From: Clostridia bacterium | GTDB lineage: Bacteria; Bacillota; Clostridia; CAKSNL01; HGM11501 | NCBI GenBank assembly: GCA_900766735.1 | Contig: CAAFWO010000052.1 | Location: 58,539 to 122,538 of the forward strand | DNA: 64,000 nt | Reading direction: 5' to 3' | Shown here: in pieces, positions 1 through 64,000 of the stretch | Position numbering within the stretch: the stretch's first letter is position 1 | Layout of the letters: the number at the start of each line of letters is the position of its first letter | Position numbers and translations under genes: made by a program | The notes under the pieces: model-generated | Seen by the model: the letters and a program-made list of their open reading frames with translations, nothing else | Databases searched by the model: none | What the model was told of the DNA's origin: nothing

Positions 1-659
1 TTGACGCGCACGACGGAAGAGTGCAGAACGCAATTCCGCTCAAGGGCTTTGAGGACATTCAGTCCTCCTATCAGATGATAAAGGCGCTTAAGAGAGACTT
101 CCCCGAGATCAATTTCGATAAGGACAAGATGGTCATCGTTTCGCCCGATGAAGGCGGAGTGAGCAGATGTATCTTCTGTTCGTCGGTATTGGGGCTCGAA
201 CTCGGAATGTTCTATAAAAAGAGAAACTACTCGGTCATCGTGAACGGCAGAAACCCGATCGAGGCGCACGAGTATCTCGGTAACAGCGTTGAAGGCAAGG
301 ACGTTATCGTAATCGACGATATGATCTCCTCCGGTGATTCGGTATTGGACGTTGCCAGAAGATTGAAAGAGAGAAAAGCGGAGAGAATTTTCGTGTTCGC
401 GTCGTTCGGCCTTTTCACAAACGGCCTTGAGGAATTTGACAAGGCATATGACGCAGGCCTTATCACAAAGATATTCACAACAAACCTTGTCTACAGAACG
501 GACGAGCTTAAGAAAAGAGCATGGTACAGAGAAGTTGAAATGTCAAAGTACATTGCTTATATCATCGATACCATCAACTATGATAAGTCGCTGTCAGAGC
601 TTTTGGATCCGGCAGACAGAATCAAAAAGCTTTTGGCAAAAAATACTGACCGCAAGTGA
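1..659 (+). CDS. Ribose-phosphate pyrophosphokinase (PRPP synthetase)-like protein, C-terminal part; the 5' end is probably outside the window
   Basis: The reading frame is open from the window start. It shows PRTase type-I motifs (VIVSPDEGG ... VIDDMISSGDS). A hairpin terminator follows the stop. Confidence 0.5.
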   Translation, partial: DAHDGRVQNAIPLKGFEDIQSSYQMIKALKRDFPEINFDKDKMVIVSPDEGGVSRCIFCSSVLGLELGMFYKKRNYSVIVNGRNPIEAHEYLGNSVEGKDVIVIDDMISSGDSVLDVARRLKERKAERIFVFASFGLFTNGLEEFDKAYDAGLITKIFTTNLVYRTDELKKRAWYREVEMSKYIAYIIDTINYDKSLSELLDPADRIKKLLAKNTDRK

Positions 660-663
660 TAAA

Positions 664-689
664 AAGCCCCGTTTACGCGGGGCTTTTTC
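664..689 (+). terminator. Rho-independent terminator (gccccg-loop-cggggc followed by a T-run)
   Basis: A GC-rich hairpin followed by TTTTTC, directly after the stop of the upstream ORF. Confidence 0.6.
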
Positions 690-702
690 AAGGAGAAATC
701 AA

Positions 703-2031
703 ATGGATATGACGAAAGGGCCGCTCGGAAAAGAGATCCTTTTTTTCAGCATTCCGCTCATTTTATCAAACCTTTTGCAGGTGTGCTTCAATATGTCCGA
801 CATTGCGGTGGTCGGAAAATTCGCAGGGTCGGAGGCACTGGGTGCAGTCGGGTCGACGACGATTCTGGTTACGCTTTTCACCGGCTTTCTGATCGGGATC
901 GGGAACGGAGTTAACGTGCTTGCGGCGCGCTTTATGGGGCTCGGCGATGAAAAGGGGTTAAAGGACTCTGTTAATACCTCGTTTGTCATCTGTCTTATAG
1001 CCGGCGTTTTGCTTTTGGCAGTCGGCATCCTGTTTTCCGGCACGCTTTTGGAGGTTTTGAAAACCAAAGAGGAGCTCATCGAGGGCGCGAAGCTCTATTT
1101 AAGAATATACTTTCTGGGCATGCCGGCTCTCGCTGTCTATAATTTCGGAAACGCCGTCTTATCCGCCGCAGGAGACACGAAGCGGCCGCTTTATTTCCTT
1201 GCCGCGGCCGGCGTTATCAACGTTTGCTTAAACCTTATTTTCGTTATCGTTTTTAAAAGAAGCGTGGACGGAGTCGCCGCGGCGAGCGTGATCTCGCAGT
1301 ATATCTCGGCGTTTTTGATAGTCAGATTCCTTTCAAAGCACGACTTTTCGTATTCTGTCGATTTTAAGGCGCTGTCCGTCAACAAAAAGCACGCCGCGTC
1401 GGTCTTAAAGCTCGGCGTTCCGTCCGGCTTTCAGAACGCTGTCTTTGCTATTGCGAACCTTTTCATTCAGGGAGCGGTGAACAGCTTTGACACGGTAGTG
1501 GTCGAGGGCAATGCCGCGGCCGCGAATGCCGACCCTTTGGTGTATGACGTTATGGCGGCGTTTTACATGGCGTGCGCAAGCTTTATGAGCATAAACTACG
1601 GCGCGGGCAACAAAAAGCGCGTGATAAAAAGCTATTACATTTCGCTGGCATATTCGGCCGGAATCGGCGCGGGGCTGGGAATTTTGCTCCTTCTTTTCGG
1701 AAAAGAATTTTTGGCTCTTTTCACAAACGAAGAGGCGGTTATAAACGAGGGGATAGTAAGGCTTCGGATAATGGCGTTTTCCTATGCCGTTTCGGCATTT
1801 ATGGACTGCACGATCGCAGCGTCGCGCGGGCTCGGGAAAACCATAGTGCCGACCGTGATGGTGATATTGGGCTCGTGCGTTTTCCGCGTCGCGTGGATAT
1901 ACACGGTGTTCGCGCATTTTCACACGGTCTTTTCGCTCTATTCGCTTTACATTTTCTCGTGGAGCATAACCGCGGCGGCGGAAATTATTTATTTCGTCTT
2001 TGCTTATAAAAAGGCGATGAGCGCATACTAA
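703..2031 (+). CDS. MATE family multidrug/oligosaccharidyl-lipid efflux transporter
   Basis: An AGGAGA RBS lies 7 nt upstream of the ATG at 703. The protein has ~12 predicted TM helices and typical MATE sequence (MDMTKGPLGKEILFFSIPLILSNLLQ...). Confidence 0.8.
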   Translation: MDMTKGPLGKEILFFSIPLILSNLLQVCFNMSDIAVVGKFAGSEALGAVGSTTILVTLFTGFLIGIGNGVNVLAARFMGLGDEKGLKDSVNTSFVICLIAGVLLLAVGILFSGTLLEVLKTKEELIEGAKLYLRIYFLGMPALAVYNFGNAVLSAAGDTKRPLYFLAAAGVINVCLNLIFVIVFKRSVDGVAAASVISQYISAFLIVRFLSKHDFSYSVDFKALSVNKKHAASVLKLGVPSGFQNAVFAIANLFIQGAVNSFDTVVVEGNAAAANADPLVYDVMAAFYMACASFMSINYGAGNKKRVIKSYYISLAYSAGIGAGLGILLLLFGKEFLALFTNEEAVINEGIVRLRIMAFSYAVSAFMDCTIAASRGLGKTIVPTVMVILGSCVFRVAWIYTVFAHFHTVFSLYSLYIFSWSITAAAEIIYFVFAYKKAMSAY

Positions 2032-2042
2032 GGAGAATACAA

Positions 2043-3032
2043 ATGGAAACGAAGATTTTGGATGTTGACGTTTTAAATATTGATGAGGAAAAGATCAATG
2101 AGGCGGCGAAGATGATAAGAGACGGCCGCCTTGTCGCGTTCCCGACGGAGACGGTCTACGGCCTCGGGGCAAATGCCGAAAACGAGGAGGCCGTGAAGAG
2201 CATTTTTTATGCCAAGGGAAGGCCGAGCGACAACCCTTTGATCGTTCACGTTTCCGACATCGCGATGTGCGAGAGGTATGTCAAAAAAATTCCGAAGGGC
2301 GCGGAGGCGCTGATGGCGCATTTTTGGGGCGGCCCTTTGACAATCATTATGGAAAAGAGCCCGCTTGCCTGCCAAAGCGTCAGCGCCGGGCTTGACACGG
2401 TCGGCATCAGGCTCCCGTCACACCCGGTGGCGCACGCGCTTATAAAGGCGGCGGACATCGGCATCGCCGCACCGAGCGCGAACATTTCGGGAAAGCCGAG
2501 CCCGACGCTTGCCGAGCACGTGATAGCGGACTTTTCGGGAAGAATCGATTGCATCATATCGTCCGGCGCGGCAAAGTACGGCGTCGAGTCCACCGTTATC
2601 GATATGAGCGAGGAGATACCCAAGGTTCTGCGCCCCGGCGCCGTGAGCCTTGATATGATAAGAGAGATTCTGCCGGACTCAGAGTACGGCGGAGGGGGTA
2701 AGGGCATTCCCAAAAGCCCGGGCATGAAATACAAGCACTATTCGCCGGACGCGAAGGTTTACGTCGTCCGCTCGGATATGAAAAAGACGGCGGAAAAGTT
2801 CCCGGACGGCACGGTCGTCATCGACTATAAAAAGGGCGACTACCCGGGAAAGATTTTTCTTTCTGCCGGCGAGAACGATTCGGACTATGCCGCGCGGCTT
2901 TTCTACCTTCTGCGCCTGGCGGACGAAAAGGGCGCGAAAACCGTTCTCGCGCGCGATCCAATAGGTGGAGCTCCGGTGACGGACGCGCTCATAAACAGGC
3001 TCTATAAATCTGCCGGGGGCGAGATAATATGA
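2043..3032 (+). CDS. tsaC: L-threonylcarbamoyladenylate synthase (Sua5/TsaC type, long form with Sua5 C-domain)
   Basis: YrdC/Sua5 signature VAFPTETVYGLGANA. The length is 329 aa, and it sits upstream of rimI and tsaD. Confidence 0.85.
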   Translation: METKILDVDVLNIDEEKINEAAKMIRDGRLVAFPTETVYGLGANAENEEAVKSIFYAKGRPSDNPLIVHVSDIAMCERYVKKIPKGAEALMAHFWGGPLTIIMEKSPLACQSVSAGLDTVGIRLPSHPVAHALIKAADIGIAAPSANISGKPSPTLAEHVIADFSGRIDCIISSGAAKYGVESTVIDMSEEIPKVLRPGAVSLDMIREILPDSEYGGGGKGIPKSPGMKYKHYSPDAKVYVVRSDMKKTAEKFPDGTVVIDYKKGDYPGKIFLSAGENDSDYAARLFYLLRLADEKGAKTVLARDPIGGAPVTDALINRLYKSAGGEII

Positions 3033-3451
3033 TCATTTTCGTGTGCACGGGAAACACCTGCCGAAGCCCGATGGCCGAGGGGTTTTATAAGGCGGCGACC
3101 GGGGAAGACGCGCAAAGCTTTGGCCTGATGTGCCCGGAAGGCGTTCCGGCGAGCAAAAACGCTGTTTCGGCGATGGAAAAGTTCGGGATCGACATAAAAG
3201 ACTGCACATCGCACCGCATAACGGCCGCGGCGGCCGCGGCGGCAGATGAGATTTTGTGCATGACCGAGGAGCAGAAGATAATGCTCACCTATGCATATCC
3301 CGAATATTCAGAAAAGATACGCCTGCTTTCGGAGGCGGCCGGGAAGAAAGGCAATGTGGCCGATCCGTTCGGCGGAGGCGAAAAGACTTATCTTGCCTCT
3401 GCGAAGGAAATAAAGGAGCTTGTCGATGGATATATTAAACTGCACGGCTGA
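3029..3451 (+). CDS. Low-molecular-weight protein-tyrosine-phosphatase (arsenate-reductase fold)
   Basis: N-terminal CTGNTCRSPMAEG P-loop. The ATGA overlap with tsaC suggests translational coupling. Confidence 0.85.
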   Translation: MIIFVCTGNTCRSPMAEGFYKAATGEDAQSFGLMCPEGVPASKNAVSAMEKFGIDIKDCTSHRITAAAAAAADEILCMTEEQKIMLTYAYPEYSEKIRLLSEAAGKKGNVADPFGGGEKTYLASAKEIKELVDGYIKLHG

Positions 3452-3857
3452 CGACGCCGGGGATATAAAAAGAATTGAGGACGCGTCGTTTTCGGACGCG
3501 TGGAGCAAAGCCGCGATCGGCGAGGAGATCGCAAATCGTTCCGTCTGCCTTTCCGCGTTTGACCACAAGCTGTCCGGCTATGTCTTTTTAAGGGTCATCG
3601 CACCGGAGGCGGAGATACTAAGGATCGCCGTCGCGCCGGAGAAAAGAGGGCGCGGCACGGCGGATATATTAATGAAAGAAATTTTGTCCGAAGCAGAAAA
3701 AAGGAACATAGAGACCGTGTTTTTAGAGGTTCGCGAGGACAACGCGCCGGCGCGGAGGCTTTATGAAAAGCACGGATTTATCCCGTACGGCGTGAGAAAA
3801 AAGTATTACGATGGCACCTTTGACGCGGTGCTTTACAAAAAAGAAATGAGGGGCTGA
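3426..3857 (+). CDS. rimI: Ribosomal-protein-alanine N-acetyltransferase (GNAT)
   Basis: GNAT motifs. The start is re-called to the ATG at 3426, preceded by an AAGGAG RBS. It is adjacent to tsaD. Confidence 0.75.
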
Positions 3858-3862
3858 CTTTA

Positions 3863-4858
3863 ATGATAGTTCTCGGGATCGAAAGCTCGTGCGACGAGAC
3901 GGCCGCGGCGATAACAAGGGACGGGAGAGAGGTTTTGTCCGACGTTATCTATTCGCAGGCCGATATACATTCAAAATACGGCGGAGTCGTGCCGGAGATA
4001 GCGTCCAGAAGGCACATCGAAAAGATATTATATGTCATAGATAAGGCGCTCGCCGACGCGGGCATGACGAAGGACGATATTGACGCGATCGCCGTCACAA
4101 TGGGGCCCGGCCTTGTCGGAGCGCTCCTTGTCGGCGTTTCGGCGGCAAAGTCGCTCGCCTATGCGTGGGGCAAGCCGCTCATCGGCGTCAACCACATAAT
4201 CGGGCACATCTCGGCAAACTTTGTCGCGTTCCCTGAGCTCACACCTCCGTTTTTGTGCCTCGTCGCGTCCGGCGGCCACAGCCACATCGTGAATGTGAAA
4301 AGCTACACCGAGACCGAGATACTGGGCGCAACGAAGGACGACGCGGCCGGCGAAGCGTTTGACAAGGTCGCGCGCGTCATCGGGCTCGGCTATCCGGGCG
4401 GCCCGAAGGTCGACGCGGCGGCAAAAGAGGGCAACGACAAAGCGTTTGACTTTCCGAGGGCGAAGACCGGAAACGATTTTTCGTTCAGCGGATTAAAGAC
4501 CGCCGTTATCAACACCGTTCACAAGATGGAGCAAAAGGGCGAGCCCGTCCCGCAGGCGGACATTGCGGCAAGCTTTCAAAGAGCGGTCGTCGACGTGCTG
4601 ACAGAAAAGACGATCCATGCGGCAAAGATTTCCGGCTCTGAAAAGATATGCCTTGCCGGGGGTGTTGCCTCAAACTCGCTTTTAAGAAGTGAAATGGCGA
4701 AAAAGGCAAAGAGCGAGAAAATAGAGGTTTACTATCCGCCCTTAAGGCTCTGCACCGACAACGCGGTGATGATCTCGTCCGCCGGATATTTTAAATACAA
4801 ATACACGGGCGAGACTGCCGGAAACGACTTAAACGCATATCCCGCGCTTTCAATTTAA
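3863..4858 (+). CDS. tsaD: tRNA N6-adenosine threonylcarbamoyltransferase TsaD (Kae1/Gcp family)
   Basis: N-terminus [17 protein letters not shown] and HxxH metal motifs. Confidence 0.9.
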
Positions 4859-4863
4859 AAGAC

Positions 4864-4885
4864 CTTCGGGTCTTTTTTTGTTTAA
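4864..4885 (+). terminator. Rho-independent terminator after tsaD
   Basis: gaccttcgggtc hairpin followed by TTTTTTTG. Confidence 0.6.
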
Positions 4886-4929
4886 AAAATTGTTTTGGGG
4901 CAATACTCATTTTGAAAGAAGGTATTGCT

Positions 4930-5052
4930 TTGAAAATTGAACGCTATGTAAACGGGAAAAAGATCACGTTTGACCAGATGAAAAGATACACCGTTAAGAA
5001 CAGGACCGTCGACGCGGCGGTCGAGCGCGTGATAAAACGCGAGAGCAGATGA
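4930..5052 (+). CDS. Hypothetical small basic protein (~40 aa, TTG start) translationally coupled to the serine recombinase
   Basis: An AAGAAGG RBS lies 8 nt before the TTG. Its stop overlaps the recombinase start (ATGA). It is not in the ORF track because of the TTG start. Confidence 0.3.
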   Translation: MKIERYVNGKKITFDQMKRYTVKNRTVDAAVERVIKRESR

Positions 5053-6401
5053 CGAAAAAGACGGCGCTTTATATAAGAGTGTCGACCGACGCACAGCGCG
5101 AGGAGGGCTATTCGATCGACGCGCAGAAGGAGATGCTTTCGGCCTTCTGCGTGTCGAAAAGAATCGAAAACCACGAGTTTTTCATCGACGGAGGCTTTTC
5201 CGGGAGCAACTTGGAGCGCCCGGAGATGAAAAGGCTCATCGCCGAGGCAAAGGAGAAAAAGATCTGCCGCGTCATCGTCTATAAGCTCGACCGACTGAGC
5301 CGAAGCCAGAGAGACACCCTTTATTTAATAGAAGAAATTTTTAATCCGAACGGGATCGACTTCGTTTCGATGAACGAGAGTATGGACACGTCGACTCCGC
5401 TCGGGCGGCTGATGCTCGGCATTCTCTCCGCCTTCGCGCAGTTGGAGCGTGAAAACATCAAGGAGCGCACGAGGATGGGAATGGCCGAGCGCGTCAAGGC
5501 CGGGTTCTGGCCTGGCGGCGGACGGGTGCCGTTCGGATATGACTATGACCCCGAAAAGGGGATACTTGTCCCAAACAGCGACGCACAGACCGTGAGGCTC
5601 ATCTATAACCTCTACATTTCGGGAACTCCGATGTATAAGATCGCAAAGACGGTCGGTCTTAAATATGAGCGCCTCGCGGTGCAGATACTAAAGCGCAAGT
5701 CCAACGCCGGCTACATCGTCTATAACGGCAAAGAATATAAAGGAAGGCACGAGCCGATTATAAGCGAGGAGACCTATAATGAAGCGATGGCGCTTATGGA
5801 GGAGCGCTCGAAAAAAAGGCTGACCGATTCTGAGTATCTGCTCTCGGGAATAGTCTACTGCGGAGTGTGCGGCGCTAAGATGCGCTATCAGAAGTGGGGG
5901 AAAAGCGGCGCAAAGCTCTGCTGTTACTCGAAGGACAAAAACAAGCCCTATCTTGTAAAGGACCCTGACTGCGACAACGAAAACGTCTGGGCGTCCGAAG
6001 TGGAGGACGCGGTGGTGGGCGACATTCTGGAGCTCTCATACAAGATCGAAAAGGGAGCTTTACCCGAGGCGGACATAACGGGCGCGCTTTCGGCGAAAAA
6101 GCTTCAGTGCGAGAAAAAGTTAAAAAGGCTCTATTCGCTCTATGCCGCGGACGGCGACGAGGTTTTAAAAAGCGCGATCGCCGAGGTGAAAAAGGAACTT
6201 GAAAAAGCCGAGGCGGCGCTTTCGGATGAAAAGAAGAAGGAGGCGGAGGCCAAAAAGCGCGAGGGCAAGAGGAAAAAGCTTGAAACGTTAAAGGACACAT
6301 GGGAGTTTATGACAGCAAAAGAGAAGAGAAACATCGTCCGCAGTCTGGTCTCAAAGGTCACCGTGACGCACGACACTGTGAAAATTGAGTATCTTTTGTA
6401 A
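5049..6401 (+). CDS. Large serine recombinase (resolvase catalytic domain, recombinase domain, zinc ribbon, coiled coil)
   Basis: N-terminal ALYIRVSTDAQ with the catalytic Ser, and a CGVCG...C...C zinc ribbon. The C-terminal coiled coil is K/E-rich. Confidence 0.85.
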   Translation: MTKKTALYIRVSTDAQREEGYSIDAQKEMLSAFCVSKRIENHEFFIDGGFSGSNLERPEMKRLIAEAKEKKICRVIVYKLDRLSRSQRDTLYLIEEIFNPNGIDFVSMNESMDTSTPLGRLMLGILSAFAQLERENIKERTRMGMAERVKAGFWPGGGRVPFGYDYDPEKGILVPNSDAQTVRLIYNLYISGTPMYKIAKTVGLKYERLAVQILKRKSNAGYIVYNGKEYKGRHEPIISEETYNEAMALMEERSKKRLTDSEYLLSGIVYCGVCGAKMRYQKWGKSGAKLCCYSKDKNKPYLVKDPDCDNENVWASEVEDAVVGDILELSYKIEKGALPEADITGALSAKKLQCEKKLKRLYSLYAADGDEVLKSAIAEVKKELEKAEAALSDEKKKEAEAKKREGKRKKLETLKDTWEFMTAKEKRNIVRSLVSKVTVTHDTVKIEYLL

Positions 6402-6523
6402 ATATGTGTAACATTAATGCGTATGATGTAGTCTGCAATGCGCATATTTAGGCATTTTGATGAAAAAAGTTAATAAGGTTTAATGTTTTCACCAAAAAAA
6501 ATTAAATTTTGCTAAATTTTGTG

Positions 6524-6552
6524 TTGATTTTTTGTGCATAATGGTATATAAT
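6524..6552 (+). promoter_or_regulatory. Sigma-A-type promoter (TTGATT-N17-TATAAT) for the 7-gene operon
   Basis: Near-consensus -35/-10 elements lie in the AT-rich spacer, ~110 nt upstream of the ATG at 6661. Confidence 0.45.
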
Positions 6553-6660
6553 AAAGTATGTACGTTTTTACCGGGCGGCTCTGCGCCCAAAAAACGCCGG
6601 AAAATGGGGGCCGGCGGGCAAAGAGCCGGGCAGATATTATTTTCTACAGGAGGTTTTAAA

Positions 6661-9600
6661 ATGACGTCAAGAAAAGCAACGGCGGTATTACTTGCTCTGC
6701 TTGTCACAGTGACAAGCTTTACGGCACTGCCCAAAGATGCAAAGGCGGCGGCGAGCACAAAATTCGAAGCGCTCGATTTTTCCTATGACCGCGACGACGT
6801 GTACACAAACTACATAAAGAAGTATGAGAATGCGGCTCATCCCGAGGTTGAGATTGCAGTTCCCGCGGCTTCTTTCGCGTCGGCGGCAAATCCGGAGACT
6901 GTGACCGGATATGCCGAGCTCGACGGGATGGAGAGTGTGCTCGAATTCGGAGAGGATGTTCAGTCCGTTACATATAATGTGAATATACCCCAGGAGGGTC
7001 TGTACAACATAAAGTACAGCATTAAGGGGCATGAAAATATCAAAAACGATATGGAGTTTGCTGTCAAGATAAACGGAGAATCGCCGTTTAACGAGGCAAT
7101 GACCATTCAGTCGCCCAGAGGATTCAAAAACTCGGACGAGGGATTTAAGGTCATCACCGACGAAGACAAAAACCGCACCGCGGAGTTTTCGCAGGACCGC
7201 GAAAACGATATGCGACCCAACCAGGAGAAGCTCTTAAAGTGGCGCACCGAATGGCTGGTCGATTCCGGCGGACTTATTGACGAACCCCTGTCGTTTTATT
7301 TTAATGCCGGTGAAAACACGATAACGTTTACGACTGTCGGCGAGCCTTTCTATATCGCCGGAATAACGCTTTGCCAGTATCACGCCCCCAAGGCATATGC
7401 GGAGGTTAAAAAAGAATATGACGCAAAGGGATATAAGCCTGCGACAAAGCAGTTCAAGGTTCAGGCCGAGACTGCGGACGAGTTTTCAGACTCCGCGCTT
7501 TATCCCATATCCGTGAGAAATAACGCTCAGATGGAGCCCCACCACACCAGCAAGACGAGAATCAACGCGGCCGGAGGTGCTAACTGGGGAAGCGCGAGAA
7601 GCTGGCTTCAGTGGACGATCGAGGCTCCGGAGTCCGGACTTTACGAAATGGCAATAAAGTTCCAGCAGAGCTCCTATGTCGGTATGAACGCGACAAGAAC
7701 GGTCTATGTTGACGGCGAGGTTCCTTATGAGGAGTTAAAGCACTTAAAGTTCGCATACGACTCCGGCTGGCAGGTTATGAAGACCGAGGATGAGTCCGGC
7801 GAGCCTTACTACATATATCTGTCCGAGGGTACGCATACTTTGAGAATGGAAGTTAACCTCGGCGAAATGTCCGCTATTATCGACAGACTGACGACGGTTA
7901 CATACCGCTTGAACAGCATATACAGCTCAGTTGTTATGCTTGCGTCTACGTCTCCCGATAAATACAGAGACTATTACTACGACAGAAGAATACCCAGCCT
8001 TATCGACGATCTTAAGTGGACAAGAGAAGAGATAAGCCAGATCAAGGAGTCCATCATCGAGGTTACCGGAACGTCGAGCTCGAAGACGGCGACGCTTGAA
8101 AGCTTTATCAATCAGCTTGACATTCTTATCGACGATCCGGATGAGTTCAGCAAGAGGCTTGAGGCGTTCAAGAACAACATCACCTCACTGAGTCAGTGGA
8201 TCATCGATAACAAGAGTCAGCCCGTTTCGCTTGACTACATCGTTTTCGGCCCGGCCGATATGAAGCTTGACAGAGCGGAAGCAGGATTCTTTAAGGGATT
8301 CTGGGAGGGTACGAAGACCTTCTTGGCATCGTTCGTCGAGGATTACAACGTAATCGGTGCGGTTGCCGGCGAGGGCAGAAAGGTCAAGGTATGGGTCAAC
8401 ACCGGCCGTGACCAGATCAACATCATCAACAACATGGTTAACGACGAGTTTACACCCGCAACCGGAATCAACGTTCAGCTTGAGCTCGTTCAGGGCTCGC
8501 TGATTGAGTCCACACTTGCCGGAAAGGGACCGGACGTTGCACTCATGATCGCGTCGGACCAGCCCGTAAACTATGCGATAAGAGGCGCGCTCGTAGATCT
8601 TTCACAGTTCGGGCCGCAGGATCTTGACGGAGACGGCAAGAACGAGGTCAACGGCTTTGCCGACGTTTATAAGAGATACAGCAGCCAGAACTTCGAGGGA
8701 TTTGCGTTCCAGATGAATTCCGACAAGGACAATGAAAAGGCTCACGAGGGCGAAGAGTGGACATGTGAGGCCTGCGGAACGGTGAACAACACCGGAATCT
8801 GCCCCACATGCGGATTTAAGAAATATTACGCATACTATGCCGTTCCCGAGACGCAGAATTTTAACATGATGTTCTACAGGAAGGACATTTTGGCAGAGCT
8901 CGGTCTCGGCGTTCCGAACACATGGGACGACTTTTATGCGATGCTTCCCGTGCTCAGAAGAAACAACCTTGAGGTCGGCGTTCCTTCGGGAACGATGTAT
9001 CAGATCCTCTTGTATCAGTACGGCGGAAGCTTCTATTCGGAGGATCGTCATAAGTCGGGACTCACGACGGACGCGGCAAAGGAAGCGTTTGTTGAGGTTT
9101 CGGATTGCTTCATTAAATATGACTTCCCGATAACCTTCAACTTCTACACGAGATTCAGAAGCGGCGAGATGCCGATCTCGATCCAGCCCTACACGCAGTA
9201 CAACCTGATCAATGCCGCGGCGCCCGAAATTCAGGGTCTGTGGGATATGACCAAGGTGCCCGGAACAAAGAGGGAGGACGGAAGCGTTGACTACGCGCAG
9301 AACGTTTCCTCCTCGGGCGCTATCATGTTTGAAAACACCAAGGACAAGGAAGCGGCGTGGGCATTTATCGAATGGTACACCAGAAACGATATGCAGACCC
9401 GTTACGGAACAGAGCTTGAGTCCATCATGGGCGCGGCCGGCCGTTATGCGGCGGCAAACACCGAGGCATTCCGCAACCTCGCGTGGACAAGACAGCAAAC
9501 GAGACTTTTGAGTGAGCAGATGGAAGACCTTGTCGGTGTTCCCGAAGTTCCCGGAAGCTATTTCATGGCAAGAACGATAACTCTTGCGTTCAACGACGCT

Positions 9601-9699
9601 TATATCGAGATGGAGAATCCCTATAAGGCATTGTCCGAGCGTGCTGAGGATCTTGACGATGAGATCGCGAGAAAGTACGAAGAGTTCGGATTATATTAA
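6661..9699 (+). CDS. Secreted ~1012-aa protein: an unknown ~500-aa N-terminal domain fused to an ABC-type extracellular solute-binding domain carrying a Cys4 zinc-ribbon insertion
   Basis: An AGGAGG RBS and a signal peptide (AKA-AAS). The C-terminal half resembles family-1 sugar SBPs. A CEACGx9CPTCG motif is embedded in it. Confidence 0.7.
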   Translation: MTSRKATAVLLALLVTVTSFTALPKDAKAAASTKFEALDFSYDRDDVYTNYIKKYENAAHPEVEIAVPAASFASAANPETVTGYAELDGMESVLEFGEDVQSVTYNVNIPQEGLYNIKYSIKGHENIKNDMEFAVKINGESPFNEAMTIQSPRGFKNSDEGFKVITDEDKNRTAEFSQDRENDMRPNQEKLLKWRTEWLVDSGGLIDEPLSFYFNAGENTITFTTVGEPFYIAGITLCQYHAPKAYAEVKKEYDAKGYKPATKQFKVQAETADEFSDSALYPISVRNNAQMEPHHTSKTRINAAGGANWGSARSWLQWTIEAPESGLYEMAIKFQQSSYVGMNATRTVYVDGEVPYEELKHLKFAYDSGWQVMKTEDESGEPYYIYLSEGTHTLRMEVNLGEMSAIIDRLTTVTYRLNSIYSSVVMLASTSPDKYRDYYYDRRIPSLIDDLKWTREEISQIKESIIEVTGTSSSKTATLESFINQLDILIDDPDEFSKRLEAFKNNITSLSQWIIDNKSQPVSLDYIVFGPADMKLDRAEAGFFKGFWEGTKTFLASFVEDYNVIGAVAGEGRKVKVWVNTGRDQINIINNMVNDEFTPATGINVQLELVQGSLIESTLAGKGPDVALMIASDQPVNYAIRGALVDLSQFGPQDLDGDGKNEVNGFADVYKRYSSQNFEGFAFQMNSDKDNEKAHEGEEWTCEACGTVNNTGICPTCGFKKYYAYYAVPETQNFNMMFYRKDILAELGLGVPNTWDDFYAMLPVLRRNNLEVGVPSGTMYQILLYQYGGSFYSEDRHKSGLTTDAAKEAFVEVSDCFIKYDFPITFNFYTRFRSGEMPISIQPYTQYNLINAAAPEIQGLWDMTKVPGTKREDGSVDYAQNVSSSGAIMFENTKDKEAAWAFIEWYTRNDMQTRYGTELESIMGAAGRYAAANTEAFRNLAWTRQQTRLLSEQMEDLVGVPEVPGSYFMARTITLAFNDAYIEMENPYKALSERAEDLDDEIARKYEEFGLY

Positions 9700-9714
9700 T
9701 AGGAGGTGTGGATT

Positions 9715-10653
9715 TTGTTTAACTTCATGAAAAAGAAAGACGACGTTCTCCCGAACGAGAACAAGAAGAATACATGGCTTGAGATCAAGAAGAATAAATC
9801 CAATTACCTTCTTATCGCTCCGTACATGATAATCTTCATCGTTTTCACGGTTATCCCGGTTGTGTCCTCGATGATCTTGAGTTTTACATATTTCAATATG
9901 TTCCAGTGGCCCGAATGGCGCGGCTGGCTTAACTACAGAAGGCTTTTCTTAGAGGACGATATTTTCCTGATCGGTCTTAAAAACACATTGATGTTCGCAT
10001 TCATTTTGGGACCGACAAGTTATGTGTGCTGTTTCTTCTTCGCATGGCTCATAAACGAGCTTCCACCCAAGGTCAGAGCATGTATGACGCTTTTATTCTA
10101 CGCGCCTTCGATGTGCTCTTCGATTTACACGATCTGGCTCTTCATCTTCAGCGGTGACGCCAACGGTCTTGTAAACTCATACCTTATGAAGTGGGACTGG
10201 ATAAGCTCTCCCATTCAGTGGTACACCGATACGGACTATAACGTTAAGGTCATAATCGTAATTCAGCTGTGGCTGAGCCTTGGAACAAGCTTTCTGTCCT
10301 TTATCGCCGGTTTCCAGTCGCTCGACAAAAGCTATTTCGAAGCAGGCGCGATCGACGGTATCAAGAACAGATTCCAGGAGCTTATCTATATCACCGTTCC
10401 GGCGATGCGTCCTCAGATGATGTTCGGCGCGGTTATGCAGATTGCAAGCTCATTCGGTATAGGACCGGTCTGCAGAACGCTTGCCGGATTCCCCAGTACA
10501 AACTACTCTCTGCGTACCATCGAGACGCATATTTACGACTACGGTACGACGAGATATGAGATGGGTTATGCGTCGGCGATAGCATTCTTCCTTTGCATAA
10601 TGATGATAGTGACCAGAAACCTGATGGCTAAGCTCATCAGAGTAGACGATTAA
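9715..10653 (+). CDS. ABC transporter permease (MalF/UgpA-like)
   Basis: Six TM helices and an EAA loop (EAGAIDGIKNRFQELIYITVPAMRP). The start is re-called to the TTG 8 nt after AGGAGG. Confidence 0.7.
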   Translation: MFNFMKKKDDVLPNENKKNTWLEIKKNKSNYLLIAPYMIIFIVFTVIPVVSSMILSFTYFNMFQWPEWRGWLNYRRLFLEDDIFLIGLKNTLMFAFILGPTSYVCCFFFAWLINELPPKVRACMTLLFYAPSMCSSIYTIWLFIFSGDANGLVNSYLMKWDWISSPIQWYTDTDYNVKVIIVIQLWLSLGTSFLSFIAGFQSLDKSYFEAGAIDGIKNRFQELIYITVPAMRPQMMFGAVMQIASSFGIGPVCRTLAGFPSTNYSLRTIETHIYDYGTTRYEMGYASAIAFFLCIMMIVTRNLMAKLIRVDD

Positions 10654-10670
10654 GAGAGGAGGGGAAACAC

Positions 10671-11636
10671 GTGGCAGAAACAATAATCACTGCGGAAAAC
10701 AAGGCGGTAAATATGAACGACCTTCCCGAAGAATTAAGGGAAAAAGTCACTCCGAAGCGAATGAGAGTCAGAAAGAAAAGGGTCAACCGTTCGCTTGGCG
10801 GCGACATCGGCGTTATATTACTGCTCACAATAATGGGTCTTTTCATGGGCGTTCCGCTTTACTACACGATAATTTCGGCATTCAAGCCTCTTAACGAGCT
10901 TTTCATTTTCCCACCGAGATTCTATGTATCACAGCCGACACTGTCAAACTTCAAGCAGGTATTTGACCTTGCGTCAAACCTCTGGGTTCCCTTCTCGAGA
11001 TACGTGTTCAACAGCATATTTGTCAGTGTTGTTGTAACAGTGGGGCACGTTATTTTGGCTTCGATGGCGGCCTATCCGCTTGAGAAAGCAAAGTTCCCCG
11101 GCTCAAAGGGACTGTTCTCGCTGGTTCAGCTCACACTTTTGTTCACCGGCGGAACGATGGCCATTCCGCTTTATGTCGTAATGGCTTATCTCGGACTTGT
11201 AAACTCCTATCTCGCGCTCATCCTTCCCGCACTCGGATCCAGCTTGGGCCTCTTCCTTATGAAGCAGTTCATGAGAGGTATTCCCAACTCGATGCTTGAG
11301 GCCGCGAAGATTGACGGTGCGAACGAATTAACAATCTTCTGGAAGCTGGTTATGCCGAACGTTAAGCCCGCATGGCTCACACTTTCGATATTCGCCTTCC
11401 AGTCGATATGGAACAACACAGGTAACAACTTCATTTATTCCGAGGAACTTAAGATGCTCCCGACAGCGCTCAACCAGATCTACGCAGCGGACGCCGCAAC
11501 AGGCGTCGGCAACGTTGCGCGTCAGGGAAGTGCGGCGGCAGTTGCACTCATACTTATGATACCGCCGATAATTTTCTTCGTGCTGACACAGAGTAATGTC
11601 ATCGAGACAATGGCATTCTCCGGAATGAAAGACTGA
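10671..11636 (+). CDS. ABC transporter permease (MalG/UgpE-like)
   Basis: EAA loop EAAKIDGANELTIFWKLVMPNVKPA. A GAGGAGGGG RBS precedes the GTG start. Confidence 0.75.
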   Translation: MAETIITAENKAVNMNDLPEELREKVTPKRMRVRKKRVNRSLGGDIGVILLLTIMGLFMGVPLYYTIISAFKPLNELFIFPPRFYVSQPTLSNFKQVFDLASNLWVPFSRYVFNSIFVSVVVTVGHVILASMAAYPLEKAKFPGSKGLFSLVQLTLLFTGGTMAIPLYVVMAYLGLVNSYLALILPALGSSLGLFLMKQFMRGIPNSMLEAAKIDGANELTIFWKLVMPNVKPAWLTLSIFAFQSIWNNTGNNFIYSEELKMLPTALNQIYAADAATGVGNVARQGSAAAVALILMIPPIIFFVLTQSNVIETMAFSGMKD

Positions 11637-11651
11637 TAGGAGGGAGAAAAG

Positions 11652-13763
11652 ATGGCTTTAAAATTAAAAATCAGAAAGGCCGCGAAAATTCTTTCCTGCC
11701 TCACACTGATAGCTGCAATCCTTTGTTCGGGTCTCACTGTTTTCGCAGACGAGCCCTATAAGGGATATAACTTCAACTTCTACGGCGAAGCTTCGGCACC
11801 TAACGGTTACCTTCCGGTGAAGGCATATAACGGCACCGAGTGGGGAGTGGGTTACCTTGAGAACCCGACCGATATGTATGTTGACAAATCGGGTTATCTT
11901 TACATATTGGATGCCGGAAACGGCCGTATTATCAAAACGGATTCAAACCTCAACCTTGTTTCGGTTATAGATACCTTTACGAAGGAGGACGGAACATTAA
12001 GTCCGCTCAACTCACCTCAGGGACTCACTGTAACGGCCGACGGAGAGATCTATATCTGCGATACCAATAATAACAGGGTCATCGTAACAAACCAGTCAGG
12101 CCAAATCAGAAAAGAATATTTCAAGCCCGAGTCTTCTCTTCTTTCGGAAACGCTTGTATTTCTTCCCAAGAAGATCGAAGTGACCGACACAGGCGATTTG
12201 TATATCATTGCCGACAATATCGTTGACGGCGCGCTTGTAATAACGGAAAACGGCGAGTATAAGGGTTATTTCGGAACGGACGCCGTAACACTTACCGAGG
12301 ATATGATGAAGGTCGTATTCTGGAGAATGTTCATGACCGATGAGCAGATTAAAAAAATGATGTCTCCTCAGCCCGTGCCGTTTGACAATATGTATTTGGA
12401 CGGTGACTTTTTATACACCGCAACGACATACATAAGAGATGAGGATCAGATCAGAAAGGTTAACCCCGCGGGAAATAACCTTTTTGCCGGCAATCAGTAC
12501 GGCGAGGCATACTCCGGCGGCCTCGGCAGCGGATATGAACAGGCTGCGTTCAACGACGTTAACGTTACGGACGAAGGATTTTTCTTCTGCCTTGACAAGA
12601 CCTTCTGCAAGATATTTATGTATAACCAGGATAACGAGCTTTTAACTATCTTCGGCGGAGACGGAGACAGGCTCGGAAGATTCGATATTCCGGTTGCGAT
12701 CGAGTCCATCGGAAGAAACGTTGTCGTGCTTGACACAGGCAAGAAAAACGTTACATTATTTGAGCCAACCTATTACGGTAATATGATAATGGACGGCTCC
12801 TACAGATATGAGCACGGCGATTACGAGGGCGCTCTGGAGCCCTGGAGCGAGGTATTAAAGCTCAACGTTAACTCCGAGCTTGCATACAGAGGTATCGCAA
12901 GAGCCGAATACTTAAAGGGCGAATACAAGGCGGCAATGGAGCATTACGCCGTTGCATACGATAACGACGGATATTCCGAGGCAAGACAGAAATACAGAGC
13001 CCAGTATATGGTCGATCACTTCTCTGTATTTATGGGCGTGATTTTAGTCATCGCGGTTGCGCTTTACGCATTTGCGAAAAACAAAAAGAAGATCTTAGCC
13101 AAGGTCGGCTTCGAGACGCTTGAAGAGACCGGATATGCCGGGATGAAGAAGTGGAAATATCCTTTCTACAACCTTCTTCACCCGAGCGACGGTATGAGCG
13201 AGATGCGCTATAACAAGAAAGAGTCGCTTCCGCTTGCAATCGCCTTTATTGCACTGTGGTACGTATCCGCGGTTGTAATAAGACAGTATGAGGACTACAT
13301 CTTCAATACGACAAATAAAAATGACATCAACATCTTTATGATACTTGCAACGACGGTCGGAATCGTTCTGGTCGGCTGCATCTCAAACTGGGCGATCACA
13401 ACACTCGTTGACGGTAAGGGAACGTTTAAGAACATCTTCATCTATGCTTCCTATTCACTCATCCCGTCGACCGTTGCGGCACTCATCGTAACATTCATCA
13501 GCCACTATATGATAAAGAACGAAGCGGTGTTTGTTCAGGCGATCTTATTTATCGGATATGCATGGACGGCGATACTTCTGTTTATCGGAATGATGAACGT
13601 GCACGACTTCACATTCAAAAAGGCGCTTCTTATGACACTGCTGACAGCGGTGGGAATGATTCTTATCGTGTTCCTCTTAATGCTTCTGACAGTGCTCTAC
13701 AGCCAGGTTGTAACATTCGTGTCGACCATTATGTATGAATTGTTCTATAAATTTGCTATATAG
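11652..13763 (+). CDS. Signal peptide, NHL-repeat beta-propeller, TPR-like segment and a C-terminal Yip1-like multi-TM domain, all fused in one protein
   Basis: NHL-like repeats (YLYILDAGNGRIIKTD, IYICDTNNNRVIV). The C-terminal ~250 aa has 5-6 TM helices typical of the Yip1/DUF1282 family. Confidence 0.6.
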   Translation: MALKLKIRKAAKILSCLTLIAAILCSGLTVFADEPYKGYNFNFYGEASAPNGYLPVKAYNGTEWGVGYLENPTDMYVDKSGYLYILDAGNGRIIKTDSNLNLVSVIDTFTKEDGTLSPLNSPQGLTVTADGEIYICDTNNNRVIVTNQSGQIRKEYFKPESSLLSETLVFLPKKIEVTDTGDLYIIADNIVDGALVITENGEYKGYFGTDAVTLTEDMMKVVFWRMFMTDEQIKKMMSPQPVPFDNMYLDGDFLYTATTYIRDEDQIRKVNPAGNNLFAGNQYGEAYSGGLGSGYEQAAFNDVNVTDEGFFFCLDKTFCKIFMYNQDNELLTIFGGDGDRLGRFDIPVAIESIGRNVVVLDTGKKNVTLFEPTYYGNMIMDGSYRYEHGDYEGALEPWSEVLKLNVNSELAYRGIARAEYLKGEYKAAMEHYAVAYDNDGYSEARQKYRAQYMVDHFSVFMGVILVIAVALYAFAKNKKKILAKVGFETLEETGYAGMKKWKYPFYNLLHPSDGMSEMRYNKKESLPLAIAFIALWYVSAVVIRQYEDYIFNTTNKNDINIFMILATTVGIVLVGCISNWAITTLVDGKGTFKNIFIYASYSLIPSTVAALIVTFISHYMIKNEAVFVQAILFIGYAWTAILLFIGMMNVHDFTFKKALLMTLLTAVGMILIVFLLMLLTVLYSQVVTFVSTIMYELFYKFAI

Positions 13764-13779
13764 GAAAGGAGAGAGCATT

Positions 13780-16245
13780 ATGAAAAAAATTATATCATGT
13801 TTACTTGCATTGACTCTCCTTGCGACCTTATTCACGGGAGTTATAATGGCGACCGGCGATGAATCCGCAAAGGCCGAAACTTCCGATACGGCAAAGGAAG
13901 AGACAAAAGAAGAAGCAAAGACTGAAGAAAAAACGGAAACCAAGACCGAAAGCACAGGGACTGCGGCACCTGCCGACGGCGCTGTGGAGGACGGAATGGT
14001 CAACGAGGACACGGTAAATGCATATGCTTCCGCTGTCCGCGCAAGAGCGGTCGATAACACAAGCATCGACCCGGCATTCACTCTCATCAGCGAGAATGAG
14101 TTCCTTGCGCTCTATGCGATCACCGACAACAGCCAGAAGAGGATCGGCGAGATACTCATTTTGGACAAGGCAACGGGCTATGTTTGGCGCAGTAACCCGA
14201 CGGACGCGGACGCGGACGTTATCGGCCAGTCTGCCGGCCACGCATATTACAGATCGAAGTCACAGCTCGTATTCTCCTATGCGCAGGGCTATAACTATTA
14301 CGACGCGAACAGCTACTATTCGTGCGTTGTGAACGACCTTGTGACCTGCACCGTCAATGCCGGAAAATCGGTTAAATTTCTCTATAAATTTGCCGACCTT
14401 AAGTTTGCCGTTCCGGTTGAATACAGCCTGGACTCCAACGGATTTAAGGCAGAGCTTCTCTTAAACGACAGCGACGCTAAGCTCACATACAGCGAAATAG
14501 GTTCGGTTTCGGCCGGAAACTTCGGTAAGGTTGAACAGCAGATCGACTATAACATCACCGAGATTAAACTTTTGCCCGCATTCGGCGCGACGAGCTATAA
14601 CGAAGACGGATACCTCTTCATTCCGGACGGAAGCGGAGCGCTCGTTTATTACAACAACGGCAAGGACAACATTCAGCAGCCTTACAGCGCGCCTGTCTAC
14701 GGCAACTATAAGGACAGCCAGTCCGAGGACTACAGAAAAGCGTCCGACAGATTTTACCTTCCCGTTTTCGGAACGGTTAAGAATGACGGTCACGCTTTGA
14801 TGGGTATCATCGAGGATAACGCTAACGTCGCATTCGTCAATGCGGAGGTAAGCGGTTACGAAACGGCATATAACAAAGTTTATTCTTCATACCTTCATAA
14901 GATCATAAAGAGTGCGGACAAACAGGGAACGGCACAGCCGATGTCCAAGGAGCTCCGCGACCCGGATAAGAATTACTCTGTCAAGTACTTCTGCCTCTCC
15001 GGCGACCAGGCGTCATATGTCGGAATGGCTAAGTTCTACAGAGAATATCTCATAGACAAGAAGGGAATGAAGAAGGCGGACGACCTTCGTGACGCGGCAC
15101 TCTTTTTGGATATGTATGCCGGCGTTGAGAAAAAGACCAGCATTCTCGGTATTCCGTGGAAGATATTCGACGTTATGACGACCTATGACGACATTATGTC
15201 GATCTCTGACGATATGACCGAGGCCGGAATCAACAACGTAGTGTTCAGATATAACGACTGGACAAAGAAGAAAAACAGAACGAAGGTTCAGAACAGACCG
15301 AACTTCGAAACTTCCATCGGCGGCAAAAAAGGATATGAAAAGGCGGCCGCTTATCTTGCCGGCAAGAATATGGGATTTTACTTGAATATTGACTTTATCA
15401 ACTATTCAAAGTCGGGTAACGGCTATTCGAGACTTTCGGATTCCGTTAAGTATCCCAACCAGGCCCCGGCATATCAGCAGAGCGGTATCACGGCTCATAT
15501 CAATATGGGTACGAGATGGTGCCTGTTAAAGTCGGACAAGGTTCGCGACGCGGCGATGAAATTTGCAGCAAAGTGCGAAAAGAACGGCATCACATCCGTA
15601 TCGCTTGAAAATTTCGGTAATGCGATCTATTCGGACGGTTCAAATAAGGGCGGTCTCACCAGAGGCCAGTGCATGAACAACTGGGAGGAGATCATCGCAG
15701 GCTATAAGGAGCAGGGCATGAACGTTTTGACCACTACACCGGACGCTTACGCCATCATCGATTCGGACGTGCTTTTGGAGATTCCTTCGAAGAGCACATA
15801 TGTCGAGATCGCGGACGAGGGCGTGCCCTTCTACCAGATCGTTGTAAGAGGATATAAGACCTATACCTCCGAAAACATCAATATGTCCAGCGTTCCCGAA
15901 GACATTATCTTAAATGCCGCCGAGACCGGAAGCAGTATTTTATACAGCTTGACGGCAGGCGACACGACGACCCTTAAAGAAACATATCTTAAATACTTAT
16001 ACAGCTGCAACTACTCAGATTGGAAGGATGATATTATTGAGGTCTACAAGAAGCTTTCCGGCACTCTTTCGACGGTTGACGGCCAGACGATCGAGAACCA
16101 CGAGAAGCTTGCCGAGGGACTTTACAGAACGACCTATTCCAACGGTGTTGCGATCTATGTAAACTATAACAAGTATGACATAACGGCCGAAAACGGAGTG
16201 ACCGTTCCGGCAAGAGATTATGTTGCGGAGAGGGGTGAGTGGTAA
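13780..16245 (+). CDS. Large secreted protein of unknown function (~820 aa) with a signal peptide and a K/E/T-rich linker
   Basis: A good RBS (GGAAAGGAGAG) and a signal peptide. No recognisable catalytic motif was found. Confidence 0.6.
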   Translation: MKKIISCLLALTLLATLFTGVIMATGDESAKAETSDTAKEETKEEAKTEEKTETKTESTGTAAPADGAVEDGMVNEDTVNAYASAVRARAVDNTSIDPAFTLISENEFLALYAITDNSQKRIGEILILDKATGYVWRSNPTDADADVIGQSAGHAYYRSKSQLVFSYAQGYNYYDANSYYSCVVNDLVTCTVNAGKSVKFLYKFADLKFAVPVEYSLDSNGFKAELLLNDSDAKLTYSEIGSVSAGNFGKVEQQIDYNITEIKLLPAFGATSYNEDGYLFIPDGSGALVYYNNGKDNIQQPYSAPVYGNYKDSQSEDYRKASDRFYLPVFGTVKNDGHALMGIIEDNANVAFVNAEVSGYETAYNKVYSSYLHKIIKSADKQGTAQPMSKELRDPDKNYSVKYFCLSGDQASYVGMAKFYREYLIDKKGMKKADDLRDAALFLDMYAGVEKKTSILGIPWKIFDVMTTYDDIMSISDDMTEAGINNVVFRYNDWTKKKNRTKVQNRPNFETSIGGKKGYEKAAAYLAGKNMGFYLNIDFINYSKSGNGYSRLSDSVKYPNQAPAYQQSGITAHINMGTRWCLLKSDKVRDAAMKFAAKCEKNGITSVSLENFGNAIYSDGSNKGGLTRGQCMNNWEEIIAGYKEQGMNVLTTTPDAYAIIDSDVLLEIPSKSTYVEIADEGVPFYQIVVRGYKTYTSENINMSSVPEDIILNAAETGSSILYSLTAGDTTTLKETYLKYLYSCNYSDWKDDIIEVYKKLSGTLSTVDGQTIENHEKLAEGLYRTTYSNGVAIYVNYNKYDITAENGVTVPARDYVAERGEW

Positions 16246-17270
16246 TGGAAAACAAAGAAAACGTGACTCCCGAAAAGGAGAACAAGGCTGACATTTTGGA
16301 TAAGCCCAAGCGCCTCACCAAAGAGGAGAGAGCGGCGATCCGCGAAGCTAATAAGAGAGCGGCGAAGAAGAGAAAAGCAGCCGCGGCGCTTTCCGAAAAG
16401 CAGGCAAGAGCGGGATATTGGTTCATTGCCCCCTGGATCGTCGGTGTGATATTCCTTTTCCTGATCCCCGTTGTAACTTCTTTGATCTATTCATTCTGCC
16501 GCGTCGGTGTCAGAGCCGGCGGCGCGAAGCTTAACTTCGTGGGATTGGATAACTACATTTACATTTTCACCAAGAGTGAAACTTTCCTTCCGGCACTCGC
16601 TGATTCGCTTAAGGATATGCTCTATCAGGTTCCGATTATCGCATTCTTCAGTATGTTCATTGCTCAGATATTGAACCAGAAGTTTGTCGGCAGGACCGCG
16701 GCGAGAATTATGTTCTTCCTGCCCGTTATCATTGCCTCCGGCGTTGTAATCGAAATTCTTACGAAAACAGGAATGAGCACAAACGTTAACTTAGGTCAGC
16801 AGTCGAATATCTTTACGTTCCAGGAGGAATCCGCGATACTTAAGATATTGAACCAGTCGGGCATCAGCCAGTCGGTAATCAACTATTTAAAGACATTGGT
16901 CAGCAACATTTTCGACATAACGTGGAAGAGCGGAATTCAGATCCTTCTGTATCTCTCGGCTCTTCAGGGAATTCCGAAGTCATATTACGAGGTTTCTTCG
17001 ATGGAGGGCGCGACCCCTTGGGAGGAGTACTGGAAGATCACCTTCCCGCTACTTTCACCCATGAGCCTTGTATGCGTTGTATACACCATAATCGATTCGT
17101 TCACCTACTACCAGAACTCGGTTATGCAGCTTATCGACTCTAACAATATGGCGAGCGGTAATGCCGGTATCGGCGCGGCGATCAGCTGGATATACTTCCT
17201 TATTATCGCCCTGATACTCGTGCTTATTGTGAAATTCGTGTTTGCAAAAACCGTTTATACTGAAGAATAG
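16245..17270 (+). CDS. ABC transporter permease (MalF-like) with a long basic N-terminal tail
   Basis: TAATG overlap with the upstream gene. TM topology and an EAA-like loop (LSALQGIPKSYYEVSSMEGATPWEE). Confidence 0.7.
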   Translation: MENKENVTPEKENKADILDKPKRLTKEERAAIREANKRAAKKRKAAAALSEKQARAGYWFIAPWIVGVIFLFLIPVVTSLIYSFCRVGVRAGGAKLNFVGLDNYIYIFTKSETFLPALADSLKDMLYQVPIIAFFSMFIAQILNQKFVGRTAARIMFFLPVIIASGVVIEILTKTGMSTNVNLGQQSNIFTFQEESAILKILNQSGISQSVINYLKTLVSNIFDITWKSGIQILLYLSALQGIPKSYYEVSSMEGATPWEEYWKITFPLLSPMSLVCVVYTIIDSFTYYQNSVMQLIDSNNMASGNAGIGAAISWIYFLIIALILVLIVKFVFAKTVYTEE

Positions 17271-17281
17271 GAGGTGCCGGA

Positions 17282-18340
17282 ATGAGACCTGAATTATCAA
17301 AACTTTCAAAAGAAGAATTTAAGCAGGAAATGAAACGCCGTGACGAAGAAATGAAATCCAGCGGCAAAAGCCACGGTATCGGCTTAAAACGTTTCGGCTC
17401 CGCATACTTCAAAAAACAGCTGATGCATGTGCTTTTCACAATTTTCCGTGCATTTTTGCTCATCGGTTTGTCCTACATCGTGCTCTATCCGGTATTCAGA
17501 ATGCTGAGCAAGGCGTTCAGCGAGGACTATGTTGCTTCGGCGACAAGCATCTGGATTCCCGACCATGTCGGAATGACAAACGTTAACTACGCGATGACGT
17601 TCTTAAATTACTGGCAGTCATTCTGGTGCAGCGTGAGAATTTCTCTCGGCAGTGCGATTTTGCAGGTTATCTCAAGCGCTGTGGTTGGATACGGATTTGC
17701 AAGATTCAAATTTAAGGGAAGAGGGCTTCTGTTCGGTCTTGTTATATTGACAATGATTATTCCGCCCCAGACCTATCTTGTATCACTCTTTATGATATAC
17801 AGAAAGTTTGATTTCTTCAAATTGCTCGCGATTCCCTCGCTGATAGCCGGTAAAAACCTTGGCATCAACCTGATCGGAACGTCGTGGACGATGTGGATTC
17901 CGGCAATACTTGGCGTCGGCTTAAGAGGCGGACTTTTCATCTACATATTCAGACAGTTCTTCAGAGGAATGAGCAAGGAGCTTGAGGAAGCCGCTTATAT
18001 CGACGGCTGCGGACCCTTCGGAACGTTCCTTCGAATTATGGCTCCCAACGCGCTTGCGTCGGGCCTGGTAGTTTTCCTGTTCTCACTCGTTTGGCACTGG
18101 AACGACTACTTCACAACTTCGGCTCTTTTCACATCTCCCAACAAGGCGAGACCGCTTTCACTGATTCTTATGGCAAAATACGGTGAGATCGGTATCACCT
18201 TCATGAGCTCGGACGATGTAAACAGTACATACATTCTGAACGCGGCGGCCCTCCTGGTCGTACTGCCGATGATAATCGTGTTTGCATTCACCCAGAGATA
18301 CTTTATCGAGAGCGTCGACAAGGTCGGCGTCAAGGGCTGA
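17282..18340 (+). CDS. ABC transporter permease (MalG-like)
   Basis: EAA loop EAAYIDGCGPFGTFLRIMAPNAL. The gene ends at a strong terminator. Confidence 0.75.
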   Translation: MRPELSKLSKEEFKQEMKRRDEEMKSSGKSHGIGLKRFGSAYFKKQLMHVLFTIFRAFLLIGLSYIVLYPVFRMLSKAFSEDYVASATSIWIPDHVGMTNVNYAMTFLNYWQSFWCSVRISLGSAILQVISSAVVGYGFARFKFKGRGLLFGLVILTMIIPPQTYLVSLFMIYRKFDFFKLLAIPSLIAGKNLGINLIGTSWTMWIPAILGVGLRGGLFIYIFRQFFRGMSKELEEAAYIDGCGPFGTFLRIMAPNALASGLVVFLFSLVWHWNDYFTTSALFTSPNKARPLSLILMAKYGEIGITFMSSDDVNSTYILNAAALLVVLPMIIVFAFTQRYFIESVDKVGVKG

Positions 18341-18353
18341 TCAAAAAATAAAA

Positions 18354-18386
18354 AGTACTGCAGCTTTAAGCTGCAGTACTTTTTTG
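18354..18386. terminator. Bidirectional rho-independent terminator (agtactgcagc-loop-gctgcagtact)
   Basis: A perfect 11-bp stem flanked by A- and T-runs, between convergent genes. Confidence 0.7.
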
Positions 18387-18392
18387 TATGCC

Positions 18393-18758
18393 TTAAATTA
18401 TTTCGTACCCTTTTTCGGATAAGGCTGAAAGCGCCCTTTCAAAGTTCTCGCTTTTGACTAAGATATAGTCCGTGTTATAGGTCGAGACTGCGAAAATGCC
18501 GATGCGCTCTTCGGCCAAGATCCCCGAGATTTTGGATAGAATGCCGATCAGCGAAAAGTCAAGCACGCCCTCAATGCGAAAGGCACGCCACGAAAGATCC
18601 GTTTCATACGCGTTTTCGGGCACGTTATCTTCCGGGCAGACGAGCGAGAATTCTTCGTCCGTCGCCGCGGCGAATGTGAACGGGCGCGATAGGTCCGCCT
18701 TCGAAAAATACTTCACCTTGCAGACGGCAAATGTGCCGTCAATTTTTTTGATCTTCAT
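18393..18758 (-). CDS. ACT-domain protein
   Basis: Small size (121 aa) and ACT-like sequence in which two short beta-alpha-beta units can be recognised. Confidence 0.55.
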   Translation of the reverse strand: MKIKKIDGTFAVCKVKYFSKADLSRPFTFAAATDEEFSLVCPEDNVPENAYETDLSWRAFRIEGVLDFSLIGILSKISGILAEERIGIFAVSTYNTDYILVKSENFERALSALSEKGYEII

Positions 18759-18767
18759 ATTGTCACC

Positions 18768-19442
18768 TTAAATGTTTTTTATCTGCCAGTCGATGGGCGA
18801 CTTCACGAGCGAGATGAGAGTTTCATTCGTCTTTGAAAAATGGCGGCAGCCGAAAAATCCGCGTGACGCGGAAAGCGGGCTCGGGTGCGCCGCGGTGAAG
18901 ATGAAATGGCGCGACTTATCGATAAGCTCCGCCTTGGACTGCGCGTGATTGCCCCAGAGAAGGAAGATCACCGGGTCGCGCCGCTCGGAAAGTGCGCTTA
19001 TGACGCGGTCGGTGAATATCTCCCATCCCTTGCCCTTGTGAGCGAGCGCCTCGCCCTCGCGGACGGTTAAGATCGTGTTTAACAAAAGCACGCCTTGCTT
19101 TGCCCAGTCCATCAGATATCCGTTGTTCGGAATATATGTTCCGACATCGTCGCGCATTTCCTTATAAATGTTCATAAGCGAGGGGGGAGCAGGCACGCCC
19201 GGCTGAACAGAGAAGCACATTCCGTGCGCCTGGCCGACCTCGTGATAAGGGTCCTGCCCGATGATGACGACCTTCGTATCGTGATACGACGTGGTCTTGA
19301 GCGCGGAAAAGATCTTGTGCATATCGGGAAACACGGTGCGTGTTGAGTATTCATCTTTTAAGAACGCACGAAGCTTTAAGTAATATTCTTTTTTGAATTC
19401 GTCCGCCAGAATGCCGTTCCAGTCGTTTCCGAAATCTATCAT
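18768..19442 (-). CDS. ung: Uracil-DNA glycosylase
   Basis: Motifs [10 protein letters not shown] and GVLLLN, and the HPSPLS region. Confidence 0.9.
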
Positions 19443-19457
19443 AATAACACTCCTAAT

Positions 19458-19488
19458 AAAAAATGCGGACTTTTAAGTCCGCATTTTA
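19458..19488 (-). terminator. Rho-independent terminator downstream of rpsU (atgcggac-loop-gtccgcat)
   Basis: A hairpin with T-runs on both sides. Confidence 0.6.
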
Positions 19489-19539
19489 ATAAGCATCTTC
19501 GGCAAACCCCGTTATGTTAATGCGAAGGCCGCGTAAGTA

Positions 19540-19716
19540 TTACATATACTTTCTTTTACGAGCTGCTTCTGATTTCTTTTTACGCTTAACACTGGGTTTT
19601 TCGTAATGTTCTCTCTTTCTAACCTCGGACAAAACACCTGCCTTAGCGCAAGAACGCTTAAAACGACGAAGAGCGCTGTCCAACGACTCGTTTTCTTTAA
19701 CTCTGATTTCCGACAC
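19540..19716 (-). CDS. rpsU: 30S ribosomal protein S21 (58 aa, GTG start); missed by the ORF track
   Basis: The reverse-strand translation is [72 protein letters not shown] lies 7 nt upstream. Confidence 0.8.
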
Positions 19717-19833
19717 GGTATATCCCTCCCTCCGCTTTTTACAGTTGACAGCAATTGATGTATGCCGCTGTCACAAGAATAATACGGGATTCGCAAAGTG
19801 ATACAAGAATTATACATTAAAATTCGCAAATAG

Positions 19834-21297
19834 TCAAGTTATTTTAGAGAAAAATATTATTTTTTTCTTCAAATACAGAAAATATACCGCAAACGAGTAC
19901 AAAATCAGCGCCGAAAAAAAGGAAATTGCCGAGGATAATGTGATGCCGAGCGAGGGAATAATAGATAAATAAAGGAAACGGCCGGCCGCAAACGAAAGAA
20001 GTGCGGGAACTGCCGGTGACGAGGAACGAAAGGCGGAGGACAAAGAAAGGCCGACTCCATCCGCCGCGGTTATAAAGCTCGGAATCAGGAAAACTATGTT
20101 TGAAAGCGCATATGCCGCGATGTAGCCGAAGACGCCGAGAAACGGCGTTAAAGCGACTGTGAGCAAAAGCTCGGCTATGTTTGAGGAAAACGCATAGAGG
20201 GAGGCTTTTTTCTCGCGCCCCGAAGCATTCATTACGGAATTTAATATGTGGCGGAAGGTCGCCGCAAGGCCGCCGGAGGCCATGATCGGCAAAAAGAGCG
20301 CGACTCTGGAATCGGAAAAGAGCACACAGGCGAAAAAGTTCCGGAACACGACCATAGCAAAAGTGCAGGGGAAAGCGAAAAGCGAAGTTATCAGGAGCAC
20401 CTTTTCGCATTTTCTTATCACTGCGCCGCGGTTGTTCTTTTTAAGGTTTTCGGAAATGAACGGCACCAAGTTCACCGTCACCGCATTCGTGAAAACGCAG
20501 GGCATATATAAAAGCGGCATTATCATTCCGCTGATGACGCCGAGCACCCCCGTCGCCTCGGCGCGTGTGAGGCCGTTTTTGGTCAGAAGGAACGGAATCA
20601 AAATGTTCGAGGCGGAAGATAAAATGCTTTCCGCCGTTTTGGACAGCGTCACCGGAAGGGCGATGTTAAAGATGCCGGAGCGCACAGGGCCGATGTGCCC
20701 GGCCTTTATTCCGGCGGTGTGTTTTTTATATGCGCCGGTGAGCATGGCCAGGCTCAAAAGCTCGCCTATAAATATCCCGAAGGTCAGCACCGCGGCCGAG
20801 AGCGTGATGTCGCCCTTTGAGAAAAAGACTAAGAGCAGGACGACGGAAAGCGTGCGAAGGAGCTGCTCGGAGATTTCGGTCACGGCCGGAATCTTCACGC
20901 ACCGGTCGGAATAAAAACTGCTTTTGTAGACGTTTTCAAAGCCGGTGATAAGAACCGCGAACGACAAAATGATGAGCGAGGGATAGGTTCTCTCATCGCC
21001 CAAAAAGCGCGAGAGCGGCCTTGCGAAAAAAAGAAGCAGGCAAAAAAGAACGAGCGAGACGTCGAGCACTAAAAAAAGCGCGGATCTCGTCACTGATTTT
21101 TTTAATGAAGCGGTTTCGGCCTCGGGAATCTTTTTCATCGCGGCGACGGGAATGCCGGAGGCGACAACGGCACAGCACACGGAGTACACCGGCATAACGA
21201 GCGCGAAAAGGCCGAGCCCCTCCGCGCCGATGAACCGGCTTATGAAAATGCGGTATAAAAACCCCGTCATCCGTGTGATAATATTAGCGCCGGTCAT
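19834..21297 (-). CDS. MOP-superfamily polysaccharide/lipid-II flippase (SpoVB/MurJ-like)
   Basis: ~14 TM helices. The N-terminus MTGANIITRMTGFLYRIFISRFIGAEGLG is typical of the SpoVB/MurJ family. Confidence 0.7.
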   Translation of the reverse strand: MTGANIITRMTGFLYRIFISRFIGAEGLGLFALVMPVYSVCCAVVASGIPVAAMKKIPEAETASLKKSVTRSALFLVLDVSLVLFCLLLFFARPLSRFLGDERTYPSLIILSFAVLITGFENVYKSSFYSDRCVKIPAVTEISEQLLRTLSVVLLLVFFSKGDITLSAAVLTFGIFIGELLSLAMLTGAYKKHTAGIKAGHIGPVRSGIFNIALPVTLSKTAESILSSASNILIPFLLTKNGLTRAEATGVLGVISGMIMPLLYMPCVFTNAVTVNLVPFISENLKKNNRGAVIRKCEKVLLITSLFAFPCTFAMVVFRNFFACVLFSDSRVALFLPIMASGGLAATFRHILNSVMNASGREKKASLYAFSSNIAELLLTVALTPFLGVFGYIAAYALSNIVFLIPSFITAADGVGLSLSSAFRSSSPAVPALLSFAAGRFLYLSIIPSLGITLSSAISFFSALILYSFAVYFLYLKKKIIFFSKIT

Positions 21298-21466
21298 ATA
21301 GGCAGTGTTATATGTAAAGGATTTTTTCTTCAGAAAACGCGCCTCCCTTTGGTTTTTTAAATTCTATGCGAAAAATAAAAATATTATCAATAAAAATTGA
21401 CTTTGAAATGTTTTTGTGGTAAAATAGATAAGGTAGTTGCCGAATGAATCGGGAAAGGAAAATTTT

Positions 21467-21865
21467 ATGAAAAAAATCACATCTGTTTTTTTAACAGTTA
21501 TAATAATTGTGTTCGCATTTTCCGGCTGTACCGGGCAGGGGAAAAAACAGCTTTTCGGCACGGTCTCGATAGTCGGCCCGGACGGGGAGATGATCTTAGA
21601 CACCGAGCTTTACGTGAACGCCGAGAATGCGACCGCGGCGGACGCGGTGAAGGAGGCGTGCTCTCAGGTCAGACTGGCCTATACCTACGAAAACGGAATG
21701 TTTGACAATTTCGGCGGTATCGCCTCGGGCAAGGAGGACGGATGGCTTTTCTATAACGACGGGGAGCTTTCCGATGTCGGCGCCGGCGCGTGCGAGATCG
21801 GTAACGCTTTCGAGATCGAGTTTAAATATGTTAATTATAATGAAAGTTTTTCTTTATCCGAATAA
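21467..21865 (+). CDS. Small lipoprotein (DUF4430-like)
   Basis: A lipobox (FAFSGC) after the signal peptide. The start is re-called to the ATG at 21467. Confidence 0.45.
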   Translation: MKKITSVFLTVIIIVFAFSGCTGQGKKQLFGTVSIVGPDGEMILDTELYVNAENATAADAVKEACSQVRLAYTYENGMFDNFGGIASGKEDGWLFYNDGELSDVGAGACEIGNAFEIEFKYVNYNESFSLSE

Positions 21866-21871
21866 AAAAAC

Positions 21872-21900
21872 TTGACAAGCTTGACAATGCGTGATATAAT
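21872..21900 (+). promoter_or_regulatory. Consensus sigma-A promoter (tandem TTGACA; TTGACA-N17-TATAAT) for the str operon
   Basis: Perfect -35 and -10 hexamers ~40 nt upstream of the L7Ae-like gene. Confidence 0.6.
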
Positions 21901-21941
21901 GTACAATTGTATGGGTATGTTTGTGAAAAAAGGTGAGGCGG

Positions 21942-22181
21942 ATGATCAGCGAATTGCATACCGCGAATAAGGCTGTCGGCCTTAAACAGTCGCTTAAAAA
22001 GCTCCGGTCGGGCGAGGCGAAAAAGGCTTTCGTCGCGAGGGACGCATCGCCGTCGGTCACAGACGATATAATTAAAATTTGCGAAGAGTCTTTTGTTCCG
22101 GCAGAATGGGTCGGCACGATGGACGAGCTGGGCAGAGCCTGCGGGATAGAAGTGGGCGCTGCCGTTGCTGTTGTTTATTGA
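21942..22181 (+). CDS. Ribosomal protein L7Ae-family protein (YbxF/RplGB-like)
   Basis: Conserved position upstream of rpsL, and the L7Ae fold motif GxxxxxKxLRSGEAKKAFVA. Confidence 0.75.
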   Translation: MISELHTANKAVGLKQSLKKLRSGEAKKAFVARDASPSVTDDIIKICEESFVPAEWVGTMDELGRACGIEVGAAVAVVY

Positions 22182-22229
22182 CGGATTTATCCGTTGATAT
22201 ATAAAATAAATCAAGGAGGTGGAAATTAA

Positions 22230-22649
22230 ATGCCGACATTTAACCAGTTGGTCAGAACAGGCAGAACCACAAATGTGAAGAAGTCTACAGCTCCCGCATT
22301 GCAGAAGGGTTTTGACTCGCTTAAGAACAGGGCAACCGATCAGGATTCTCCCCAAAAGAGAGGCGTTTGCACTTACGTTAAGACGAAGACCCCGAAGAAG
22401 CCTAACTCAGCGCTTCGTAAAATTGCCAGAGTAAGACTTACCAACGGTACTGAGGTAACGAGCTATATCCCCGGCGAAGGTCACAACCTTCAGGAGCACA
22501 GCGTTGTTCTTATCAGGGGCGGAAGGGTAAGAGACCTTCCCGGTGTGCGTTATCACATTATCAGAGGCGCTCTCGACGCGTCGGGTGTTGCTGACAGAAA
22601 TCAGTCAAGATCCAAGTACGGCGCGAAGAAGGCAAAGGCTAAGAAATAA
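22230..22649 (+). CDS. rpsL: 30S ribosomal protein S12
   Basis: [12 protein letters not shown]...[10 protein letters not shown] motifs. Confidence 0.95.
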
Positions 22650-22671
22650 TAGCCGCTAAAAAAGTATGTTG

Positions 22672-22714
22672 TTCCGTAGATGGAATGACAAATTAGGTTG
22701 TGCGGTCTACGGAA
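22672..22714 (+). promoter_or_regulatory. Intercistronic hairpin in the rpsL-rpsG spacer (9-bp perfect inverted repeat TTCCGTAGA ... TCTACGGAA); candidate S7 translational operator
   Basis: A perfect 9-bp stem with a 26-nt loop inside an unusually long (148-nt) spacer. Confidence 0.35.
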
Positions 22715-22797
22715 TTTTTATAGATTGCACTTGCAAGAAAGGATTTCTTGAGTACCTATGATTTCATTATTTAAATTTTATGAAGGAGGGAAGAACA

Positions 22798-23268
22798 GTG
22801 CCGAGAAGAGGATTTGTTCCCAAAAGAGATGTTTTGCCTGATCCCATGTACAACGACACCACTGTTACGAGACTTATAAACAACATCATGCTTGACGGTA
22901 AGAAGGGTGTTGCGCAGAAGATCGTATACGATGCGTTCGATATCGTACGTGAGAAGACAGGAAAGGAGCCGCTCGAGGTTTTCCATCAGGCTATGGAGGC
23001 TATTATGCCCGTGCTTGAGGTTAAAGCAAGAAGAGTCGGCGGTGCAACATATCAGGTTCCCATGGAAGTGCGTCCCGAGAGACGCCGCACATTGGGCTTG
23101 AGATGGCTCACTCAGTATTCAAGAGCTCGTAACGAGAGACATATGTGCGAAAGACTCGCTAACGAGATCGTTGACGCTACAAACGGACTTGGCGGATCGG
23201 TCAAGAAGAGAGAAGATACTCACAAGATGGCCGAAGCGAACAAGGCGTTTGCTCATTACAGATGGTAG
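22798..23268 (+). CDS. rpsG: 30S ribosomal protein S7 (GTG start)
   Basis: [17 protein letters not shown]-terminus after a GAAGGAGGG RBS. Confidence 0.9.
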
Positions 23269-23306
23269 TATTACCACAGTAGTAACCGACGAAAGGAGAG
23301 ATATTT

Positions 23307-25388
23307 TTGCCAAGAGAAATTGCGCTTGAAAAAACAAGAAATATCGGCATAATGGCTCACATCGACGCCGGAAAGACCACCACTACTGAGAGAATTTTGT
23401 ACTATTGCGGTAAAATTCATAAGATTGGTGATACTCACGATGGAGATGCAACCATGGACTACATGGAGCAGGAGAAGGAGAGAGGTATTACAATCACTTC
23501 TGCTGCGACAACAGCCTATTGGAAGGGCCATAGAATAAACATTATCGATACCCCCGGCCACGTTGACTTTACGGTTGAGGTTGAGCGCTCGTTGAGAGTT
23601 CTTGACGGAAGCGTAACGGTTTTCTGCGCTAAGGGCGGTGTTGAGCCCCAGTCTGAGACCGTTTGGCGCCAGGCTGACAGATACGGCGTTCCGAGAATGG
23701 CGTTCATCAACAAGATGGACATCATGGGCGCTGACTTTTACAACGTTGTACAGATGATGAAGGACAGACTTCAGTGCAAGGCTATCCCGCTTCAGCTGCC
23801 TATCGGTAAGGAAGATACCTTTAAGGGCATTATCGACCTTCTCACAATGAAGGCAGAGGTTTATTACAACGATGACGGTACCGACATAAGAGAAGAGGAA
23901 ATTCCCGAAGATATGAAGGAACTTGCCCAGGAGTATCATGACGCGGCTCTTGAAGAGATTGTTGCTTATGATGACGAGCTTATGGAAAGGTACTTCAACG
24001 GTGAAGAGATTCCCGTTGCCGACCTTAAGAAGGTTATAAGAAAGGCTACTATCTCCAACGAGATCGTTCCGGTATTCTGCGGAACGGCGTACAGAAACAA
24101 GGGTGTTCAGCCCCTTCTTGACGCTATCGTTGACTATATGCCCGCTCCGACAGACATTCCCGCTATCAAGGGTACAAACCTTGACGGTGAGGAGGAAGAC
24201 AGACATTCGAGCGATTCCGAGCCTTTCTCGGCTCTTGCATTCAAGATCATCGCCGATCCCTTTGTTGGTAAGCTTTGCTTCTTCAGAGTTTACTCCGGAA
24301 CGCTTTCTACAGGAAGCTACGTATTGAACTCCACGAAGGACAACAAGGAGAGAATCGGACGTATCCTTCGTATGCACGCCGATAAGAGAGAAGACCTTGA
24401 TATGGTATATGCAGGCGACATCGCCGCTGCCGTTGGTCTTAAAAACACCACAACGGGTGACACGCTCTGCGACGAGAATCATCCCGTTATACTTGAATCC
24501 ATGGAATTCCCCGAGCCTGTAATAAGGGTCGCAATCGAGCCCAAGACAAAAGCAGGTCAGGAGAAGATGGGTCTTGCCCTTGCAAGACTTGCCGAAGAAG
24601 ATCCCACCTTTAAGGCTTATACCGATGAGGAGACGGGACAGACGATCATCGCCGGAATGGGTGAGCTTCACTTGGAGATCATCGTTGACAGACTTCTCCG
24701 TGAATTCAAGGTTGAGGCAAACGTTGGTCAGCCTCAGGTTTCTTACAAAGAGACGATCAGCAAGAAAGTTGACATCGAGCACAAATACGCTCGTCAGTCC
24801 GGCGGTCGCGGTCAGTACGGTCATGTTAAGATGATCATGGAGCCGCAGGAAGCCGGCAAAGGATATGAATTCGTTAACCAGGTTGTCGGCGGTGCTATCC
24901 CGAAGGAATACATCCCGGCTGTTGACGCAGGTATCAGAGGCGCTATGGAGTCCGGTATACTTGCAGGATACCAGGTTGTTGACGTAAAGGTTACTCTTTA
25001 CGACGGATCTTATCACGAGGTCGACTCTTCGGAAATGGCGTTCAAGATCGCCGGCTCCATGGCCTTCAAAGAAGGTATGAAGAAGGCTGATCCGGTTCTT
25101 AAAGAGCCCATCATGAAGGTTGACGTTACGGTTCCCGAGGAATATATGGGCGACGTTATGGGCGACATCAGCTCGCGCCGCGGTATGATCCAGGGAAGCG
25201 AGACGAGAAACGGCGTTGTAACCGTTTCCGCTCAGGTTCCGCTTGCCGAGATGTTCGGCTATGCGACGGACCTTCGTTCCAGAACTCAGGGACGCGGTAA
25301 CTATTCTATGGAGCCCAGCCACTATGAAGTGGTTCCGAGAAGCATCATGGAAAAAATTATCGACCAGAGATCAAAAAAGAACGATTAA
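23307..25388 (+). CDS. fusA: Elongation factor G
   Basis: GTPase motifs AHIDAGKTT and DTPGHVDF. The length is 693 aa. Confidence 0.95.
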
Positions 25389-25462
25389 TGCTTGATTTTT
25401 CTGCTAAAATGTAGTAGAATAAGAGTAAATAATTAATTTAAATATTAAGGAGGACAAACAAA

Positions 25463-26665
25463 ATGGCAAAAGCTAAATTCGAAAGAACAAAGCCCCATGT
25501 AAACATTGGTACTATCGGTCACGTTGACCACGGTAAGACAACTCTTACAGCAGCTATCACAAAGGTACTTGCTATGAAGGGTGACGCTGAATTCCAGGAT
25601 TACGCAAACATCGATAAGGCTCCCGAGGAGAGAGAAAGAGGTATTACGATCAATACCGCTCACGTTGAGTATCAGACTGACACTCGTCACTATGCTCACG
25701 TTGACTGCCCCGGCCACGCTGACTACGTTAAGAACATGATCACCGGTGCTGCTCAGATGGACGGCGCTATCTTGGTTGTTTCTGCAGCTGACGGCCCCAT
25801 GCCTCAGACAAGAGAGCACATCCTTCTTTCCAGACAGGTTGGCGTTCCTTACATCGTTGTATTCATGAACAAGGTTGACCAGGTTGACGATCCCGAGCTT
25901 CTCGAACTCGTTGAGATGGAAATCAGAGAGCTTCTTTCCGAGTATGGTTTCCCCGGAGACGATATTCCGATCATCAAGGGTTCTGCTCTCTTAGCTCTTG
26001 AGAGCACATCTACAGACATCAACGCTCCCGAGTACAAGTGCATTCTTGAGCTCATGGACGCTGTTGACTCTTACATCCCCGCTCCCGAGAGATCTACTGA
26101 TCTTCCCTTCCTTATGCCTGTCGAGGACGTATTCACGATCACAGGTCGTGGTACTGTTGCTACAGGTAGAGTTGAGAGAGGTACTCTTAACCTTTCTGAC
26201 GAAGTTGAGATCGTTGGTCTTGTTGAGGAGAAGAGAACTGTTGTTGTAACAGGTATCGAGATGTTCAGAAAGATGCTTGACACAGCACAGGCTGGTGATA
26301 ACATCGGTGCGCTTCTTCGTGGTGTTGACAGAAAGGACATCGAAAGAGGTCAGGTTCTTGCAAAGCCCGGCACGATTCATCCCCACACAAAGTTCAAGGG
26401 TGAGGTTTACGTATTAAAGCAGGACGAAGGTGGCCGTCATAAGCCCTTCTTCACAAACTACAGACCTCAGTTCTATTTCAGAACAACTGACGTTACAGGC
26501 GTTATCAAGCTTCCGGCTGACAAGGAAATGTGCATGCCCGGCGATAACGTAACGATCGAAGTTGAGCTTCTTAAGCCCATCGCTATTGAGAAGGGTCTTC
26601 GTTTCGCTATCCGTGAGGGCGGCAGAACAGTTGGTTCCGGCGTCGTTTCCGAGATCGAGGCGTAA
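25463..26665 (+). CDS. tuf: Elongation factor Tu
   Basis: [10 protein letters not shown] and DCPGHADY motifs. The length is 400 aa. Confidence 0.95.
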
Positions 26666-26705
26666 TCTTAACCGATAGTAACGGTTTTACAAAGCTATAA
26701 TAAAA

Positions 26706-26737
26706 ACCGCTCTGAATTTTCAGGGCGGTTTTTTTCG
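26706..26737 (+). terminator. Rho-independent terminator after tuf
   Basis: ccgctctgaa/ttcagggcgg hairpin followed by a T7 run. Confidence 0.6.
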
Positions 26738-26826
26738 TGTGAGTGAAACTTTTTTGCCTTTTAAGGGATATATAAGGGTGTAAAGAGTAAAAGCTTTTAA
26801 CTTTGCAAAAAGAAAGCGGGTTTGGC

Positions 26827-27354
26827 ATGGCAGATGAGGCAAAGCTTCTGGCGCAGATTAAAAAAGGGGAAGAAAGGGCTATCGACCGGGCGGTCGGGCT
26901 CTATACGCCGTATTTGAGCACGGTGCTTTATAATATGGCGTCTAATCTTTCCAAGGAGGACACAGAGGAGATAGTGCCCGACGTATTTTTTGCGCTCTGG
27001 AAAAACGCGGAGTACATAGACCTTAATAAAGGCACGGTCCGCTCATACCTTGCCGCGGCGGCGCGCAATTTCGCACTGAAACGGCTGAAAAAGAAGAAGG
27101 ATTCGGTTAGCCTTGATGAAGCGGAGATTTCCGATAAAGCCGGGGACAGTTTCTCGGCGGTGACCGTGTGGGACGCGGTTATGAGCCTCGGCGAGCCGGA
27201 CAGCGAAATATTCATAAGGTTCTATAAATACGGCGAAAGAATCAGGGATATTTCAAGGGCAACGGGAATTAATATGTCTACCGTTAAAACCAAGCTTTCA
27301 CGCGGGAAAGACAAATTAAAAAGAATTTTATCTGATGCGGAGGCAATGTTATGA
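26827..27354 (+). CDS. ECF-type sigma-70 family RNA polymerase sigma factor
   Basis: Region 2 and region 4 motifs (...ISRATGINMSTVKTKLSRGKDKLKRIL). Its stop overlaps the start of the downstream gene. Confidence 0.7.
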   Translation: MADEAKLLAQIKKGEERAIDRAVGLYTPYLSTVLYNMASNLSKEDTEEIVPDVFFALWKNAEYIDLNKGTVRSYLAAAARNFALKRLKKKKDSVSLDEAEISDKAGDSFSAVTVWDAVMSLGEPDSEIFIRFYKYGERIRDISRATGINMSTVKTKLSRGKDKLKRILSDAEAML

Positions 27355-28133
27355 AAAGAAAAAACGACTTATTTGAAGAGCTGAATCTCGGAAAGGAGCA
27401 GGGCTTCTGCGCCCCGTTTGAGATTGACACAGGCTCCGTTAAAAAAAGGGTGAGGGCAAAAATTGATTCCGCATGCACGGAAAGGAAGACTGTTACTATG
27501 AGATCGAAAAAGAAAATTGCACTTATCGCCGCTGCTGCGGCACTCACGCTCGGCATATCCGCGTTTGCGGCGAGCGGCGTTGTATCAAGCTGGTTCAGCT
27601 CGTCATCGTCTGTCCCCGATTACAAGTCGCTCCCGACTGCCGAGGAGGTTAAAAAGGACATCGGCTATGACGCGGTTGTTGTTGACGGATTCGAAAACGG
27701 CTATGTGTTTAAGAACGGAAGCGTTGTCGATAACTGCTTCGCGGACGAGGACGGAAACACGGTCGAGAGGTTTAAGTCGGTATCGTTCGACTATGAGAAG
27801 GAAGGCGATACTGTCACCTTCACCGAGGACTGCTTCAGCTCCGAAGTCGGTATAGCGGGCGAGGTCGTTAAGAGCTTAAACGGCACGGATATTTATTATC
27901 ACAGCTACAAAAACAAGTCCGTTCCCGGCGGATATGAGTTATCCGAGGAGGACAAAAAAGCGGAGGAGTCAGGCGAGCTTGTGTTCAGCTACGGTTCGCC
28001 TGAGGTGGAGATTCACGATATCAAAACCGTTACATGGGTGAAGGGCGGATTACATTTCCAGCTTTTGCAGATAGACGGCAGACTTTCGTCCGACGAGCTT
28101 GTTAAAATGGCAGAAGAGGTTATAGAAAGATAG
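27351..28133 (+). CDS. Putative membrane-anchored anti-sigma factor (single TM, extracytoplasmic C-domain)
   Basis: ATGA overlap with the sigma gene. A single TM helix (IALIAAAAALTLGISAFAA) sits ~55 aa from the N-terminus. Confidence 0.5.
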   Translation: MKRKNDLFEELNLGKEQGFCAPFEIDTGSVKKRVRAKIDSACTERKTVTMRSKKKIALIAAAAALTLGISAFAASGVVSSWFSSSSSVPDYKSLPTAEEVKKDIGYDAVVVDGFENGYVFKNGSVVDNCFADEDGNTVERFKSVSFDYEKEGDTVTFTEDCFSSEVGIAGEVVKSLNGTDIYYHSYKNKSVPGGYELSEEDKKAEESGELVFSYGSPEVEIHDIKTVTWVKGGLHFQLLQIDGRLSSDELVKMAEEVIER

Positions 28134-28136
28134 CAA

Positions 28137-28170
28137 AAACACGCATGCCGGAAGGTATGCGTGTTTTTTG
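28137..28170 (+). terminator. Rho-independent terminator (acacgcat-loop-atgcgtgt followed by a T-run)
   Basis: An 8-bp stem followed by TTTTTTG, directly after the anti-sigma stop. Confidence 0.65.
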
Positions 28171-28286
28171 CTGTCCGAAAAAGCTTAAACGGGTGCCGAG
28201 GCAATTTAAAGCCCTCCTTGCTAAAGGAGGGAAGAGCCGAAGGTGACGGGAGGATTTTTAGGAAGGGTCGCGGAAATATGACCAAA

Positions 28287-28320
28287 CCCCGGCGGTCGAT
28301 TCATGAATCGACCCTACGGT
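28287..28320. repeat. REP-like palindromic element, copy 1 (core GGTCGATTCATGAATCGACC with CCGG/CTACGG flanks)
   Basis: A perfect 20-nt palindrome. Near-identical copies occur at ~57737 (inverted orientation) and ~62807. Confidence 0.6.
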
Positions 28321-28505
28321 GCGTGCCTTTCGGCGCACATATTACCTTTGCACTGTTCACTATTCCTTAAACAGGCGGTCGGTGACCGCGTCTACGGGTG
28401 CGCGGGCGTAATGGGTGTGCATAAAAAACGGGAGGATGAGGGCATCCTCCCTTACGGGCGCCACAGCGCACTTTTTCCTTATTCACTATTGCATATACCC
28501 TCAAA

Positions 28506-28536
28506 CCGTAGGGGTCGATGCCCACATCGACCGGCA
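28506..28536. repeat. REP-like element, variant copy (CCGTAGG-GGTCGATG-ccca-CATCGACC-GGC)
   Basis: It has the same flanks as the other copies but a different stem-loop. Further half-copies lie at ~28383-28406 and ~28568-28590. Confidence 0.45.
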
Positions 28537-28645
28537 AATGTACACGCAGAGCAAACGGTCGAGAAAGTGAATCGACCCTACGGGTGCGCGGACAAAATAG
28601 GTTTATTGACATTCACCCGCATATATATGTATGCAGGTCTTTACT

Positions 28646-29008
28646 TTACCATTTTGTTTCGACACAGATGGCGTCTTCGGGGTCAAAATAGTCCGCAGTG
28701 CTACTCGAAAGGCCGGTGAAGGCGCGCCACGCGCGGTCAAAATCAATATCGCCGATGTTGGAGAGCACGGTAAACGTCGTGTCGCTTTCGGCATTGCCGA
28801 GCCGGCCGGCGATGAACAGGCGCTCTTTATAGGCCGTGCCGCCGGCCGTAAATGTTCCGTCGCTCATCTCGGAATATGCGACGCGGACGATGCTCTCGGC
28901 CGTTTCGTATTCGGATTCCGGGGTCGCCGGGAACTCTTTTTTCACGGTGACCTCATTTTGGCACCCGGCCAAAAGAAGCAAAGCTAAAATTAATGCAAGT
29001 TTTTTCAT
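28646..29008 (-). CDS. Small lipoprotein of unknown function
   Basis: Signal peptide with a lipobox (LLAGC). A GGGGAGG RBS lies upstream on the minus strand. Confidence 0.6.
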   Translation of the reverse strand: MKKLALILALLLLAGCQNEVTVKKEFPATPESEYETAESIVRVAYSEMSDGTFTAGGTAYKERLFIAGRLGNAESDTTFTVLSNIGDIDFDRAWRAFTGLSSSTADYFDPEDAICVETKW

Positions 29009-29026
29009 TGTTTACCTCCCCTGTGC

Positions 29027-29078
29027 TTTTACTGATTTCTCGCGCTCGGAAAAAATCTTCGGGAACGACGAAAAGATG
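29027..29078. repeat. 52-bp direct repeat, left copy (remnant of the original MATE 3' end)
   Basis: It matches 29976-30027 with 1 mismatch. On the minus strand it reads in frame as ...IFSSFPKIFSEREKSVK. Confidence 0.7.
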
Positions 29079-29975
29079 TAAGAAAAATTATGGAAGTTCA
29101 GTATTGTGGTGAAATATTGGTTAATGTTATTTGTAACAAATAACGTCTCTCTCAACAGTATTTATAGTTTCTTGAGAGATTGTATTCGTGTTTAATAGAT
29201 ATACAATGTTTAATTTTGGATTGAAAATACCTAATTTGTCTATACTTTTAAATTCCTCTTTTCCTGAATGAATTCCCATTATCCAATACATTAATAATTG
29301 TAATGTTTGTTTAGATGTTATTTTAGACTCTTTAGAAACCTTGAAATCCCATAAAGTATCGTGCGTCAGATAGTCGCCGTCACCATCGGTAACAACATTT
29401 GTATAGCCATCGTTTTCGAATGTGAATCCGGTTATAGTGACAGGCCCGTATTGTGCCCAAAATTTTATACAACGGTTAAGCATGATGCGAATATTTTCTG
29501 TTGTAATTATATCAGGACACGCACGTGGAATATCGTACGTGGCGTCACTAAAAATCGCACTAAGCGGAGATCTGTACCATACATCATATGCGCATGCTTG
29601 ACAAGCAGCCATGATTGAAGCGTCATCAGTCCCTTTTATTTGCTCTAATAAGGATGATATATCAATTTTTCTTTTTTTTAGAGTCCGCTCAAGAGATTTA
29701 TAGTTCCTTATGCATTCTTGATATCCGTATTGAGAAATTTGAAATGCTGTTTCTATTGGAACACCAATCAAAAAACGGGTTAAGTAATCAATAGCACTAC
29801 CTATAATATTGGGGCTTATGTCTTCATTACTGTTAAGAGTAATGCCATCATCAAATTTGATTTTTTCAAAACTGGAAGGCCTGACATATCCTCCATAAGG
29901 TTGTTTGATAGATCTAATACGTCCTGTAACAGTTGACATTTGAAAACCTCCTTAATTAAAATAAATTTGACTTTG
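29079..29975 (-). mobile_element. ~0.9-kb AT-rich inserted cassette carrying a single orphan gene, bounded by the 52-bp direct repeats
   Basis: A sharp compositional drop (by eye ~1/3 GC against ~55% flanks). It has its own RBS (GGAGG). A 9-bp palindrome (GTTATTTGT.ACAAATAAC) sits at the gene's 3' end. No integrase lies inside it. Confidence 0.5.
29127..29939 (-). CDS. Orphan 270-aa protein of unknown function in the AT-rich cassette; it may contain a PD-(D/E)xK-like motif (VTDGDGD...WDFK)
   Basis: A long ORF with a good RBS and atypical codon usage. I do not recognise any family. Confidence 0.55.
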   Translation of the reverse strand: MSTVTGRIRSIKQPYGGYVRPSSFEKIKFDDGITLNSNEDISPNIIGSAIDYLTRFLIGVPIETAFQISQYGYQECIRNYKSLERTLKKRKIDISSLLEQIKGTDDASIMAACQACAYDVWYRSPLSAIFSDATYDIPRACPDIITTENIRIMLNRCIKFWAQYGPVTITGFTFENDGYTNVVTDGDGDYLTHDTLWDFKVSKESKITSKQTLQLLMYWIMGIHSGKEEFKSIDKLGIFNPKLNIVYLLNTNTISQETINTVERDVICYK

Positions 29976-31358
29976 TTTTACTGATTTCTCACGCTCGGAA
30001 AAAATCTTCGGGAACGACGAAAAGATGACGATTGCGGTGATAATGCCGGCGACGAAATCGGCTATTCCTTCGGACATATAAACGCCCTTATAGCCGAGAA
30101 AATGCGTTAAGATGAAGCAGAGCGGAATTAAGATGACGACCTTGCGCATAACGGCTAAAATGAGCGCTCGCTTCGCCTGCCCGAGCGCGATGTTGACGTT
30201 TTGAAGCGTCATCTGTACGAAGAACATTACCGAGCCCATTAAAAAGAGCGGCGCGTTGGATCTCACGATCTCGGTGACAGATGGGCTTGCCGAAAATAAA
30301 ATTGCATAGACCTGGGGTACGGCGAGCGAGAACGACCAAATTGTGACCGCGAAGATGAATGCTATTATGGTGACTATTTTGATTCCCTCTTTAAGCCTCT
30401 TTGAATTTCCGCGGCCGTAGTTGTAGCTCACGAAGGGCTGCATTCCCGTTCCGAGCCCGTTTAACGGAAGCGATATTAGCTGAAGCGCGCTTTGCATAAC
30501 GGTCATCGCGGCGGTATAGTCCTTGTTTCCGCCTGTCGCGCGGTTTAGGTTGACGTTGAAAACTATCTGTATCGCGCACTCGGTAATCGTCATCACAAAC
30601 GGGGTGAAGCCAAGTGAAAGAATTGAAAGAACGATTTTCCCTGACAAGCGCATTGCCTTGGGGCTGAAACGGAAAATGCTCCTTTTCAAACAGAAAAACA
30701 AAAGCACCGCGACGCATGAAAAAAACTGAGAGATTATTGTCGCGAGCGCCGAACCGCTGACGCCCATTTTGAGAGTAAAAATAAATACCGGGTCAAGCGC
30801 TATGTTTAATACGGCGCCCAAAAGGACGGAGCACATCGCATAAAACGAATACCCCTGAGTTAATATAAACGGGTTTAACCCCTGCGCGAGCATGACAAAA
30901 AGCGTGCCGGCAGAGTAAATTCTTAAATATGACACGGCGAATGAGACTGCGCTTTCGGGACACCCGAAAAGCCTCACGATCGGCTCGGCAAGGGCGAACG
31001 CCAAAGCGCTTGTTAAAATGCCTATAATAATGAGGAGCAGAAACGAATTGCTAAAAATCGTGTTCGCCGTCTCATTTTTTCCTTCGCCTAATTTGATTCC
31101 GGCGCGCGGCGAGCCGCCGAGGCCGATCAGGTTTGAAAAGGCGGAGATGATGAGCGTGACGGGAAGAACTATCCCGAGCGCGGCCAGCGCGTCCATCCCG
31201 GAGGGTTCGATCCTCGCGACATACATTCTGTCCACTATATTATATAAAAATGTGATTAGCTGTGCGATTACTGCCGGCACGGTCAGATGAAAGACGAGAG
31301 GAAGAATCTTTCCCGCTTCAAGCTCGGCCGTGACGGGCATATTTTTTCTTTTTAACAT
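29952..31358 (-). CDS. MATE family efflux transporter
   Basis: 12 TM helices and MATE-type sequence. Its 3' end lies inside the right repeat copy. Confidence 0.8.
   Translation of the reverse strand: MLKRKNMPVTAELEAGKILPLVFHLTVPAVIAQLITFLYNIVDRMYVARIEPSGMDALAALGIVLPVTLIISAFSNLIGLGGSPRAGIKLGEGKNETANTIFSNSFLLLIIIGILTSALAFALAEPIVRLFGCPESAVSFAVSYLRIYSAGTLFVMLAQGLNPFILTQGYSFYAMCSVLLGAVLNIALDPVFIFTLKMGVSGSALATIISQFFSCVAVLLFFCLKRSIFRFSPKAMRLSGKIVLSILSLGFTPFVMTITECAIQIVFNVNLNRATGGNKDYTAAMTVMQSALQLISLPLNGLGTGMQPFVSYNYGRGNSKRLKEGIKIVTIIAFIFAVTIWSFSLAVPQVYAILFSASPSVTEIVRSNAPLFLMGSVMFFVQMTLQNVNIALGQAKRALILAVMRKVVILIPLCFILTHFLGYKGVYMSEGIADFVAGIITAIVIFSSFPKIFSEREKSVKQSQIYFN
29976..30027. repeat. 52-bp direct repeat, right copy (current 3' end of the MATE gene)
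   Basis: It matches 29027-29078 with 1 mismatch, and it encodes the present MATE C-terminus. Confidence 0.7.
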
Positions 31359-31512
31359 GGCTTACTCCCTTTTATGTTATTGTACCATAAAAGAAGGAGG
31401 AAAGCAAGGCAGGAAAAACCCTCTTTATTACTTAATTTTCTTATTTACATATTGACTTTTTTATGTTAAAATACAGACAATGGGATTAAAATATTAAAAA
31501 GGGTGTGAGAGC

Positions 31513-32259
31513 TTGATAAGCGGGAAAATTATTGCGGTTCGCACGAACAAGACCGTTTACCGCGACGGGGACAGGTGCATAAAGCTTTTCGGAGAGGGTT
31601 ATTCCAAGGCAGGCGTTTTTTCTGAGGCGCTCAATCTGGCATATGCCGAGGAGACCGGGCTCAACGTTCCGAAGGTCATTGACGTTACGAGGATCGACGG
31701 AAAGTGGGCGATCGTGACGGAGTTTATCGAGGGCAAGAGCTTAAACCAGCTTATGGAGGAAAACCCCGATAAGACAGGTGAATATATGGAGCTTTTCACA
31801 CGCCTTCACATCGAGCTCGGCAAGAAAAGATGCCCGATGATGTGCCGTGTGACGGACAAGATCACCGAAAAGGTGAGACGGAGCGAAATGAAGGCGACCC
31901 TGCGTTTCGGGCTTTACTCCCTTTTAGGTTCGATGGAGCATGAATATGATCTTTGTCACGGCGACTTTGTGCCGGCAAACGTCATCATCGGGCCGGACGG
32001 AAAGCAGAATATCATCGACTGGTCGCATGCGGCGGCGGGGCCTGTCGCGGCGGACGCGGCGAAGACCTATCTTATTTTGAAGGTGACGAACCGTACAAAA
32101 GAAGCGGAGATATATTTGAAGCTTTTTACCGAGATGTCCGGCATAAGCGAGGAGCTGATTAAAAAGTGGATTCCGCTTTCCGCCGCGTCGTACGGCATCA
32201 GAGGAAATGAAGAGGAAAAGCGGTTTATTGACGCGTGCATAAATCTTTTGGGGAAATGA
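31513..32259 (+). CDS. Aminoglycoside/choline-kinase-type phosphotransferase (APH family) protein
   Basis: Catalytic loop CHGDFVPANVII and a downstream DWSHA motif. It has a TTG start. Confidence 0.6.
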   Translation: MISGKIIAVRTNKTVYRDGDRCIKLFGEGYSKAGVFSEALNLAYAEETGLNVPKVIDVTRIDGKWAIVTEFIEGKSLNQLMEENPDKTGEYMELFTRLHIELGKKRCPMMCRVTDKITEKVRRSEMKATLRFGLYSLLGSMEHEYDLCHGDFVPANVIIGPDGKQNIIDWSHAAAGPVAADAAKTYLILKVTNRTKEAEIYLKLFTEMSGISEELIKKWIPLSAASYGIRGNEEEKRFIDACINLLGK

Positions 32260-32340
32260 TTTGCCGTCGCGCAGCTGTGCGAGGAGTGCTTCAGGCATAT
32301 TCCCAAGGCTATAAAATATTAATTATCGGAGGGATAGATA

Positions 32341-32589
32341 ATGAAAATAAAAATATGTATCGGCTCGTCGTGCCACATCAAGGGCTCAAGGCAGGTCGTC
32401 GAAACATTTCAGGACCTTGCCGCAAAGCATGGCCTTTCGGATAAGGTCGAAATGAGCGGCACGTTCTGCATGGGAAACTGCAAAAACGGCGTTTGCGTGG
32501 ATATTGACGGCAACGTTTATTCGGTGAGCCCCGAGACGGCAGGAGAGTTTTTTTCCGAACACGTCATATCAGCATTTAAGGAGGATTAG
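32341..32589 (+). CDS. Thioredoxin-like [2Fe-2S] ferredoxin (NuoE/HndA-like; HfsA-like)
   Basis: Cys pattern CH..G..FCMGNC. It sits immediately upstream of the sensory hydrogenase. Confidence 0.65.
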   Translation: MKIKICIGSSCHIKGSRQVVETFQDLAAKHGLSDKVEMSGTFCMGNCKNGVCVDIDGNVYSVSPETAGEFFSEHVISAFKED

Positions 32590-32592
32590 AAA

Positions 32593-34266
32593 ATGTCGCA
32601 GTGCCTTACGCTTAAAAAATCCAACTGCAAAAACTGCTACAAGTGCATCAGACATTGCCCGGTAAAATCCATAAGGTTCTCGGGCAACCAGGCATATATC
32701 ATCGACAATGACTGTATCTTATGCGGCCACTGCTTCGTTGTCTGTCCCCAGAATGCGAAGCAGATAGTCGACGAGACGGAGAAGGTCAAGGTCATGCTCG
32801 CTGCCGGGAATGAGGTTTATTTAAGCCTCGCCCCGTCGTTCGCGGCGAATTACGGCGTCGGCATCGAGGCGATGAGGGAGGCTGTTAAAAAGCTGGGATT
32901 TGCCGACGCAGAGGAGACGGCGATCGGTGCGGCTATCGTCAAGAACGAGTATGACAGGATATTAAAAGAGGAGAAGCCCGACGTTCTGATCTCCTCGTGC
33001 TGTCACAGCGTGAACCTTTTAATTCAGAAATATTACCCCGAAGTCCTGAGCTGTCTTGCGGCTGTGATGAGTCCGATGCAGGCACACTGCGCCGAGATCA
33101 AGAAGCACCACCCAGAGGCAAAGACGGTTTTTGTGGGTCCGTGCGTCGCGAAAAAGGACGAGGCCGACCATTACGGAAGCGTGGTTGACGCGGTTTTGAC
33201 CTTTGACGAGCTGACCGGCTGGTTAAACGACGAGGGCATTACCATCGAGGAAAGAAAAGAGGACACCTCGACAGGCCTCACAAGATTTTTCCCGACTACG
33301 GGCGGAATATTAAAAACCATGGAGAAATCCGAGAAGGACTACACCTATATGGCGGTGGACGGAATCGAAAACTGCATGGCGGTGCTCGACGAGCTCAGAT
33401 CGGGCGGCGTTCACAGGTGCTTTATCGAAATGTCCGCCTGCACGGGAAGCTGTATCGGCGGCCCGGTCATGGAAAAATACCACCGTTCGCCCGTGAGCGA
33501 CTTTAAAAAGATCGCCTCCTTTGCAGGGGAGCACGACTTTGCGGTCGGGGAGGTTAAAAAGGATGCGGTTAGAAAGATATTCACGGCTATCGAGGATAAA
33601 AACGTCTATCCGACCGAGGAGGAGATAATAGAGATCCTTCACAAAATGGGAAAATTCAAGCCTGCGGACGAGCTTAACTGCGGCTCGTGCGGCTATAACA
33701 CCTGCCGCGACAAGGCGGTCGCCATTTTCCGCGGCCGTGCGGAAATTTCGATGTGCCTTCCTTATCTTAAGGACAAGGCGGAAAGCTTTTCCGACAGCAT
33801 CGTGAACAATACCCCGAACGGGCTCATGGTCTTAAACGAAAAGCTTGAGGTTCAGCAGATCAATTCCGCGGCGTTAAAGATTATGAATCTTCGCTCCTCG
33901 CACGATATTCTGGGCGATCAGGTCGTGAGGATACTCGACCCCAAGCTCTTTATGGATGTCTTGTCGAGCGGGAGGAGTGTGAAAAACAGGCGCATTTATT
34001 TAGCCGAATATGAGCGCTATGTCGAAGAAACGATCGTTTACGATAAGGAGTACCGGCTTCTTATCTGCATCATGCGCGATATTACCGACGAGGAGAACAC
34101 AAGGGAGAAAAAGGAGAGCGTGAATAAAAAAACCGTTGAGATCGCGGACAAGGTCGTCGACAAGCAGATGCGGATAGTTCAGGAGATCGCGTCGCTTTTG
34201 GGTGAGACCGCGGCGGAGACGAAGATCGCACTCACCAAGCTTAAGGAGACGATCGCCGATGAATAA
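32593..34266 (+). CDS. Sensory [FeFe]-hydrogenase-like protein HydS/HfsB (4Fe-4S domain, H-cluster-like domain with a variant L1 motif, C-terminal PAS domain)
   Basis: Ferredoxin Cys clusters, SSCCHS in place of TSCCP, GPCVAKKDE, and EMSACTGSCIGGP. A PAS-like C-terminus. Confidence 0.75.
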   Translation: MSQCLTLKKSNCKNCYKCIRHCPVKSIRFSGNQAYIIDNDCILCGHCFVVCPQNAKQIVDETEKVKVMLAAGNEVYLSLAPSFAANYGVGIEAMREAVKKLGFADAEETAIGAAIVKNEYDRILKEEKPDVLISSCCHSVNLLIQKYYPEVLSCLAAVMSPMQAHCAEIKKHHPEAKTVFVGPCVAKKDEADHYGSVVDAVLTFDELTGWLNDEGITIEERKEDTSTGLTRFFPTTGGILKTMEKSEKDYTYMAVDGIENCMAVLDELRSGGVHRCFIEMSACTGSCIGGPVMEKYHRSPVSDFKKIASFAGEHDFAVGEVKKDAVRKIFTAIEDKNVYPTEEEIIEILHKMGKFKPADELNCGSCGYNTCRDKAVAIFRGRAEISMCLPYLKDKAESFSDSIVNNTPNGLMVLNEKLEVQQINSAALKIMNLRSSHDILGDQVVRILDPKLFMDVLSSGRSVKNRRIYLAEYERYVEETIVYDKEYRLLICIMRDITDEENTREKKESVNKKTVEIADKVVDKQMRIVQEIASLLGETAAETKIALTKLKETIADE

Positions 34267-35428
34267 TCTTTGTGCCGACATAGGCTATAAAAGCATCAAC
34301 CACGAGGGAGAACAGCTCTGCGGCGACCATGTGGATATCGTCTCGGCCGGCGATTCGACGGTCATCGTCCTCGCGGACGGGCTCGGGAGCGGTGTTAAGG
34401 CAAGCATATTGTCCACGCTGACATCGAAGATCATCTCGACGATGATGGCCTCCGGCCTCTCGCTCGAGGAGTGCGTTTCCGCGATCGCGGCGGCGCTTCC
34501 CATATGCAGTGAGCGCAAGGTCGCATATTCGACGTTCACGATAATGCACCTTGTGGATAACGAGCGCGCGGAGATAATCCAGTATGACAATCCGCACGTT
34601 ATAATGATACGGGGCAACGAAAATTATATCTATCCCGAAACCGAGATGCAGATCGGCGGAAAAAAGATTTTTAAATCCGAGATAGAGCTTTCGGAGAATG
34701 ACATCTTCATCGCGATGAGCGACGGGTGCCCACACGCCGGAATGGGCGATAAATATAATTTCGGCTGGAAGAGGGAGGACATCATTGAGTTTTTGGAACC
34801 CCTTACCTATAATGATTTCACGGCGAAAACGCTTGCCACTATTTTGGTGGACGAGTGTAATAAGCTCTACGGCGAAGCGCCCGGTGACGACGCAACGGCC
34901 TGCGTTGTGAGAGTACGCCGCCGCGCACCGGTGAATATCTTATTCGGGCCGCCCGAAAACCCGGACGACGCGGACAGAATGATGTCGCTCTTCTTCTCAA
35001 AGGAAGGAAAACACATCGTCTGCGGAGGGACGACGTCCACCATCGCGGCAAAATATTTGGGAAAAACCCTCCGGCCGAGCCTTAATTTCGAGAGCGCGGA
35101 CATTCCGCCAACGGCCGAGATCGAAGGCGTCGATCTGGTGACGGAGGGCGTTATCACGATAAACCGCGTCGTGGAATATGCAAAGGATTATCTTAAGGAC
35201 AACGAGAGCTACAAGGTCTGGGGCTACAAGCGCGACGGTGCGTCGCTGATCAGCCGCATTTTATTCGAGGAAGCGACAGACATTAACTTTTTCGTGGGAC
35301 GTGCGATCAACCCGGCCCACCAGAATCCTGACCTGCCCATTAATTTCAGCATTAAGATGCAGCTTGTAGAGGAGCTTTCAAAGTGCCTCGAACAGATGGG
35401 AAAGAGAATCAAGGTCAGCTATTTCTGA
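34259..35428 (+). CDS. PP2C/SpoIIE-family serine phosphatase (HfsC-like)
   Basis: GDHVDI...VLADGLGSGVKASI metal-binding motifs. The start overlaps the HydS stop. Confidence 0.75.
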   Translation: MNNLCADIGYKSINHEGEQLCGDHVDIVSAGDSTVIVLADGLGSGVKASILSTLTSKIISTMMASGLSLEECVSAIAAALPICSERKVAYSTFTIMHLVDNERAEIIQYDNPHVIMIRGNENYIYPETEMQIGGKKIFKSEIELSENDIFIAMSDGCPHAGMGDKYNFGWKREDIIEFLEPLTYNDFTAKTLATILVDECNKLYGEAPGDDATACVVRVRRRAPVNILFGPPENPDDADRMMSLFFSKEGKHIVCGGTTSTIAAKYLGKTLRPSLNFESADIPPTAEIEGVDLVTEGVITINRVVEYAKDYLKDNESYKVWGYKRDGASLISRILFEEATDINFFVGRAINPAHQNPDLPINFSIKMQLVEELSKCLEQMGKRIKVSYF

Positions 35429-35448
35429 TATTTTAAGGAGGAATATTT

Positions 35449-36873
35449 ATGAGAAAATTCGATACTAAGGTTCAGCACATTAAATATAAGGTGCTGCGTG
35501 AGGTTGCGCGCTTTGCATGGAACGGCAACCTGCTCGACCATGTATTGGATATACCGAAAATAATTATTCCGGGCACAACGCCGACGATGCGCTGCTGCGT
35601 CTATAAAGAACGCGCGATACTCTCTGAGCAGGAGCGCGTTGCGATGGGCGGCCATCCGGAAAACCCCAATGTTATTGAGGTAATCGAGGTGGCGTGCGAC
35701 GAGTGCCCCATGGGCGGATATGAAGTCACTAACGCGTGCCGCGGCTGTCTTGCACACAGGTGCGAGGGCGCGTGCAGAAGGGGCGCTATTACCTTCGATC
35801 AGAACCACACCGCGCACATCGACAAGACTAAATGCGTCGATTGCGGCGCATGCGCAAAGGTCTGCCCCTACAGTGCGATCGTGAGCAGAAAAAGGCCGTG
35901 TCAGAACGCATGTAAGGTCAAGGCTATTTCCGTGAGCGAAAATCTGGCCGCGCTGATCGACAACGAAAAGTGCACCTCGTGCGGAGCGTGCGTTTATCAG
36001 TGTCCGTTCGGCGCGATCATGGATAAGTCATATATTTTGGATACGATTGATATAATTAAGAAAAGTGAGAATAATACCAAATATAAGGTCTATGCCGTCG
36101 TAGCGCCGTCGATCTCGAGCCAGTTTTCCTATGCCGAGCTCGGGAGCGTCGTGACGGGGATTAAAAAGCTCGGCTTTCATGCGGTGGTCGAGGCGGCGCT
36201 CGGCGCCGATATGGTGGCATATTCCGAGGCGGCGGAGCTTTACGAGAAGGGCTTTTTGATCTCCTCGTGCTGTCCGGCGTTCGTGGACTATGTCGAGAAG
36301 AACTTCCCCGATCTTGCCGGTCACATTTCGCACAATCTTTCGCCGATGGCGGCGATCTCAAAATATATCAAGGAGAAGGACGAGACCGCGAGGATAGTTT
36401 TCATCGGCCCGTGCACGGCGAAGAAGATGGAGGTCTTAAAGGAATCTGTCAAGCCCTATGTTGACAACTGCATCACCTTCGAGGAGCTTCAGGCGCTCTT
36501 TGACAGCCGCGATTTTGACTTAAATGAGCTCCGACCCGAGGCGCTTGACAACGCTTCGTATTTCGGAAGAATTTTTGCAAGAAGCGGAGGACTTTCCGAC
36601 GCGGTGGCAGAGGCCTTAAAGGAGCAGGGAAAGACCGATTTTTCATTAAAGGCGGAGTCGTGCGACGGAATCGAGGAGTGCAGGATAGCACTTCTTAAAA
36701 AAAGCAAGGGGCTTCTTGACGCAAACTTTATTGAGGGAATGGCGTGCGTCGGCGGATGCATCGGCGGCGCAGGGTGCTTAACGCACGGCGACAAGAACAA
36801 GTCCGAGGTCGACAAATACGGGCGCAAGGCATTTGAAAAGACAATTGAGGATGCAATCAGAGTGTTAAAATAA
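35449..36873 (+). CDS. hydA: Monomeric [FeFe]-hydrogenase catalytic subunit (HydA, short form with N-terminal 4Fe-4S clusters)
   Basis: H-cluster motifs SSCCPAFV, GPCTAKKMEV and EGMACVGGCIGGAGC. Confidence 0.8.
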   Translation: MRKFDTKVQHIKYKVLREVARFAWNGNLLDHVLDIPKIIIPGTTPTMRCCVYKERAILSEQERVAMGGHPENPNVIEVIEVACDECPMGGYEVTNACRGCLAHRCEGACRRGAITFDQNHTAHIDKTKCVDCGACAKVCPYSAIVSRKRPCQNACKVKAISVSENLAALIDNEKCTSCGACVYQCPFGAIMDKSYILDTIDIIKKSENNTKYKVYAVVAPSISSQFSYAELGSVVTGIKKLGFHAVVEAALGADMVAYSEAAELYEKGFLISSCCPAFVDYVEKNFPDLAGHISHNLSPMAAISKYIKEKDETARIVFIGPCTAKKMEVLKESVKPYVDNCITFEELQALFDSRDFDLNELRPEALDNASYFGRIFARSGGLSDAVAEALKEQGKTDFSLKAESCDGIEECRIALLKKSKGLLDANFIEGMACVGGCIGGAGCLTHGDKNKSEVDKYGRKAFEKTIEDAIRVLK

Positions 36874-36885
36874 AGGAGAGTTTTT

Positions 36886-37413
36886 ATGAACATCTGGCAC
36901 GATATCTCACCAAAAAGAATCACGGCGGAAAATTTCATCGGCGTTATCGAGATCAAAAAGGGAAGCAAGAAAAAATATGAGCTTGACAAGGAGACGGGGC
37001 TTTTGATTTTGGACAGGATCCTTTACACGTCCACGCACTATCCGGCAAACTACGGTTTCATTCCGAGAACGCTCGCGGACGACGGCGACCCGTTGGACAT
37101 TCTGGTTTTAACCACCGAGGACATTGACCCGATGGTGCTTGTCAAGTGCTATCCCATCGGCGTTATCGTTATGATGGACGGAGGAAAGAGGGACGAGAAG
37201 ATCATCGCGATACCGTTTGACGACCCGACCTATAACGCCTACGGCGATATTTCAGACCTTCCGGCTCATATTTTTGACGAGATGCGCCACTTTTTCGAGA
37301 CCTATAAGGAGCTTGAAGGAAAATCCACCGCAGTGGACGAGGTCTTGGGGCGCAGCGAAGCTGTCGCGATTATAAAAGAGAGCATAGACAACTACAACGA
37401 GATTTTTTCCTGA
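36886..37413 (+). CDS. ppa: Inorganic pyrophosphatase (family I)
   Basis: Conserved Asp cluster (DGDPLDILV...) and a length of 175 aa. Confidence 0.85.
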   Translation: MNIWHDISPKRITAENFIGVIEIKKGSKKKYELDKETGLLILDRILYTSTHYPANYGFIPRTLADDGDPLDILVLTTEDIDPMVLVKCYPIGVIVMMDGGKRDEKIIAIPFDDPTYNAYGDISDLPAHIFDEMRHFFETYKELEGKSTAVDEVLGRSEAVAIIKESIDNYNEIFS

Positions 37414-37457
37414 CGACGGTTTTGTCATATTTAAAAACAGCAAAAAAGAGAGAAAAA

Positions 37458-37488
37458 CAGCATAAACCACAAGGCTATGCTGTTTTTG
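37458..37488 (+). terminator. Rho-independent terminator after ppa
   Basis: cagcata-loop-tatgctg hairpin followed by TTTTTG. Confidence 0.55.
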
Positions 37489-37573
37489 AGTTAAAGGAAA
37501 AACAACATTATTATGATGACTTTTCCCCTTTTTGGTGTTATAATATATGTAAAGACAAAGGAGGAATAAAATT

Positions 37574-40252
37574 ATGAAAAGGATATGCTTGATCTTGACG
37601 GCGCTGGCGCTTTGTCTCACACTCGTGCCGGCATATGCCGCCGGCGAGATGGCGGTTTCGGACGCAGATTTTAAATCGGCCGAAGGGTACGACGTAAGAG
37701 ATTCGCTCACCGTGCTGAACGACGGGGGATATTTCGGCTTTGCCGGGGTGGACTTATCGGGCATAAAGTCCGTCACCGTCAAGGCAAAGTGCTCTATGCC
37801 CTACGGCACGAACGGGGACACGCTCGCCGTCGTTTTGGACGACCCCAAAAAAGGCGGGGATATCGGCTACGTCTTAATAAATTCCGAGTATGAGACGGAA
37901 TTTAGCGCAAACATCAAAGAGACGGCCGGCAAGCACGACGTTTATTTTGTTTCGTGCTACGGCAATAACTTTTATAACTCGTACATATCGGTTGAATTTA
38001 ATAAAGAGGCTGTTAAAAACGAGCTTTCCCCGGTTCCCGATGAAAAAATAATTGACCATTACTCCGACACCTGGGCGCTGACGGATTCGCTCGGGCGCGA
38101 GGCGGCATCATACGCCGAGGCGGGAGAGGTCAAGACGGGCGATCACTATGTCGGCATGATGTACTGGAACTGGCATTCATCATCCGACACTCTGCCGCTG
38201 GTCATAAGCGAGGTCATCAAAAATCACCCGGAGGCGAAGGAGGACTACTCAAACTCCGCATGGGGAACGGGCGAGACCTGGTGGGACGAGCCGGTTCTTG
38301 GCTTTTACTCGGGCGAGGACTATTTCGTTTACCGCCGCCACGCCGCAATGCTTGCCGCGGCAGGAGTGGACTTTTTGCTCTTTGATTACACCAACGTCGA
38401 TATGACGTTTACGCGCAACTTAAACGTGATGTTAAAGGCGTTTCACGACTCGCGAGAGGCGGGCGTTAATGTGCCGAAGCTCTCGGCATATTTCGGCGGT
38501 CCGCAAAATGCGGCGAGCGCGATAAAGTCCTTCCGGATGAATTTCCTCGGAAACGAGGACTATTCAGACCTTTTGTTCATATGGGACGGCAAGCCGGCGG
38601 TCGTTATAAGGCCTTTGACCGAAATCGGCCGGTATATCGTGAATAACTCCGAGAGAGATAAAAAGCTGATACAGGATATTTACAAAAAAATTACCGTCAG
38701 AACCCCGGGTAACAGGCAAAACGGGCAGGATGGCGGCACCCCGGCGTGGATCTGGCTTGAGAACTACCCCCTTCACGAGTGGGGCGCTCACCGCGACGAC
38801 GGAAGGGTCGAGGCGATGACCGTCGGCGTTTCCATCAACCATTCGTATGTATATAACTACACCTACACTGGCGTCGCGTCCGATCCTTATACGAAGGGCA
38901 GAGCATACACCGAAGGCTTCGGCGAGGGGGACGACCCGAGGAGCGGCGCGTTCTTCCGCGAGCAGAGCGCACAGGTGCTCGATGTTGACCCGGCGATCGT
39001 CATAATCGACGGGTGGAATGAGTTTAAGGCGACGCGCCAGCAAAACTACGCAGGCTTTAAAAACGCGTTTGTCGACACGTTTGACTCAGAAAACAGCCGC
39101 GACTTAGAGCCGGTTAAGGGCATTTTGAAAGACGACGGCTATGTGATGTTAGTCGACTTCATCAGAAAATACAAGGGCGTTCGCCCGGCACCGGCCGCGT
39201 CGGAGGAAAAGACTATCGACCTTTCGGGCTCACCGGAGCAGTGGAGCGGCGTTTTGCCCGAATACTTAAACTATTATGACGCATATGAGCGCACGGACAA
39301 GGGGCAGGGCGCAGTCTATGAAGGCAGGACCGTCAACTCCATCGAGAGCGCAAAGGTTGCGCGCGACGGGGAAAAGATATACTTCCTCGTCAAGTGCAGG
39401 GGCAATATCGACAAGACCGCGACGGAATTTTTGCACCTTTACATAAATTCCGACCGCAACTATGCGACGGGCCGGGAGGGCTATGACTTTGCGGCAGGCC
39501 GCACAAAGGGCGCTCTGGAAAAGTACGAGGACGGAAGCTGGATAAAGGTCGCGGACTTAAGCTACACCGTTACGGGCGAATATCTGATGTTTGAGATTCC
39601 GAGAGCGGTTTTAAACCTCGGCGATGAGCTGAACTTTGAATTTAAATGGGTGGACTCAGCCGGAGAGATCGCGACCGGGGAGATTTTGGACCTTTATAAG
39701 ACGGGCTCGGCCGCTCCCCTGGGAAGATTTAACTATGTTTACACCGAAAAAGCGGAAAAGACCCTTTCTTCAGCAGAGCGCGGAAGGCTTTACGGCACGG
39801 CGGTATTTAAGGCAGGCTCTTCAAAAATGAACGTTTCGGGCGCAAGGATGGACATTTATACCGACAGTAAAGTGACGGCGGTTGAATCCGGCGGCACGCT
39901 CTATATTCCGTACACCGCGTTTGAGGACGTTTTATACGGCGAGTCCAAGGCCGAGTATGACCCGGGCGACAACACGCTCCACCTCTCTTGCTTTGACTTA
40001 GAGGAGAGGGACATAAAGAACGAGCTTTGGACATATTCGGTTCTCGGAAGCTTTGAGGCCAAGGTGAACGGGCGCGCGAAAGCGCTTTCGCACCCGACGG
40101 CGCTCATTAACGGGATCATCTGTATCCCGGTGACGTATTTTTCCGACTGCCTCGGCTTTGAGCTTTATGAAAAGGACGGCGTCTATGCCGTTTCACGCTA
40201 CGGAAAAGCGCCGGAGAGCGACGTTTTGGCCGCGGCAGATCTTCTTGACTGA
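37574..40252 (+). CDS. Large secreted protein: signal peptide, CBM-like N-domain, central putative glycoside-hydrolase-like domain, and a C-terminal copper-amine-oxidase N-terminal-like domain
   Basis: Signal peptide. Paralogous to the gene at 57850-60597. Glycosidase-like motifs include DGWNEF. The C-terminal ~130 aa match the CuAO N-domain pattern. Confidence 0.6.
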   Translation: MKRICLILTALALCLTLVPAYAAGEMAVSDADFKSAEGYDVRDSLTVLNDGGYFGFAGVDLSGIKSVTVKAKCSMPYGTNGDTLAVVLDDPKKGGDIGYVLINSEYETEFSANIKETAGKHDVYFVSCYGNNFYNSYISVEFNKEAVKNELSPVPDEKIIDHYSDTWALTDSLGREAASYAEAGEVKTGDHYVGMMYWNWHSSSDTLPLVISEVIKNHPEAKEDYSNSAWGTGETWWDEPVLGFYSGEDYFVYRRHAAMLAAAGVDFLLFDYTNVDMTFTRNLNVMLKAFHDSREAGVNVPKLSAYFGGPQNAASAIKSFRMNFLGNEDYSDLLFIWDGKPAVVIRPLTEIGRYIVNNSERDKKLIQDIYKKITVRTPGNRQNGQDGGTPAWIWLENYPLHEWGAHRDDGRVEAMTVGVSINHSYVYNYTYTGVASDPYTKGRAYTEGFGEGDDPRSGAFFREQSAQVLDVDPAIVIIDGWNEFKATRQQNYAGFKNAFVDTFDSENSRDLEPVKGILKDDGYVMLVDFIRKYKGVRPAPAASEEKTIDLSGSPEQWSGVLPEYLNYYDAYERTDKGQGAVYEGRTVNSIESAKVARDGEKIYFLVKCRGNIDKTATEFLHLYINSDRNYATGREGYDFAAGRTKGALEKYEDGSWIKVADLSYTVTGEYLMFEIPRAVLNLGDELNFEFKWVDSAGEIATGEILDLYKTGSAAPLGRFNYVYTEKAEKTLSSAERGRLYGTAVFKAGSSKMNVSGARMDIYTDSKVTAVESGGTLYIPYTAFEDVLYGESKAEYDPGDNTLHLSCFDLEERDIKNELWTYSVLGSFEAKVNGRAKALSHPTALINGIICIPVTYFSDCLGFELYEKDGVYAVSRYGKAPESDVLAAADLLD

Positions 40253-40265
40253 AGGAGGGCGGAAT

Positions 40266-41711
40266 ATGAAAAAAATATTTGCAATATTAACGGTTCTTTG
40301 CCTCGCCCTTTCACCGGCGGTGAGCATGGCGATCTCGGACGGCGAACGTAAGACCGACCCGGTGCTTGCAGATAAGTCGGCATGGGTCATTTCGGCAAGC
40401 TCGGAATTTTCCGAGTGGACGGGCGTAAAGGCGGCGTTTGACGATAATGCCGACACGTTCTGGCACTCAAAATACACCGCAGAGAACGGACAGGTGACCT
40501 GGACTGAACCCGCGCCGTACGAGATTATAGTTACATTCCCGGAAAAGACCTTTATTTCGGGAATGACCTATCAGCCGAGGTCGAGCATCGGCGGAACTAT
40601 CACAAAGTGCGAGATATATGCCTCGGCGGCGACTTCGGGTGAGATGACGCTTTTGACTGTGGCTGAGATGACGCCGGACATCGGCTTTAAGACCGTGAAT
40701 TTCTATGCCAACGTCGAAGTCAAAAGAATCAAGCTAAACATCACCGATACGGTCGGCACGGTCGGTACCGCGGCAGAGATCGATTTTCTTGAAAAGAATG
40801 ACGCTCTGAAATCTGTCGCACTCGGAAAATATGCAGAGTATGAGGCAGAAAACAAGCTCTATCTTATCGGTTCGGCGCACTTCGCGGCAAAAAGCGAGAC
40901 CCCGGTCTGGGCGGGGCACGACGTTTCGTCGATGTTTGACGGCGGCGTGAACAGCTTCTGGCAGACGGAGGCGACGGAATTTCCTGTTTCGTTTGACATT
41001 AATATGAAAGATGCACAGGAGATCTCAAGGATCGAGTGCCTTCCCAGGCAGTCGGACGACTGTCACGGAAACTGGAAGGCGTTCGAGATATGGGCAGGGG
41101 ACAGCGAAGAAGCGCTCACAAAGGTCTATGAAACCGACGATTCACCCAAAAACCTTGACAGAAAGATAATTGAATTTAAAACTCCGCTTAAGGCAAAATA
41201 TTTAAGATTCGTTATTAACGACGCTTTTGCAAGCCGCGCGTCGTGTGCTGAGCTTTACTTTTATCAGACCAAAGAGGCAAAGGACAGGGCGGAGAAAGAA
41301 AAATATGAAAAGTATGTCTTAAGGGTCGGCGAGAAGAAAATAACGGTTACCCGTGGCGGCTCGACATACGAAAAGGAGCTTGACACCGCGCCATATATCT
41401 ATCCCGGCAAGGGAACGACAATGATCCCTCTGCGCGGACTCGTTGAAGAGATGGGCGGCAAGATCGAATGGAACGCTGAGAACGAGAGAATCACGATCAG
41501 CGCGCCGACAGGCAGGATCGAAATGTATGTTCAGAAAAAGACGGTTTTATCCGAGCACCCTAACTACGGCATGGTGCGCTACACTCTTTCCGTCGCGCCC
41601 AAGATCAAAGATTCGCGCACGTTCATTCCGCTCAGGTTTGTGTCAGAGCACCTTGGCTATAACGTCACCTGGAACGGCGAGACGAGAGAAATTACGATAG
41701 AGAAAAAGTAA
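40266..41711 (+). CDS. Secreted protein with tandem discoidin (F5/8 type C)-like domains and a C-terminal CuAO N-terminal-like domain
   Basis: The repeated pattern ASS...AFDDNADTFWHS fits a discoidin domain. The C-terminus reads RTFIPLRFVSEHLGYNVTWNG. Confidence 0.6.
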   Translation: MKKIFAILTVLCLALSPAVSMAISDGERKTDPVLADKSAWVISASSEFSEWTGVKAAFDDNADTFWHSKYTAENGQVTWTEPAPYEIIVTFPEKTFISGMTYQPRSSIGGTITKCEIYASAATSGEMTLLTVAEMTPDIGFKTVNFYANVEVKRIKLNITDTVGTVGTAAEIDFLEKNDALKSVALGKYAEYEAENKLYLIGSAHFAAKSETPVWAGHDVSSMFDGGVNSFWQTEATEFPVSFDINMKDAQEISRIECLPRQSDDCHGNWKAFEIWAGDSEEALTKVYETDDSPKNLDRKIIEFKTPLKAKYLRFVINDAFASRASCAELYFYQTKEAKDRAEKEKYEKYVLRVGEKKITVTRGGSTYEKELDTAPYIYPGKGTTMIPLRGLVEEMGGKIEWNAENERITISAPTGRIEMYVQKKTVLSEHPNYGMVRYTLSVAPKIKDSRTFIPLRFVSEHLGYNVTWNGETREITIEKK

Positions 41712-41760
41712 AAGAAGTGAGTTTTTAAGGCTTTATGGTAAAATGAAGAGGGGGGATTTT

Positions 41761-42234
41761 ATGAAGCTTTTATTTAAGCAGCGTTTTTTCTCGTGGTTTG
41801 ATTCATATGACATTTATTACGAGGACGGGAGCACGGCATATACGGTCGGGGGAAAGCTCGCCTGGGGGCACAAGCTCGTTATTTCCGACCCGTCGGGAAA
41901 CGAGGTCGGAATGCTCCGCGAGGTGATCTTTTCGTGGTTTCCGCGTTTTGAATTTTTCATAAACGGAAATTATGTGGGCGCTGTCAAAAAGGAATTTTCG
42001 TTTTTCAGGCCGCGCTATAATGTCGACTTTAAGTCCTGGTCGGTCGTCGGCAACTTCTGGGAGTGGGACTATGAAATTTCGTCCCCGTCGGGGCACATCG
42101 CCTCGGTATCCAAAAAGCCTTTCAATTTTACCGATACATATCAGATCGATGTTTCCGACCCGTCGGACGCGCTCGGCGCTCTTTTGGTCGTCCTCGCGAT
42201 CGACGCGGAAAAATGCACGAGATCAAACACTTGA
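41761..42234 (+). CDS. LURP-one-related/YxjI family protein (tubby C-terminal-like fold)
   Basis: Size and a repeated beta-strand pattern (FFSWFDSYDIY...KKEFSFFRPRYNV...). Confidence 0.45.
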   Translation: MKLLFKQRFFSWFDSYDIYYEDGSTAYTVGGKLAWGHKLVISDPSGNEVGMLREVIFSWFPRFEFFINGNYVGAVKKEFSFFRPRYNVDFKSWSVVGNFWEWDYEISSPSGHIASVSKKPFNFTDTYQIDVSDPSDALGALLVVLAIDAEKCTRSNT

Positions 42235-42257
42235 CAATTTTTAAAAAGCGAGTATAA
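42232..42257 (+). promoter_or_regulatory. Consensus-like promoter TTGACA-N16-TATAAT overlapping the stop codon of the upstream gene
   Basis: Perfect hexamers, followed 15 nt later by a terminator-like hairpin (42270-42302). Confidence 0.35.
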
Positions 42258-42269
42258 TAATATAAAACA

Positions 42270-42302
42270 AAGGCGTTTTGCATGGGTGCAAAGCGCCTTT
42301 TT
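42270..42302 (+). terminator. Terminator/attenuator hairpin (ggcgttttgca-tgg-gtgcaaagcgcc followed by a T-run)
   Basis: An 11-bp stem (one G-U pair) followed by TTTTTGCTT. It lies between the promoter and the downstream ATG. Confidence 0.5.
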
Positions 42303-42320
42303 GCTTAAGGAGATGTTTTT

Positions 42321-43043
42321 ATGAAACCGTTGATCGGCGTTATGCCGCTTATAGATTATGAAAAGGAGAGCCTCTGGATGCTCCCGGGCTATATGGAGGG
42401 ACTTATCGAAGCCGGTGCCGCGCCCGTGATGTTTCCGCTGACGGATGACGACGCGGTGCTTGGCACGCTTTGCGGCAGGATGGACGGATTTTTATTCACC
42501 GGAGGACAGGACGTTTCGCCCTCGCTTTATGGCGAAAAAGTGCGTTTTTCAAATGTTTCGCCCTCGCCCGAGCGCGACAGGGAGGAAAAAAAGGTGCTCT
42601 CCTATGCATTGGAGCACGATGTGCCGGTTCTTGGCATCTGCCGCGGCATCCAGTTTTTAAATGCATTTCTGGGCGGCACGCTCTATCAGGATATTCCTAA
42701 TGAGCACCAAGGGGCAAACCACTGCCAGAAGCCGCCATACGACGCGCCGTGCCACATGGTGAAAATCCTTCCCGGTACGCCAATGCAAAAGCTCTTAAAA
42801 AAGAACAGTATGGGAGTAAACAGCTATCACCACCAGGCGATAAAAAAGCTTTCGGAGCGCTTAGTGCCGGAGGCCGTGTCTTCCGACGGGCTGACGGAGG
42901 CCGTCTATATGCCGGATAAAAGCTATGTGCACGCCTGCCAGTGGCACCCGGAGTTTTCCTATAAGGTGAATGAGGACAGCAAGAAAATTTTTTGTGAATT
43001 CGTGCGCCATTCTATTGACTTAATGCGAAAAAAAGAGATATAA
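42321..43043 (+). CDS. Class-I glutamine amidotransferase, gamma-glutamyl-GABA hydrolase (PuuD)/peptidase C26 family
   Basis: Catalytic Cys in the LGICRGIQ motif, and a His...Glu pair near the C-terminus. Confidence 0.75.
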   Translation: MKPLIGVMPLIDYEKESLWMLPGYMEGLIEAGAAPVMFPLTDDDAVLGTLCGRMDGFLFTGGQDVSPSLYGEKVRFSNVSPSPERDREEKKVLSYALEHDVPVLGICRGIQFLNAFLGGTLYQDIPNEHQGANHCQKPPYDAPCHMVKILPGTPMQKLLKKNSMGVNSYHHQAIKKLSERLVPEAVSSDGLTEAVYMPDKSYVHACQWHPEFSYKVNEDSKKIFCEFVRHSIDLMRKKEI

Positions 43044-43072
43044 TAATAAAAAACGAAAAGGAGCAAAACGAA

Positions 43073-43645
43073 TTGAAAGCTTTTTTTGAAAAAACCAAGT
43101 CAGGCTCATATGTCGGAAGCGTGCTTTTCGCGATCCTCGGCATCATGCTTTTGATCAACCCCGGCATGTCGTTTGACGTTTTGTGCGTCAGCGTCGGCAT
43201 GATATTTTTAATTTTTGCCGTCGTCAACATCATTATGAATTTAAGATCGCCCGTTCCTTTTGTATTCGGCGCGTTCTTGATATGCGATATTGTGATCGGC
43301 GTCGCAGGGATATATTTCATTTCCGCGCCGGCGCTTGTTAAAGGCATTATCCCCGTTGTGCTCGGAATATTGATGATATACCACGCGGTGACGGATATAA
43401 GAGCCTCTGTCGCGATGAAGGAGCTCGGCGGAAAGTATAAGGGCATGATGGCGGTCGGCGTCGTTACGCTCATCATCGCGCTTTTGGTGCTGTTTGACCC
43501 GTTCTCCGCCGGAGATGTGATGATAAGGCTCATCGGCGCGGCGTTTTTATATGACGGCATTTCCGCGCTCATCGTTATGCTCTCGCTCTCGCACAGGGAG
43601 AAGGAGAACAAAAAGGCAAAGACCGTTAACTACCGCGAAGTTTAG
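43073..43645 (+). CDS. HdeD/DUF308-family membrane protein
   Basis: Six TM helices with the repeated GxxxxxG pattern typical of HdeD. It has a TTG start. Confidence 0.5.
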   Translation: MKAFFEKTKSGSYVGSVLFAILGIMLLINPGMSFDVLCVSVGMIFLIFAVVNIIMNLRSPVPFVFGAFLICDIVIGVAGIYFISAPALVKGIIPVVLGILMIYHAVTDIRASVAMKELGGKYKGMMAVGVVTLIIALLVLFDPFSAGDVMIRLIGAAFLYDGISALIVMLSLSHREKENKKAKTVNYREV

Positions 43646-43647
43646 TA

Positions 43648-43676
43648 TTGATTTTTTCACCGGTTGGTGCTATAAT
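43648..43676 (+). promoter_or_regulatory. Sigma-A promoter TTGATT-N17-TATAAT (extended -10 TGc) for ilvE
   Basis: Hexamers with 17-nt spacing, ~30 nt upstream of the ATG. Confidence 0.5.
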
Positions 43677-43708
43677 TAAAAAAGACAAAATGCAAAGGGG
43701 CGTTAATA

Positions 43709-44734
43709 ATGGAAAAGAAAAATATTGACTGGTCGTCGCTCGGCTTCGGATATATCAAGACCGACTACAGATTTGTTTCGAATTATAAAGACGGCGCGTG
43801 GGACGACGGCGTTATGACAGAGGACGCTGAGGTAAAGATCAGCGAGTGCGCCGGCGTGTTACAGTATGCGCAGACCTGCTTTGAGGGAATGAAGGCATAC
43901 ACGACCGAGGACGGAAGAACCGTCGTTTTCAGACCGGACTTAAACGCGGAGCGTATGGCAAACTCGGCCAGAAGGCTTGAGATGCCGGCATTCCCGGAGG
44001 ACAGGTTTGTTGACGCCGTGTTAAAGACCGTTAAGGCGAACGAGGCTTATGTTCCGCCGTTCGGCTCGGGCGCGACGCTTTATATCCGCCCTTATATGTT
44101 CGGATCAGACCCCGTTATCGGCGTTAAGCCGTCAAACGAATATCAGTTCAGAATCTTCACGACCCCCGTCGGCCCTTACTTTAAGGGCGGCGCGAAGCCC
44201 ATCACCATCAAAGTATCGGACTTTGACAGGGCGGCACCCAACGGCACGGGTCACGTTAAGGCCGGCCTTAACTATGCAATGAGCCTTCACGCTATCGTGA
44301 CGGCGCATAACGAGGGCTTTGCCGAGAATATGTATCTTGACGCGAAGACGCGCACCAAGGTTGAGGAGACAGGAGGAGCGAACTTCATTTTCGTTACGAA
44401 GGACAATAAGGTCGTAACGCCGAAGTCGTCAAGCATTCTGCCTTCGATCACGCGCCGCTCGCTCATCACCGTCGCGAAGGACTATCTGGGTCTCGAAGTC
44501 GAGGAGAGAGAGGTTGAGTTCTCCGAGGTGGCGGACTTTGCCGAGTGCGGACTTTGCGGAACTGCGGCAGTTATCTCGCCCGTCGGCAAGATCTATGACC
44601 ACGGCAGGGAGATCGCGTTCCCGTCCGGCATGGAGGAAATGGGCCCCATCACCAAGAAATTATACGAAACTCTCACCGGAATCCAGATGGGCAGGATCGA
44701 AGCTCCCGAGGGCTGGATCAGGGTTATCGAATAA
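43709..44734 (+). CDS. ilvE: Branched-chain-amino-acid aminotransferase (class IV PLP enzyme)
   Basis: Typical BCAT sequence over 341 aa (EGMKAY, a catalytic Lys region, and the ...GTAAVI motif). Confidence 0.85.
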   Translation: MEKKNIDWSSLGFGYIKTDYRFVSNYKDGAWDDGVMTEDAEVKISECAGVLQYAQTCFEGMKAYTTEDGRTVVFRPDLNAERMANSARRLEMPAFPEDRFVDAVLKTVKANEAYVPPFGSGATLYIRPYMFGSDPVIGVKPSNEYQFRIFTTPVGPYFKGGAKPITIKVSDFDRAAPNGTGHVKAGLNYAMSLHAIVTAHNEGFAENMYLDAKTRTKVEETGGANFIFVTKDNKVVTPKSSSILPSITRRSLITVAKDYLGLEVEEREVEFSEVADFAECGLCGTAAVISPVGKIYDHGREIAFPSGMEEMGPITKKLYETLTGIQMGRIEAPEGWIRVIE

Positions 44735-44848
44735 TTTTTAAAAAATTTAAAAAAATACTTGCATTAGACCGGAAAGTATGATATACTATAAAAAGTTAAT
44801 GACTGTCGGCAAAATCCGACGGCCGAAATGAACGAGAGGTGAACGAGA

Positions 44849-45055
44849 ATGAAGCAGGGAATTCATCCGGATTACAAGCAGACAACAATCAGGTGTGCGT
44901 GCGGAGAAGTAATTGAAACCGGTTCCACAAAAGAGAACATATCGGTCGAAATTTGTTCCAAGTGCCATCCTTTCTATACAGGTAAGCAGAAGCTTGTTGA
45001 TACAGGCGGCCGTGTAGAAAGATTCAGAAAGAAATTTAATCTTGAAAACAAATAA
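44849..45055 (+). CDS. rpmE: 50S ribosomal protein L31 (Zn-ribbon type, CxxC...CxxC)
   Basis: [10 protein letters not shown]...CACG...[10 protein letters not shown]. Confidence 0.9.
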
Positions 45056-45080
45056 AAGCGGAAATATTTCCGCTTTTTTT
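45053..45080 (+). terminator. Rho-independent terminator after rpmE
   Basis: agcggaaat-atttccgct hairpin followed by a T7 run. Confidence 0.65.
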
Positions 45081-45145
45081 GTTTTTAAACCTTGTCACGG
45101 GGAGCAAAAAATGCTATAATATAAATTGACTAATTGTGGAGAAAG

Positions 45146-45673
45146 ATGCGTATGAAAATCAAGGTGGATCACCTTACTTCAAAGGAATTTTCCGAATATG
45201 CGGACAGCACGTTTGCAAAGCCTGTGAAGATGTCGCTCGGCATTTTTTTGGGCATTATTATGATAGTTTTGGCCTGCCTTCTTTTCACGGGCAAGGGGGG
45301 CGGAGCGGTGAAGCCTTTATTTATCACCGCGTTCATTTTGGCGGCACTTTACATTCTCTCCGGTGCGGTTTTAGGCACTGCCTATAAAAAGTCCGGCCTT
45401 TCGGGCACAAGGTGCGCCTACAGCCTTGATGAGGACGGAATGGACATTAAGATGGGCGACCTTTCGGGCGACCTTTCGTGGAGCTATGTTAAATATGTTA
45501 AGGAGACGAAAAATCTTTTTATCATAAGGGCGAAGGGAAGCCAGTTCATCATTCCCAAGCGGTGCTTAAAGTCCGCCGAGTTTCGGGAATTTATTAAAAA
45601 CACTCTGCCGGAGGAAAAGATAAAACGGCTGAAATATACTATTGATAAGGAAACCGAAGATAATGGCGATTGA
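45146..45673 (+). CDS. YcxB-like membrane protein (two TM helices plus a PH-like domain)
   Basis: A consensus promoter (TTGTCA-N17-TATAAT) lies upstream. Topology and size fit the YcxB family. Confidence 0.4.
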   Translation: MRMKIKVDHLTSKEFSEYADSTFAKPVKMSLGIFLGIIMIVLACLLFTGKGGGAVKPLFITAFILAALYILSGAVLGTAYKKSGLSGTRCAYSLDEDGMDIKMGDLSGDLSWSYVKYVKETKNLFIIRAKGSQFIIPKRCLKSAEFREFIKNTLPEEKIKRLKYTIDKETEDNGD

Positions 45674-47051
45674 GAAAACCGACGAAGCGCTCGTTATGAA
45701 ACAGCGCGAAATTATGGAAGAAATAAATCATCTGCCGCACGGGGGCAAAAAAAGCCTTATATACACCCTCGGCTGTCAGCAGAACGAGAGCGATTCGGAA
45801 AAGCTTTCCGGAATGCTCAAAAAAATGGGCTATACGCCGACCGAGAACCCCGAGGAGGCGGATGTTATTTTGTTTAACACCTGCGCCGTGAGGGAGAATG
45901 CCGAAAAAAAGCTTTTCGGAAGGGTCGGTGCATTGAAGCCCTTAAAAGAGAAGAATCCCGAGCTTTTGCTCGGCGTGTGCGGCTGTATGGCGCAGGAGGC
46001 CGGAATGGAGGAAAAATTCCGCCGCCGTTACCGCTTTGTGGACATGGTGTTCGGCACGCACGCATTATACAGATTCCCCGAGATTCTTAAAAAAGCATTG
46101 AGCGAAAGAACACAGGTGAGAGACGTTTCGGATATTGACGGAGAGGTGACGGAAGGCATCCCGGTCGACCGCGCGAGCAGCGTGAAAAGCTATGTCTCCG
46201 TTATGTACGGCTGCAACAACTTCTGCTCATACTGCATCGTGCCCTATGTGCGCGGCCGCGAGAGGAGCAGAGACTATCGTGACGTTATAAACGAAGTGCG
46301 TGAAATTGCGGACTCGGGCTGTAAGGAGATCATGCTTTTGGGGCAAAACGTCAACTCCTATAACGGCGGGGGGGACTTTCCGGAGCTTTTGTATAAGGTG
46401 AGCGAGGTGCCGGGGATCGAGCGCATCCGCTTTATGAGCTCCCACCCGAAAGATATAAGCAGCGAGCTTATCTCCGTTATGGCCGAGAGGGAAAACATTT
46501 GCAACCAGCTTCATCTTCCCGTCCAGTCCGGAAGCGACAGGATATTAAAGCTGATGAACAGGCACTATAACACGGAGCACTACCTTTCCATTGTGGACGA
46601 GGTTAAAAGTAAGATACCCGATGTGACGCTGACGACCGACATTATCGTCGGCTTTCCGGGGGAGACGGATGAGGACTTTTTAAAAACCGTTGAGCTGTTA
46701 AAAACGGTGCGCTATGACAGCATCTTTTCGTTCATATATTCAAAGAGGACAGGCACTCCGGCCGAAAAAATGGCGGATGTGATGACAGAGGAGCACAAGC
46801 ACGAGAACTTTTCAAAAATGCTTGAGATTCAAAACGAAATTTCGCTTGAGAAAAATAAGGCGCTCATCGGCTCGGTTCAGTCCGTCCTGGTCGAGGGGCA
46901 AAGCAAGACCGATCATGATAAGATGAGCGGCCGCTCCGAGGGCGGAAAGCTTGTTCACTTTTCGTCAGACGCTGTTCGCCCGGGAGATATTGTGAAGGTT
47001 AAAATAGAAAGCGTTAACACGTGGACGCTTTCGGGAAAGCTTGAGGAATGA
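45663..47051 (+). CDS. miaB: tRNA-2-methylthio-N6-dimethylallyladenosine synthase (radical-SAM MTTase)
   Basis: MTTase N-domain (YTLGCQQNESDSE), a CxxxCxxC radical-SAM motif (CNNFCSYC) and a TRAM domain. It lies upstream of mutS. Confidence 0.8.
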   Translation: MAIEKTDEALVMKQREIMEEINHLPHGGKKSLIYTLGCQQNESDSEKLSGMLKKMGYTPTENPEEADVILFNTCAVRENAEKKLFGRVGALKPLKEKNPELLLGVCGCMAQEAGMEEKFRRRYRFVDMVFGTHALYRFPEILKKALSERTQVRDVSDIDGEVTEGIPVDRASSVKSYVSVMYGCNNFCSYCIVPYVRGRERSRDYRDVINEVREIADSGCKEIMLLGQNVNSYNGGGDFPELLYKVSEVPGIERIRFMSSHPKDISSELISVMAERENICNQLHLPVQSGSDRILKLMNRHYNTEHYLSIVDEVKSKIPDVTLTTDIIVGFPGETDEDFLKTVELLKTVRYDSIFSFIYSKRTGTPAEKMADVMTEEHKHENFSKMLEIQNEISLEKNKALIGSVQSVLVEGQSKTDHDKMSGRSEGGKLVHFSSDAVRPGDIVKVKIESVNTWTLSGKLEE

Positions 47052-49654
47052 AAATGATTGAGGACAGAAGCAAAATGTCCGCCATGATGCGGCAGTATCT
47101 TGCGACGAAGGACGATTATCCCGACGCAATATTAATGTACCGCGTCGGCGATTTTTACGAGATGTTTTTTGACGACGCGGTGACAGCGTCGCGCGAGCTT
47201 GAGCTTGTTTTAACGGGCAAGGACTGCGGCCTGCCTGAGCGCGCGCCGATGTGCGGCGTGCCGTTCCACGCGGTCGATAACTATATTTCGCGACTGGTCG
47301 CGAAGGGCTATAAGGTCGCGATATGCGAGCAGGTGGAGGACCCTAAGGAGGCCAAAGGCTTAGTCAAGCGCGACGTTATAAGGGTCGTCACTCCCGGAAC
47401 GACGACGGATGAGGCACTGCTCGATTCGCGCCCGACAAACTATATGTGCGCGGTCAAAAAGAGCGGAAACGACTCCGCGCTCGCCATTGCCGACGTGTCG
47501 ACAGGCGAGGTTTTGGTGACCAAAATAACATCGGACGACGAGAACGACTTAATAAGCGAGATCACGAGGTTCGCGCCGGTCGAGATACTTTTAAACGAAG
47601 AGGCGGCCGCATCTAATGCTTTGACAGACTACATCGCGGAGAGGACGAAGGCGCTTTCCTTTTCGTGCGACGAGAGCTATTTTTCATATGAAAACGCGAA
47701 ATGCGTTATCGAGCTTCAGTTCGGAGACGAGAGCAAAAAGGTCTTGGACGATAAGGATATTACGGGTGCGCTCGGCGCTTTAATGTCATACATCGAGGAG
47801 ACGCAGAAGGTGGAGCTTGCCCACATAAAGGAGATCAACTTCTTTGACGCGGCGCGGTTTATGGAGCTTTCCGGAACGGCGATGAGAAACTTGGAGCTTG
47901 TCGAGAATATGCACGACAAGACAAGGCGCGGCACGCTTTTGTCCGTGCTTGATAAGACGTGCTCCACGATGGGAAAAAGAACGGTCAAAAACTGGATATT
48001 GCGGCCTTTAATTGACACCGTGAAGATTAAAGAAAGGCTTGACGCGGTGGGCGAAGCGGCGGAAAAGCTTATCTTAAGAAGCGACGTCCGCGCGCTTATC
48101 GCGAAGATAAACGATATTGAAAGAATAGTCAGCCGCGTTTCGCTCGGCACGGTGAACCCGAGAGACCTGGTCGCTCTAAAGACCTCGCTCGGCGTGATCC
48201 CGGCTCTTATCGGCGAGTGCGAAAAATTCAAATGCGACTTTCTTAAAAAAGAGTCATCGCGCTTAGAGCCTTTGACAGATTTATATGACCTTATCGACCG
48301 CGCAATAAAGGACACCGACACTCCGGTCTCCGTCCGCGAGGGGAGAATGATAAAAGAAGGCTTTTCAGAGGAGATCGACCGGCTTAACGCGCTGATGAGC
48401 GGAAGCAAGGGCATTCTTGCCGAGATCGAGGCGCGCGAGAGGGAGAAAACCGGCATTCCCAAGCTCAAGGTCGGCTATAACAAGGTGTTCGGCTATTACA
48501 TCGAAGTCTCGAACGTGAACCTTTCAAAGGTGCCGGCAGAATACATAAGAAAGCAGACGCTGACAAACGGCGAGCGCTACATAACGGAGGAACTAAAAGA
48601 GGTCGAGAAGGATGTTTTGTCCGCCTCGGAAAAGGTCGTAAGATTGGAGTACGACGCGTTTTTATATGTTGTTAATGCCGTTAGGGAAAAGACGGGCGAG
48701 ATTCAGAAGACCTCGCGCGCGGTCGGCGTTATCGACGTTATATGTTCGTTTGCCGAGGTCGCGGTCAAAAATTCATACTGTATGCCGGCGGTGGACAATT
48801 CAGAGACCATAGAGATCAAAAACGGCCGCCATCCGGTGGTCGAGCAGATAAAGGGGAGCGAGCTTTTCGTCCCGAACGACACGAATCTATCCGGCAAGGG
48901 CGATTCGATGGCGATCATAACCGGCCCGAATATGGCCGGAAAGTCGACCTATATGCGCCAGACGGCGCTTATCGTCCTGATGGCGCAGATCGGCTCGTTC
49001 GTGCCGGCGTCGGAGGCGAGGATCGGCGTGTGCGACAGGATATTTACAAGGGTCGGCGCGTCGGACGACTTATCGTCCGGCCGGAGCACCTATATGGTGG
49101 AGATGAGCGAGGTCGCCGAGATTGTGAATAACGCGACGAAAAAGAGCCTTGTCATATTGGACGAGATCGGCCGCGGAACAAGCACGTTTGACGGGCTTTC
49201 CATGGCCTGGGCGATCGTTGAATACTGCGCCGAAAAAATTCACTCGCGCACATTATTTGCGACGCACTACCACGAGCTGACAAAGCTTGAGGGCGCTGTT
49301 TTAGGCGTTAAGAACTACTGTATCGCCGCGAAAAAGCGCGGAAACGACATTATTTTCCTCCGCAAGATAATAAGGGGCGGAGCGGACGAGAGCTACGGAA
49401 TCGAGGTCGCGCATTTGGCCGGCGTCAAGGAGTCCATCATCCGCCGCGCGAAGGAGATATTAAAAGGCCTTGAAGAAGAGGGCGCGTGCCGTATGCCGGA
49501 GCGTGAAGCCCCGTCGGGCGACATTCAGCTTTCGCTTGAATCCGGCGCGCGCGACGGAATAATCGACAGACTCCGAATGATCGACATTTCGGCGCTGACG
49601 CCGATCGAGGCATTAAACATATTAAACGAACTTAAAAACAAGGCGACAGAGTAA
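47048..49654 (+). CDS. mutS: DNA mismatch repair protein MutS
   Basis: Walker A GPNMAGKST, the ...FATHYHEL motif, and a length of 868 aa. Confidence 0.95.
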   Translation: MKMIEDRSKMSAMMRQYLATKDDYPDAILMYRVGDFYEMFFDDAVTASRELELVLTGKDCGLPERAPMCGVPFHAVDNYISRLVAKGYKVAICEQVEDPKEAKGLVKRDVIRVVTPGTTTDEALLDSRPTNYMCAVKKSGNDSALAIADVSTGEVLVTKITSDDENDLISEITRFAPVEILLNEEAAASNALTDYIAERTKALSFSCDESYFSYENAKCVIELQFGDESKKVLDDKDITGALGALMSYIEETQKVELAHIKEINFFDAARFMELSGTAMRNLELVENMHDKTRRGTLLSVLDKTCSTMGKRTVKNWILRPLIDTVKIKERLDAVGEAAEKLILRSDVRALIAKINDIERIVSRVSLGTVNPRDLVALKTSLGVIPALIGECEKFKCDFLKKESSRLEPLTDLYDLIDRAIKDTDTPVSVREGRMIKEGFSEEIDRLNALMSGSKGILAEIEAREREKTGIPKLKVGYNKVFGYYIEVSNVNLSKVPAEYIRKQTLTNGERYITEELKEVEKDVLSASEKVVRLEYDAFLYVVNAVREKTGEIQKTSRAVGVIDVICSFAEVAVKNSYCMPAVDNSETIEIKNGRHPVVEQIKGSELFVPNDTNLSGKGDSMAIITGPNMAGKSTYMRQTALIVLMAQIGSFVPASEARIGVCDRIFTRVGASDDLSSGRSTYMVEMSEVAEIVNNATKKSLVILDEIGRGTSTFDGLSMAWAIVEYCAEKIHSRTLFATHYHELTKLEGAVLGVKNYCIAAKKRGNDIIFLRKIIRGGADESYGIEVAHLAGVKESIIRRAKEILKGLEEEGACRMPEREAPSGDIQLSLESGARDGIIDRLRMIDISALTPIEALNILNELKNKATE

Positions 49655-49666
49655 GGAGGCGGCCAA

Positions 49667-51493
49667 ATGGCGAGAATACACGTTTTGGACAAAAGTGTTT
49701 CAAATATGATCGCGGCAGGCGAAGTGGTTTCGCGCCCGGCCTCCGCCGTTAAGGAGCTCATTGAAAACGCGATGGACGCGGGGGCGAAAAACATCACCGT
49801 CGAGATCAAAAACGGCGGCATCAGCTTTTTGTCCGTGACGGACGACGGCTCGGGCATCGAGGAGGACGATATTTTGACCGCCTTTATGCCGCACGCGACA
49901 AGCAAGATCGCCTCGGCGAAGGACCTGGGCAGCATCATGACCTATGGCTTTCGCGGCGAGGCATTATCGAGCATCGCGGCAGTCTCGCGCATCACGCTCG
50001 TGACAAAAACTCTCGATGCCGACGAGGCAGTGAAGCTGGAGCTTGAGGGCGGCGAGGTCAAGGGAAGCGAGACGGTCGGCGCGAAAACGGGCACGCATAT
50101 CGCGGTGTCGGACATATTTTTCAACACGCCGGCGCGCTATAAGTTTTTGAAAAAGGATTCGGCAGAGGCCGCCGCGGTGACAGACGTTGTGCAAAAGGCG
50201 GCGCTTTCACGGCCGGACATTTCTGTCCGCTACATAAGCTCCGGCCGCGAGGCGTTTAAGACACAGGGCGACGGAAATCTATTAAACGCGGTCTATTCGC
50301 TTTTCGGGGGCGACATTGCAAAGCACATGATAAAGGTGGACTATTCGGATTCCGGCGTCCGCGTGACGGGGTATTCGGGCACTGCCGCCGTGGCAAGGCC
50401 GAACAGGAACATGCAGATATTTTTCGTCAACGGCAGAAGCGTGGTGAGCCGCACGGTATCCTTCGCGCTCTCCGAGGCGTATAAAAACCAGCTCACGGTC
50501 GGGCGTTTCCCGTCCGCCGTGCTGAATATCGAGGTTGACCCGTCGGCGGTGGATGTGAACGTTCACCCGTCGAAGACCGAGGTCAAATTCACGGACGAGA
50601 AGACCATATATGACGCGGTGTACTGGGGCGTTAAAAATATGCTCTATGAAAAGCCCTATGTCCCGGCGGTCGAATCCATCACAAAAAAGCCGGCAGAGCC
50701 GGTGCGCCCGGCGCAGACAGAAGCGCCGAAGGAGCAAAACCCGATTGTTGCGCACGTTCAAAAGAGCCTTGACACGTTCGAGAAAAAGTCCGGCTTTCAC
50801 AAGATCGAGCCGGTGAAAAAAGAGGCGTCAAAAACGTTTGCCGCCGAAGAAAGAGTAAAATACGAGCCGAAGCCGGAGGAAAAGCCGGTTCAGCAGACCA
50901 TCGCGGCGGAAGAGACGGACGACTTTACTCTGATCGGCCAGGTGTTTGACACATATCTCATTGCCCAGAAGGGGAGCGACATGCTCTTGATCGACCAGCA
51001 CGCCGCGCACGAGAGATTAAACTATGAGGCGCTCAAGAAAAAGCGCGACGAAAACGAGCCGGCCGGCCAGCTTTTCTTGGTACCCGAGGTTATAAGCTTA
51101 AGCGACTCGGACATGGTCGTCTGGGAGGAAAACAGGGAGTTTTTTAAGTCCATCGGCTTTGAGACGGACAAGATGGGCGAAAACGACATCATGATAAGGA
51201 GCGCGCCTTATGGGACGGACGTTTCGGACAGTGGCGACGTTATCCGCGAGATATTAACGCTTTTATCGGATAAGAGGCACGACAACAGGCGCACATATTT
51301 AGAGGAGCGCGCGATGTATACAGTGTCGTGCAAGGCGGCGATAAAGGCGAATATGGCCATCTCGCCGCTTGAGCAGAGGGAGCTTATCAAAAAAGTGCTC
51401 GCGCTTCCCGGCATCAACACATGCCCCCACGGCAGGCCGATCATGATCAAGATGACGAAAGAGAAAATCGAAAAGGAATTTAAGAGAATATGA
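49667..51493 (+). CDS. mutL: DNA mismatch repair protein MutL
   Basis: GHKL ATPase motifs (ELIENAMDAG, DDGSGI) and a C-terminal dimerisation/endonuclease domain. Confidence 0.95.
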   Translation: MARIHVLDKSVSNMIAAGEVVSRPASAVKELIENAMDAGAKNITVEIKNGGISFLSVTDDGSGIEEDDILTAFMPHATSKIASAKDLGSIMTYGFRGEALSSIAAVSRITLVTKTLDADEAVKLELEGGEVKGSETVGAKTGTHIAVSDIFFNTPARYKFLKKDSAEAAAVTDVVQKAALSRPDISVRYISSGREAFKTQGDGNLLNAVYSLFGGDIAKHMIKVDYSDSGVRVTGYSGTAAVARPNRNMQIFFVNGRSVVSRTVSFALSEAYKNQLTVGRFPSAVLNIEVDPSAVDVNVHPSKTEVKFTDEKTIYDAVYWGVKNMLYEKPYVPAVESITKKPAEPVRPAQTEAPKEQNPIVAHVQKSLDTFEKKSGFHKIEPVKKEASKTFAAEERVKYEPKPEEKPVQQTIAAEETDDFTLIGQVFDTYLIAQKGSDMLLIDQHAAHERLNYEALKKKRDENEPAGQLFLVPEVISLSDSDMVVWEENREFFKSIGFETDKMGENDIMIRSAPYGTDVSDSGDVIREILTLLSDKRHDNRRTYLEERAMYTVSCKAAIKANMAISPLEQRELIKKVLALPGINTCPHGRPIMIKMTKEKIEKEFKRI

Positions 51494-52431
51494 AAATACC
51501 CGTGATCGTTGTCTCGGGGCCCACGGCCTCCGGCAAGAGCGCACTCGCGTTAAAAATCGCCGAAAAGTACGGGGGCGAGATCGTCTCGGCCGACTCGATG
51601 CAGATATATAAAGAGCTTTCGGTCGGCACGGCAAAGCCCGATAAAAGCGAAATAAAAAGAGTGCCCCACCACTTGGTGGACATTTTAGAGCCTGAGGAAA
51701 AATTCTCGGCGGCGGACTTTAAAAAAAGAGCCGAAGAGGCGATAGAGGACATCTCCTCGCGCGGCCGCCTTCCCATAATCGCCGGCGGAACGGGGCTCTA
51801 TATCGATTCGCTCCTTTATTCAACCGGCTTTTCGCACCCGAAGGAAAACCCTAAACTCCGGCGCGAGCTTGCCGAGATGAACGAAAAAGAGGGAGCGGAC
51901 GCGGTCTATGCCATATTAAAAAGCCTTGATGGCGATGCGGCAGAAAAGATCCACAAAAACAACGTAAAGCGCGTTATCCGAGCGATCGAGATCATCAAAA
52001 GCACTCATAAGAGCCTGGAAGAAAGCGTCGAAAAGCCGCTCGGCGTATCGCCGAAATACGAGGTTTTATATGTTTTCATAAATCCCGACAGGCAGGAGCT
52101 TTACCGCCGTATCGACCGCCGCGTCGACGAAATGATGGAGCAGGGACTTTTGGATGAGGCGAAAATGCTTTTTGAAAGGAACGTTTTGCCGGACGCGACG
52201 AGCGTTCAGGCTATCGGCTATAAGGAGTTTTTCGGGATGTTTCGCGGCGAGAAATCGCTTTCGGACGCGGTGGACGAGCTTAAAAGAGACACGCGCCGTT
52301 ATGCCAAAAGGCAGGTAACGTGGTTCTCGCGCCACAAGGACGCGGTTGAGCTTGAAAAAAACGAGCTTTCACTTTTGGAAGAAACAGAAGAGTTTAAGAG
52401 GTTTATTGCTCTTTTGGGAAAGGACAAGTGA
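51490..52431 (+). CDS. miaA: tRNA dimethylallyltransferase
   Basis: P-loop GPTASGKS and the conserved SADSMQIYK motif. Confidence 0.9.
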   Translation: MKIPVIVVSGPTASGKSALALKIAEKYGGEIVSADSMQIYKELSVGTAKPDKSEIKRVPHHLVDILEPEEKFSAADFKKRAEEAIEDISSRGRLPIIAGGTGLYIDSLLYSTGFSHPKENPKLRRELAEMNEKEGADAVYAILKSLDGDAAEKIHKNNVKRVIRAIEIIKSTHKSLEESVEKPLGVSPKYEVLYVFINPDRQELYRRIDRRVDEMMEQGLLDEAKMLFERNVLPDATSVQAIGYKEFFGMFRGEKSLSDAVDELKRDTRRYAKRQVTWFSRHKDAVELEKNELSLLEETEEFKRFIALLGKDK

Positions 52432-53600
52432 GAATGAGAAGAGTAATTGCAATTTTACTTGTAATAATTCTTTTGTTCACGGCCGGATTTGCCGTGCACT
52501 ACATTAAAAACTCGGGCGCCGGGAAAACGGTGACCGCGGTCGAGACGACATATGAAAAATCCGCCGAGACGGAAGGCTTCATCTTGAAAAACGAAAAGGT
52601 GATCGACCTTTCGGGCGGCGAGTTCGCGCGTTTTTACTATAAAAACGGGGACAAGGTCTCGGGCAATTCAAAGATCGTTTCGCTTTATAACAGCGAGTCG
52701 GACGGGGCGCTGATTGCCGAGATCGAGAAGATTGACGAGCGCATAAAAAGCCTCGGCAGCGACTATGTGAATTTGACCGCGAACGACGTTTTAAAAGTCG
52801 AAAACTATATAGATTCGGACATCGACAAGATGGCGGACGTTATGGCAAAGGGCGAGGCGGCCGAGGAAACACTCCTTCGCGACAGGCTGACGGCGCTTTT
52901 TAACATCAAGCACACAAACTCCGCGCCGGAGAACGACGACGAGGAGGCACTAAATAGAGAAAAGCAGGCGCTTGAGGGCAAGCTCTCGTCGGCGAAGAAC
53001 GATGTTTTCGCCCCGATGGGCGGAATCTTTTCCGAGAAGGCGGACGGGTTTGAGGGCGCTGTTACACTTGACGAGGCGATGAATATCACTCCCTCGGGCG
53101 TGGACTCACTGCTGGCCGAAAAGGAAAAAGAGACAGGCAAGGCCGTGAAGATTATCGATAACTACAAGTGGTACATAATCGCCAAGGTGCCCGAAAAGAC
53201 CGTTTCGGGCAAGGAGAAAGGCGCAAAGGTGAAGATCGGGATGCCGGACGGGGAGATCACCGGAACGCTTGAATACCTCTCGGCCGGAGAGAACGGCTAT
53301 GTGGCTCTTCTGATCTCGACCGACAGGGACTCGTCCTCGCTTTCAGATGCGAGAAAGGTCAAGATCAAGCTGATATTCGACCGGTACTCGGGCTTCGTTA
53401 TCCCGACAAAGGCGTTTCACATTTACGACGGCGAATACGGCGTATTCGTTAAGAAAAATTCAAAAAAGATATTTAAAAAGACCGAGGTCATCTATTCGGA
53501 CGACGAGTACAGCGTTGTCTCAAGGTCGGACGGAACGGAGCTTAAACTCTATGACTCGGTTATTACGGACGGTGATTTAAGTGAATACTACGATCAGTGA
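52428..53600 (+). CDS. Membrane-anchored coiled-coil protein (HlyD-like secretion/adaptor family?)
   Basis: An N-terminal TM helix and a long coiled-coil region. It overlaps miaA and yggS. Confidence 0.35.
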   Translation: MRMRRVIAILLVIILLFTAGFAVHYIKNSGAGKTVTAVETTYEKSAETEGFILKNEKVIDLSGGEFARFYYKNGDKVSGNSKIVSLYNSESDGALIAEIEKIDERIKSLGSDYVNLTANDVLKVENYIDSDIDKMADVMAKGEAAEETLLRDRLTALFNIKHTNSAPENDDEEALNREKQALEGKLSSAKNDVFAPMGGIFSEKADGFEGAVTLDEAMNITPSGVDSLLAEKEKETGKAVKIIDNYKWYIIAKVPEKTVSGKEKGAKVKIGMPDGEITGTLEYLSAGENGYVALLISTDRDSSSLSDARKVKIKLIFDRYSGFVIPTKAFHIYDGEYGVFVKKNSKKIFKKTEVIYSDDEYSVVSRSDGTELKLYDSVITDGDLSEYYDQ

Positions 53601-54267
53601 GAACATTAAAAAAATCAGGGAGGAGATTGACCGCGCCGCATTAAAGGCCGGGCGCGACCCGGGCGAGATCACGCTTATGGCGGTCTCCAAGACCAAGCCC
53701 GTCGAGTCGGCAGTTTTGGCGGCGAAAAGCGGCGTTATTTTGGGCGAGAACTATGTTCAGGAATTTAAGGAAAAGTTTGAGGCGGAGCCCGAACTTCCCT
53801 GGCACTTTATCGGCCATCTTCAGACAAACAAGGTCAAATACATCGTCGGCAAGGCGAAAATGATCCATTCGGTGGACAGTCTGCATCTTGCCGAAAAGAT
53901 AAATTCCGAGTCGGAAAAGAGGGGAATTGTGACAGATTGCCTCGCGGAAATAAATTCCGGGTGCGAGGAAAGCAAATTTGGTTTGACATTTTCCGAATCT
54001 TTATATATAATAAAAGAAATGGCCGAATTCAAGAACATAAGGTTAAGAGGGCTCATGACTGTTGCGCCGGTCTGCCAGAGCGCAGAGGACAACAGAGAGA
54101 TATTTAAAAAGATGAAGGACACTTTCCTTGAAATAAAAAAGGATGTGCCTTCATTTGACACGCTTTCGATGGGAATGAGCGCGGACTTTACCGTCGCCGT
54201 CGAAGAGGGGGCGTCGATAGTCAGAGTCGGGACAGCGATATTCGGCGAGAGAAACTATACAAAGTGA
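53581..54267 (+). CDS. yggS: YggS/YlmE family PLP-homeostasis protein
   Basis: Alanine-racemase-N-like fold, the VSKTKP Lys motif, and a conserved position before sepF. Confidence 0.85.
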   Translation: MNTTISENIKKIREEIDRAALKAGRDPGEITLMAVSKTKPVESAVLAAKSGVILGENYVQEFKEKFEAEPELPWHFIGHLQTNKVKYIVGKAKMIHSVDSLHLAEKINSESEKRGIVTDCLAEINSGCEESKFGLTFSESLYIIKEMAEFKNIRLRGLMTVAPVCQSAEDNREIFKKMKDTFLEIKKDVPSFDTLSMGMSADFTVAVEEGASIVRVGTAIFGERNYTK

Positions 54268-54295
54268 AAAATTTTTATGAAAGGAAAGATACACT

Positions 54296-54823
54296 GTGGC
54301 AAACATTTTAAACAAGATCGGCGACATGATCTTCGGGCCCGAGGATTATGACGACGAGGAAATGACCGCCGAGGAAGAGACAGAAGAAAAAGAGGAAAAA
54401 AGAGGAATGGATCTTTTCCGCCGCGAAGAGCCGAAGGCGGAGATAAAGAAGGACGATTTTTCCCGTTCATATAAAAAGGAGGACGACTTTTCGCGCACAT
54501 ACGGCAAGAAGGGCAAGGTCGTTAACATCACGTCGACGACTCAGTTCGAGGTCGTTGTGCTTCAGCCCGAGTCCTTTGAAGAGGCGAAGGACATTGCGGA
54601 CAACTTGAAGGCGAAAAAGCCCGTTATCGTCAACCTTGAAAAGATCGAAAAAGAGCAGGCAAGAAGAATGGTCGACTTTGTTTCGGGCTCTTCCTATGCC
54701 TTGGGCGGCGACATTCAGAAGATTTCAAATATGATCTTCTTGGTAACGCCCTACACGGTCGGAATCTTAGGCGACTTTAAGGACGAGCTTAAGAACAAGG
54801 GCATCTTCCCCTGGAGCTATTGA
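54296..54823 (+). CDS. sepF: Cell division protein SepF
   Basis: Acidic linker and a conserved C-domain (...VIVNLEKIEKEQARRMVDFVSG). Confidence 0.85.
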   Translation: MANILNKIGDMIFGPEDYDDEEMTAEEETEEKEEKRGMDLFRREEPKAEIKKDDFSRSYKKEDDFSRTYGKKGKVVNITSTTQFEVVVLQPESFEEAKDIADNLKAKKPVIVNLEKIEKEQARRMVDFVSGSSYALGGDIQKISNMIFLVTPYTVGILGDFKDELKNKGIFPWSY

Positions 54824-54824
54824 T

Positions 54825-55091
54825 ATGGTTCTTTTAATAATAGTCAGGCTTTTGGAGATATATGACTTTATCATTTTGTTAAGGTGCATATGTTCATTCA
54901 TCTTTATGGGGACGTATAATTCGTTTTATATGTTCTTGGTGAAGATAACAGAGCCTGTGTTATCGCCGGTGAGAAACCTTCTTTCGCGCACGCCCCTGGG
55001 CAATCTGCCGCTTGATTTTTCACCGGTCATCGTGATGCTTTTGATTGGAGTATTGGAGCGTTGGGTTTACTTATTAAGCAGAGTGTTTTAG
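54825..55091 (+). CDS. yggT: YggT-family membrane protein (YlmG)
   Basis: Size (88 aa), two TM helices and its position. Confidence 0.75.
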   Translation: MVLLIIVRLLEIYDFIILLRCICSFIFMGTYNSFYMFLVKITEPVLSPVRNLLSRTPLGNLPLDFSPVIVMLLIGVLERWVYLLSRVF

Positions 55092-55825
55092 CGCACGGCG
55101 CCACGGAGGAGGAAAGGCTTATCCTCGCGAAGGCTTACGACGCATATGTTAAAAGTGAAAAGAGCTTTTATCCGGCCTTCACGCATTTTTTAACGCCGGC
55201 AGAGGCCGCCGCGGTACGGCGCGCGTTTTCAAATTGCGAAGCCGTTTCGTTTTCCGGCGGATATGATGATGCCGAGCGCGTTATGGCGGGCTTTAATTCG
55301 GGGGACGGGGATTTTCCGATAATGGCGGTACGCTTGTCGGGCGACTTTTCTCACATTGGTCACAGGGACGTTTTGGGGAGCTTAATGAGCCTTGGCATCG
55401 ACCGCGCCGTGACGGGGGACATTTTGGTCACGCCCGACGCGGTATATATCTTTTGCGAGGAGCGAATGGCAAAGTACATCGCGGAGAATTTAACCTCCGT
55501 TTCAAGGGAGGCCGTGAAATCCGAGGTCGTTTCGGTGGGCGAGATAAGCGCCGCGAGGCAGTTTGACGAGATCAAAAAAAGCGTTGCGTCCGAAAGGGCG
55601 GACGCAGTGGTCGGCGCGGTGTTCTCATTATCGAGGGCGGACGCGGCCGAGGCTATCGCGCGGCAGGAGGTTATGCTTAACTACAGCGTTTTGTCATCGA
55701 AGGACAAACGCATTTCGTCGGGCGACGTTATATCGGTAAGGGGCAGAGGAAAAGCCATAGTCACCTTTTCGGGGGACTTAAGCAAAAAGGGCAGGCTTTT
55801 CATTCTGATCAAAAAATATAAATGA
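55061..55825 (+). CDS. ylmH: YlmH-type S4-domain RNA-binding protein
   Basis: C-terminal S4 domain and a conserved position before divIVA. The start is uncertain; the TTG at 55061 was used. Confidence 0.6.
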   Translation: MGLLIKQSVLAHGATEEERLILAKAYDAYVKSEKSFYPAFTHFLTPAEAAAVRRAFSNCEAVSFSGGYDDAERVMAGFNSGDGDFPIMAVRLSGDFSHIGHRDVLGSLMSLGIDRAVTGDILVTPDAVYIFCEERMAKYIAENLTSVSREAVKSEVVSVGEISAARQFDEIKKSVASERADAVVGAVFSLSRADAAEAIARQEVMLNYSVLSSKDKRISSGDVISVRGRGKAIVTFSGDLSKKGRLFILIKKYK

Positions 55826-55842
55826 TTTAAGGAGTTGGTTTT

Positions 55843-56292
55843 ATGTATTCACCGCTTGAGCTTGAACAGATCGAATTTGAAAAAAAGGCGTTCGGCGGCT
55901 ACAGTATGGAGGATGTTGACAGAACATTTTCCGTGCTTAAGAGGGATTACGAGGAGCTTTATGTTGAAAACTCCGAGCTTAAGAAAAAGTTAAAGGCATT
56001 GGAGAGCCAGGTTTCCGAGAGCGAGGATATGAAGGAGACGCTTCACAATGTCTTAATCGCGGCTCAGAAGTCGAGCGACGAGAAGAAAGAGGCGAGCGAG
56101 AAAGAGGCCGAGCTCATCATCAAAAAGGCCGAGCTCGACGCGGAAAAGATCAAAAGCGGCGCGGAAAAAGAGGTTATGGACTTAGAGAAGAAGAAAGAGG
56201 ACTTAAAGAACGAGGTCTCCGTTTTCGTGACAAAGATGAGCGCGCTTTTCGAGGCGCAGGTCAAGTATTTAAATAAGTCGGAGGAGTTATAA
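55843..56292 (+). CDS. divIVA: DivIVA-domain cell-division protein
   Basis: N-terminal SPLELEQIEFEKKAFGGYSMEDVDRTF and a coiled coil. Confidence 0.85.
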   Translation: MYSPLELEQIEFEKKAFGGYSMEDVDRTFSVLKRDYEELYVENSELKKKLKALESQVSESEDMKETLHNVLIAAQKSSDEKKEASEKEAELIIKKAELDAEKIKSGAEKEVMDLEKKKEDLKNEVSVFVTKMSALFEAQVKYLNKSEEL

Positions 56293-56756
56293 TGTATCTT
56301 GCGGTGTGCGGGGCGCTGACTCTTTTGGTCGTATTGCTTGACTACATTACGAAAAGGATCGTATCGGGCAATATGGTGCTCTATCAGTCGATTCCGGTGA
56401 TAAAGGGTGTTTTTAACATCACATACGTTAAAAACACCGGCGCGTCGTTCGGGATGATGGCCGGAGCAAGGTGGTTCTTCGTCGCGGTCACGGTGATTTT
56501 AATCGCCGCGGTCATTTACTATGCGGTGAAGAACAAGATCACCGATAAGCTTTTTTTAGTCTCCGCCTCGTTCGTTGTCGGCGGCGGAATCGGCAACCTG
56601 ATCGACAGGATCGCGACCGGCGCGGTGGTGGACTTTTTTGACTTTTGCCTCATCAATTTTGCGATATTCAACGTGGCGGACTGTTTTGTCGTCGTCGGCG
56701 TTATATTAATGGCAATATATTATATTAAAGAAGAGAAAACGAAAAAAGAGGAATAG
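56292..56756 (+). CDS. lspA: Lipoprotein signal peptidase II
   Basis: Conserved NTGASFGM and FNVAD motifs. Confidence 0.9.
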   Translation: MYLAVCGALTLLVVLLDYITKRIVSGNMVLYQSIPVIKGVFNITYVKNTGASFGMMAGARWFFVAVTVILIAAVIYYAVKNKITDKLFLVSASFVVGGGIGNLIDRIATGAVVDFFDFCLINFAIFNVADCFVVVGVILMAIYYIKEEKTKKEE

Positions 56757-56758
56757 AC

Positions 56759-57682
56759 ATGGAGAAAAGCATTAAGGTCACAGAGGGCGGCAAAAACGTC
56801 CGGGCGGACGTTTTTGTTTCCGAAAATGAGGAGGATATTTCGCGTTCGTTCGCGGGTCGGCTTTTTTCCGAGGGGCTGGCGAAGGTGAACGGGAGTGCGG
56901 CAAAGCCGAGCCTGAAGTTAAAAGAGGGCGATGTCATAACCTTCACGCTTCCCGAGCCCGAGGCGATCGACGCCGTGCCCGAGGACATTTTATTGGACAT
57001 CGTCTATGAAGATGACAGCGTTTTGGTCATAAACAAGCCGCGCGGAATGGTTGTGCATCCGGCGGTCGGAAATGAAAGAGGCACGGTTGTGAACGCCGCG
57101 CTTTTTCACTGTCAGGGCTCGCTTTCCGGCATCAACGGGAGCGTGCGCCCGGGGATCGTTCACAGGATCGATAAGGACACGACGGGTCTATTGATCATCG
57201 CGAAGAACGACCGCGCGCATAAGAGCCTGACAGATCAGCTGGCCGACCGGTCGCTCTCGAGGGTGTATTACGCGCTCGTGAACGGCAATATTAAGGAGGA
57301 CGGCGGCACCGTCGACGCGCCGATCGGCAGAAGCCCGAAGGACAGAAAGAAGATGGCCGTCGTGCCGGACGGGCGCAGTGCGGTGACGGATTTTGAGGTG
57401 ATCGAGCGGTTCGGCGCATACACTTTGGTTCGGTGTAAGTTAAGAACCGGGCGGACGCACCAGATCAGGGTGCATATGAAGCACATCGGCCACAGCGTGG
57501 TGGGCGACAAGGCGTACGGCATCAAGAACGAGCGGTTCGCGCTTGCCGGTCAGCTCCTTCACGCGAAGGAAATTTCCTTCATTCACCCCGAAACCGGGGA
57601 AAAGGTGACATTTTCGTGCCCTCTGCCCGAGGATTTTTCCGCGGTTTTAGAGGTTTTGAGAAAAACGAAAAAGGAAGATTAG
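56759..57682 (+). CDS. rluD: 23S rRNA pseudouridine synthase, RluA family (RluD-like, S4 domain plus catalytic HRIDKDTTGLL)
   Basis: Catalytic Asp motif HRIDKDTTG, and an operon position after lspA. Confidence 0.85.
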   Translation: MEKSIKVTEGGKNVRADVFVSENEEDISRSFAGRLFSEGLAKVNGSAAKPSLKLKEGDVITFTLPEPEAIDAVPEDILLDIVYEDDSVLVINKPRGMVVHPAVGNERGTVVNAALFHCQGSLSGINGSVRPGIVHRIDKDTTGLLIIAKNDRAHKSLTDQLADRSLSRVYYALVNGNIKEDGGTVDAPIGRSPKDRKKMAVVPDGRSAVTDFEVIERFGAYTLVRCKLRTGRTHQIRVHMKHIGHSVVGDKAYGIKNERFALAGQLLHAKEISFIHPETGEKVTFSCPLPEDFSAVLEVLRKTKKED

Positions 57683-57693
57683 GGTAAAAACGT

Positions 57694-57718
57694 GGGACGG
57701 CGCCGGCCGTCCTTTTTT
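57694..57718 (+). terminator. Rho-independent terminator after rluD
   Basis: ggacggc-loop-gccgtcc hairpin followed by TTTTTTG. Confidence 0.65.
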
Positions 57719-57736
57719 GTGCACATCACGAAGAGC

Positions 57737-57768
57737 GCCCGTAGGGTCGATTCACGAATCGACCGGCC
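57737..57768. repeat. REP-like palindromic element, copy 2 (CCCGTAG-GGTCGATTCACGAATCGACC-GGCC), inverted relative to copy 1
   Basis: A 20-nt palindrome differing from copy 1 only in the loop base. The flanks are the reverse complement of those of copy 1. Confidence 0.6.
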
Positions 57769-57849
57769 ACAAAACATACGTCCGTCTTCTTTGCCGTCAG
57801 ATTTCACTAAAAAGAGCAATATTTCTGAACAAAAGGAGGAACTATATTA

Positions 57850-60597
57850 ATGAAACGAAGAGTATGTATTTTACTTGCGCTCACGCTTCTTTTGTCGGCC
57901 TTTGTTTCCGTTTCGGCGGCAGACAAGGTGTTCACGGCGAAGGACGTGACGGAGCAGATCGGCGACGTTAAGATCGAAAACGGCGTCGTTGCTATCGGCG
58001 GAAATCTGAAGCTTTCCGCTATCGGGTTCAAGGCGGATCTGACGGGCGTTAAGTCCATCGAGATCAAGGCAAAGGAATACCGTGACCCGAACGGTGAAAT
58101 TTTCAGAGTTAAGGTGGACGACCCCAATTCATTAAGCATCGGCGAGATCGTGTTCGGTGACGGATCCGATACCGCAAGCGGTAACATCAGCGAGCAGAAG
58201 GGCGTTCACACGGTCTATCTTTATACGACGCTCCTTTCGACCGGTGCCAAGTGGGAGATTGAGACCATCACGTTAAAGAGCGAGGCTAAAAAGCTCGTAA
58301 CCCCCGTGCCGGACGATAAGATAATCGACAACTGGCACGACACATGGGCCGCGACCGACAGCTACGGAAGGCGCGTTGCGGACTTTGAGGAAACCGGACC
58401 CGTTAAAGAGGGAAACCGCAAAGTCGGTATGTTCTACTGGCCGAGCCTTACGACCGGCACGACCGGTGTGACGCCCGATATTTTAAGGGCACATCCCGAA
58501 GCGTACGGCGACTTTAAGAACCCGGCGTGGAAGAACGGCGGCAAGGAAATAGCTTACTGGTGGGGCGAGCCTGTTTACGGCTTTTACTCAGAGACTGATT
58601 ACTGGGTGCTTAAAAAGCACGGCACGATCCTTGCAAACGCCGGTGTGGACGCGATATTTATGGACTACACCAACGACGCGGGATTAAACATCAAGAACTA
58701 CAACCGCATTTTAAGGGTGTTCCACGACCTTCGCGAGGAGGGCATAAACGCTCCCAAGGTCAGCATCTACGGCAACATGGGCGGCGCGTCGAACGGAACT
58801 CCGAGAGAGGTTCTGCCGGCGATGTATTATAATCAGGTTAAGTCCGGCGAGTGGGACGACCTCATCTTCTACTGGGAGGGCGACCCGATGTACATAAACT
58901 TCCCGCTCTCCGAAAAGTCAAAGGTGACCGAGGATAAGGATCTTGAAAAGCTCTTTGCAGACATTGACTTCAAGCTCAACTTAAGAGACACGGGCGAGCT
59001 TCGCGGCGGCGCCGCAACAAGGGAACACCGCCACGTAAACTGGCTTGAGGAATATCCCCAGCATCCCTTCGGCGTGACGGACAGCGGAAGAAGAGAGACA
59101 ATCTCATTGGCTGTCGGAATCAACCAGTCTTATGTTGACGGAAGCTCGATTGTCGGCGTATTTTCCGACCCCTATACAAAGGGCAGAGCATATTCCGAGG
59201 CGTTCGGCGAGGACTACAGAGCGGACAACGGAAGAACCGCATATTTCTTCCGCGAGCAGGCCGCTCATGCTCTTAACGTGGACGCGGAATTCGTGTTCGT
59301 TGACGGCTGGAACGAGTGGAAGACACCCATCTATAACTCTTTCGGAACCCACACGGGAACGGTTTTCGTTGACCTTTTTGACGAGGAGAACAGCCGTGAC
59401 TTTGAGCCTTCCAGAAGCTATTTAAAGGACGACTATTATAACCTTTTAGTCGACTTTATAAGAAAATACAAGGGCACGCGCCCGGCACCCGTTGCAACCG
59501 CGGCCGCAACTATCGACATTAACGGCGCACCGTCGCAGTGGGACTCTGTCGGCCCGATGTTCTATAACGACTTTGACAACTATGAGCGCGACTACACCGG
59601 CGGAGAGGACTTTGAGACGGGCGAGCCCGTAAGCTATAAGACGACAGTCAACAACTCCATTTCGCGCGCGAAGGTCGCAAGAGATAACGATAATTTCTAT
59701 TTCTATGTTAAGACGGTGAACCCCATAAAGACCGGCACTCCCGGATTTATGAACCTCTACATAAACTCTGACAGAAACCCGGCAACAGGCTGGGAGGGCT
59801 TTGACTACTCCGTTAACGTGGCCGGCGACAAGGTTCTTGCAAAGGCGGTAAATAACTCCTGGAGCTGGGAGCCTGTTGGTAACATTAACTACACCGTATC
59901 GGGCGACGTACTTCAGATGGCGATCCCGAGAAGCCTCTTAGGCGAGACCGGAACGGTTGACTTTGAGTTTAAGTGGACTGACTCCTTAGTTTGCGACGGA
60001 GATTATCTTGACTTCTATTCTGAAGGCTCCGTAGCTCCTATGGGCAAGTTTAACTACGTTTACACAGAGGTTGAGCAGACCGCTCTTACTCAGGCTGAGC
60101 GCGACGCGCTTCCCGACGTTTCGATCCTCAAGGCGGGCACATCCAAGGCAATTATCGACGGCGGAAAGATGCCTGTTTACGAGAAGGACACCGCGGTTAC
60201 TCCGTTTGAGATGAACGGAACGCTCTATGTTCCGCTCGAAACCTATGAAGAGATCTTGGACTACGGCTTTACAAAGGTTGAATATTCGGCAGAGGACAAC
60301 ACGGTTTACCTCGGAAGGCACGACTTAGAGCCCAATTCGACCGGGAACGTTTACACCATCACGAACTACGAGTGGACATATTCTGTTGTCGGCTCGCTTG
60401 AGGCAAGAAACAACGGAACGCTCCGCACGCTCACCAACGCATGCGTAACGGCTAACGGCCTTGTCTACGTTCCGGTGTCCTACGCGGCAGACGTTTTCGG
60501 CTGGTCCGTAAGGAACGTGGGCGGCGGAATCTGGACGGTGTCCAGAAACCCGGCAAGCGAGAGTGCGGTCAACGCAGTGCTTCATCATTTAGGTTAA
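57850..60597 (+). CDS. Large secreted protein, paralog of 37574-40252 (CBM-like domain, putative glycoside-hydrolase-like domain, CuAO N-terminal-like domain)
   Basis: Signal peptide and conserved blocks shared with the paralog (PVPDDKIIDNWHDTWA.TDS.GR, FREQ.A..L.VD, DGWNEW). Confidence 0.6.
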   Translation: MKRRVCILLALTLLLSAFVSVSAADKVFTAKDVTEQIGDVKIENGVVAIGGNLKLSAIGFKADLTGVKSIEIKAKEYRDPNGEIFRVKVDDPNSLSIGEIVFGDGSDTASGNISEQKGVHTVYLYTTLLSTGAKWEIETITLKSEAKKLVTPVPDDKIIDNWHDTWAATDSYGRRVADFEETGPVKEGNRKVGMFYWPSLTTGTTGVTPDILRAHPEAYGDFKNPAWKNGGKEIAYWWGEPVYGFYSETDYWVLKKHGTILANAGVDAIFMDYTNDAGLNIKNYNRILRVFHDLREEGINAPKVSIYGNMGGASNGTPREVLPAMYYNQVKSGEWDDLIFYWEGDPMYINFPLSEKSKVTEDKDLEKLFADIDFKLNLRDTGELRGGAATREHRHVNWLEEYPQHPFGVTDSGRRETISLAVGINQSYVDGSSIVGVFSDPYTKGRAYSEAFGEDYRADNGRTAYFFREQAAHALNVDAEFVFVDGWNEWKTPIYNSFGTHTGTVFVDLFDEENSRDFEPSRSYLKDDYYNLLVDFIRKYKGTRPAPVATAAATIDINGAPSQWDSVGPMFYNDFDNYERDYTGGEDFETGEPVSYKTTVNNSISRAKVARDNDNFYFYVKTVNPIKTGTPGFMNLYINSDRNPATGWEGFDYSVNVAGDKVLAKAVNNSWSWEPVGNINYTVSGDVLQMAIPRSLLGETGTVDFEFKWTDSLVCDGDYLDFYSEGSVAPMGKFNYVYTEVEQTALTQAERDALPDVSILKAGTSKAIIDGGKMPVYEKDTAVTPFEMNGTLYVPLETYEEILDYGFTKVEYSAEDNTVYLGRHDLEPNSTGNVYTITNYEWTYSVVGSLEARNNGTLRTLTNACVTANGLVYVPVSYAADVFGWSVRNVGGGIWTVSRNPASESAVNAVLHHLG

Positions 60598-60611
60598 GGA
60601 GGGACTGTTAA

Positions 60612-62725
60612 ATGAAAAAGATAATATCACTTATTTTAGCTCTCCTTATGATAGAGAGCCTGGCATTCACCTCATTTGCGGAGGAGAAAATATTGCCCCG
60701 CGCATCGAGCTGGACAATCACTGCGTCCTCGTCATATCCGACGGGCGACATCAGCGCCGCGTTTGACGGTAGCGGCGCGTCATTCTGGCACTCCGACTAT
60801 AACCATAACGGCAAGGAGTTTGTCTGGATAGCGGAATGCCCCCACGCGATACACATCTATTTCGGCGGAATAACCAAGGTTTCGGGCTTCCGATATCTTC
60901 CGAGACAGGACGGAAACGACGTCGGACTTTTTGGCGAGTTCAGGGTTTTCGGCTCCAAGGACGGAACTGAATATACCGAAATATATGAAGGAAAATTCAC
61001 ATGGGACGGAACGGACAGAAAAGCAAAATCCGTTTCATGGGGCGATATGGACCTTCGCGCAATCCAGATTGAAATTTTAAGCACCAACGGCGGCTTTGCG
61101 ACCGCGGCGGCTGTCGATCTTTTGACAGGCGGAACGGGAAGCCCCATAAACAAGGGCGCAAAAATGCTTGTTGAGCCGCCCTATATCGCACCCGGCGAGT
61201 CAAACGGAGAGATCATCGAGCGCGGCGACGAGGCATGGGAGATCGAGGCAAGCTCGAACGACAAGAACAACGGGATCGGAGGCGCGTTTGACGGTAAGGA
61301 GTCGACCTTCTGGCACACCGCTTATCAGACGAACGACGAGAACACCGAGATCGTCTCGCACGACGAGCCTCCGCACACTATCACCGTTAAATTCCCCGAA
61401 GTCAAGGAAATTTCCGGATTCATCGTTGTTCCGCGTACGGGAAGCGATGCGGGCAAATTCAAGAAGTTTGAAATCTATTCGTCAATGAACGGCGATGATT
61501 TCGAGAAGATTTACGAGGGCAACTTTGTCATTATCGGCGGCGACTGGTCTGAGAGCACGGCTTCATGGGGCAACACCAAGATGAAGGCGATCAGAATCGT
61601 TATAACAGAGTCGTTGGGCGGATACGGCACGGCGGCGGAGATCAAATTCTTAAAGGACTCCAAGCCTTCGAAAAGAGCGTTTGACTTCTCCGACTGGAAA
61701 ATTTCCGTCCGCAATCAGAACATGGAAAACTGTTCTGCATCGTGGGGTCGATAGGAAGAATTGTTGACGGCAACGCGGACGCTTACTGGCACTCATACTA
61801 CGAGGCTGAGGGCGCAAACATCACCAAGATGGAGAAGGCTCCCTTCTGGATCGATATGGTTCTTCCCGAGAAGGACACGATCGAGGGCTTTGAATACACC
61901 CCCAGAAACGACAGCTGGCAGGGCAGACTTGTAGAGTACAACATCAATGTTTCGGACTCGGACGACGGCGAGCTTACCACGATCTATACAGGTCACGAGA
62001 GCCGCGACTCCGGCTCTAAGAGAACGATCAACTTCGGTATCGCGGTCGAGGTCAAGAGAATCCAGATCGAGATCATTCAGTCTGCAGGCGACTATGCGGC
62101 GATCTCGGACTTCATATTCACTCCCGGTTAGAAGGGAACAGAGGTCGTTGCTCTTGACAAGTTTGTCGACGAGATGCATAACACGTTCTTAAACGAGATC
62201 GACAAATCAAATTATGTTGTTGAGGCGGATATTGAGAATTTCGGAACAAAGTGGAAGCTTACGAACATCTTTGACGGAGCAACCTCCTCTGCATGGCAGT
62301 CCGAGACGGCAACAAGGCCGGTCACGATCAAGGTTGACCTTGGCGGAAAGCACATTATAAGAGCAATCAACATCTCTCCGATGCTTTCGGCCGGCTTTAT
62401 CGGCTACTGGGAACAGTTCGACATTTTAACAAGCTCGGACGGCAAGAACTATAAGGAGCTCATAAAGGACTACAGCTTCCCGAAGAGAGACCTCTCCGAG
62501 AAGACCATCACGTTAGATGAGCCGGTTCAGACAAGATACATTGCCTTCCGCGTGAAGAAATACACGATTTACATCGAAAAGGCAGGTCAGACCATTCGTT
62601 ACACGATGACCGCGCCGCCCAAGATCAAGAACGGCAGAACTTATATTCCGGTCCGCTTCGTTTCGGAGCACCTGGGCTATAATGTCGGCTGGGACGGCGA
62701 AACAAAGACCATCACGATCAACTAA
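60612..62725 (+). pseudogene. Disrupted paralog of 40266-41711 (four discoidin-like domains plus a CuAO N-like domain), broken by a 1-nt frameshift in a G4 run (~61744-61747) and an in-frame TAG (62129-62131)
   Basis: Three consecutive ORFs (60612-61754, 61742-62131, 62174-62725) continue the same domain series. Restoring one G rejoins the first two. The third is in frame across the TAG. Confidence 0.6.
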
Positions 62726-62726
62726 A

Positions 62727-62766
62727 AAAATCGGTGAGACTATTATTTTGTCTCACCGATTTTTTG
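62727..62766. terminator. Bidirectional rho-independent terminator (atcggtgagac-loop-gtctcaccgat)
   Basis: An 11-bp perfect stem flanked by A7 and T6 runs, between convergent genes. Confidence 0.7.
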
Positions 62767-62806
62767 ATGAAGAAGATGGCGTCCCTATGGTTGGGGTAAT
62801 AGGTGC

Positions 62807-62838
62807 GCCGCAGGGTCGGTTCTCGGAATCGACCGCCG
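62807..62838. repeat. REP-like palindromic element, copy 3 (imperfect: GGTCGGTTCTCGGAATCGACC)
   Basis: Same core as the other copies with one stem mismatch and a 3-nt loop. It has GCAGG/GCCG flanks. Confidence 0.5.
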
Positions 62839-62843
62839 ATTTT

Positions 62844-63656
62844 TTAGTATATATATTCCTCGCCGGGGGTGAAGATGTGAAAGCTTTGGGAGGGGTTTAG
62901 CCTGTAGAGCGTGTCCACAAACTGCGCCGGGTTTAATGAGTTTGCCTCATACATATCAAAGTGCATCGGCACGAGCATTTTTGCGCCGGCCGCCTTTGCC
63001 AGGCGCACGGCCTCGTACGAATCGAAGCAGCCTATAATATCCTCGTGATTTCTGAAATAGTCGCGCCCGTTGACCGGAGTCATTAAAATATCGGAGTCCC
63101 TGACCCGTTCTGTCAGCCCGTCATACATACAGCAGTCGCCGGTGTGGCAGACCTTTTTGCCGCCGAAATCGAAGATGAAGCCGAGCTCCTTATAGTTGCC
63201 GTCCTTGTCCTTATGAAGCTCCTCATGCGCCGCCGGTATCGGGGTGACGGTGATGCCGCCTAAATCGATCGCCTTGTCGGCAGTCACGCCGACGGCCGAT
63301 TTGCCGCAAAGATAGGCCGAAACCTCGCTTTTAATCGCCTCAGAACAGAAAAAGCGCGCCTTGGAGTTGACGCGTGCGATCTCGCCGAGCGTCACGGGGT
63401 CGGCATGGTCGGTATGGTCGTGCGTGCAGAAGACATAGTCTATAAAATCAAGCTCCGCCCCCGTTATGGGCGAGGGGTAGCGCCTGACCCAGCCGGGCGC
63501 AAAATTATTGTTACGGTCGATAATATCCGAAAGGTAACCGTCGATCAGAATGTATTTGCCGCGGAATTTGAAAATGAAACCGACCTGGCCGGTGTAGAAT
63601 AGCGCGACGCGGTCGTCCGGCAGGTTCTCCGACAGAATTTTATCCCTGAGAGTCAT
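62844..63656 (-). CDS. MBL-fold metallo-hydrolase
   Basis: The HxHxDH motif (CTHDHTDHAD) and downstream His/Asp ligands. The start is re-called to an internal ATG preceded by a GAGGTGAT RBS. Confidence 0.7.
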   Translation of the reverse strand: MTLRDKILSENLPDDRVALFYTGQVGFIFKFRGKYILIDGYLSDIIDRNNNFAPGWVRRYPSPITGAELDFIDYVFCTHDHTDHADPVTLGEIARVNSKARFFCSEAIKSEVSAYLCGKSAVGVTADKAIDLGGITVTPIPAAHEELHKDKDGNYKELGFIFDFGGKKVCHTGDCCMYDGLTERVRDSDILMTPVNGRDYFRNHEDIIGCFDSYEAVRLAKAAGAKMLVPMHFDMYEANSLNPAQFVDTLYRLNPSQSFHIFTPGEEYIY

Positions 63657-63756
63657 TTTTATCACCTCGTATAATAAATTGTTGACAATTGTGTTACTGC
63701 GTGATATAATTATAGCTAAAGAAAAGATTTTTGTCAAGCGGAAGGGAGAATTTTTT

Positions 63757-64000
63757 TGAAAAAGTTCATAAGCCAGGAGGATATGAAGATCGCGAATATT
63801 TATGAGGTTCTGTCGCTGATTCGGCGCGAGGGGGCGCTGACGCGAAAGGAAATTCAGGATATTATGGGGCTGTCGTGGGGCGGCGTGTCGCAGATGGTGT
63901 CGCGGCTTATTGAGCTTTCGTTCGTCCGCGAGGTGAAGGAGGATTCGCCCGTCAAGGCCGGGAGGCGCCCGTGCGTGATCGAGCTAAACGGCGACGACAA
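63757..64000 (+). CDS. ROK-family transcriptional regulator (N-terminal HTH part; the 3' end is outside the window)
   Basis: N-terminal winged-HTH typical of ROK repressors (IANIYEVLSLIRREGALTRKEIQDIMGLSWGGVSQMVSRL). It has a TTG start. Confidence 0.5.

Follow-up and report, generated by a model that had tools for sequence, protein, structure and literature searches.

A gene for a recombinase without an evident mobile element around it raises the question of what it recombines. In the stretch of Clostridia DNA analysed here (64 kb, referred to as the window), such a gene lies alone between tsaD and a large transporter operon, and it could belong to an integrated island, act on DNA elsewhere in the genome, or have lost its target.

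The recombinase, its upstream partner gene and their surroundings

The recombinase gene (positions 5049 to 6401, plus strand) encodes a protein of 450 aa, in which Pfam identifies the Resolvase (PF00239, aa 6-152, E=1.7e-41), Recombinase (PF07508, aa 178-253) and Zn_ribbon_recom (PF13408, aa 264-326) families. Among known structures, the catalytic domain matches the TP901-1 integrase (3BVP, E=6.5e-38), while aa 139-450 match the C-terminal region of the A118 integrase (4KIS), which holds a recombinase domain, a zinc ribbon and a coiled coil. The catalytic serine S12, the arginines R10, R82 and R85, and the zinc-ribbon cysteines 271, 274, 292 and 308 do not vary across 82 family members, and judged by these residues the enzyme is catalytically intact. 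With a resolvase-type catalytic domain that carries the serine and the arginines, the protein is a large serine recombinase (LSR), as a reading of the sequence without database searches (the sequence-only reading) had proposed. Its C-terminal part comprises the recombinase domain and the zinc ribbon, and the alignment with 4KIS suggests that a coiled coil is embedded there as well. An assignment as a SpoIVCA, XisF or Ccr equivalog was excluded, since the scores for the named NCBIfam equivalogs (CcrA/B/C, XisF, IS607 transposase, YneB) stay below the cut-offs (CcrB 161 against 900, XisF 146 bits against 375, the rest lower). The protein is also not an invertase of the Hin/Gin type, as these have about 190 aa and a C-terminal HTH instead of 450 aa and the C-terminal domains of an LSR. 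A dN/dS of about 0.04 between the window and the related locus L011 shows that the gene is under strong purifying selection.

Directly ahead of the LSR lies a mini-ORF (positions 4930 to 5052, plus strand) with a TTG start at 4930 and a TGA stop at 5050-5052, which encodes a basic peptide of 40 aa, MKIERYVNGKKITFDQMKRYTVKNRTVDAAVERVIKRESR. A ribosome-binding site, GAAAGAAGG, can be read at positions 4914 to 4922 on the same strand, 7 nt before the TTG start. The stop overlaps the ATG of the LSR (5049-5051) in the sequence ATGA, and the two genes are probably translationally coupled. A basic ORF of about 40 aa with this overlap had been noticed before, and it proved to be a conserved and constrained partner gene. 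A profile built from the obvious homologues detected a counterpart directly upstream of 75 of the 84 related LSRs, mostly overlapping the LSR start, with the alignment core MxIxRY[VI]NGxK...V..R. Because of these homologues and the low dN/dS (0.036 to 0.057, the lower value being that against L011), the mini-ORF is more than a chance reading frame. Searches of Pfam, NCBIfam and PHROGs and a profile search of the PDB gave no significant match to the mini-ORF, nor did an informative relative emerge among 1.8 billion representatives scanned. By analogy with the small partner proteins of other LSRs, its product is a candidate recombination directionality factor (RDF) for the LSR.

A terminator scan located the intrinsic terminator of tsaD at positions 4857 to 4876 (plus strand), which insulates the mini-ORF/LSR unit from tsaD transcription. 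It is followed by a putative forespore-type (sigmaF/G-like) promoter (4880 to 4907, plus strand) that consists of a -35 element GTTTA (4880-4884), a 14-nt spacer and a -10 element GGCAATACT (4899-4907), and no sigma70-type promoter was found between the terminator and the mini-ORF. The arrangement GTTTA-N14-GGCAATACT is kept before the mini-ORF throughout the clade (the window and L011-L020), although the DNA further upstream differs, and it resembles the motif GTATA-N14/15-GTGAAATAAT found before the N-terminal halves of the split sigG genes described below. A relaxed version of the -10 pattern, derived in part from these same sequences, occurs in 74% of the regions upstream of mini-ORFs compared with 15-18% of the controls. 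The motifs suggest a forespore-type promoter ahead of the mini-ORF. For sigG of C. difficile, a promoter of the forespore sigmaF type has been described (PMC3789822).

The genes upstream of the mini-ORF encode MatE, Sua5, an LMW phosphatase, a GNAT protein and TsaD. Downstream of the LSR follows the large transporter operon with a 1012-aa solute-binding protein and ABC permeases, the sigma70-type promoter of which (6524-6552) is located in the intergenic region 3' of the LSR (6402 to 6660, plus strand); this region has no att site, and its first ~45 nt differ between the window and L011. The annotation therefore agrees with the earlier description of a tsa cluster on one side and a giant operon on the other, and also with the lack of phage or conjugation genes, of which there are none among the genes annotated within 10 kb on each side of the LSR. 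There is no tRNA gene nearby and no compositional anomaly at the locus.

The sequence-only reading had further raised the possibility that the LSR stands at the border of an integrated element, which might be the transporter island itself (6.5-18.4 kb). In favor of a mobile island with the LSR as its integrase, the operon is present in the window, L011 and L014 and absent from L020, L104 and L091. However, the search for att-like repeats that had been recommended revealed neither direct nor inverted ones around 4.9-18.4 kb, including the boundaries at 4.9 and 18.4 kb, and the one inverted repeat that spans the LSR end (19 nt) is not preserved in L011. The missing phage, conjugation and tRNA genes likewise speak against an island. 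The identical LSR protein is recorded in 67 blocks of the collection, and ten places examined in independent assemblies of the species all show the same gene order around it. Moreover, the linkage of tsaD or the tsa genes with the mini-ORF and the LSR persists in L011, L013, L014, L020 and L104, two of which (L020 and L104) lack the operon, so that the left-hand linkage is older than the operon. LSR identity in the species of the clade (93, 77-78, 70 and 75%) declines in parallel with that of TsaD and Sua5. A phage origin of the LSR was rejected as well, since the nearest phage record, an unannotated 5.9-kb fragment, reaches only 47.8% identity and the A118 integrase 35%; contigs listed as viral in IMG/VR that carry LSR relatives have nucleotide-metabolism neighbours and no structural phage genes. 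With no adjacent phage or conjugation genes, no att repeats and no presence/absence polymorphism, the LSR is not the integrase of a prophage or an ICE. An integrase at the edge of a local island is thus very improbable, and the mini-ORF and the LSR are conserved resident host genes.

A second suggestion, that the enzyme had mobilised a cassette at 29-30 kb, fared no better. The genes at that place are a MatE transporter gene and a gene for a 269-aa protein without known function, and no site similar to the P/P' arms of the LSR family (see below) is present anywhere in the 64-kb window.

Split sigG genes in relatives and in the clade of the window

Relatives of the LSR, which are overall 54-75% identical to it, are positioned at the break point of a split sigG gene; those with 54-63% identity occur in Oscillospiraceae, Lachnospiraceae, Defluviitaleaceae and unclassified Clostridia. 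Among ~175 related loci, a piece encoding SigG aa 1-98 lies within tens of nucleotides of the LSR stop on the opposite strand (convergent) in 44 loci, and a piece encoding aa 96-258 lies equally close on the same strand in 38. The break is always found at ...STYAVPM/IIGEI... (here and below, the slash marks the junction), a stretch which we take to be sigma region 2.4. When joined in silico, the halves score as SigG (NF006071, 466 bits with a cut-off of 372). The joined sigma factor does not score as SigK, and sigK was therefore rejected as the split gene.

The arms at the sigG break are inverted repeats with a shared core (L028, L106 and L134). In L028, attL reads GCTGTACCAATG/AATGTCATTAAGCGAAA and attR reads TTTCGTCTAATGGCATTCAT/ACCAATGATAATAGG, and L055 contains an intact palindromic attP junction. 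L055 was also considered as an excised circle, which was rejected because it has no terminal overlap and is merely a fragment with an attP junction. With their inverted-repeat half-sites, typical of attP, the junctions at split sigG look like sites of an LSR. The recombinase gene adjoins one sigG half at the edge of the intervening DNA in L020, L104, L028, L106 and L134. Both geometries occur among the relatives, with two lineages that need inversion to restore sigG and one in which excision would do so. In L028/L129, the sigG halves are in direct orientation with a 2.5-kb element between them, and excision is predicted. L106-L110 have inverted halves; here, restoring the gene requires that a 6.6-kb segment with the LSR, the mini-ORF, two metabolic genes and the C-terminal half of sigG (sigG-C) is turned around. 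The sigG halves of L134 are inverted as well and belong to a separate, independent invertible cassette of 2.9 kb.

In a neighbour-joining tree, the clade of the window is sister to L020 and nested among the sigG-linked LSRs, which indicates that it descends from them. L020 and L104 display the layout tsaD-mini-ORF-LSR-P arm-sigG-C, followed in L104 by rplI and dnaB; the order tsaD-mini-ORF-LSR-sigG-C is the ancestral one and survives in these two relatives. In the L019 genome, the LSR and sigG-C share a contig, with sigG-C 15.4 kb downstream and preceded by recJ, relA, gap and a gene for pyruvate:ferredoxin oxidoreductase. Neither a sigG piece nor an att-like arm is present in the 64-kb window itself.

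A search with the sigG-C product of L020 returned many fragments of 161 aa. Every SigG relative at least 79% identical to one such C-terminal half, P0145, is a C-terminal fragment of 161 aa (rarely of slightly different length), and the nearest full-length SigG is 72.7% identical. Since all relatives of P0145 at this level are C-terminal fragments, the clade has sigG in a fixed split state. Purifying selection acts on the fragment, with dN=0 and dS=0.11 inside the species and a pN/pS of 0.12 in comparisons of genera. The fragment lacks a ribosome-binding site, and a terminator is located just upstream. The fragment is preceded by a 22-nt P arm, CTTTTCGCCTTTGATTGTTCAT/TCCGATGA, which is conserved across genera, the DNA further upstream being unrelated. 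The other kind of site is found on the 817-bp contig L200 (from P0294), which carries a clade-type attL, ...GTGCCGATGA/ACGTATAAAGGCGAAAAG; its arm mirrors the P arms of the clade sigG-C, and L200 comes from a member of the clade. Across the junction, the joined sigG is predicted to read ...TACGCGGTGCCGATGATAATCGGAGAAATA...

P0145 is linked to the window species by a single shared sample, in which the two have similar coverage, and by a matching order of divergence. In sample ERZ15610569, P0145 is present at 19.7x, and a different contig that encodes a protein identical to the LSR of the window at 21.0x. We infer that sigG is split in the window species, too, with its C-terminal half on another contig and well away from the recombinase gene; judged by positions on two separate contigs, the distance between the LSR and its sites is estimated at >200 kb. 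The LSR of the window is flanked by tsaD and the transporter operon and does not stand at the edge of intervening DNA beside a gene half. A query with the N-terminal half (sigG-N) for the window species returned other lineages only, and a large group of 107-aa candidates for this half proved to come from another species, in which sigG carries a 1-nt insertion. Neither a joined sigG nor an attP from the clade was found in the collections searched. All assemblies examined show the split state, and they show one orientation only. A split sporulation gene with recombinase half-sites is thus a feature of the clade, and it is probably one of the window species, too.

Proposed joining of sigG and competing explanations

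With a probability of roughly 0.6, we consider that the mini-ORF and the LSR constitute a vertically inherited, domesticated and trans-acting module that rejoins sigG (spoIIIG), the gene of the late forespore sigma factor, which is stored split at YAVPM/IIGEI. During sporulation, both genes would be transcribed in the forespore from the putative promoter at 4880-4907, presumably in dependence on sigmaF. By analogy with GirC/GirX and CD1231/CD1234, the LSR together with the 40-aa peptide as directionality factor would recombine an attL-type site (the sigG-N end and the P' arm) with an attR-type site (the P arm and the sigG-C start). The predicted products, deduced from the sequences of the relatives, are an intact sigG and an attP-like palindrome. 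The LSR is probably the enzyme for the sigG sites of the clade, and in the window species, where the sites are not beside the recombinase gene, it would act in trans because sigG-C and its P arm are located on another contig. Inversion is more likely there than excision, since the genes that flank the module and sigG-C in the clade have essential functions in model bacteria, and since the future spore cell needs an intact sigG.

Several observations touch on this model from different sides. The LSR and the mini-ORF are intact and constrained and their promoter motif is common to the sigG-N promoters, which supports it. The estimated separation of the recombinase gene from its sites is unusual for the LSR class and weighs against it, and if the mini-ORF and the LSR are always co-expressed, the return in each generation to the split state, which every assembly examined shows, is difficult to explain. 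The earlier suggestion of a developmentally regulated recombinase of the SpoIVCA class that acts elsewhere comes close to this picture and differs from it in three points: the proposed target is sigG of the forespore and not sigK, inversion as well as excision is found in the relatives, and the LSR is not a SpoIVCA, XisF or Ccr equivalog.

A more far-reaching version of the model is possible, although we would put the odds somewhat against it. In this version, the clade-wide split of sigG is a germline-safe switch: the gene would be rebuilt in the forespore by the sigmaF-dependent LSR and its partner, which invert the DNA between possibly distant sites, and would be reset after germination by the recombinase alone. 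The pair rplI-dnaB is origin-proximal in model Firmicutes. Since the module and sigG-C adjoin genes of this origin-proximal type (rplI-dnaB in L104) and the other half is located elsewhere, the joining could report the entry of the whole chromosome into the forespore.

The same substrates could also serve a stochastic phase-variation switch, in which the LSR flips or excises DNA in a minority of vegetative cells and thereby creates a sub-population that completes sporulation. The inversion geometry of L106 and L134 is the one that phase-variable systems use, and the single orientation in all assemblies would fit a rare ON state. However, the region ahead of the mini-ORF has a conserved forespore-type motif and no sigma70-type promoter, and LSRs are strongly directional, in contrast to invertases of the Hin/Gin type. 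We therefore regard such a switch as unlikely.

Alternatively, the LSR of the window could have become an orphan that lost its link to sigG and has another target or none, the sigG fragments being rejoined by another enzyme or dead. The absence of an att-like site from the 64 kb, the unlinked position of the recombinase gene with respect to sigG-C, and a sigG-N half that was not located in the window species are in line with this. On the other hand, a dN/dS of 0.04 and invariant catalytic residues speak against it, sigG-C and the P arm are conserved in the same clade, and in the closest relatives the LSR still abuts the P arm, which leaves the loss of the sigG link a rather doubtful explanation. 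That the two fragments form a two-polypeptide sigma factor without any DNA rearrangement, with the LSR irrelevant to it, is hardly credible: both fragments are conserved and two-subunit sigma factors exist (SigO-RsoA), but the cut falls inside YAVPM/IIGEI, taken as region 2.4, sigG-C stands behind a terminator without a ribosome-binding site or promoter, and the conserved inverted-repeat arms at both junctions would be left without a role.

If the rejoining of sigG by the module is true, a directional recombinase that acts on inverted sites, with its gene detached from them, would provide a reversible developmental switch in the germline, and an additional checkpoint between sigmaF and sigmaG would exist in abundant and mostly uncultured spore-formers of the gut. 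The resemblance of sigG to a pseudogene in many metagenome-assembled genomes, or its absence from their annotation, would then be accounted for as well, a matter that affects predictions of sporulation, and a family of LSR/small-cofactor/att-site triplets with natural inversion activity would become available for genome engineering.

Comparison with known developmental rearrangements

Full-text literature searches revealed no report of an interrupted sigG, and a survey of sporulation genes in 180 genomes describes intervening elements in sigK, cotJC and spoIIID only (Galperin preprint). According to the prevailing rule, sporulation genes are rearranged in the mother cell, the genome of which is discarded, and the element is cut out without loss. 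The genes sigK, gerE, spsM, cotJC and spoIIID are mother-cell genes, while sigG is forespore-specific. A split sigG breaks the rule, as sigmaG is active in the future spore itself. Compared with the known LSR-driven rearrangements of sporulation genes, the proposed forespore target, the inversion geometry in relatives and the detachment of the recombinase gene from its sites in the window are new.

In the skin elements of B. subtilis (SpoIVCA) and C. difficile (CD1231 with the RDF CD1234), an LSR likewise rejoins a split sporulation sigma gene. CD1234 (72 aa) sets the directionality and the cell type for CD1231 in C. difficile, and inversion of DNA by CD1231 has been demonstrated for sites in inverted orientation (PMC5025042; Galperin preprint). 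The recombinase gene of skin normally lies on the border of the intervening DNA beside one gene half, whereas the LSR of the window is unlinked from its sites. Furthermore, the skin target sigK belongs to the mother cell, a terminal cell from which the DNA is lost, whereas the target proposed here is needed in the forespore. The RDF gene of skin is separately regulated and not translationally coupled to the LSR as the partner gene appears to be here, and skin is excised, while relatives of the window LSR also use an inversion geometry.

The gin element in gerE of B. cereus (GirC and GirX) is similarly a non-phage element with an LSR and a small RDF without known motif. GirC alone integrates, and excision requires GirC together with GirX, an RDF of 42 aa (PMC5595907). 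The 40-aa product of the mini-ORF belongs to the same size class as GirX. Unlike the proposed target sigG, gerE is a mother-cell gene, and the excisable gin element measures 28.6 kb. The SPbeta prophage in spsM (SprA and SprB) is another case in which an LSR and an RDF reconstitute a sporulation gene; SPbeta is an active prophage that is excised in the mother cell, whereas the window has no phage genes. Skin, gin and SPbeta all interrupt a gene of the terminal mother cell, and the interrupted gene here is sigG.

Outside sporulation, the integrase of Listeria phage A118 has the closest solved C-terminal architecture (4KIS, aligned with aa 139-450) at 35% identity to the LSR. Phages of the A118 type are inserted in comK, where they serve as a regulatory switch. 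The A118 enzyme is a phage integrase with its phage attached, whereas the window has no mobile element. In Anabaena heterocysts, XisF of the fdxN element is likewise an LSR under developmental control and restores a gene while the cell differentiates, but the NCBIfam match of the window LSR to it is partial, and XisF acts by excision in a terminal cell. Finally, invertases of the Hin/Gin type are alike only in the outcome, the inversion of DNA that we propose for relatives of the LSR.

Arrangement of the small sigG elements and a possible scar of their loss

In some small elements associated with sigG, the forespore sigma gene that is split in relatives of the large serine recombinase (LSR), an additional conserved ORF beginning MTRKQA (185-219 aa, with a weak match to HNH_repeat) adjoins the predicted P' arm (L055, 1351-2040; L028, 4889-5446). 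At L055, the LSR is directly followed by an intact palindromic attP and then by the MTRKQA ORF. This order, as read from the sequence, is the one that a free or excised element should show.

Four loci (L111-L114, 10001-10775) belong to a species that is very abundant in the gut and whose protein P0337 is recorded in 412 blocks. Here, sigG carries a 1-nt insertion exactly at the att core of the LSR family (around 10285-10300; CCAATGATAAT-T[C]GGAGAAAT), and because of this insertion the gene is read as two neighbouring ORFs of 107 and 133 aa. The additional nucleotide may be a scar left by imprecise loss of an element. These contigs also have ftsZ annotated as a pair of overlapping ORFs (138 and 248 aa), a call shared by four independent assemblies.

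Regarding the N-terminal half, sigG-N, a strong sigma70-like promoter (TTGACA-N17-TATAAT) was identified immediately past the clade-type attL in L200 (575-817), a contig from a member of the window's clade. The product of the gene behind it looked, by eye, like a putative Phd/YefM-type antitoxin, which hints at what flanks sigG-N in at least one member of the clade. The LSR abuts sigG-N in three IMG/VR contigs catalogued as viral (L115-L117). L117 was examined for its neighbouring genes; they are nrdD/nrdG, dUTPase and guanylate kinase, not structural genes of a phage, so the viral label may be a misclassification.

The recombinase and other genes of the window

The LSR of the window and that of L011 are 93% identical. 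The first ~45 nt past the stop codon could not be aligned between them (window 6402-6450, L011 7354-7400), although both sides of this stretch are conserved; the version in the window contains two ATGCG(T/C)AT motifs. A search of representative proteins with the 40-aa ORF coupled upstream of the LSR returned P0365 (4126 aa), in which six stretches resemble residues 9-36 of the ORF's product (E=1.2e-5). This resemblance could be due to chance or reflect a repeated small domain.

The sequence-only reading had raised, as one possibility, that the LSR mobilised an integrase-less cassette in trans. This cassette (29127-31358, minus strand) codes for a 467-aa MatE transporter along with a protein of 269 aa that lacks Pfam matches, and no link to the recombinase was found. 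The window further encodes an ECF-type sigma factor (183 aa, Sigma70_r2 and r4_2), which is unrelated to sigG; its gene is followed by an overlapping 260-aa ORF without Pfam matches (26803-28133 for the two genes together), possibly its anti-sigma factor.

Chromosomal position of the locus

In two lineages, the locus of the LSR and the C-terminal half, sigG-C, is found in the expected region of the replication origin, a position that may bear on when the sigG halves meet in the forespore. L090 is the range 22140-35486 on a chromosome of 3.25 Mb, and it lies ~28 kb from where the record begins. In L104 (10651-20486), the adjoining genes are yybS-like (DUF2232), rplI, dnaB, tilS, hpt and ftsH, all of which are origin-proximal in B. 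subtilis.

Follow-up and report, generated by a model that had tools for sequence, protein, structure and literature searches.

A seven-gene operon that probably represents a conserved Bacillota cassette for capturing and importing glycans, with two CUT1 modules and three accessory proteins

The locus described here, from a gut member of the Clostridia, raises the question of what task could unite two pairs of ABC permeases and three large accessory proteins in an operon that encodes no ATPase. In the window, i.e. the whole 64-kb stretch of DNA analyzed, seven ORFs, all on the + strand, occupy positions 6661-18340, preceded by a promoter-like site and followed by a strong hairpin terminator. 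With start codons adjusted using Shine-Dalgarno positions and public gene calls, the intergenic gaps are, in order, 15, 17, 15, 16, -1 and 11 nt and an AGGAGG-like ribosome-binding site lies ahead of all seven genes, which bears out the tightly packed operon proposed in the initial annotation. The same annotation had assumed a single strong promoter and terminator. The terminator (18350..18390, no strand assigned; terminator scan and direct sequence reading) stands, as it forms a perfect 16-bp hairpin (18350-18384) that should function bidirectionally because it is flanked by an A run on one side and a T run on the other. The candidate promoter, a sigma-70-type site found by consensus scan (TTGATT-17-TATAAT, 6524..6552, + strand, 10 of 12 positions matching), lies 109 nt upstream of the first start codon; since comparable sites in the region are not rarer than chance (23 found vs. 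17.4 expected), a single strong promoter is at most plausible. The leader between this site and the first start codon had no Rfam match and nothing unusual in its fold.

Four of the genes encode permeases of the CUT1 type. F1 (9715..10653, 312 aa; mechanical ORF start at 9706) is a MalF/UgpA-type protein with BPD_transp_1 and UgpA/GlcT/MalF matches and an EAA loop at aa 209, and G1 (10671..11636, 321 aa) is a MalG/UgpE-type protein with BPD_transp_1 and GlcU/UgpE/MalG matches and the loop at aa 210. F2 (16245..17270, 341 aa), the start codon of which shares 1 nt with the stop codon of the preceding gene, is again of the MalF/UgpA type, with UgpA/MalF matches, an EAA-like loop at aa 249 and a BPD_transp_1 score of 23.5 bits, under the Pfam cut-off of 26.4 bits; G2 (17282..18340, 352 aa) is of the MalG type, with BPD_transp_1 (E=2e-16) and MalG/GlcU/UgpE matches and the loop at aa 235. 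NCBIfam likewise assigned F1 and F2 to the UgpA/MalF type and G1 and G2 to the UgpE/MalG type. At 23% identity between F2 and F1 (blastp) and 26% between G2 and G1, the second pair is indeed non-identical to the first, and the assignments as F1 or F2 and as G1 or G2 hold across related loci. EAA coupling loops are thus present in all four permeases. The reported lack of an ATPase gene holds for the entire 64-kb window, in which neither a Walker A/LSGGQ pair in any frame nor a tblastn match to a cassette-linked MalK-type ATPase was found. Bacillota CUT1 importers commonly lack an ATPase gene of their own and share an MsmX/MsmK-type ATPase, so that its absence here is normal. In two relatives (L004 and L076) a gene next to the cassette encodes a MalK-type ATPase that has an OB_MalK domain.

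Related loci were retrieved through the DUF5696 motif, carried by the fifth gene product, as the best 80 of at least 586, a selection that leaves more distant architectures under-represented. The seven genes stay together, as anticipated: the order giant solute-binding protein (SBP), F1-G1, NHL-TPR-Yip1, DUF5696, F2-G2 was the same in 68/68 of these loci with enough flank, at protein identities of only 25-35%, and in genera and families as diverse as Paenibacillus, Cohnella, Lederbergia, Oscillospiraceae and Lachnospiraceae, as well as other groups of Bacilli and Clostridia. It was also kept in the weakest matches checked (25% identity) and in loci reached via the giant SBP. The flanking genes are unrelated to each other, and the NHL-Yip1 and DUF5696 genes invariably lay between the two permease pairs in the loci examined. 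Half cassettes occur too, in which NHL-Yip1, DUF5696, F2 and G2 are accompanied by one to three ordinary SBPs. The distribution is patchy, and several genomes among the matches listed hold two or three cassettes. As surmised earlier, relatives bear only public labels such as 'DUF5696 domain-containing protein' or 'extracellular solute-binding protein', and our literature search found no paper naming DUF5696 or describing this gene combination, in agreement with the earlier statement that no such cluster had been characterized.

The neighbors of these loci point to a role in glycan use. Among the matches listed, the closest ORF encodes an ordinary SBP in 23 of 61 loci on the upstream side and in 12 of 61 on the downstream side; glycoside hydrolases of families GH38 (6 loci), GH10 (4 loci), GH95, GH29, GH43, GH32, GH78 and GH13 occur beside the cassettes, as do AraC and sensor-kinase regulators. 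Moreover, some relatives carry fusions of the giant SBP with a GH26 mannanase and CBM35. These neighbors and fusions favor the previously suggested capture and import of a polymer-derived substrate, and judging from gene content the most likely task of the cassette is the capture and import of complex glycans, with a substrate that probably differs between paralogous cassettes.

The giant SBP itself (6661..9699, 1012 aa, 110 kDa) is a secreted protein with a Sec signal peptide. Its C-terminal SBP domain, already recognized before, is of the MalE type (aa 574-1012; Pfam SBP_bac_1 at aa 589-912, E=8e-23), and oligosaccharide SBPs are the top Foldseek matches of the AF2 model (pLDDT 87). The N-terminal part is no longer an unknown domain, as the model contains two CBM6/35-like β-sandwiches (approximately aa 65-240 and 265-400) followed by a helical bundle (aa 403-518); the CBM_35 and Golvesin_C matches of the protein are weak, and among 45 homologues Golvesin_C is matched in 21 and CBM_35 in 12. 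The sequence holds no lipobox, and the protein is predicted to be exported without a lipid anchor. In the loci checked, no giant SBP was found outside the cassette.

The fourth gene (11652..13763) encodes a membrane accessory protein of 703 aa, in which the NHL-TPR-Yip1 architecture described before was recovered by Pfam (Yip1 66.5 bits, NHL 42.7 bits, TPR_16). A signal peptide is followed by an extracytoplasmic NHL β-propeller, TPR, a TM helix (aa 457-475) and a five-TM Yip1 domain (aa 525-681), the helices being placed by hydropathy scan, and phmmer against the PDB matched NHL propellers and TPR proteins. Among the 82 related loci listed, the NHL-TPR-TM and Yip1 parts form one gene in 38 and two genes in 44. 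Like the half cassettes and the giant SBP fusions, this variation is a sign of parts that work together. The Yip1 family is also represented in the B. subtilis ABC transporter YknWXYZ, where the membrane protein YknW serves as an accessory subunit. In both systems a Yip1-domain membrane protein is encoded within an ABC transporter operon and presumably cooperates with the transporter; however, YknXYZ, which has a role in toxin resistance, belongs to the MacB-type exporters and not to the type I importers, and YknW lacks an NHL or TPR ectodomain.

Cumulatively, these findings lead us to propose that the operon is probably one copy of a conserved, self-contained Bacillota cassette for glycan capture and import, built from two CUT1 modules and three accessory proteins and served by a shared ATPase encoded elsewhere. 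The CBM-like β-sandwiches of the giant SBP, borne on the helical spacer, would capture a glycan that is polymeric or a long oligomer, and the MalE-type domain would pass an oligosaccharide to F1-G1. The DUF5696 protein, tethered by its N-terminal anchor and flexible stalk, would either trim the glycan, once caught, at the surface of the membrane or simply retain it. The NHL-TPR-TM-Yip1 protein may be a membrane scaffold by which both the DUF5696 protein and the giant SBP, itself not lipidated, stay close to the permeases. F2-G2 would form the second importer and take up another product. Elsewhere it may be served by the ordinary SBP encoded beside the cassette; here its SBP would be encoded elsewhere in the genome, or the giant SBP would serve both importers. 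All four permeases would be driven by a common MalK/MsmX-type ATPase whose gene lies outside the window.

The DUF5696 protein (13780..16245, 821 aa; Pfam DUF5696 E=1.6e-154) is the component that would trim or only hold glycans. A membrane anchor or signal peptide and a ~50-aa E/K/T-rich disordered stalk precede a body whose fold, formerly listed as unknown, is DagB/GH129-like: a β-sandwich, a (β/α)8 barrel and a C-terminal β-sandwich. The DUF5696 profile finds 7,398 clusters at 50% identity. A profile search of the PDB matched 5opq (E=1.8e-12) and 5wzn (E=5.8e-6), hhalign with DagB-like proteins gave a probability of 99.55% over 601 columns, Pfam DUF5696 matches DagB homologues too, and Foldseek with the AF2 model (pLDDT 85.7) found 5opq (E=4e-33), 5wzn (E=7e-28) and GH101 (~1e-18). 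By profiles and model alike, the protein is distantly homologous to GH129-like DagB and to GH101 and derives from the DagB/GH129/GH101 glycosidase fold. DagB (ZGAL_3152, PDB 5opq), the GH129-like α-1,3-(3,6-anhydro)-D-galactosidase of Zobellia galactanivorans, which is inactivated by mutating D202, D486, E517 or E531 (PMC5698469), is, together with NagBb (GH129) and the GH101 endo-α-N-acetylgalactosaminidases, among the nearest known systems. DagB and the cassette protein share homology by sequence profiles and the order β-sandwich, TIM barrel, β-sandwich (models; PMC5698469), but their identity is only ~12-16%, an invariant PDGSG loop of the cassette protein stands against PQKQG in DagB, and the cassette protein is membrane-tethered in a monoderm host and belongs to an ABC operon, whereas DagB-like genes are found in carrageenan PULs of Bacteroidota, together with GH127 and sulfatase genes.

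The window protein lacks all four DagB residues at the corresponding alignment columns, which contain S/A, N612, T and L667, respectively, instead; these columns vary across 85 cassette proteins, and that of the nucleophile D486 holds Asp in only ~40% of them. The protein may thus not hydrolyze glycans. It is conceivable, if on balance unlikely, that DUF5696 is a catalytically dead, glycosidase-derived protein that only binds glycans, either in the manner of a lectin-like receptor or by standing in as the binding protein of F2-G2, imported glycans being cut by other enzymes and the rest of the proposed working unchanged. Besides the lost catalytic positions, this alternative is favored by the fact that the sole acidic residue at least 90% conserved in a diverse 45-sequence alignment is D284, in the PDGSG loop of the N-domain, by the lack of a second SBP for F2-G2 in the window, and by the very different GH families beside cassettes, which argue against a single fixed linkage specificity. 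Against it, E611 and E668 lie one residue off two of the aligned catalytic columns, an offset that could be alignment error because the alignment is at 16% identity, and D619 (89%), E715 (95%), N701 (93%) and H774 (92%), polar residues conserved in or around the barrel (821-aa numbering), could make up a relocated active site.

This copy is flanked by housekeeping genes, and no ordinary SBP, glycoside hydrolase or regulator gene adjoins it in the window; as a nutrient locus it is thus less convincing than its counterparts in Paenibacillus. This solitary setting, a constitutive-looking promoter and a Polysacc_synt flippase-type gene (19834-21297, opposite strand) 1.5 kb downstream would be in keeping with recycling or remodeling of the cell's own exopolysaccharide, secondary cell-wall polymer or spore-related glycan instead of nutrient foraging. 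We consider this improbable, as the flippase neighbor is not kept at other loci, other copies belong to loci for plant or host glycans, with GH10, GH38, GH95, GH29 and GH26, and several paralogues per genome with patchy spread are typical of nutrient systems. A device that senses extracellular glycan, with transport secondary, has only a slim chance of being correct: NHL β-propellers are extracellular sensor domains in PknD-type kinases, which were among the PDB matches, and histidine kinase and response regulator genes flank a few related loci, but the conserved core holds no kinase, cyclase, DNA-binding domain or other regulator, regulators occur in only a minority of flanks and are of the AraC or two-component types, the usual controllers of sugar operons, and ATPase-coupling EAA loops are kept in all four permeases, so that the signaling system first considered is not supported. 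Least probable of all, and already very unlikely, is the chance adjacency of two independent sugar importers and two unrelated surface-protein genes, for although either permease pair forms a complete MalF/MalG-type dimer and Bacillota often have sugar transporter operons side by side, it conflicts with the invariant order in differing contexts, the sandwiched accessory genes, the short gaps and the confinement of the giant SBP to the cassette in the loci checked.

In the favored reading as a glycan importer, the cassette resembles CUT1 importers such as E. coli MalEFGK2 and the MsmX-dependent systems of B. subtilis in its EAA-bearing MalF- and MalG-type permeases, in an SBP domain of the MalE fold whose closest structures bind oligosaccharides, and in an ATPase that is attached in two relatives and is usually encoded outside the operon, as in many Bacillota sharing MsmX/MsmK. 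It differs in having two permease pairs per operon, an SBP of 1012 aa that is no lipoprotein and is extended by two CBM-like domains with a helical spacer, and NHL-TPR-Yip1 and DUF5696 genes inserted between the pairs; we know of no characterized CUT1 system with any of these features. Like Bacteroidota Sus-like 'utilisomes' and the Gram-positive PULs of Roseburia and Eubacterium, it co-encodes CBMs, a glycosidase-fold protein and a transporter and has diversified into paralogues beside varied glycoside hydrolases, but it lacks SusC/SusD homology, its transporter is an ABC importer, and its core is a fixed seven-gene order without a regulator. This parallel may indicate a similar working logic, not membership in the group. 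The cassette is widespread in Gram-positive bacteria, so far uncharacterized and a good experimental target.

The seven-gene array that the initial annotation had proposed on the plus strand is present exactly as described, its open reading frames extending from 6661 to 18340. It encodes a 1012-aa giant substrate-binding protein (giant SBP; 6661–9699), a first pair of MalF/UgpA-type (F1; 9715–10653) and MalG/UgpE-type (G1; 10671–11636) permeases, a 703-aa NHL-TPR-Yip1 protein (11652–13763), an 821-aa DUF5696 protein (13780–16245) and a second permease pair, F2 (16245–17270) and G2 (17282–18340). Start codons were refined by Shine-Dalgarno positions and by gene calls on identical public contigs; the intergenic gaps are, in order, 15, 17, 15, 16, -1 and 11 nt. 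Of the single strong promoter and single strong terminator said to bracket these genes, the terminator is indeed strong, being a perfect 16-bp hairpin with A and T runs on its flanks (18350–18384), whereas the promoter-like site TTGATT-17-TATAAT (plus strand, 6524–6552) matches at 10 of 12 positions and is statistically ordinary for a region in which 23 promoter-type sites were found vs. 17.4 expected. The 109-nt leader gave no credible match to Rfam, the sole hit being a eukaryotic scaRNA far below threshold, and its folding energy was no better than that of shuffled sequence (z = -0.56).

This gene set, referred to here as the cassette, is strictly conserved. In a collection that represents each species by a single genome, at least 586 loci were found to encode a DUF5696 relative, and the best 80 were fetched with 10-kb flanks and searched by tblastn with nine modules of the window as queries (SBP-N, SBP-C, F1, G1, NHL, Yip1, DUF5696, F2 and G2). 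The seven genes, whose joint conservation had been left to be checked, do travel together: the module order from SBP-N to G2 was identical in every fetched locus with sufficient flank, amounting to 68 full cassettes, and the F1-vs-F2 and G1-vs-G2 identities were preserved across loci. Protein identity to the window was about 50–58% for F1/G1, 35–44% for F2/G2 and 28–38% for the others. The weakest matches from the initial protein search (25% identity) also lay within full cassettes, as did the loci found via the giant SBP. Hosts include Bacilli (Paenibacillus, Cohnella, Lederbergia, Gracilibacillus and 'Bacillus' caseinilyticus) as well as Oscillospiraceae, Ruminococcus, Acutalibacteraceae and Lachnospiraceae, together with single MAG contigs whose labels, Selenomonadales and Treponema, need caution; several genomes carry two or three cassettes. 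At the level of the single protein, the DUF5696 profile matched 7,398 clusters at 50% identity among 1.84 billion representatives.

According to Pfam and NCBIfam models, each permease pair consists of one MalF/UgpA-like and one MalG/UgpE-like BPD_transp_1 subunit; F2 scored 23.5 bits with BPD_transp_1, below the Pfam cut-off of 26.4, and matched the UgpA and MalF models. Each of the four permeases has an EAA coupling loop, located at aa 209 (F1), 210 (G1), 249 (F2) and 235 (G2). With identities of 23% between F1 and F2 and 26% between G1 and G2, the two pairs are old paralogues. The ATPase gene excepted, every sequence feature tested places the transporter parts in the CUT1 family. The claimed absence of an ATPase gene was borne out well beyond the operon, as no ABC ATPase, and specifically no MalK/MsmX-type nucleotide-binding subunit, is encoded anywhere in the 64-kb window, and tblastn with a cassette-linked ATPase found no match there. 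A MalK-type ATPase with an OB_MalK domain adjoins the cassette in only two of the fetched loci, that of Paenibacillus lemnae (L004) and L076; the remaining four of six tblastn matches to an ATPase near cassettes proved to be unrelated ABC proteins. In CUT1 systems of Bacillota, an MsmX/MalK-type ATPase is commonly shared by several importers. For its two permease pairs the window encodes one SBP alone, and a phmmer search with 43 ordinary cassette-linked SBPs had no match among the window's open reading frames.

The giant SBP carries a Sec signal peptide without a lipobox, and a lipoprotein signal is also lacking in most of its homologues, which start instead with a signal peptide or an N-terminal anchor. 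Pfam models SBP_bac_1 and SBP_bac_8 matched at aa 589–917. In the AlphaFold model (pLDDT 87), beta-sandwiches at about aa 65–240 and 265–400 are followed by a bundle of long helices (aa 403–518) and a MalE-type binding domain (aa 574–1012). The best Foldseek matches were MalE-type oligosaccharide SBPs (target-normalized TM-score about 0.7–0.79), in a whole-model search that is dominated by the SBP domain and says nothing on the N-terminal domains; the ligands of the structures closest to the binding domain are maltodextrin, cycloisomalto-oligosaccharides, beta-1,2-gluco-oligosaccharides and cycloalternan. The sandwich domains of the window protein gave sub-threshold matches to CBM_35 and Golvesin_C, the CBM match reaching 20.2 bits vs. 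the Pfam cut-off of 28. Among 45 homologues at E<=0.01, Golvesin_C was matched in 21, CBM_35 in 12 and CBM_6 in one. Two homologues of ~1470 aa, one encoded at 9111–13538 of the fetched locus L089 and the other the protein P0177, bear an extra N-terminal GH26 mannanase with CBM35 and are still part of a full cassette. The window protein also has a zinc-ribbon-like CxxC-x9-CxxC insertion inside its extracellular SBP domain (8764–8811; aa 702–717), which only its closest clade shares (>=69% identity); giant SBPs that are further removed do not have it.

The 821-aa protein had been described as a protein of unknown fold, a description that no longer holds. It matched Pfam DUF5696 (PF18952) with E=1.6e-154 and 516 bits (cut-off 25.6) across model positions 11–612 of 612. 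The protein begins with a hydrophobic N-terminal anchor, which is followed by ~50 aa of disordered, E/K/T-rich stalk. When a profile of 45 DUF5696 members was compared with solved structures, DagB of Zobellia galactanivorans (ZGAL_3152; 5opq) was retrieved with E=1.8e-12 and the GH129 enzyme NagBb (5wzn) with E=5.8e-6. The AlphaFold model (pLDDT 85.7) shows an N-terminal beta-sandwich, a (beta/alpha)8 barrel and a C-terminal beta-sandwich, and Foldseek returned 5opq (E=4e-33), 5wzn (E=7e-28), GH101 (about 1e-18) and then GH36 and GH31, so that both profile search and model make the protein DagB/NagBb-like. Further, Bacteroidota DagB-like proteins, whose genes form an outgroup in carrageenan-type PULs without ABC genes, carry the PF18952 annotation themselves, and hhalign joined the cassette group to the DagB-like group over 601 columns with 99.55% probability.

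Whether the catalytic residues are retained was then read from the alignment. DagB is an exo-alpha-1,3-(3,6-anhydro)-D-galactosidase that is inactivated by mutation of any one of D202, D486, E517 and E531, D486 being equivalent to D435 of NagBb (PMC5698469). Because a barrel-only profile searched against the PDB aligned just beta1-beta2 to NagBb, we used the profile-profile alignment with the DagB-like sequences, into which the DagB residues were transferred via a 77%-identical homologue (constant offset of 27 residues). In this alignment (A1, 822-aa numbering), D202, D486, E517 and E531 correspond to S/A304–305, N612, Thr ~653 and L667 of the window protein; thus, within a possible alignment error of 1–2 residues, they are not kept at the aligned positions, E611 and E668 lying one position off two of the catalytic columns. 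Across 85 cassette proteins these columns are variable, the nucleophile column holding Asp in ~40% of the sequences, in the motif 'SLRDLG'. The best-conserved polar residues of the family lie elsewhere (821-aa numbering): D619 (89%), E715 (95%), N701 (93%) and H774 (92%), in addition to D283 in the invariant PDGSG loop, the 100% conservation of which is partly by construction since this motif doubled as the retrieval pattern. Homology to a glycosidase family is established by these comparisons and catalytic competence is not, and with the DagB residues not kept in the alignment we have not filed the protein as a GH129 enzyme. The same residues bear on a variant interpretation in which the cassette only captures its substrate and the DUF5696 protein is non-catalytic; we regard this variant as possible, if rather unlikely.

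The 703-aa protein starts with a signal peptide, after which come a predicted NHL beta-propeller, a TPR segment, a transmembrane helix (aa 457–475) and a five-helix membrane domain of the Yip1 type. Yip1 (PF04893) scored 66.5 bits vs. a cut-off of 28.6 over aa 508–675, and five hydrophobic segments were found at aa 525–681. The NHL model scored 42.7 bits vs. a cut-off of 20 with one repeat alone scored individually, and in phmmer comparisons with NHL propellers, both natural and designed, E-values reached 1e-27 and as many as six stretches were matched. NHL-TPR-TM and Yip1 are encoded by one gene in 38 loci and by two adjacent genes in 44, a pattern which argues that both act together. A precedent for a Yip1 protein joined to an ABC transporter is YknWXYZ of B. 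subtilis, an exporter.

Half cassettes, partial versions found at L061 (6772–16495), L085 (6733–17898) and probably L042, encode NHL-Yip1, a longer DUF5696 protein (with an N-terminal extension of ~300 aa in L061 and L085), F2 and G2, after which come between one and three genes for ordinary SBPs; neither the giant SBP nor F1 and G1 are present. This content suggests that F2–G2 partners ordinary SBPs and the two accessory proteins, and that giant SBP-F1-G1 is an added module. The nearest open reading frame is an ordinary SBP gene upstream in 23 of 61 full cassettes and downstream in 12 of 61, and the clade of the window has no adjoining ordinary SBP. Flanking genes are wholly different from genome to genome. 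They include GH38 (six loci) and GH10 (four loci) genes, others for GH95, GH29, GH43, GH32, GH78, GH13, pectate lyase and apiosidase-like enzymes (the latter two types adjoin the L061 half cassette), and AraC and sensor-kinase regulators. Among such changing surroundings and with an invariant order inside, chance adjacency of the seven genes is very improbable, and signalling or recycling of an envelope polymer as the function of the cassette is hardly more credible.

Some of these related loci hold further features. In a carrageenan-type PUL of Bacteroidales, the DagB-like DUF5696 gene has an SGL/NHL-type beta-propeller gene nearby (L093, 11607–12677), and a second such gene (L089, 7993–8874) immediately precedes the one for the GH26-fused giant SBP; this pairing of propeller and DUF5696 could be a recurrent association or a coincidence. 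Downstream of two distant cassettes, one in a Clostridia MAG (L001, 15898–20268) and one in Lederbergia panacisoli (L003, 15196–20724), are genes for a GFO_IDH_MocA oxidoreductase, a sugar isomerase-like AP_endonuc_2 protein, AraC and MatE, which hints that some cassette copies are linked to an oxidative sugar pathway.

In the window itself, MatE, Sua5, TsaD and then a large serine recombinase gene precede the operon, and genes for an ACT-domain protein, UDG and a Polysacc_synt flippase-type protein follow it, with S7, EF-G, EF-Tu, hydrogenase-like genes, MutS and MutL beyond. Pfam searches of 20 other open reading frames of the window returned housekeeping genes only. No regulator or recognized glycoside hydrolase, which together with a transporter usually define a Gram-positive PUL, adjoins the operon in the window, in contrast to some related cassettes. 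The same arrangement occurs at 99% identity on human gut metagenome contigs, including one from a Hadza sample, and the closest named relatives are uncultured Clostridia and Ruminococcus MAGs. The recombinase gene directly upstream (5049–6401, plus strand; 450 aa, with Resolvase, Recombinase and Zn_ribbon_recom domains) recurs beside the operon in three independent metagenome contigs, and relatives at 56–67% identity have PrmC-DUF1385 in its place, so that relocation of the cassette to its present position is possible. An invertible promoter next to this gene was considered and rejected, no convincing inverted repeats being found around the promoter. Elsewhere, an 892-aa open reading frame without a Pfam match (37574–40252, plus strand) and a 517-aa protein with F5/8 type C (discoidin) and Cu_amine_oxidN1 domains (40158–41711, plus strand) may be a surface-protein pair. 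A SpoIIE/PP2C-type phosphatase gene is flanked on both sides by genes for [FeFe]-hydrogenase-like proteins (Fe_hyd_lg_C plus Fe-S domains; 32593–36873, plus strand), a layout reminiscent of sensory hydrogenase regulatory modules. A 683-aa open reading frame (23271–25322, minus strand) antisense to the EF-G gene (23307–25388) is most likely a codon-bias artefact and no gene.

Cumulatively, the evidence is best fitted by a modular, substrate-diversified system of glycan capture and import, an interpretation in which we place moderate confidence. CBM-like domains of the giant SBP would catch a polymer or long oligosaccharide and feed F1–G1, while the DUF5696 protein may process the glycan or hold it at the membrane, enzymatic activity being uncertain. 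The NHL-TPR-Yip1 protein would scaffold the non-lipidated extracellular proteins at the permeases, as its fusion/fission pattern and invariant position suggest. A second product would enter through F2–G2, served by an ordinary SBP in loci that have one, and energy would come from an MsmX/MalK-type ATPase common to several importers, a step that draws on general knowledge of CUT1 systems in Bacillota and on the two ATPase-linked relatives. A bolder proposal, which we consider doubtful, is that the seven proteins and the shared ATPase form one membrane supercomplex in which Yip1 bridges both permease dimers and capture, processing and import are coupled; the NHL/TPR ectodomain would then dock the free, CBM-bearing giant SBP and the tethered glycosidase-fold protein. 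If true, ABC import machines would gain a new class, functionally equivalent in monoderms to the Sus utilisome of Bacteroidota, and a bacterial Yip1 protein would for the first time have a defined role in an importer.

The glycan capture and import system favored here is alike in overall logic to Sus utilisomes and Gram-positive PULs, but shows no homology to the signature parts of either. No description of the cassette was found in a full-text literature search, most subscription journals lying outside its coverage, and we know of no characterized sugar ABC importer described with two permease pairs, a 110-kDa CBM-SBP fusion, a Yip1 membrane protein and a glycosidase-fold protein. The cassette, with its function wholly inferred, is widespread and strictly conserved, occurs in human gut Clostridia and is tractable in Paenibacillus. 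Bacillota dominate the fermentation of fiber and host glycans in gut and soil, yet much less is understood of their uptake machinery than of the Sus systems of Bacteroidota. Solving the cassette would provide functions for DUF5696 and for bacterial Yip1/NHL proteins and would test whether ABC importers can form part of larger capture machines, and the cassette itself would be a recognizable genomic marker of glycan-foraging capacity in uncultured Clostridia.

What the first reader, a model, noticed from the sequence alone, without database searches (positions are those of the whole stretch)
28140..28640. A 500-bp convergent intergenic block packed with a REP-like palindrome family that recurs across the window
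The element CC(G)GTAG-GGTCGATTCA-N-GAATCGACC-(G)CCGG, or its reverse complement, occurs at ~28287, ~57737 and ~62807. The 28.1-28.6 kb block additionally contains a stem-variant copy (GGTCGATG-ccca-CATCGACC), two half-copies (GAATCGACCCTACGGGTGCGCGG) and an unrelated hairpin (GGGAGGATG-agg-GCATCCTCCC). Each copy sits just beyond a terminator in a convergent or 3' intergenic region, as REP/BIME elements do in Proteobacteria. Six full or partial copies in 64 kb is dense for a Firmicute. The family could serve as mRNA-stabilising structures, as protein-binding sites (for example a RAYT-type transposase target) or as miniature mobile elements.
Basis: seen in the sequence. Interest (0 to 1): 0.55.

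Follow-up and report, generated by a model that had tools for sequence, protein, structure and literature searches.

The report
GTAG-tagged REP cluster in gut Clostridia
The 500-bp gap between two genes holds five copies of a short DNA hairpin repeat of the REP type, known mainly from E. coli and its relatives. The same repeat occurs in dozens of gut Clostridia, where it also sits inside the gene of the transposase-like enzyme (RAYT) that is thought to spread such repeats.

Summary
The window holds seven elements of the form YY-GTAG + 6-9 bp stem + 2-9 nt loop + stem + G. Five lie in the convergent intergenic block 28134-28645. Single copies lie at 57739-57765 and 62808-62836, each just past an intrinsic terminator.

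In a sister species (93% identical DNA) at least six classes form arrays with a period of about 56 nt.

RAYT (TnpA-REP) homologues in these bacteria carry the same REP inside their reading frame. It appears as an inverted pair around the HUH motif, and its synonymous sites are almost invariant (96% against 51%). Some of these genes are also flanked by REP arrays (REPtrons).

The REP/BIME reading is therefore supported. No RAYT lies in the window, and the rest of the source genome could not be searched. REPs inside RAYT genes are already published. GTAG REPs in Firmicutes are missing from the 2013 survey I read. Verdict: a new member of a known kind, of moderate interest.

The parts
28132..28176 (+). 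Intrinsic terminator with an A-tract, a 10-bp stem and a T-tract, at the end of gene 27351-28133. It marks the left edge of the block and is not part of the repeat family.
   Evidence: RNA fold -26.6 kcal/mol, z = -6.9; sequence.
28178..28290 (.). 'Head' module. It contains hairpin CCCTCC-ttgctaaa-GGAGGG (28212-28231), a variable second hairpin and the motif GGGAGGATTTTT. In the sister species it precedes class A REPs. It was found only in this lineage.
   Evidence: About 77-85% similar to at least 7 places in sister-species tiles L012, L022, L030, L033, L042, L072 and L081. The alignment shows compensatory changes in the second hairpin.
28293..28319 (-). REP copy 1, class A. Minus strand reads CCGTAG GGTCGATTC at GAATCGACC G.
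   Evidence: ssDNA fold -9.1 kcal/mol, z = -3.1. In some strains TTCA is replaced by GAAAG.
28320..28372 (.). Linker type 2 (small hairpin TGCGTGCC-tttc-GGCGCAC, then TTCACTATT...AAAC). It is repeated at 28458-28505.
   Evidence: Read from the sequence. The same linker occurs in sister tiles L030 and L042.
28375..28397 (-). Decayed REP copy. Minus strand reads CCGTAG ac GCGGTC acc GACCGC.
   Evidence: Relaxed scan. Fold -6.0 kcal/mol. The homologous position in L042 is GGTCG-ctgac-CGACC + CTACGG.
28398..28429 (.). Linker type 1 (GGTGCGCGGGCGTAATGGGTGTGCATAAAAAAC), the usual spacer in the 56-nt arrays of the sister species.
28430..28457 (-). REP class B. Minus strand reads CCGTAA GGGAGGATG ccct CATCCTCCC G, followed by TTTTTT. 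It looks like a terminator for leftward transcription.
   Evidence: (z = -5.2). There are 11 class B copies with a GTAG tag in the sister tiles.
28458..28505 (.). Second copy of linker type 2 (GCGCC-aca-GCGCAC ... TTCACTATT ... AAAC).
   Evidence: Read from the sequence.
28506..28533 (+). REP class F: CCGTAG G GGTCGATG ccca CATCGACC G. With the next copy it forms an inverted pair, like a REPIN (REP doublet), 24 nt apart.
   Evidence: A 27 of 27 match lies in the REP array next to a RAYT gene in L146.
28557..28583 (-). REP class A variant. Minus strand reads CCGTAG GGTCGA ttcactttc TCGACC G.
57739..57765 (+). Single class A REP: CCGTAG GGTCGATTC ac GAATCGACC G. It lies about 25 nt after the terminator at 57694-57719.
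   Evidence: The orthologous gap in the sister species holds a different array of about 600 bp.
62808..62836 (+). Class A variant with tag GCAG, one stem mismatch and a 3-nt loop. It lies after the terminator at 62725-62765, in a convergent gap.

Best explanation
The block is a mosaic cluster, like a BIME (bacterial interspersed mosaic element), of GTAG-tagged repetitive extragenic palindromes (REPs). The copies at 57.7 and 62.8 kb are single members of the same family.

Each unit is a short hairpin with an unpaired 5' GTAG at its foot. This is the structure that REP-associated tyrosine transposases (RAYT, also called TnpA-REP; HUH/Y1 enzymes) recognise on single-stranded DNA.

The most likely history is that a clostridial RAYT, or its ancestor, cut and rejoined such hairpins and seeded them into gaps between genes. 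Copies persist there because they do little harm just past terminators.

What is shown:
- the anatomy of the units;
- the one-sided tag;
- the spread of the family across gut Clostridia;
- the different REP content of an orthologous gap in a sister species;
- the physical link between the same REP sequence and RAYT genes.

What is inferred:
- that a RAYT acts or acted in this particular genome;
- that dispersal goes through single-stranded DNA;
- any present role of the copies, for example class B plus its T-run acting as a terminator for the leftward gene.
For: 1. Exact repeats occur far above chance (2 hits, 0 in shuffles).
2. In a genome-collection scan for the bare palindrome, 80 of 90 hits in gut Clostridia MAGs have GTAG on exactly one side, and the asymmetric loop (AC or AT) follows the tag. 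Only 3 of 35 hits in other phyla are tagged.
3. Sister-species tiles hold 39 strict GTAG hairpins in 64 kb. They fall into at least 6 stem classes that share the format CCGTAG, 9-bp stem, 2- or 4-nt loop, stem, G. So the structure and the tag are conserved while the stem sequence is not.
4. Copies are mostly extragenic: 23% in ORFs against 79% of random positions.
5. Turnover is visible. With flanks 93% identical, the gap at 57.7 kb has one class A REP here and an array of about 600 bp with classes C, D and B in the sister species.
6. RAYT homologues are linked to the repeat. NCBIfam REP_Tyr_transpos gives E 4e-20 (72 bits, just under the 80-bit cutoff). The HUH and Y---NP motifs are present. 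The best PDB hit is 4ER8, TnpA-REP. These genes carry the same REP in frame as an inverted pair.
7. 18 of 21 metagenome loci with such a pair are RAYT ORFs, and several are flanked by further REPs. L146 has a 10-REP array that includes a 27 of 27 match to window copy 4.
8. A RAYT paralogue (L045) carries a different REP class inside and upstream of the gene, so RAYT and REP class vary together.
9. The tag shows no orientation bias relative to transcription (15 to 12). This argues that the tag is read on DNA rather than on RNA.
Against: - No RAYT gene or fragment lies in the 64-kb window, and the rest of the source genome could not be searched.
- The copy number in the whole genome is unknown.
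- Most copies in the block are in direct orientation, not the alternating orientation of classical BIMEs.
- There is no bias of the tag strand relative to GC skew (18 to 22). Such a bias might be expected from insertion into the lagging-strand template.
- No strain of this species showed a clean presence/absence difference for a REP. All 10 strains keep the block.
- The clostridial RAYT scores below the curated NCBIfam and Pfam cutoffs.
Confidence: 0.78

Rival explanations
1. The hairpins are kept by selection as RNA elements, that is back-up terminators or 3' stabilisers of mRNA. Their similarity would reflect that function and not mobility.
For: All three window sites lie 25-60 nt past intrinsic terminators. 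On the minus strand, class B is followed by a T-run and is flagged as terminator-like. In the sister species classes B and D are often followed by TTTT.
Against: - The unpaired GTAG tag has no role in a terminator, yet it is the most conserved part.
- Tag orientation is random relative to the upstream gene (15 sense, 12 antisense).
- The same 24 nt occur inside RAYT reading frames and inside dnaX.
- Identical sequences lie at non-orthologous sites in many genera.
Confidence: 0.1
2. The whole block (head plus REP array, about 400 nt) is one composite non-autonomous element, like a MITE. It would move as a unit by a mechanism other than RAYT action on single REPs.
For: In the sister species the head and the order A, (D), B, C recur at several places. 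The head is specific to this lineage, whereas class A is widespread.
Against: - Arrays differ in the number and order of modules.
- Single REPs occur without a head, at 57.7 and 62.8 kb here and in most other genomes.
- I saw no terminal inverted repeats or target-site duplications bounding the block.
- Head copies are only about 77-85% alike.
Confidence: 0.08
3. The block encodes a structured non-coding RNA or a small protein, and the palindromes are parts of that gene.
For: The region is rich in hairpins. The second hairpin of the head shows compensatory changes. Some assemblies call a 138-aa ORF (28303-28719) here.
Against: - No Rfam family matches at gathering score. Only chance-level hits appear at E up to 10.
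- The 138-aa ORF has no Pfam hit on record, runs through the REPs and overlaps the convergent gene.
- No promoter-like site was found.
Confidence: 0.04

Closest known systems
GTAG-tagged REPs and BIMEs of Proteobacteria (E. coli Y/Z REPs; Pseudomonas REPINs). Sources: Nunvar 2010 PMC2817692, Di Nocera 2013 PMC3733652, Ton-Hoang 2012 PMC3333891.
   Same: - A short palindrome with an unpaired 5' GTAG at the foot of the hairpin.
- Many dispersed extragenic copies.
- Several stem classes in one genome.
- Clusters with conserved linkers.
- Occasional in-frame copies inside genes, here dnaX.
- Association with a Y1/HUH RAYT gene.
   Different: - The host is gut Clostridia. The 2013 survey lists no Firmicutes.
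- The stems are perfect 9-bp helices with 2-4 nt loops, not long bulged ones.
- In the window lineage, arrays are mostly in direct orientation with a period of about 56 nt, not strictly alternating.
- The same REP sequence is shared across many genera, whereas the literature describes REPs as not conserved between species.
TnpA-REP subclass 2.4 with REPs inserted in frame inside the gene (Quentin et al. 2018, PMC6006769).
   Same: [quoted passage not shown]
   Different: - Here there are two copies in inverted orientation around the HUH strand. They are present in all 120 homologues inspected and match codon for codon.
- Subclass 2.4 is described mainly from Cyanobacteria and Bacteroidetes.
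- I did not test whether the clostridial proteins belong to subclass 2.4.
IS200/IS605 ends and their miniature derivatives (PATEs).
   Same: Subterminal hairpins are recognised on single-stranded DNA by a Y1 HUH transposase. The enzymes are related.
   Different: - No IS-like unit with distinct left and right ends, and no tnpB.
- The RAYT genes seen here lie among housekeeping genes and appear once per stretch examined.
- The repeats are single hairpins of about 26 nt.

Membership tests
REP (repetitive extragenic palindrome), GTAG super-family | Short (20-40 bp) palindrome able to form a stem-loop | tested here: met
   Stems of 6-9 bp with loops of 2-9 nt in all 7 copies. ssDNA folds range from -4.9 to -10 kcal/mol.
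REP (repetitive extragenic palindrome), GTAG super-family | Unpaired GT[AG]G tetranucleotide 0-2 nt 5' of the hairpin, on one side only | tested here: met
   Five of 7 window copies have GTAG, one has GTAA and one GCAG. 80 of 90 Clostridia hits are tagged on exactly one side, against 3 of 35 hits elsewhere.
REP (repetitive extragenic palindrome), GTAG super-family | High copy number dispersed through the genome (usually over 100) | tested here: inconclusive
   There are 7 copies in this 64-kb window. The sister species has 39 in 64 kb of tiles that were chosen because they hold a REP.
REP (repetitive extragenic palindrome), GTAG super-family | Predominantly extragenic location | tested here: met
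   19 of 81 copies lie in an ORF of at least 120 aa, against 79% of random positions. All 7 window copies are intergenic.
REP (repetitive extragenic palindrome), GTAG super-family | A cognate RAYT gene carrying or flanked by the same REP (REPtron) | tested here: met
   Met in related genomes and metagenomes: L088, L127, L130, L098, L134-L154, with L146 a full REPtron. Not tested for the source genome. None lies in the window.
BIME (bacterial interspersed mosaic element) | Clusters of REPs in alternating orientation, separated by conserved linkers | tested here: inconclusive
   Conserved linkers and a period of about 56 nt are present. Orientation in the window block is -,-,-,+,-. Only copies 4 and 5 form an inverted pair. 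L146 shows alternating pairs.
RAYT / TnpA-REP (applied to the linked clostridial proteins) | Y1 HUH fold with an HuH motif and a Y---NP motif, scoring above curated family thresholds | tested here: inconclusive
   MPNHIH and YIDTNP are present. NCBIfam NF047646 scores 72.3 bits against a cutoff of 80 (E 4e-20). Pfam PF01797 scores 20.4 against 23. The L021 protein passes at 98 bits. PDB 4ER8 matches at E 0.006.
RAYT / TnpA-REP (applied to the linked clostridial proteins) | Sequence-specific binding and cleavage of the REP on single-stranded DNA | not testable with these tools
   This needs biochemistry.
Known RNA families (Rfam 15) | A match at gathering score | tested here: not met
   No match in the window. 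Only chance-level hits in 28000-28800.

The most novel reading that the evidence does not exclude
The clostridial RAYT gene may itself be a REPIN (REP doublet). It carries two cognate REPs in inverted orientation inside the reading frame, around the segment that encodes the catalytic HUH strand. They are held almost invariant at synonymous sites (96% against 51%) and vary together within a gene.

This arrangement could serve as a master copy from which genomic REPs are seeded or corrected. It could also act as a self-regulating switch, if the enzyme binds or cuts hairpins in its own gene or mRNA. Either role would explain why one REP sequence is shared across many genera of gut Clostridia, although REPs are usually described as not conserved between species.
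Probability: 0.2. Interest if true: 0.65.

Novelty: new member of a known kind. Interest (0 to 1): 0.42.

Why it matters
REP and RAYT systems have been studied almost only in Proteobacteria and Cyanobacteria. The 2013 survey of GTAG repeats that I read lists none in Firmicutes.

A well-defined GTAG REP superfamily in uncultured gut Clostridia gives a second, distant setting in which to test how RAYTs spread REPs. It has at least six stem classes, mosaic arrays and a large RAYT family (4842 homologues).

There is also a practical point for annotating gut MAGs. These arrays produce spurious ORFs, such as the 138-aa call here, and they are likely places for assemblies to break.

The near-invariant REP pair inside the RAYT gene makes one question testable: whether these domesticated transposases act on their own genes.

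Tried and rejected
- **Rfam.** Gathering scan of the window and permissive scan of the block: nothing credible.
- **RAYT in the window.** phmmer with E. coli RayT (sequence recalled from memory) and with the L088 RAYT against all stop-to-stop ORFs, plus tblastn of 120 RAYTs: no gene or fragment.
- **Orientation of the tag relative to the upstream gene.** 15 sense and 12 antisense in co-directional gaps, 4 and 4 in convergent gaps: no bias.
- **Enrichment in convergent gaps.** 20% against a 15% background, using crude ORF-based gene calls: not significant.
- **Tag strand relative to local GC skew.** 18 against 22, p = 0.64.
- **Phage carriage.** No hit for tagged class A in 2.9 million viral contigs.
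- **A RAYT carrying a class B inverted pair.** No metagenome hit at a spacing of 115-145 nt. In the frame used by the second class A insert, the class B hairpin would contain a stop codon (my own reading).
- **CRISPR or tandem-repeat reading.** Rejected: the spacing is irregular (83, 54, 81, 46 nt) and the units differ.
- **tRNA T-arm resemblance of GGTCGATTC.** Rejected on reading the sequence: it is a perfect 20-nt palindrome with no tRNA context.

Full report
**The observation**

The pattern GGTCGATTCNNGAATCGACC matches exactly at 28294-28313 and 57745-57764, and none of 100 shuffles gave a match. The two copies share 26 of 27 nt including the flank CCGTAG. I read the block directly and scanned it for a tag followed by a hairpin.

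This gives seven elements in the window:
- 28293-28319 (-): class A.
- 28375-28397 (-): decayed copy.
- 28430-28457 (-): stem GGGAGGATG/CATCCTCCC, tag GTAA.
- 28506-28533 (+): stem GGTCGATG/CATCGACC.
- 28557-28583 (-): GGTCGA-9 nt-TCGACC.
- 57739-57765 (+): class A.
- 62808-62836 (+): tag GCAG, one stem mismatch.

'+' means that the tag lies 5' of the hairpin on the + strand. All seven copies are intergenic and lie just past hairpin-plus-T-run terminators. As single-stranded DNA the hairpins fold at -4.9 to -10 kcal/mol. Rfam has no match.

**The source organism**

The protein next to the block is encoded with identical sequence in the human-gut MAG GCA_902463035.1 and in gut metagenomes. All ten strain contigs keep the block. 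One group of strains replaces TTCA by GAAAG in copy 1, which makes its loop the same as that of copy 5. This could be gene conversion or correction of a quasi-palindrome.

**The wider family**

I scanned one genome per species (185,579 species) for the bare palindrome with a 1-4 nt centre. About 95 of the tiles come from gut Clostridia MAGs of humans, ruminants and a horse. They are labelled Acutalibacteraceae, Eubacteriales or Oscillospiraceae.

In these tiles, 80 of 90 hits carry GTAG on exactly one side, and the asymmetric centre (AC or AT) follows the tag. Among hits from other phyla only 3 of 35 are tagged. The consensus is YY-GTAG-GGTCGATTC-AY-GAATCGACC-G, and the sequence beyond it is not conserved. 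[quoted passage not shown]

The copies are mostly extragenic: 23% lie in an ORF of at least 120 aa, against 79% of random positions. One copy lies in frame inside dnaX. That fits the published remark that intragenic REPs often lie within replication and repair genes.

**The sister species and the mosaic arrays**

Tiles of MAG CAKSNL01 are 93% identical to window 57.8-62.6 kb. They hold 39 strict GTAG hairpins in 64 kb, in at least six stem classes that share one format:
- A: GGTCGATTC
- B: GGGAGGATG
- C: GGGTCGCCA
- D: GGGATGGCG
- E: GGGCAATTC
- F: GGGGCGATG

They are joined by a conserved linker (GGTGCA..CGTAATGRGTGCA-A5) and are often preceded by a 'head' of about 110 nt. That head corresponds to window 28178-28290 and was found only in this lineage.

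The window block reads: terminator, head, A(-), linker 2, decayed copy(-), linker 1, B(-), linker 2, F(+), 24 nt, A'(-).

At the orthologous gap at 57.7 kb, the window has one class A REP. The sister species has an array of about 600 bp with classes C, D and B and no class A. The REP content of this gap has therefore changed since the two species diverged.

**The link to RAYT**

I searched all ORFs of the fetched tiles with E. coli RayT (sequence recalled from memory) and then with the first hit. This found RAYT-like genes in L088, L127, L098 and L045, and in the unrelated L021.
- They match NCBIfam REP_Tyr_transpos. L088 scores 72 bits (E 4e-20), below the 80-bit cutoff. L021 scores 98 bits.
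- They match Pfam Y1_Tnp weakly.
- They have the HUH and Y---NP motifs.
- Their best solved relative is 4ER8, TnpA-REP.

In L088 the REP lies inside the reading frame twice. A forward copy, GTAGGGGCGATTCACGAATCGCCC, encodes VGAIHESP. An inverted copy, GGTCGATTCGTGAATCGACCCTAC, encodes RSIRESTL. The two bracket the HUH strand.

The protein family is large, with 4842 homologues at E up to 1e-10. All 120 homologues inspected keep both inserts, although the rest of the protein is only 55-60% identical in the more distant ones.

In four full-length genes, the codons at matching residues are identical in 74 of 77 cases inside the inserts and in 259 of 507 cases elsewhere (p = 3e-16). The two inserts of a gene also vary together:
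- L130: both copies have the stem GGTCGA.
- L131 and L133: both copies have the stem GGGCGA.
- L133: both copies have the centre AT.

A paralogue in L045 carries a different REP class inside and upstream of the gene.

A metagenome scan for such an inverted pair 120-150 nt apart gave 21 loci, and 18 of them lie in RAYT ORFs. Several of these genes have further REPs just outside them. L146 is a full REPtron. It has a 10-REP array with alternating orientation, and the array contains a 27 of 27 match to window copy 4.

The RAYT genes sit among housekeeping genes and have a lower GC content than their surroundings.

**What is already known**

[quoted passage not shown] Group 1 RAYTs have been noted in Clostridia (PMC5581495). 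The survey of GTAG repeats lists Proteobacteria, Cyanobacteria, Chloroflexi and the PVC group, and does not list Firmicutes. The kind of element is therefore known. The host group, the set of stem classes and the conserved double insert add to it.

**What remains open**

No RAYT gene or fragment lies in the window, and I could not search the rest of the source genome. Copy number per genome is unknown.

Several tests gave no signal:
- The tag shows no orientation bias relative to transcription or to GC skew.
- The family shows no significant preference for convergent gaps.
- No phage contig carries the tagged REP.
- A search for a RAYT with a class B pair found nothing.

A terminator or mRNA-stabilising role, for example class B with its T-run on the minus strand, is possible but untested.

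**Verdict**

It is a new member of a known kind and of moderate interest. The most novel reading still open is that the RAYT gene, with its near-invariant internal REP pair, is itself the master copy or a self-regulating target.

Noticed in passing
window 29027-30027: A segment of about 949 bp carrying the 270-aa ORF 29127-29939(-) is bounded by a 52-nt direct repeat (29027-29078 and 29976-30027, 98% identical). It is missing from strains L002, L004 and L005, where the 120-aa gene directly follows the MatE gene. This is an insertion/deletion difference between strains.
   Followed up: partly
window 28294-28313 compared with L002, L004, L005 and L009: Copy 1 differs between strains by a block change, TTCA against GAAAG. 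The change turns the perfect palindrome into the same loop as copy 5. Gene conversion between copies or templated correction of a quasi-palindrome could explain it.
   Followed up: partly
window 28303-28719 (+): A 138-aa ORF running through the REP array is called as a gene in two metagenome assemblies (L006, L007). It has no Pfam hit on record and overlaps the convergent gene, so it is probably spurious.
   Followed up: partly
window 22672-22714: An inverted repeat, TTCCGTAGA - 24 nt - TCTACGGAA, lies upstream of the EF-G gene. It contains CCGTAG and CTACGG but does not have the anatomy of the REP family.
   Followed up: no
window 37.7-40.5 kb and 58.0-60.8 kb: Two paralogous large genes (one is the 915-aa ORF at 57850-60597) lie 20.3 kb apart, with stretches 71-79% identical (repeat families D1, D2, D5, D17, D19).
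   Followed up: no
L037 2890-2909: A tagged class A REP lies in frame inside a DNA polymerase III gamma/tau (dnaX) gene, after domain III. Other apparent intragenic cases (L049, L075, L092) lie within the first 60 or so codons and may come from start codons placed too far upstream.
   Followed up: partly
L098 6029-6579 (Chakrabartyella piscis CP092441): In this cultured isolate the RAYT gene is frameshifted just 5' of the second internal REP. One REP lies directly upstream of the start codon, and REPs of other classes (including D) lie 1.3 kb downstream.
   Followed up: partly
P0109, P0089, P0107 (RAYT homologues): P0109 has a tandem duplication of the VGAIHESPE insert. P0089 and P0107 end in NIVGAIHE(L/S)P, which suggests a REP at the 3' end of the gene read into the ORF.
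   Followed up: no
L130, L131, L133 (RAYT loci): The RAYT genes have 33-42% GC in loci of 38-57% GC. They lie among housekeeping genes (trmE, obg, ribosomal proteins). This fits acquisition from elsewhere followed by domestication.
   Followed up: partly
L021 6471-7007 (Ca. Celaenobacter antarcticus): A RAYT that passes the NCBIfam cutoff ends a few nt before GTAG-GGTCGATTC-ccc-GAATCGACC. Nearly the same stem is therefore used in a distant, non-gut lineage.
   Followed up: no

Follow-up and report, generated by a model that had tools for sequence, protein, structure and literature searches.

The DNA examined here (hereafter the window, 64,000 nt in all) spans forward-strand positions 58,539-122,538 of contig CAAFWO010000052.1, from the assembly GCA_900766735.1 of a Clostridia bacterium (GTDB Bacillota; Clostridia; CAKSNL01; HGM11501) that belongs to an uncultured gut Clostridia lineage. 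The locus under study comprises three genes, all of them on the minus strand: a MATE efflux transporter gene, the ORF of a short inserted cassette, and a small lipoprotein gene. From the transporter downstream, its features are the following:

29952-31358, minus strand: MATE efflux transporter gene (PF01554), its final codons rewritten by the insertion, now ending ...SVKQSQIYFN*
29976-30027, minus strand: MATE-proximal 52-bp copy, encoding the MATE residues ...IFSSFPKIFSEREKSVK and carrying a derived T variant (plus-strand A at 29991)
29079-29975, minus strand: inserted DNA, 897 bp, 33% GC, missing from contigs L007, L008 and L010 and from the outgroup L030
29940-29975, minus strand: cassette leader, 36 nt, with the new MATE tail QSQIYFN* and the cassette Shine-Dalgarno sequence
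29127-29939, minus strand: cassette gene, 270 aa, PADLOC PDC-S61 candidate defence protein
29079-29126, minus strand: cassette trailer, 48 nt, from the cassette stop codon to the lipoprotein-proximal repeat
29027-29078, minus strand: lipoprotein-proximal 52-bp copy, a remnant of the 3' end of MATE without coding function
29009-29026, minus strand: relic of the ancestral MATE tail and lipoprotein RBS, GCACAGGGGAGGTAAACA, which reads AQGR*
28646-29008, minus strand: lipoprotein gene, 120 aa, downstream of MATE and originally translationally coupled to it

The two 52-nt segments at 29027-29078 and 29976-30027 are identical at 51 of their 52 positions (98%), lie 949 nt apart from start to start, and differ on the plus strand by a G at 29042 versus an A at 29991. 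Even with up to three mismatches allowed, a search of the 64-kb window finds no occurrence beyond these two, and 100 shuffled controls gave 0 matches. The DNA between the copies is poor in GC: 100-bp windows across 29050-29999 fall to 0.23-0.46, the 1-kb bin at 29001-30000 (0.343) is the lowest of 64, the rest lying at 0.44-0.56, and the insert as a whole has 33% GC versus about 50% in its surroundings. Much of this had been described beforehand from the letters of the DNA (the sequence-only reading), and that description largely stands. The repeat search recovers both copies with their single mismatch, the gene readings are correct, with MATE ending in ...SVKQSQIYFN* and the left copy reading on in frame to ...SVKAQGR*, and a search for further copies of either element found the repeat only these two times in the window and the cassette only here. 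The drop in GC also holds, both in sliding 100-bp windows across 29050-29999 and in 1-kb windows, although the surroundings are at about 50% GC and not at the ~55% first proposed.

The MATE stop codon lies inside the cassette leader (29952-29954), and the Shine-Dalgarno sequence of the cassette gene, GGAGG, occupies 29947-29951. Because the cassette gene has the orientation of the operon and its own Shine-Dalgarno sequence, with no terminator-like site on the coding strand between MATE, the cassette and the lipoprotein gene, it is most likely transcribed from the MATE promoter. Further downstream, the retained repeat copy and the RBS would keep the lipoprotein gene translatable. A search of Rfam over 27-32 kb found no match to an RNA element at E <= 0.1.

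The same structure is present in GCA_902463035.1 and in several independent metagenome assemblies, on which grounds an assembly artefact was rejected. The exact cassette protein occurs on 13 contigs, all 13 of which represent this locus, so that no donor of the cassette is found among them. An apparently truncated cassette gene in one further contig (L005) turned out to be merely a scaffold gap of Ns.

The cassette protein

There is no second ORF in the 897-bp insert, and the earlier claim that it holds no integrase is thereby sustained, its single ORF being a nuclease-fold gene. The encoded protein is a full-length member of PDC-S61 (HMM E 8.9e-95, 315 bits, residues 1-270 against profile positions 1-251 of 253). 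The PDC families are candidate phage defence systems gathered by "guilt-by-embedding" in BREX, DISARM and type I RM loci (Payne et al., 10.1101/2024.01.29.577857). The cassette gene resembles the PADLOC PDC-S61 entry from that work in its full-length HMM match and as a single-gene system; whereas the PDC families came from inside defence loci, it stands alone between housekeeping genes. Elsewhere in the literature, PDC-S61 turned up only once, among the PADLOC hits given for S. thermophilus ST55.

Pfam and NCBIfam returned no match for the protein and no methyltransferase domain, PHROGs gave only a weak partial match, and a sequence search against solved structures yielded nothing significant. 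The AF2 model (pLDDT 94.7) nevertheless allows a confident prediction of a RecB/Cas4/MGME1-like PD-(D/E)xK nuclease fold. The hallmarks of RecB/Cas4-like PD-(D/E)xK enzymes are all found, namely an REase-like core fold in the model together with the catalytic D, (D/E)xK and QxxxY motifs, which read here GDGD187, D198-F-K200 and Q214xxxY218; there is no variation at D187, Q214 or Y218 and hardly any at D198 and K200 (at least 90% conserved). Within the RecB/Cas4/MGME1/lambda-exonuclease clade, the protein is set apart by the lack of a helicase partner, of the four-cysteine Fe-S cluster seen in Cas4, and of a sequence-level match to any solved structure, as well as by some 150 N-terminal, mostly helical residues without an assigned relative. 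We regard the gene as that of a candidate anti-phage nuclease, with a putative role in defence.

A true insertion that duplicated its target

Three metagenome contigs from the same species (L007, L008 and L010), whose flanks are 98.5-98.8% identical to the window, lack the insert and hold one 52-bp copy. In these empty alleles the MATE tail reads ...SVKAQGGQS*, and its TGA overlaps the ATG of the lipoprotein gene, whose protein is identical between occupied and empty alleles. The outgroup lineage L030 is also empty, with one copy and the architecture MATE...QGGQL*/ATGA-lipoprotein, from which it follows that the empty state is ancestral. With one 52-bp copy and the original MATE tail in the empty sites, the 897-bp cassette is therefore a true insertion with duplication of its 52-bp target. 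It is a presence/absence polymorphism, both alleles having been sampled within one species, and some metagenomes, the BRIT16 samples for instance, contain the two together.

These contigs settle in its favour the proposal of the sequence-only reading that a single-gene cassette had come between MATE and the lipoprotein gene. Far from always carrying the orphan gene without a repeat, the relatives include the three empty contigs just described. An empty site with the two genes contiguous had also been predicted and does exist, although its tail, ...SVKAQGGQS*, is close to but not the ...SVKAQGR that had been foreseen.

The lipoprotein-proximal copy is identical to the single copy of two of the empty contigs (L008 and L010). 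Clusters of four substitutions adjoin both repeat copies: on the lipoprotein side, the relic at 29009-29026 (GCACAGGGGAGGTAAACA) differs at four positions from the GCACAGGGAGGTCAATC of the empty allele (AQGGQS*, ATGA overlap), and derived variants in and just upstream of the MATE-proximal copy lie at 29991 and 30042-30054. Since the empty alleles keep the outgroup-type GGAGGTCAAT-ATGA, the window-type counterpart of which is GGGGAGGTAAACAATG, they are not excision products of the window allele.

A converse history, where the repeat-flanked state would be ancestral and the "empty" contigs would be deletions between the repeats, with no recent insertion at all, could appeal to the precise deletion that 52-bp direct repeats can mediate, and to the presence of a related cassette in a second lineage (L011). 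This history is largely refuted and hardly credible. The lipoprotein-proximal copy preserves the MATE C-terminus in frame, as a fossil that only a duplication at an insertion can have produced; the ATGA overlap and the GGAGGTCAAT shared by the empty alleles and the outgroup would not be regenerated by deletion; and the insert is foreign in composition.

The second lineage, for its part, complicates the history of the insertion. Its cassette is 87% identical, meets MATE within +-1-2 nt of our junction and has a homologous leader and an extra GNAT gene, but a second repeat copy is missing. Neither L011 nor the other family loci contain anything homologous to the 48-nt trailer of our cassette, and the MATE-proximal copy shows the sequence of the window species rather than that of L011. 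Four-fold-site identity runs from 0.51-0.60 on the left through 0.78-0.80 in the cassette and lipoprotein gene to 0.89-0.94 on the right, and by these values the locus is a mosaic between lineages. Because 22% of four-fold sites differ between the window and L011 cassettes, versus 1/52 between the repeat copies, two histories come into question: a duplication far more recent than the junction of cassette and MATE, which would favour a secondary homology-driven event, or a homogenisation of the copies by gene conversion.

Recurrence of the scar and candidate routes of insertion

The scar recurs in the PDC-S61 gene family. Counting bracketing, non-low-complexity repeats of at least 20 bp, we found them in 4 of 39 independent family contexts (3 of 38 without the query) and around 1 of 275 other ORFs taken as controls (Fisher p = 0.006), the controls being resident genes and not other recent insertions; this enrichment does not show that the nuclease causes insertion. 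The sole bracketed control (L036) is a pair of paralogous ABC-ATPase genes, which was rejected as an insertion. Among the family members, the duplication around a 46% identical homologue (L110) measures 26-29 bp and overlaps the stop codon of the gene upstream, which is an unrelated one; a single copy is present at empty sites from the same species (L131 and L132). Another member (L118) shows an exact 28-bp duplication upstream of uvrB. A same-species empty site for it was sought and not found, and the comparison comes from a related species (L154; PrsW protein 76% identical, DNA flanks 78-88% identical), in which no insert separates PrsW from uvrB and the duplicated segment is single. A candidate scar, in the form of a 20-bp bracketing repeat, lies at a further unrelated site (L066).

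The repeats of these four bracketed members (52, 26-29, 28 and 20 bp) are unrelated host sequences, and the members have no common termini. Bracketing repeats are absent from the other 35 of the 39 contexts and from four further family contexts (P0018, P0028, P0106 and P0079), while none of 15 members on predicted viral contigs has a repeat resembling a target duplication; an 18-bp repeat at L151 was discarded as tRNA T-arm similarity inside a tRNA array. Some family copies reside on classical mobile elements or viral contigs. Given these copies and the 35 contexts without a repeat, the scar does not mark the only, or necessarily the main, route by which PDC-S61 moves.

As to machinery, no recombinase, integrase, transposase or other mobility gene is present in the cassette or was called within ~6 kb on either side, where the genes called are SpoIIE, Fe-hydrogenase, APH, MatE, lipoprotein, DUF4367, sigma factor, EF-Tu and EF-G. 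The best terminal inverted repeat of the cassette is a 6-nt match, no cassette ends are conserved among family members, and the 52-bp repeat has neither a local inverted repeat nor dyad symmetry. There is no hairpin or fold signal at the repeat or the junctions (fold z -0.45 to +1.6), and the DNA of trailer plus repeat folds no better than its shuffles (z -0.45 to +0.1). An integron gene cassette was rejected, there being no attC-type palindrome or hairpin at the cassette 3' end; so was an IS, transposon or MITE, on account of the missing TIRs and transposase and of a duplication that measures 52 bp here versus 20-29 bp in relatives.

The sequence-only reading had explained the repeats by attP x attB integration, as in tRNA-targeting islands, with the cassette supplying a copy of the target 3' end. 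Such an event would call for a non-autonomous element with the 52-bp block in its attP and for a tyrosine or serine recombinase supplied from elsewhere. In its favour, att identity blocks can be 52 bp long, the cassette went into the 3' end of a gene, two lineages are occupied at one and the same junction position, and the mismatch pattern fits a crossover inside the block. Islands and phages at the 3' ends of genes or tRNAs likewise have terminal direct repeats that include part of the target gene, and leave the upstream gene intact with a new end derived from the element. Against this, the cassette is under 1 kb with one gene, it has no integrase, and the family has no conserved att core. 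The MATE 3' end was rewritten and not restored, its last six codons giving way to seven unrelated ones instead of a copy of the original tail. In L011 the junction is the same but a second att copy is missing, and no other copy of repeat or cassette turned up in the window or in the other contexts. Distant family members, moreover, are bracketed by different host sequences (26-29, 28 and 20 bp), with single copies confirmed in empty sites for the first two. As the family repeats vary in both sequence and length, a recombinase acting on a fixed att site is unlikely, and we consider site-specific integration very improbable.

Homologous recombination offers a different explanation for the duplication. 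In a Campbell-type insertion-duplication, a circular or concatemeric molecule, originating from an occupied allele that was older and belonged to a close relative, would have carried the cassette still attached to 52 bp or more of the MATE 3' end, and would have entered the empty allele by one RecA-type crossover inside those 52 bp. The 949-bp circle, if formed, would have its trailer TTTTTCTTA joined to CATCTTTTCG..., then ...GTAAAACAAAGTC. A MATE-cassette junction older than the duplication does exist (the L011 junction and leader; 22% versus 1/52), and the sole variant, the T, is in the MATE-proximal copy, the other copy being that of the empty allele, which fits a crossover in the first 36 nt. 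However, the joint of circularisation would have to be illegitimate and fall exactly between trailer and repeat, no donor or circle was found, the exact cassette occurring only at this locus, and 52 bp is near the lower limit for a RecA-dependent crossover. Single crossovers of circular molecules are documented to give such duplications, as a by-product of HFIR (PMC3240628), and the product is identical, a heterologous segment between duplicated homologous segments; yet the reported duplications measured 109-950 bp and came from engineered plasmids, as opposed to 52 bp and no known circular donor here. The Campbell-type event would also leave the origin of the first insertion unexplained, together with the 20-29-bp scars of L110, L118 and L066 unless each had an earlier occupied donor, and it does not predict the old-looking four-substitution segment after the lipoprotein-proximal copy if that side is pure recipient DNA. 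We see it as a possible route, if on the whole an unlikely one.

In a one-sided homologous capture, by HFIR or by a homology-primed template switch, a related donor would have paired through the MATE 3' end, and its other end would have been joined illegitimately 52 bp upstream of the end of homology. The left junction that the window locus has in common with L011, the derived variants at 29991 and 30042-30054 and the mosaic four-fold-site identity across the locus are consistent with such pairing. Classical HFIR, however, replaces or deletes recipient DNA without duplicating it (PMC3240628), the MATE-proximal copy is of the window-species type and not that of L011, and no closer donor was found, which makes this capture distinctly unlikely.

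The reading that we prefer, with a probability of roughly 55%, is that a single-gene cassette was inserted in the last MATE codons, with a 52-bp duplication, by the recombinase-independent route called "insertion with long target duplication". What is observed is its scar, from which we infer the molecular mechanism. Foreign DNA would have been captured at a chromosomal break or a stalled fork, and tens of target bases would have been copied twice during the capture, either by fill-in of widely staggered ends or by a template switch re-entering the target 52 bp behind its exit point. Homologous recombination in the flanking DNA may then have carried the occupied allele through the species, and the 52-bp repeats could in principle delete the cassette again.

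Related systems and significance

Insertion with long target duplication was described for restriction-modification genes by Kobayashi's group, and reportedly by Nobusato and colleagues in 2000.

The class was defined on restriction and methyltransferase pairs and has no established mechanism; its inserts lack mobility genes and are flanked by unique repeats of more than 30 bp that are single in the genome used for comparison, among them H. influenzae cases with 46-bp repeats that overlap the 3' end of a gene and a low-GC insert (Furuta et al. 2010, PMC2853133). Measured against this description, the present repeat is longer than 30 bp (52 bp) and single in the uninserted genomes (L007, L008, L010 and L030), and the insert is shorter than 20 kb, with no adjoining mobility gene (897 bp, one ORF); restriction and modification homologues are not both present, there being one nuclease-fold gene only. 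The likeness extends to a short foreign insert with a nuclease-type defence gene (a candidate here) and no transposase or integrase, to a direct repeat of more than 30 bp that is single-copy when uninserted, to a repeat length that varies between events and, as in the 46-bp H. influenzae cases, to a repeat overlapping the 3' end of the upstream gene. The differences lie in a cargo of one 270-aa nuclease gene, without methyltransferase or specificity subunit; in the host, since the class is known mostly from competent Proteobacteria and this locus comes from an uncultured gut Clostridia; in the insertion inside an operon, between translationally coupled genes; and in a sister lineage that has the same junction without the repeat. 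This class is the best match for the locus, whose cargo is a single nuclease gene.

An extension of this reading, which we hold to be rather unlikely, would make the PDC-S61 genes minimal selfish elements, whose own nuclease provokes or processes the capturing break and so leaves 20-52-bp duplications at unrelated sites. If true, PDC-S61 would be a one-gene, recombinase-free mobile unit, and would open to experiment the "long target duplication" route that was put forward for restriction-modification genes 25 years ago.

The spread of small defence genes without a mobility gene to new chromosomal sites is poorly understood, and the present locus, with boundaries exact to the base, is an unusually clean example of it. 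For its host, the insertion means an efflux transporter with a rewritten C-terminus and the loss of translational coupling between MATE and the lipoprotein gene. To the recombinase-free scars known from restriction-modification pairs, it adds one around a solitary nuclease gene from uncultured gut Clostridia, and the scars at unrelated targets provide a one-gene system in which to ask whether a nuclease cargo aids its own insertion.

Occupied and empty alleles at the MATE locus

The direct repeat at this locus consists of two 52-bp copies, a lipoprotein-proximal one at 29027-29078 and a MATE-proximal one at 29976-30027, which are spaced 949 bp start to start and, as had been read from the sequence alone, differ at a single position (51/52 identical). 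A search of the 64-kb window for the further copies envisaged in that reading, allowing up to 3 mismatches, returned only these two, with 0 found in 100 dinucleotide-preserving shuffles. The 897 bp between them show 33% GC, against about 50% in the surroundings (and not the 55% first estimated). The sharp drop itself was confirmed in 100-bp windows, which go down to 0.23-0.46 over 29050-29999, and the 1-kb bin 29001-30000 (0.343) is the lowest of 64, the others ranging from 0.44 to 0.56. The genes at the locus are:

28646-29008, minus strand: lipoprotein gene, 120 aa
29127-29939, minus strand: cassette ORF, 270 aa
29952-31358, minus strand: MATE transporter gene, 468 aa (PF01554, E 1.7e-37), tail ...SVKQSQIYFN*

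When the MATE frame is read on through the lipoprotein-proximal copy it gives ...SVKAQGR*, and both endings agree with the earlier gene readings. The structure is not an assembly artefact, because the NCBI assembly GCA_902463035.1 and several independent assemblies of metagenomes all have it in identical form.

Contigs for comparison were found by looking up those encoding exactly the same lipoprotein, which gave occupied and empty ones. In three contigs of the same species (L007, L008 and L010; 98.5-98.8% identical) the MATE gene is directly joined to the lipoprotein gene, and where they align to the window, the end of the MATE-proximal copy is followed at once by the first base past the lipoprotein-proximal copy; they therefore hold exactly one 52-bp copy. 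The sequence-only reading had expected an empty site where MATE ends in ...SVKAQGR and the lipoprotein gene follows. Such a site exists, but its real tail is ...SVKAQGGQS*, with the TGA overlapping the lipoprotein ATG (ATGA). The MATE protein, searched against reference genomes, gave L030, an outgroup from a separate species-level lineage with an 85% identical MATE, where the gene order (APH, MATE, lipoprotein, DUF4367), the tail (...VKKQGGQL*) and the ATGA overlap repeat the architecture of the empty contigs. Since the outgroup shares this architecture, the empty state is ancestral, and the proposed MATE-lipoprotein order into which the cassette was inserted is right. The empty alleles did not arise by excision from the window allele, because where the window reads GGGGAGGTAAACAATG they retain GGAGGTCAAT-ATGA, as in the outgroup. 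The event is an insertion that duplicated 52 bp of its target, and the lipoprotein-proximal copy is what remains of the MATE C-terminus as an in-frame fossil. The finding is real and clean: a nuclease cassette with one gene and a foreign base composition, polymorphic for presence and absence, was inserted with a target duplication that rewrites the MATE tail. By organism name, the related loci appear to come from uncultured gut Clostridia or Christensenellales-like bacteria.

Directly beside the cassette there is a second indel polymorphism. A 359-bp non-coding block (28185-28543), which separates the lipoprotein and DUF4367 genes at their 3′ ends, is missing from L007, and in L008 and L010 it is rich in SNPs. 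Within the block are internal repeats, a pair of terminator-like hairpins and a REP-like palindrome (CCGTAGGGTCGATTCACGAATCGACC) that occurs again at 57.74 kb (related coordinates 28293-28319, 28568-28583 and 57739-57765).

The cassette protein and its expression context

The cassette ORF has zero matches in Pfam and NCBIfam. It is a full-length match to the PADLOC family PDC-S61 (E 8.9e-95), and matches, less strongly, a PD-(D/E)xK domain linked to defence reverse transcriptases. The PDC families are “phage defence candidates” that were collected as genes lying inside BREX, DISARM and type I RM loci (10.1101/2024.01.29.577857), and the sole other mention of PDC-S61 that we found concerns a Streptococcus thermophilus strain, for which it is listed as a PADLOC hit. 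The gene family comprises 2076 clusters (E <= 0.001), and the closest relatives of the protein, in the window lineage, are 99% and 87% identical, all others reaching at most 60%. A confident AlphaFold model built on 53 homologues (pLDDT 94.7, pTM 0.90) gave Foldseek matches of the same kinds, but weak. All of the 53 sequences have D187 (in GDGD), Q214 and Y218, and at least 90% of them have D198 and K200, which corresponds to the D / D-x-K / QxxxY signature of the RecB/Cas4-like clade. Because the fold searches agree in kind and the signature residues are conserved, the cargo is a stand-alone RecB/Cas4-like nuclease; its defence role is a family-level prediction. Between the window and L011, a contig of a sister lineage, the protein is 86.7% identical and the four-fold sites 78%, and amino-acid change relative to synonymous change is high compared with neighbours such as EF-Tu and DUF4367, which would fit relaxed or diversifying selection on a defence gene.

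The 36-nt leader of the insert is the source of 7 new MATE codons and of the MATE stop codon, which are overlapped by a GGAGG placed 8 bases ahead of the cassette-gene ATG. Terminator-like sites are absent from the coding strand between the MATE, cassette and lipoprotein genes, and the first ones come after the lipoprotein gene; the simplest reading would be that the cassette is co-transcribed from the MATE promoter. The best sigma-70-like match in the region (29933-29962, plus strand; TTGACA, 18 nt, TAAAAT; 11/12), lies at the cassette 5′ end and faces the MATE 3′ end in antisense direction; in DNA so rich in AT it may have arisen by chance.

A locus that is mosaic between two lineages

In the sister lineage (L011-L013), the order at the same locus is MATE, cassette (87% identical), GNAT acetyltransferase and lipoprotein. 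Homology between the window and L011 is unbroken from MATE through the cassette and ends exactly at the cassette stop codon, and the L011 leader (CAA...TTAATTAAGGAGGTTTTCAAATG) meets MATE at the same position as in the window, to within 1-2 nt. A second repeat copy is absent from L011.

Four-fold-site identity, window versus L011
APH: 0.51
MATE: 0.60
Cassette: 0.78
Lipoprotein: 0.80
DUF4367, sigma factor: 0.89
EF-Tu: 0.94

The locus is a mosaic between the two lineages, whose cassettes have a more recent common ancestor than the adjoining MATE genes do. Whereas the cassettes differ at 22% of four-fold sites, the repeat copies differ at 1 of 52 positions. The duplication is possibly much younger than the MATE-cassette junction, and could come either from one-sided homologous capture or from one crossover with a circular DNA that brought the cassette and the MATE 3′ end, a process known to duplicate the homologous segment (PMC3240628). 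Gene conversion is another possibility, which would have held the copies alike. Occupied and empty alleles are separated by 4-change clusters (substitutions or indels) at 30042-30054 and 29009-29021, against about 1% elsewhere; the clusters adjoin the outer side of each repeat copy, the copies themselves being nearly identical. On the lipoprotein side, GGAGGTAAA is common to the window and L011, and GGAGGTCAAT to the empty alleles and L030. Old linked divergence with repeat homogenisation, changed RBS selection or mutagenic repair are all possible origins of these clusters.

L030, 92-96% identical to L011, is empty. The GNAT gene that follows the cassette in L011 (region 5814-6458; also in L012 and L013) encodes 168 aa, and in the APH-MATE interval of the sister lineage 5 additional genes are called, of which two are small ORFs (one a GNAT-type acetyltransferase fragment) and the others encode a Na/H exchanger, a sigma factor and a zf-HC2 anti-sigma-like protein. 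In this group the neighbourhood of MATE is a variable hotspot.

Recurrent scars in the family and the mode of insertion

The structure had been taken in the sequence-only reading as the signature of site-specific integration, which is not supported as an integrase-type mechanism. The cassette itself has no recombinase, and the genes called within about 6 kb are housekeeping ones with no recombinase among them. Neither the repeat nor its junctions show dyad symmetry, shuffled sequence folds just as well as they do, and there was no RNA family match. The search for other cassette copies that the sequence-only reading had proposed found the exact protein in 13 contigs, every one of them this locus. 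The strongest argument against site-specific integration comes from the family relatives, which show unrelated repeats of unlike lengths and no common termini.

The comparison covered 80 family loci taken from metagenomes, with others added through exact look-ups. The typical member is a low-GC single gene between housekeeping genes (median GC 0.347 versus 0.442 in the flanks). Tight bracketing by non-low-complexity direct repeats of at least 20 bp occurs in 4 of 39 independent contexts with enough flank. Among 275 other ORFs of these sequences, used as controls, 1 is so bracketed, and this hit is a paralogous ABC-ATPase gene pair; with the query locus left out, the comparison gives a Fisher p of 0.006. 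The repeats of the other three contexts (26-29, 28 and 20 bp) are unrelated to that of the window and to one another; the cassettes carry 8 to 545 nt of flanking DNA and share no common termini or terminal inverted repeats.

In the first context (L110), the insert is 1029 bp long and carries a homologue with 46% identity; its flanking repeat, ATAAA(G/A)AGCACAATTTTTTCAAAATA, overlaps with the stop codon of an upstream gene (PF19528) that is unrelated. In two contigs of the L110 species (L131 and L132) the PF19528 gene is directly followed by metK, and the 29-bp alignment overlap is one copy of the L110 repeat. In the second (L118), the family gene lies upstream of a uvrB-like gene and between two exact copies of a 28-bp repeat; in a related species (L154; DNA flanks 78-88% identical) PrsW adjoins uvrB with no insert, and the segment occurs once. 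The L118 cassette gene (region 2952-3841) is placed after an RBS and ATG that belong to uvrB in L154, and the insertion appears to have captured host translation signals; for uvrB in L118, another RBS stands behind the second copy of the repeat. The third (L066) shows an exact 20-bp GC-rich repeat around the family gene.

Most family members have no scar, and some are found on classical mobile elements, others on viral contigs. An Enterococcus-type member (P0079; L158-L162) has as neighbours an rve_2 transposase fragment, a resolvase, RelB/ParE toxin-antitoxin genes and PBECR4, so that classical mobile elements do carry other members. On a predicted viral contig of 75 kb with about 60% GC, an array of 31 tRNA genes (L151, 3414-10403) encloses a PDC-S61 homologue that is 36% identical.

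The recurrence of scars in one family at unrelated targets is the most interesting part of the finding. It does not show that the nuclease drives its own insertion, because the control genes were resident ones and not other recent arrivals. The closest known kind is the recombinase-free “insertion with long target duplication”, a term coined by Kobayashi's group for restriction-modification genes (PMC2853133). Repeats of more than 30 bp, the lack of mobility genes and a single copy in the comparator genome characterize this class, which includes cases of 46-bp repeats overlapping a gene 3′ end with a low-GC insert; the authors suggested that its mechanism might involve nuclease double-strand breakage (PMC2853133). 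The cassette family resembles it in variable repeat length, unrelated target sequences and the lack of a recombinase. The window case shares the structural features of this class, its repeat being unique within the 64-kb window, but has no methyltransferase partner; it adds a minimal cargo to this kind of insertion.
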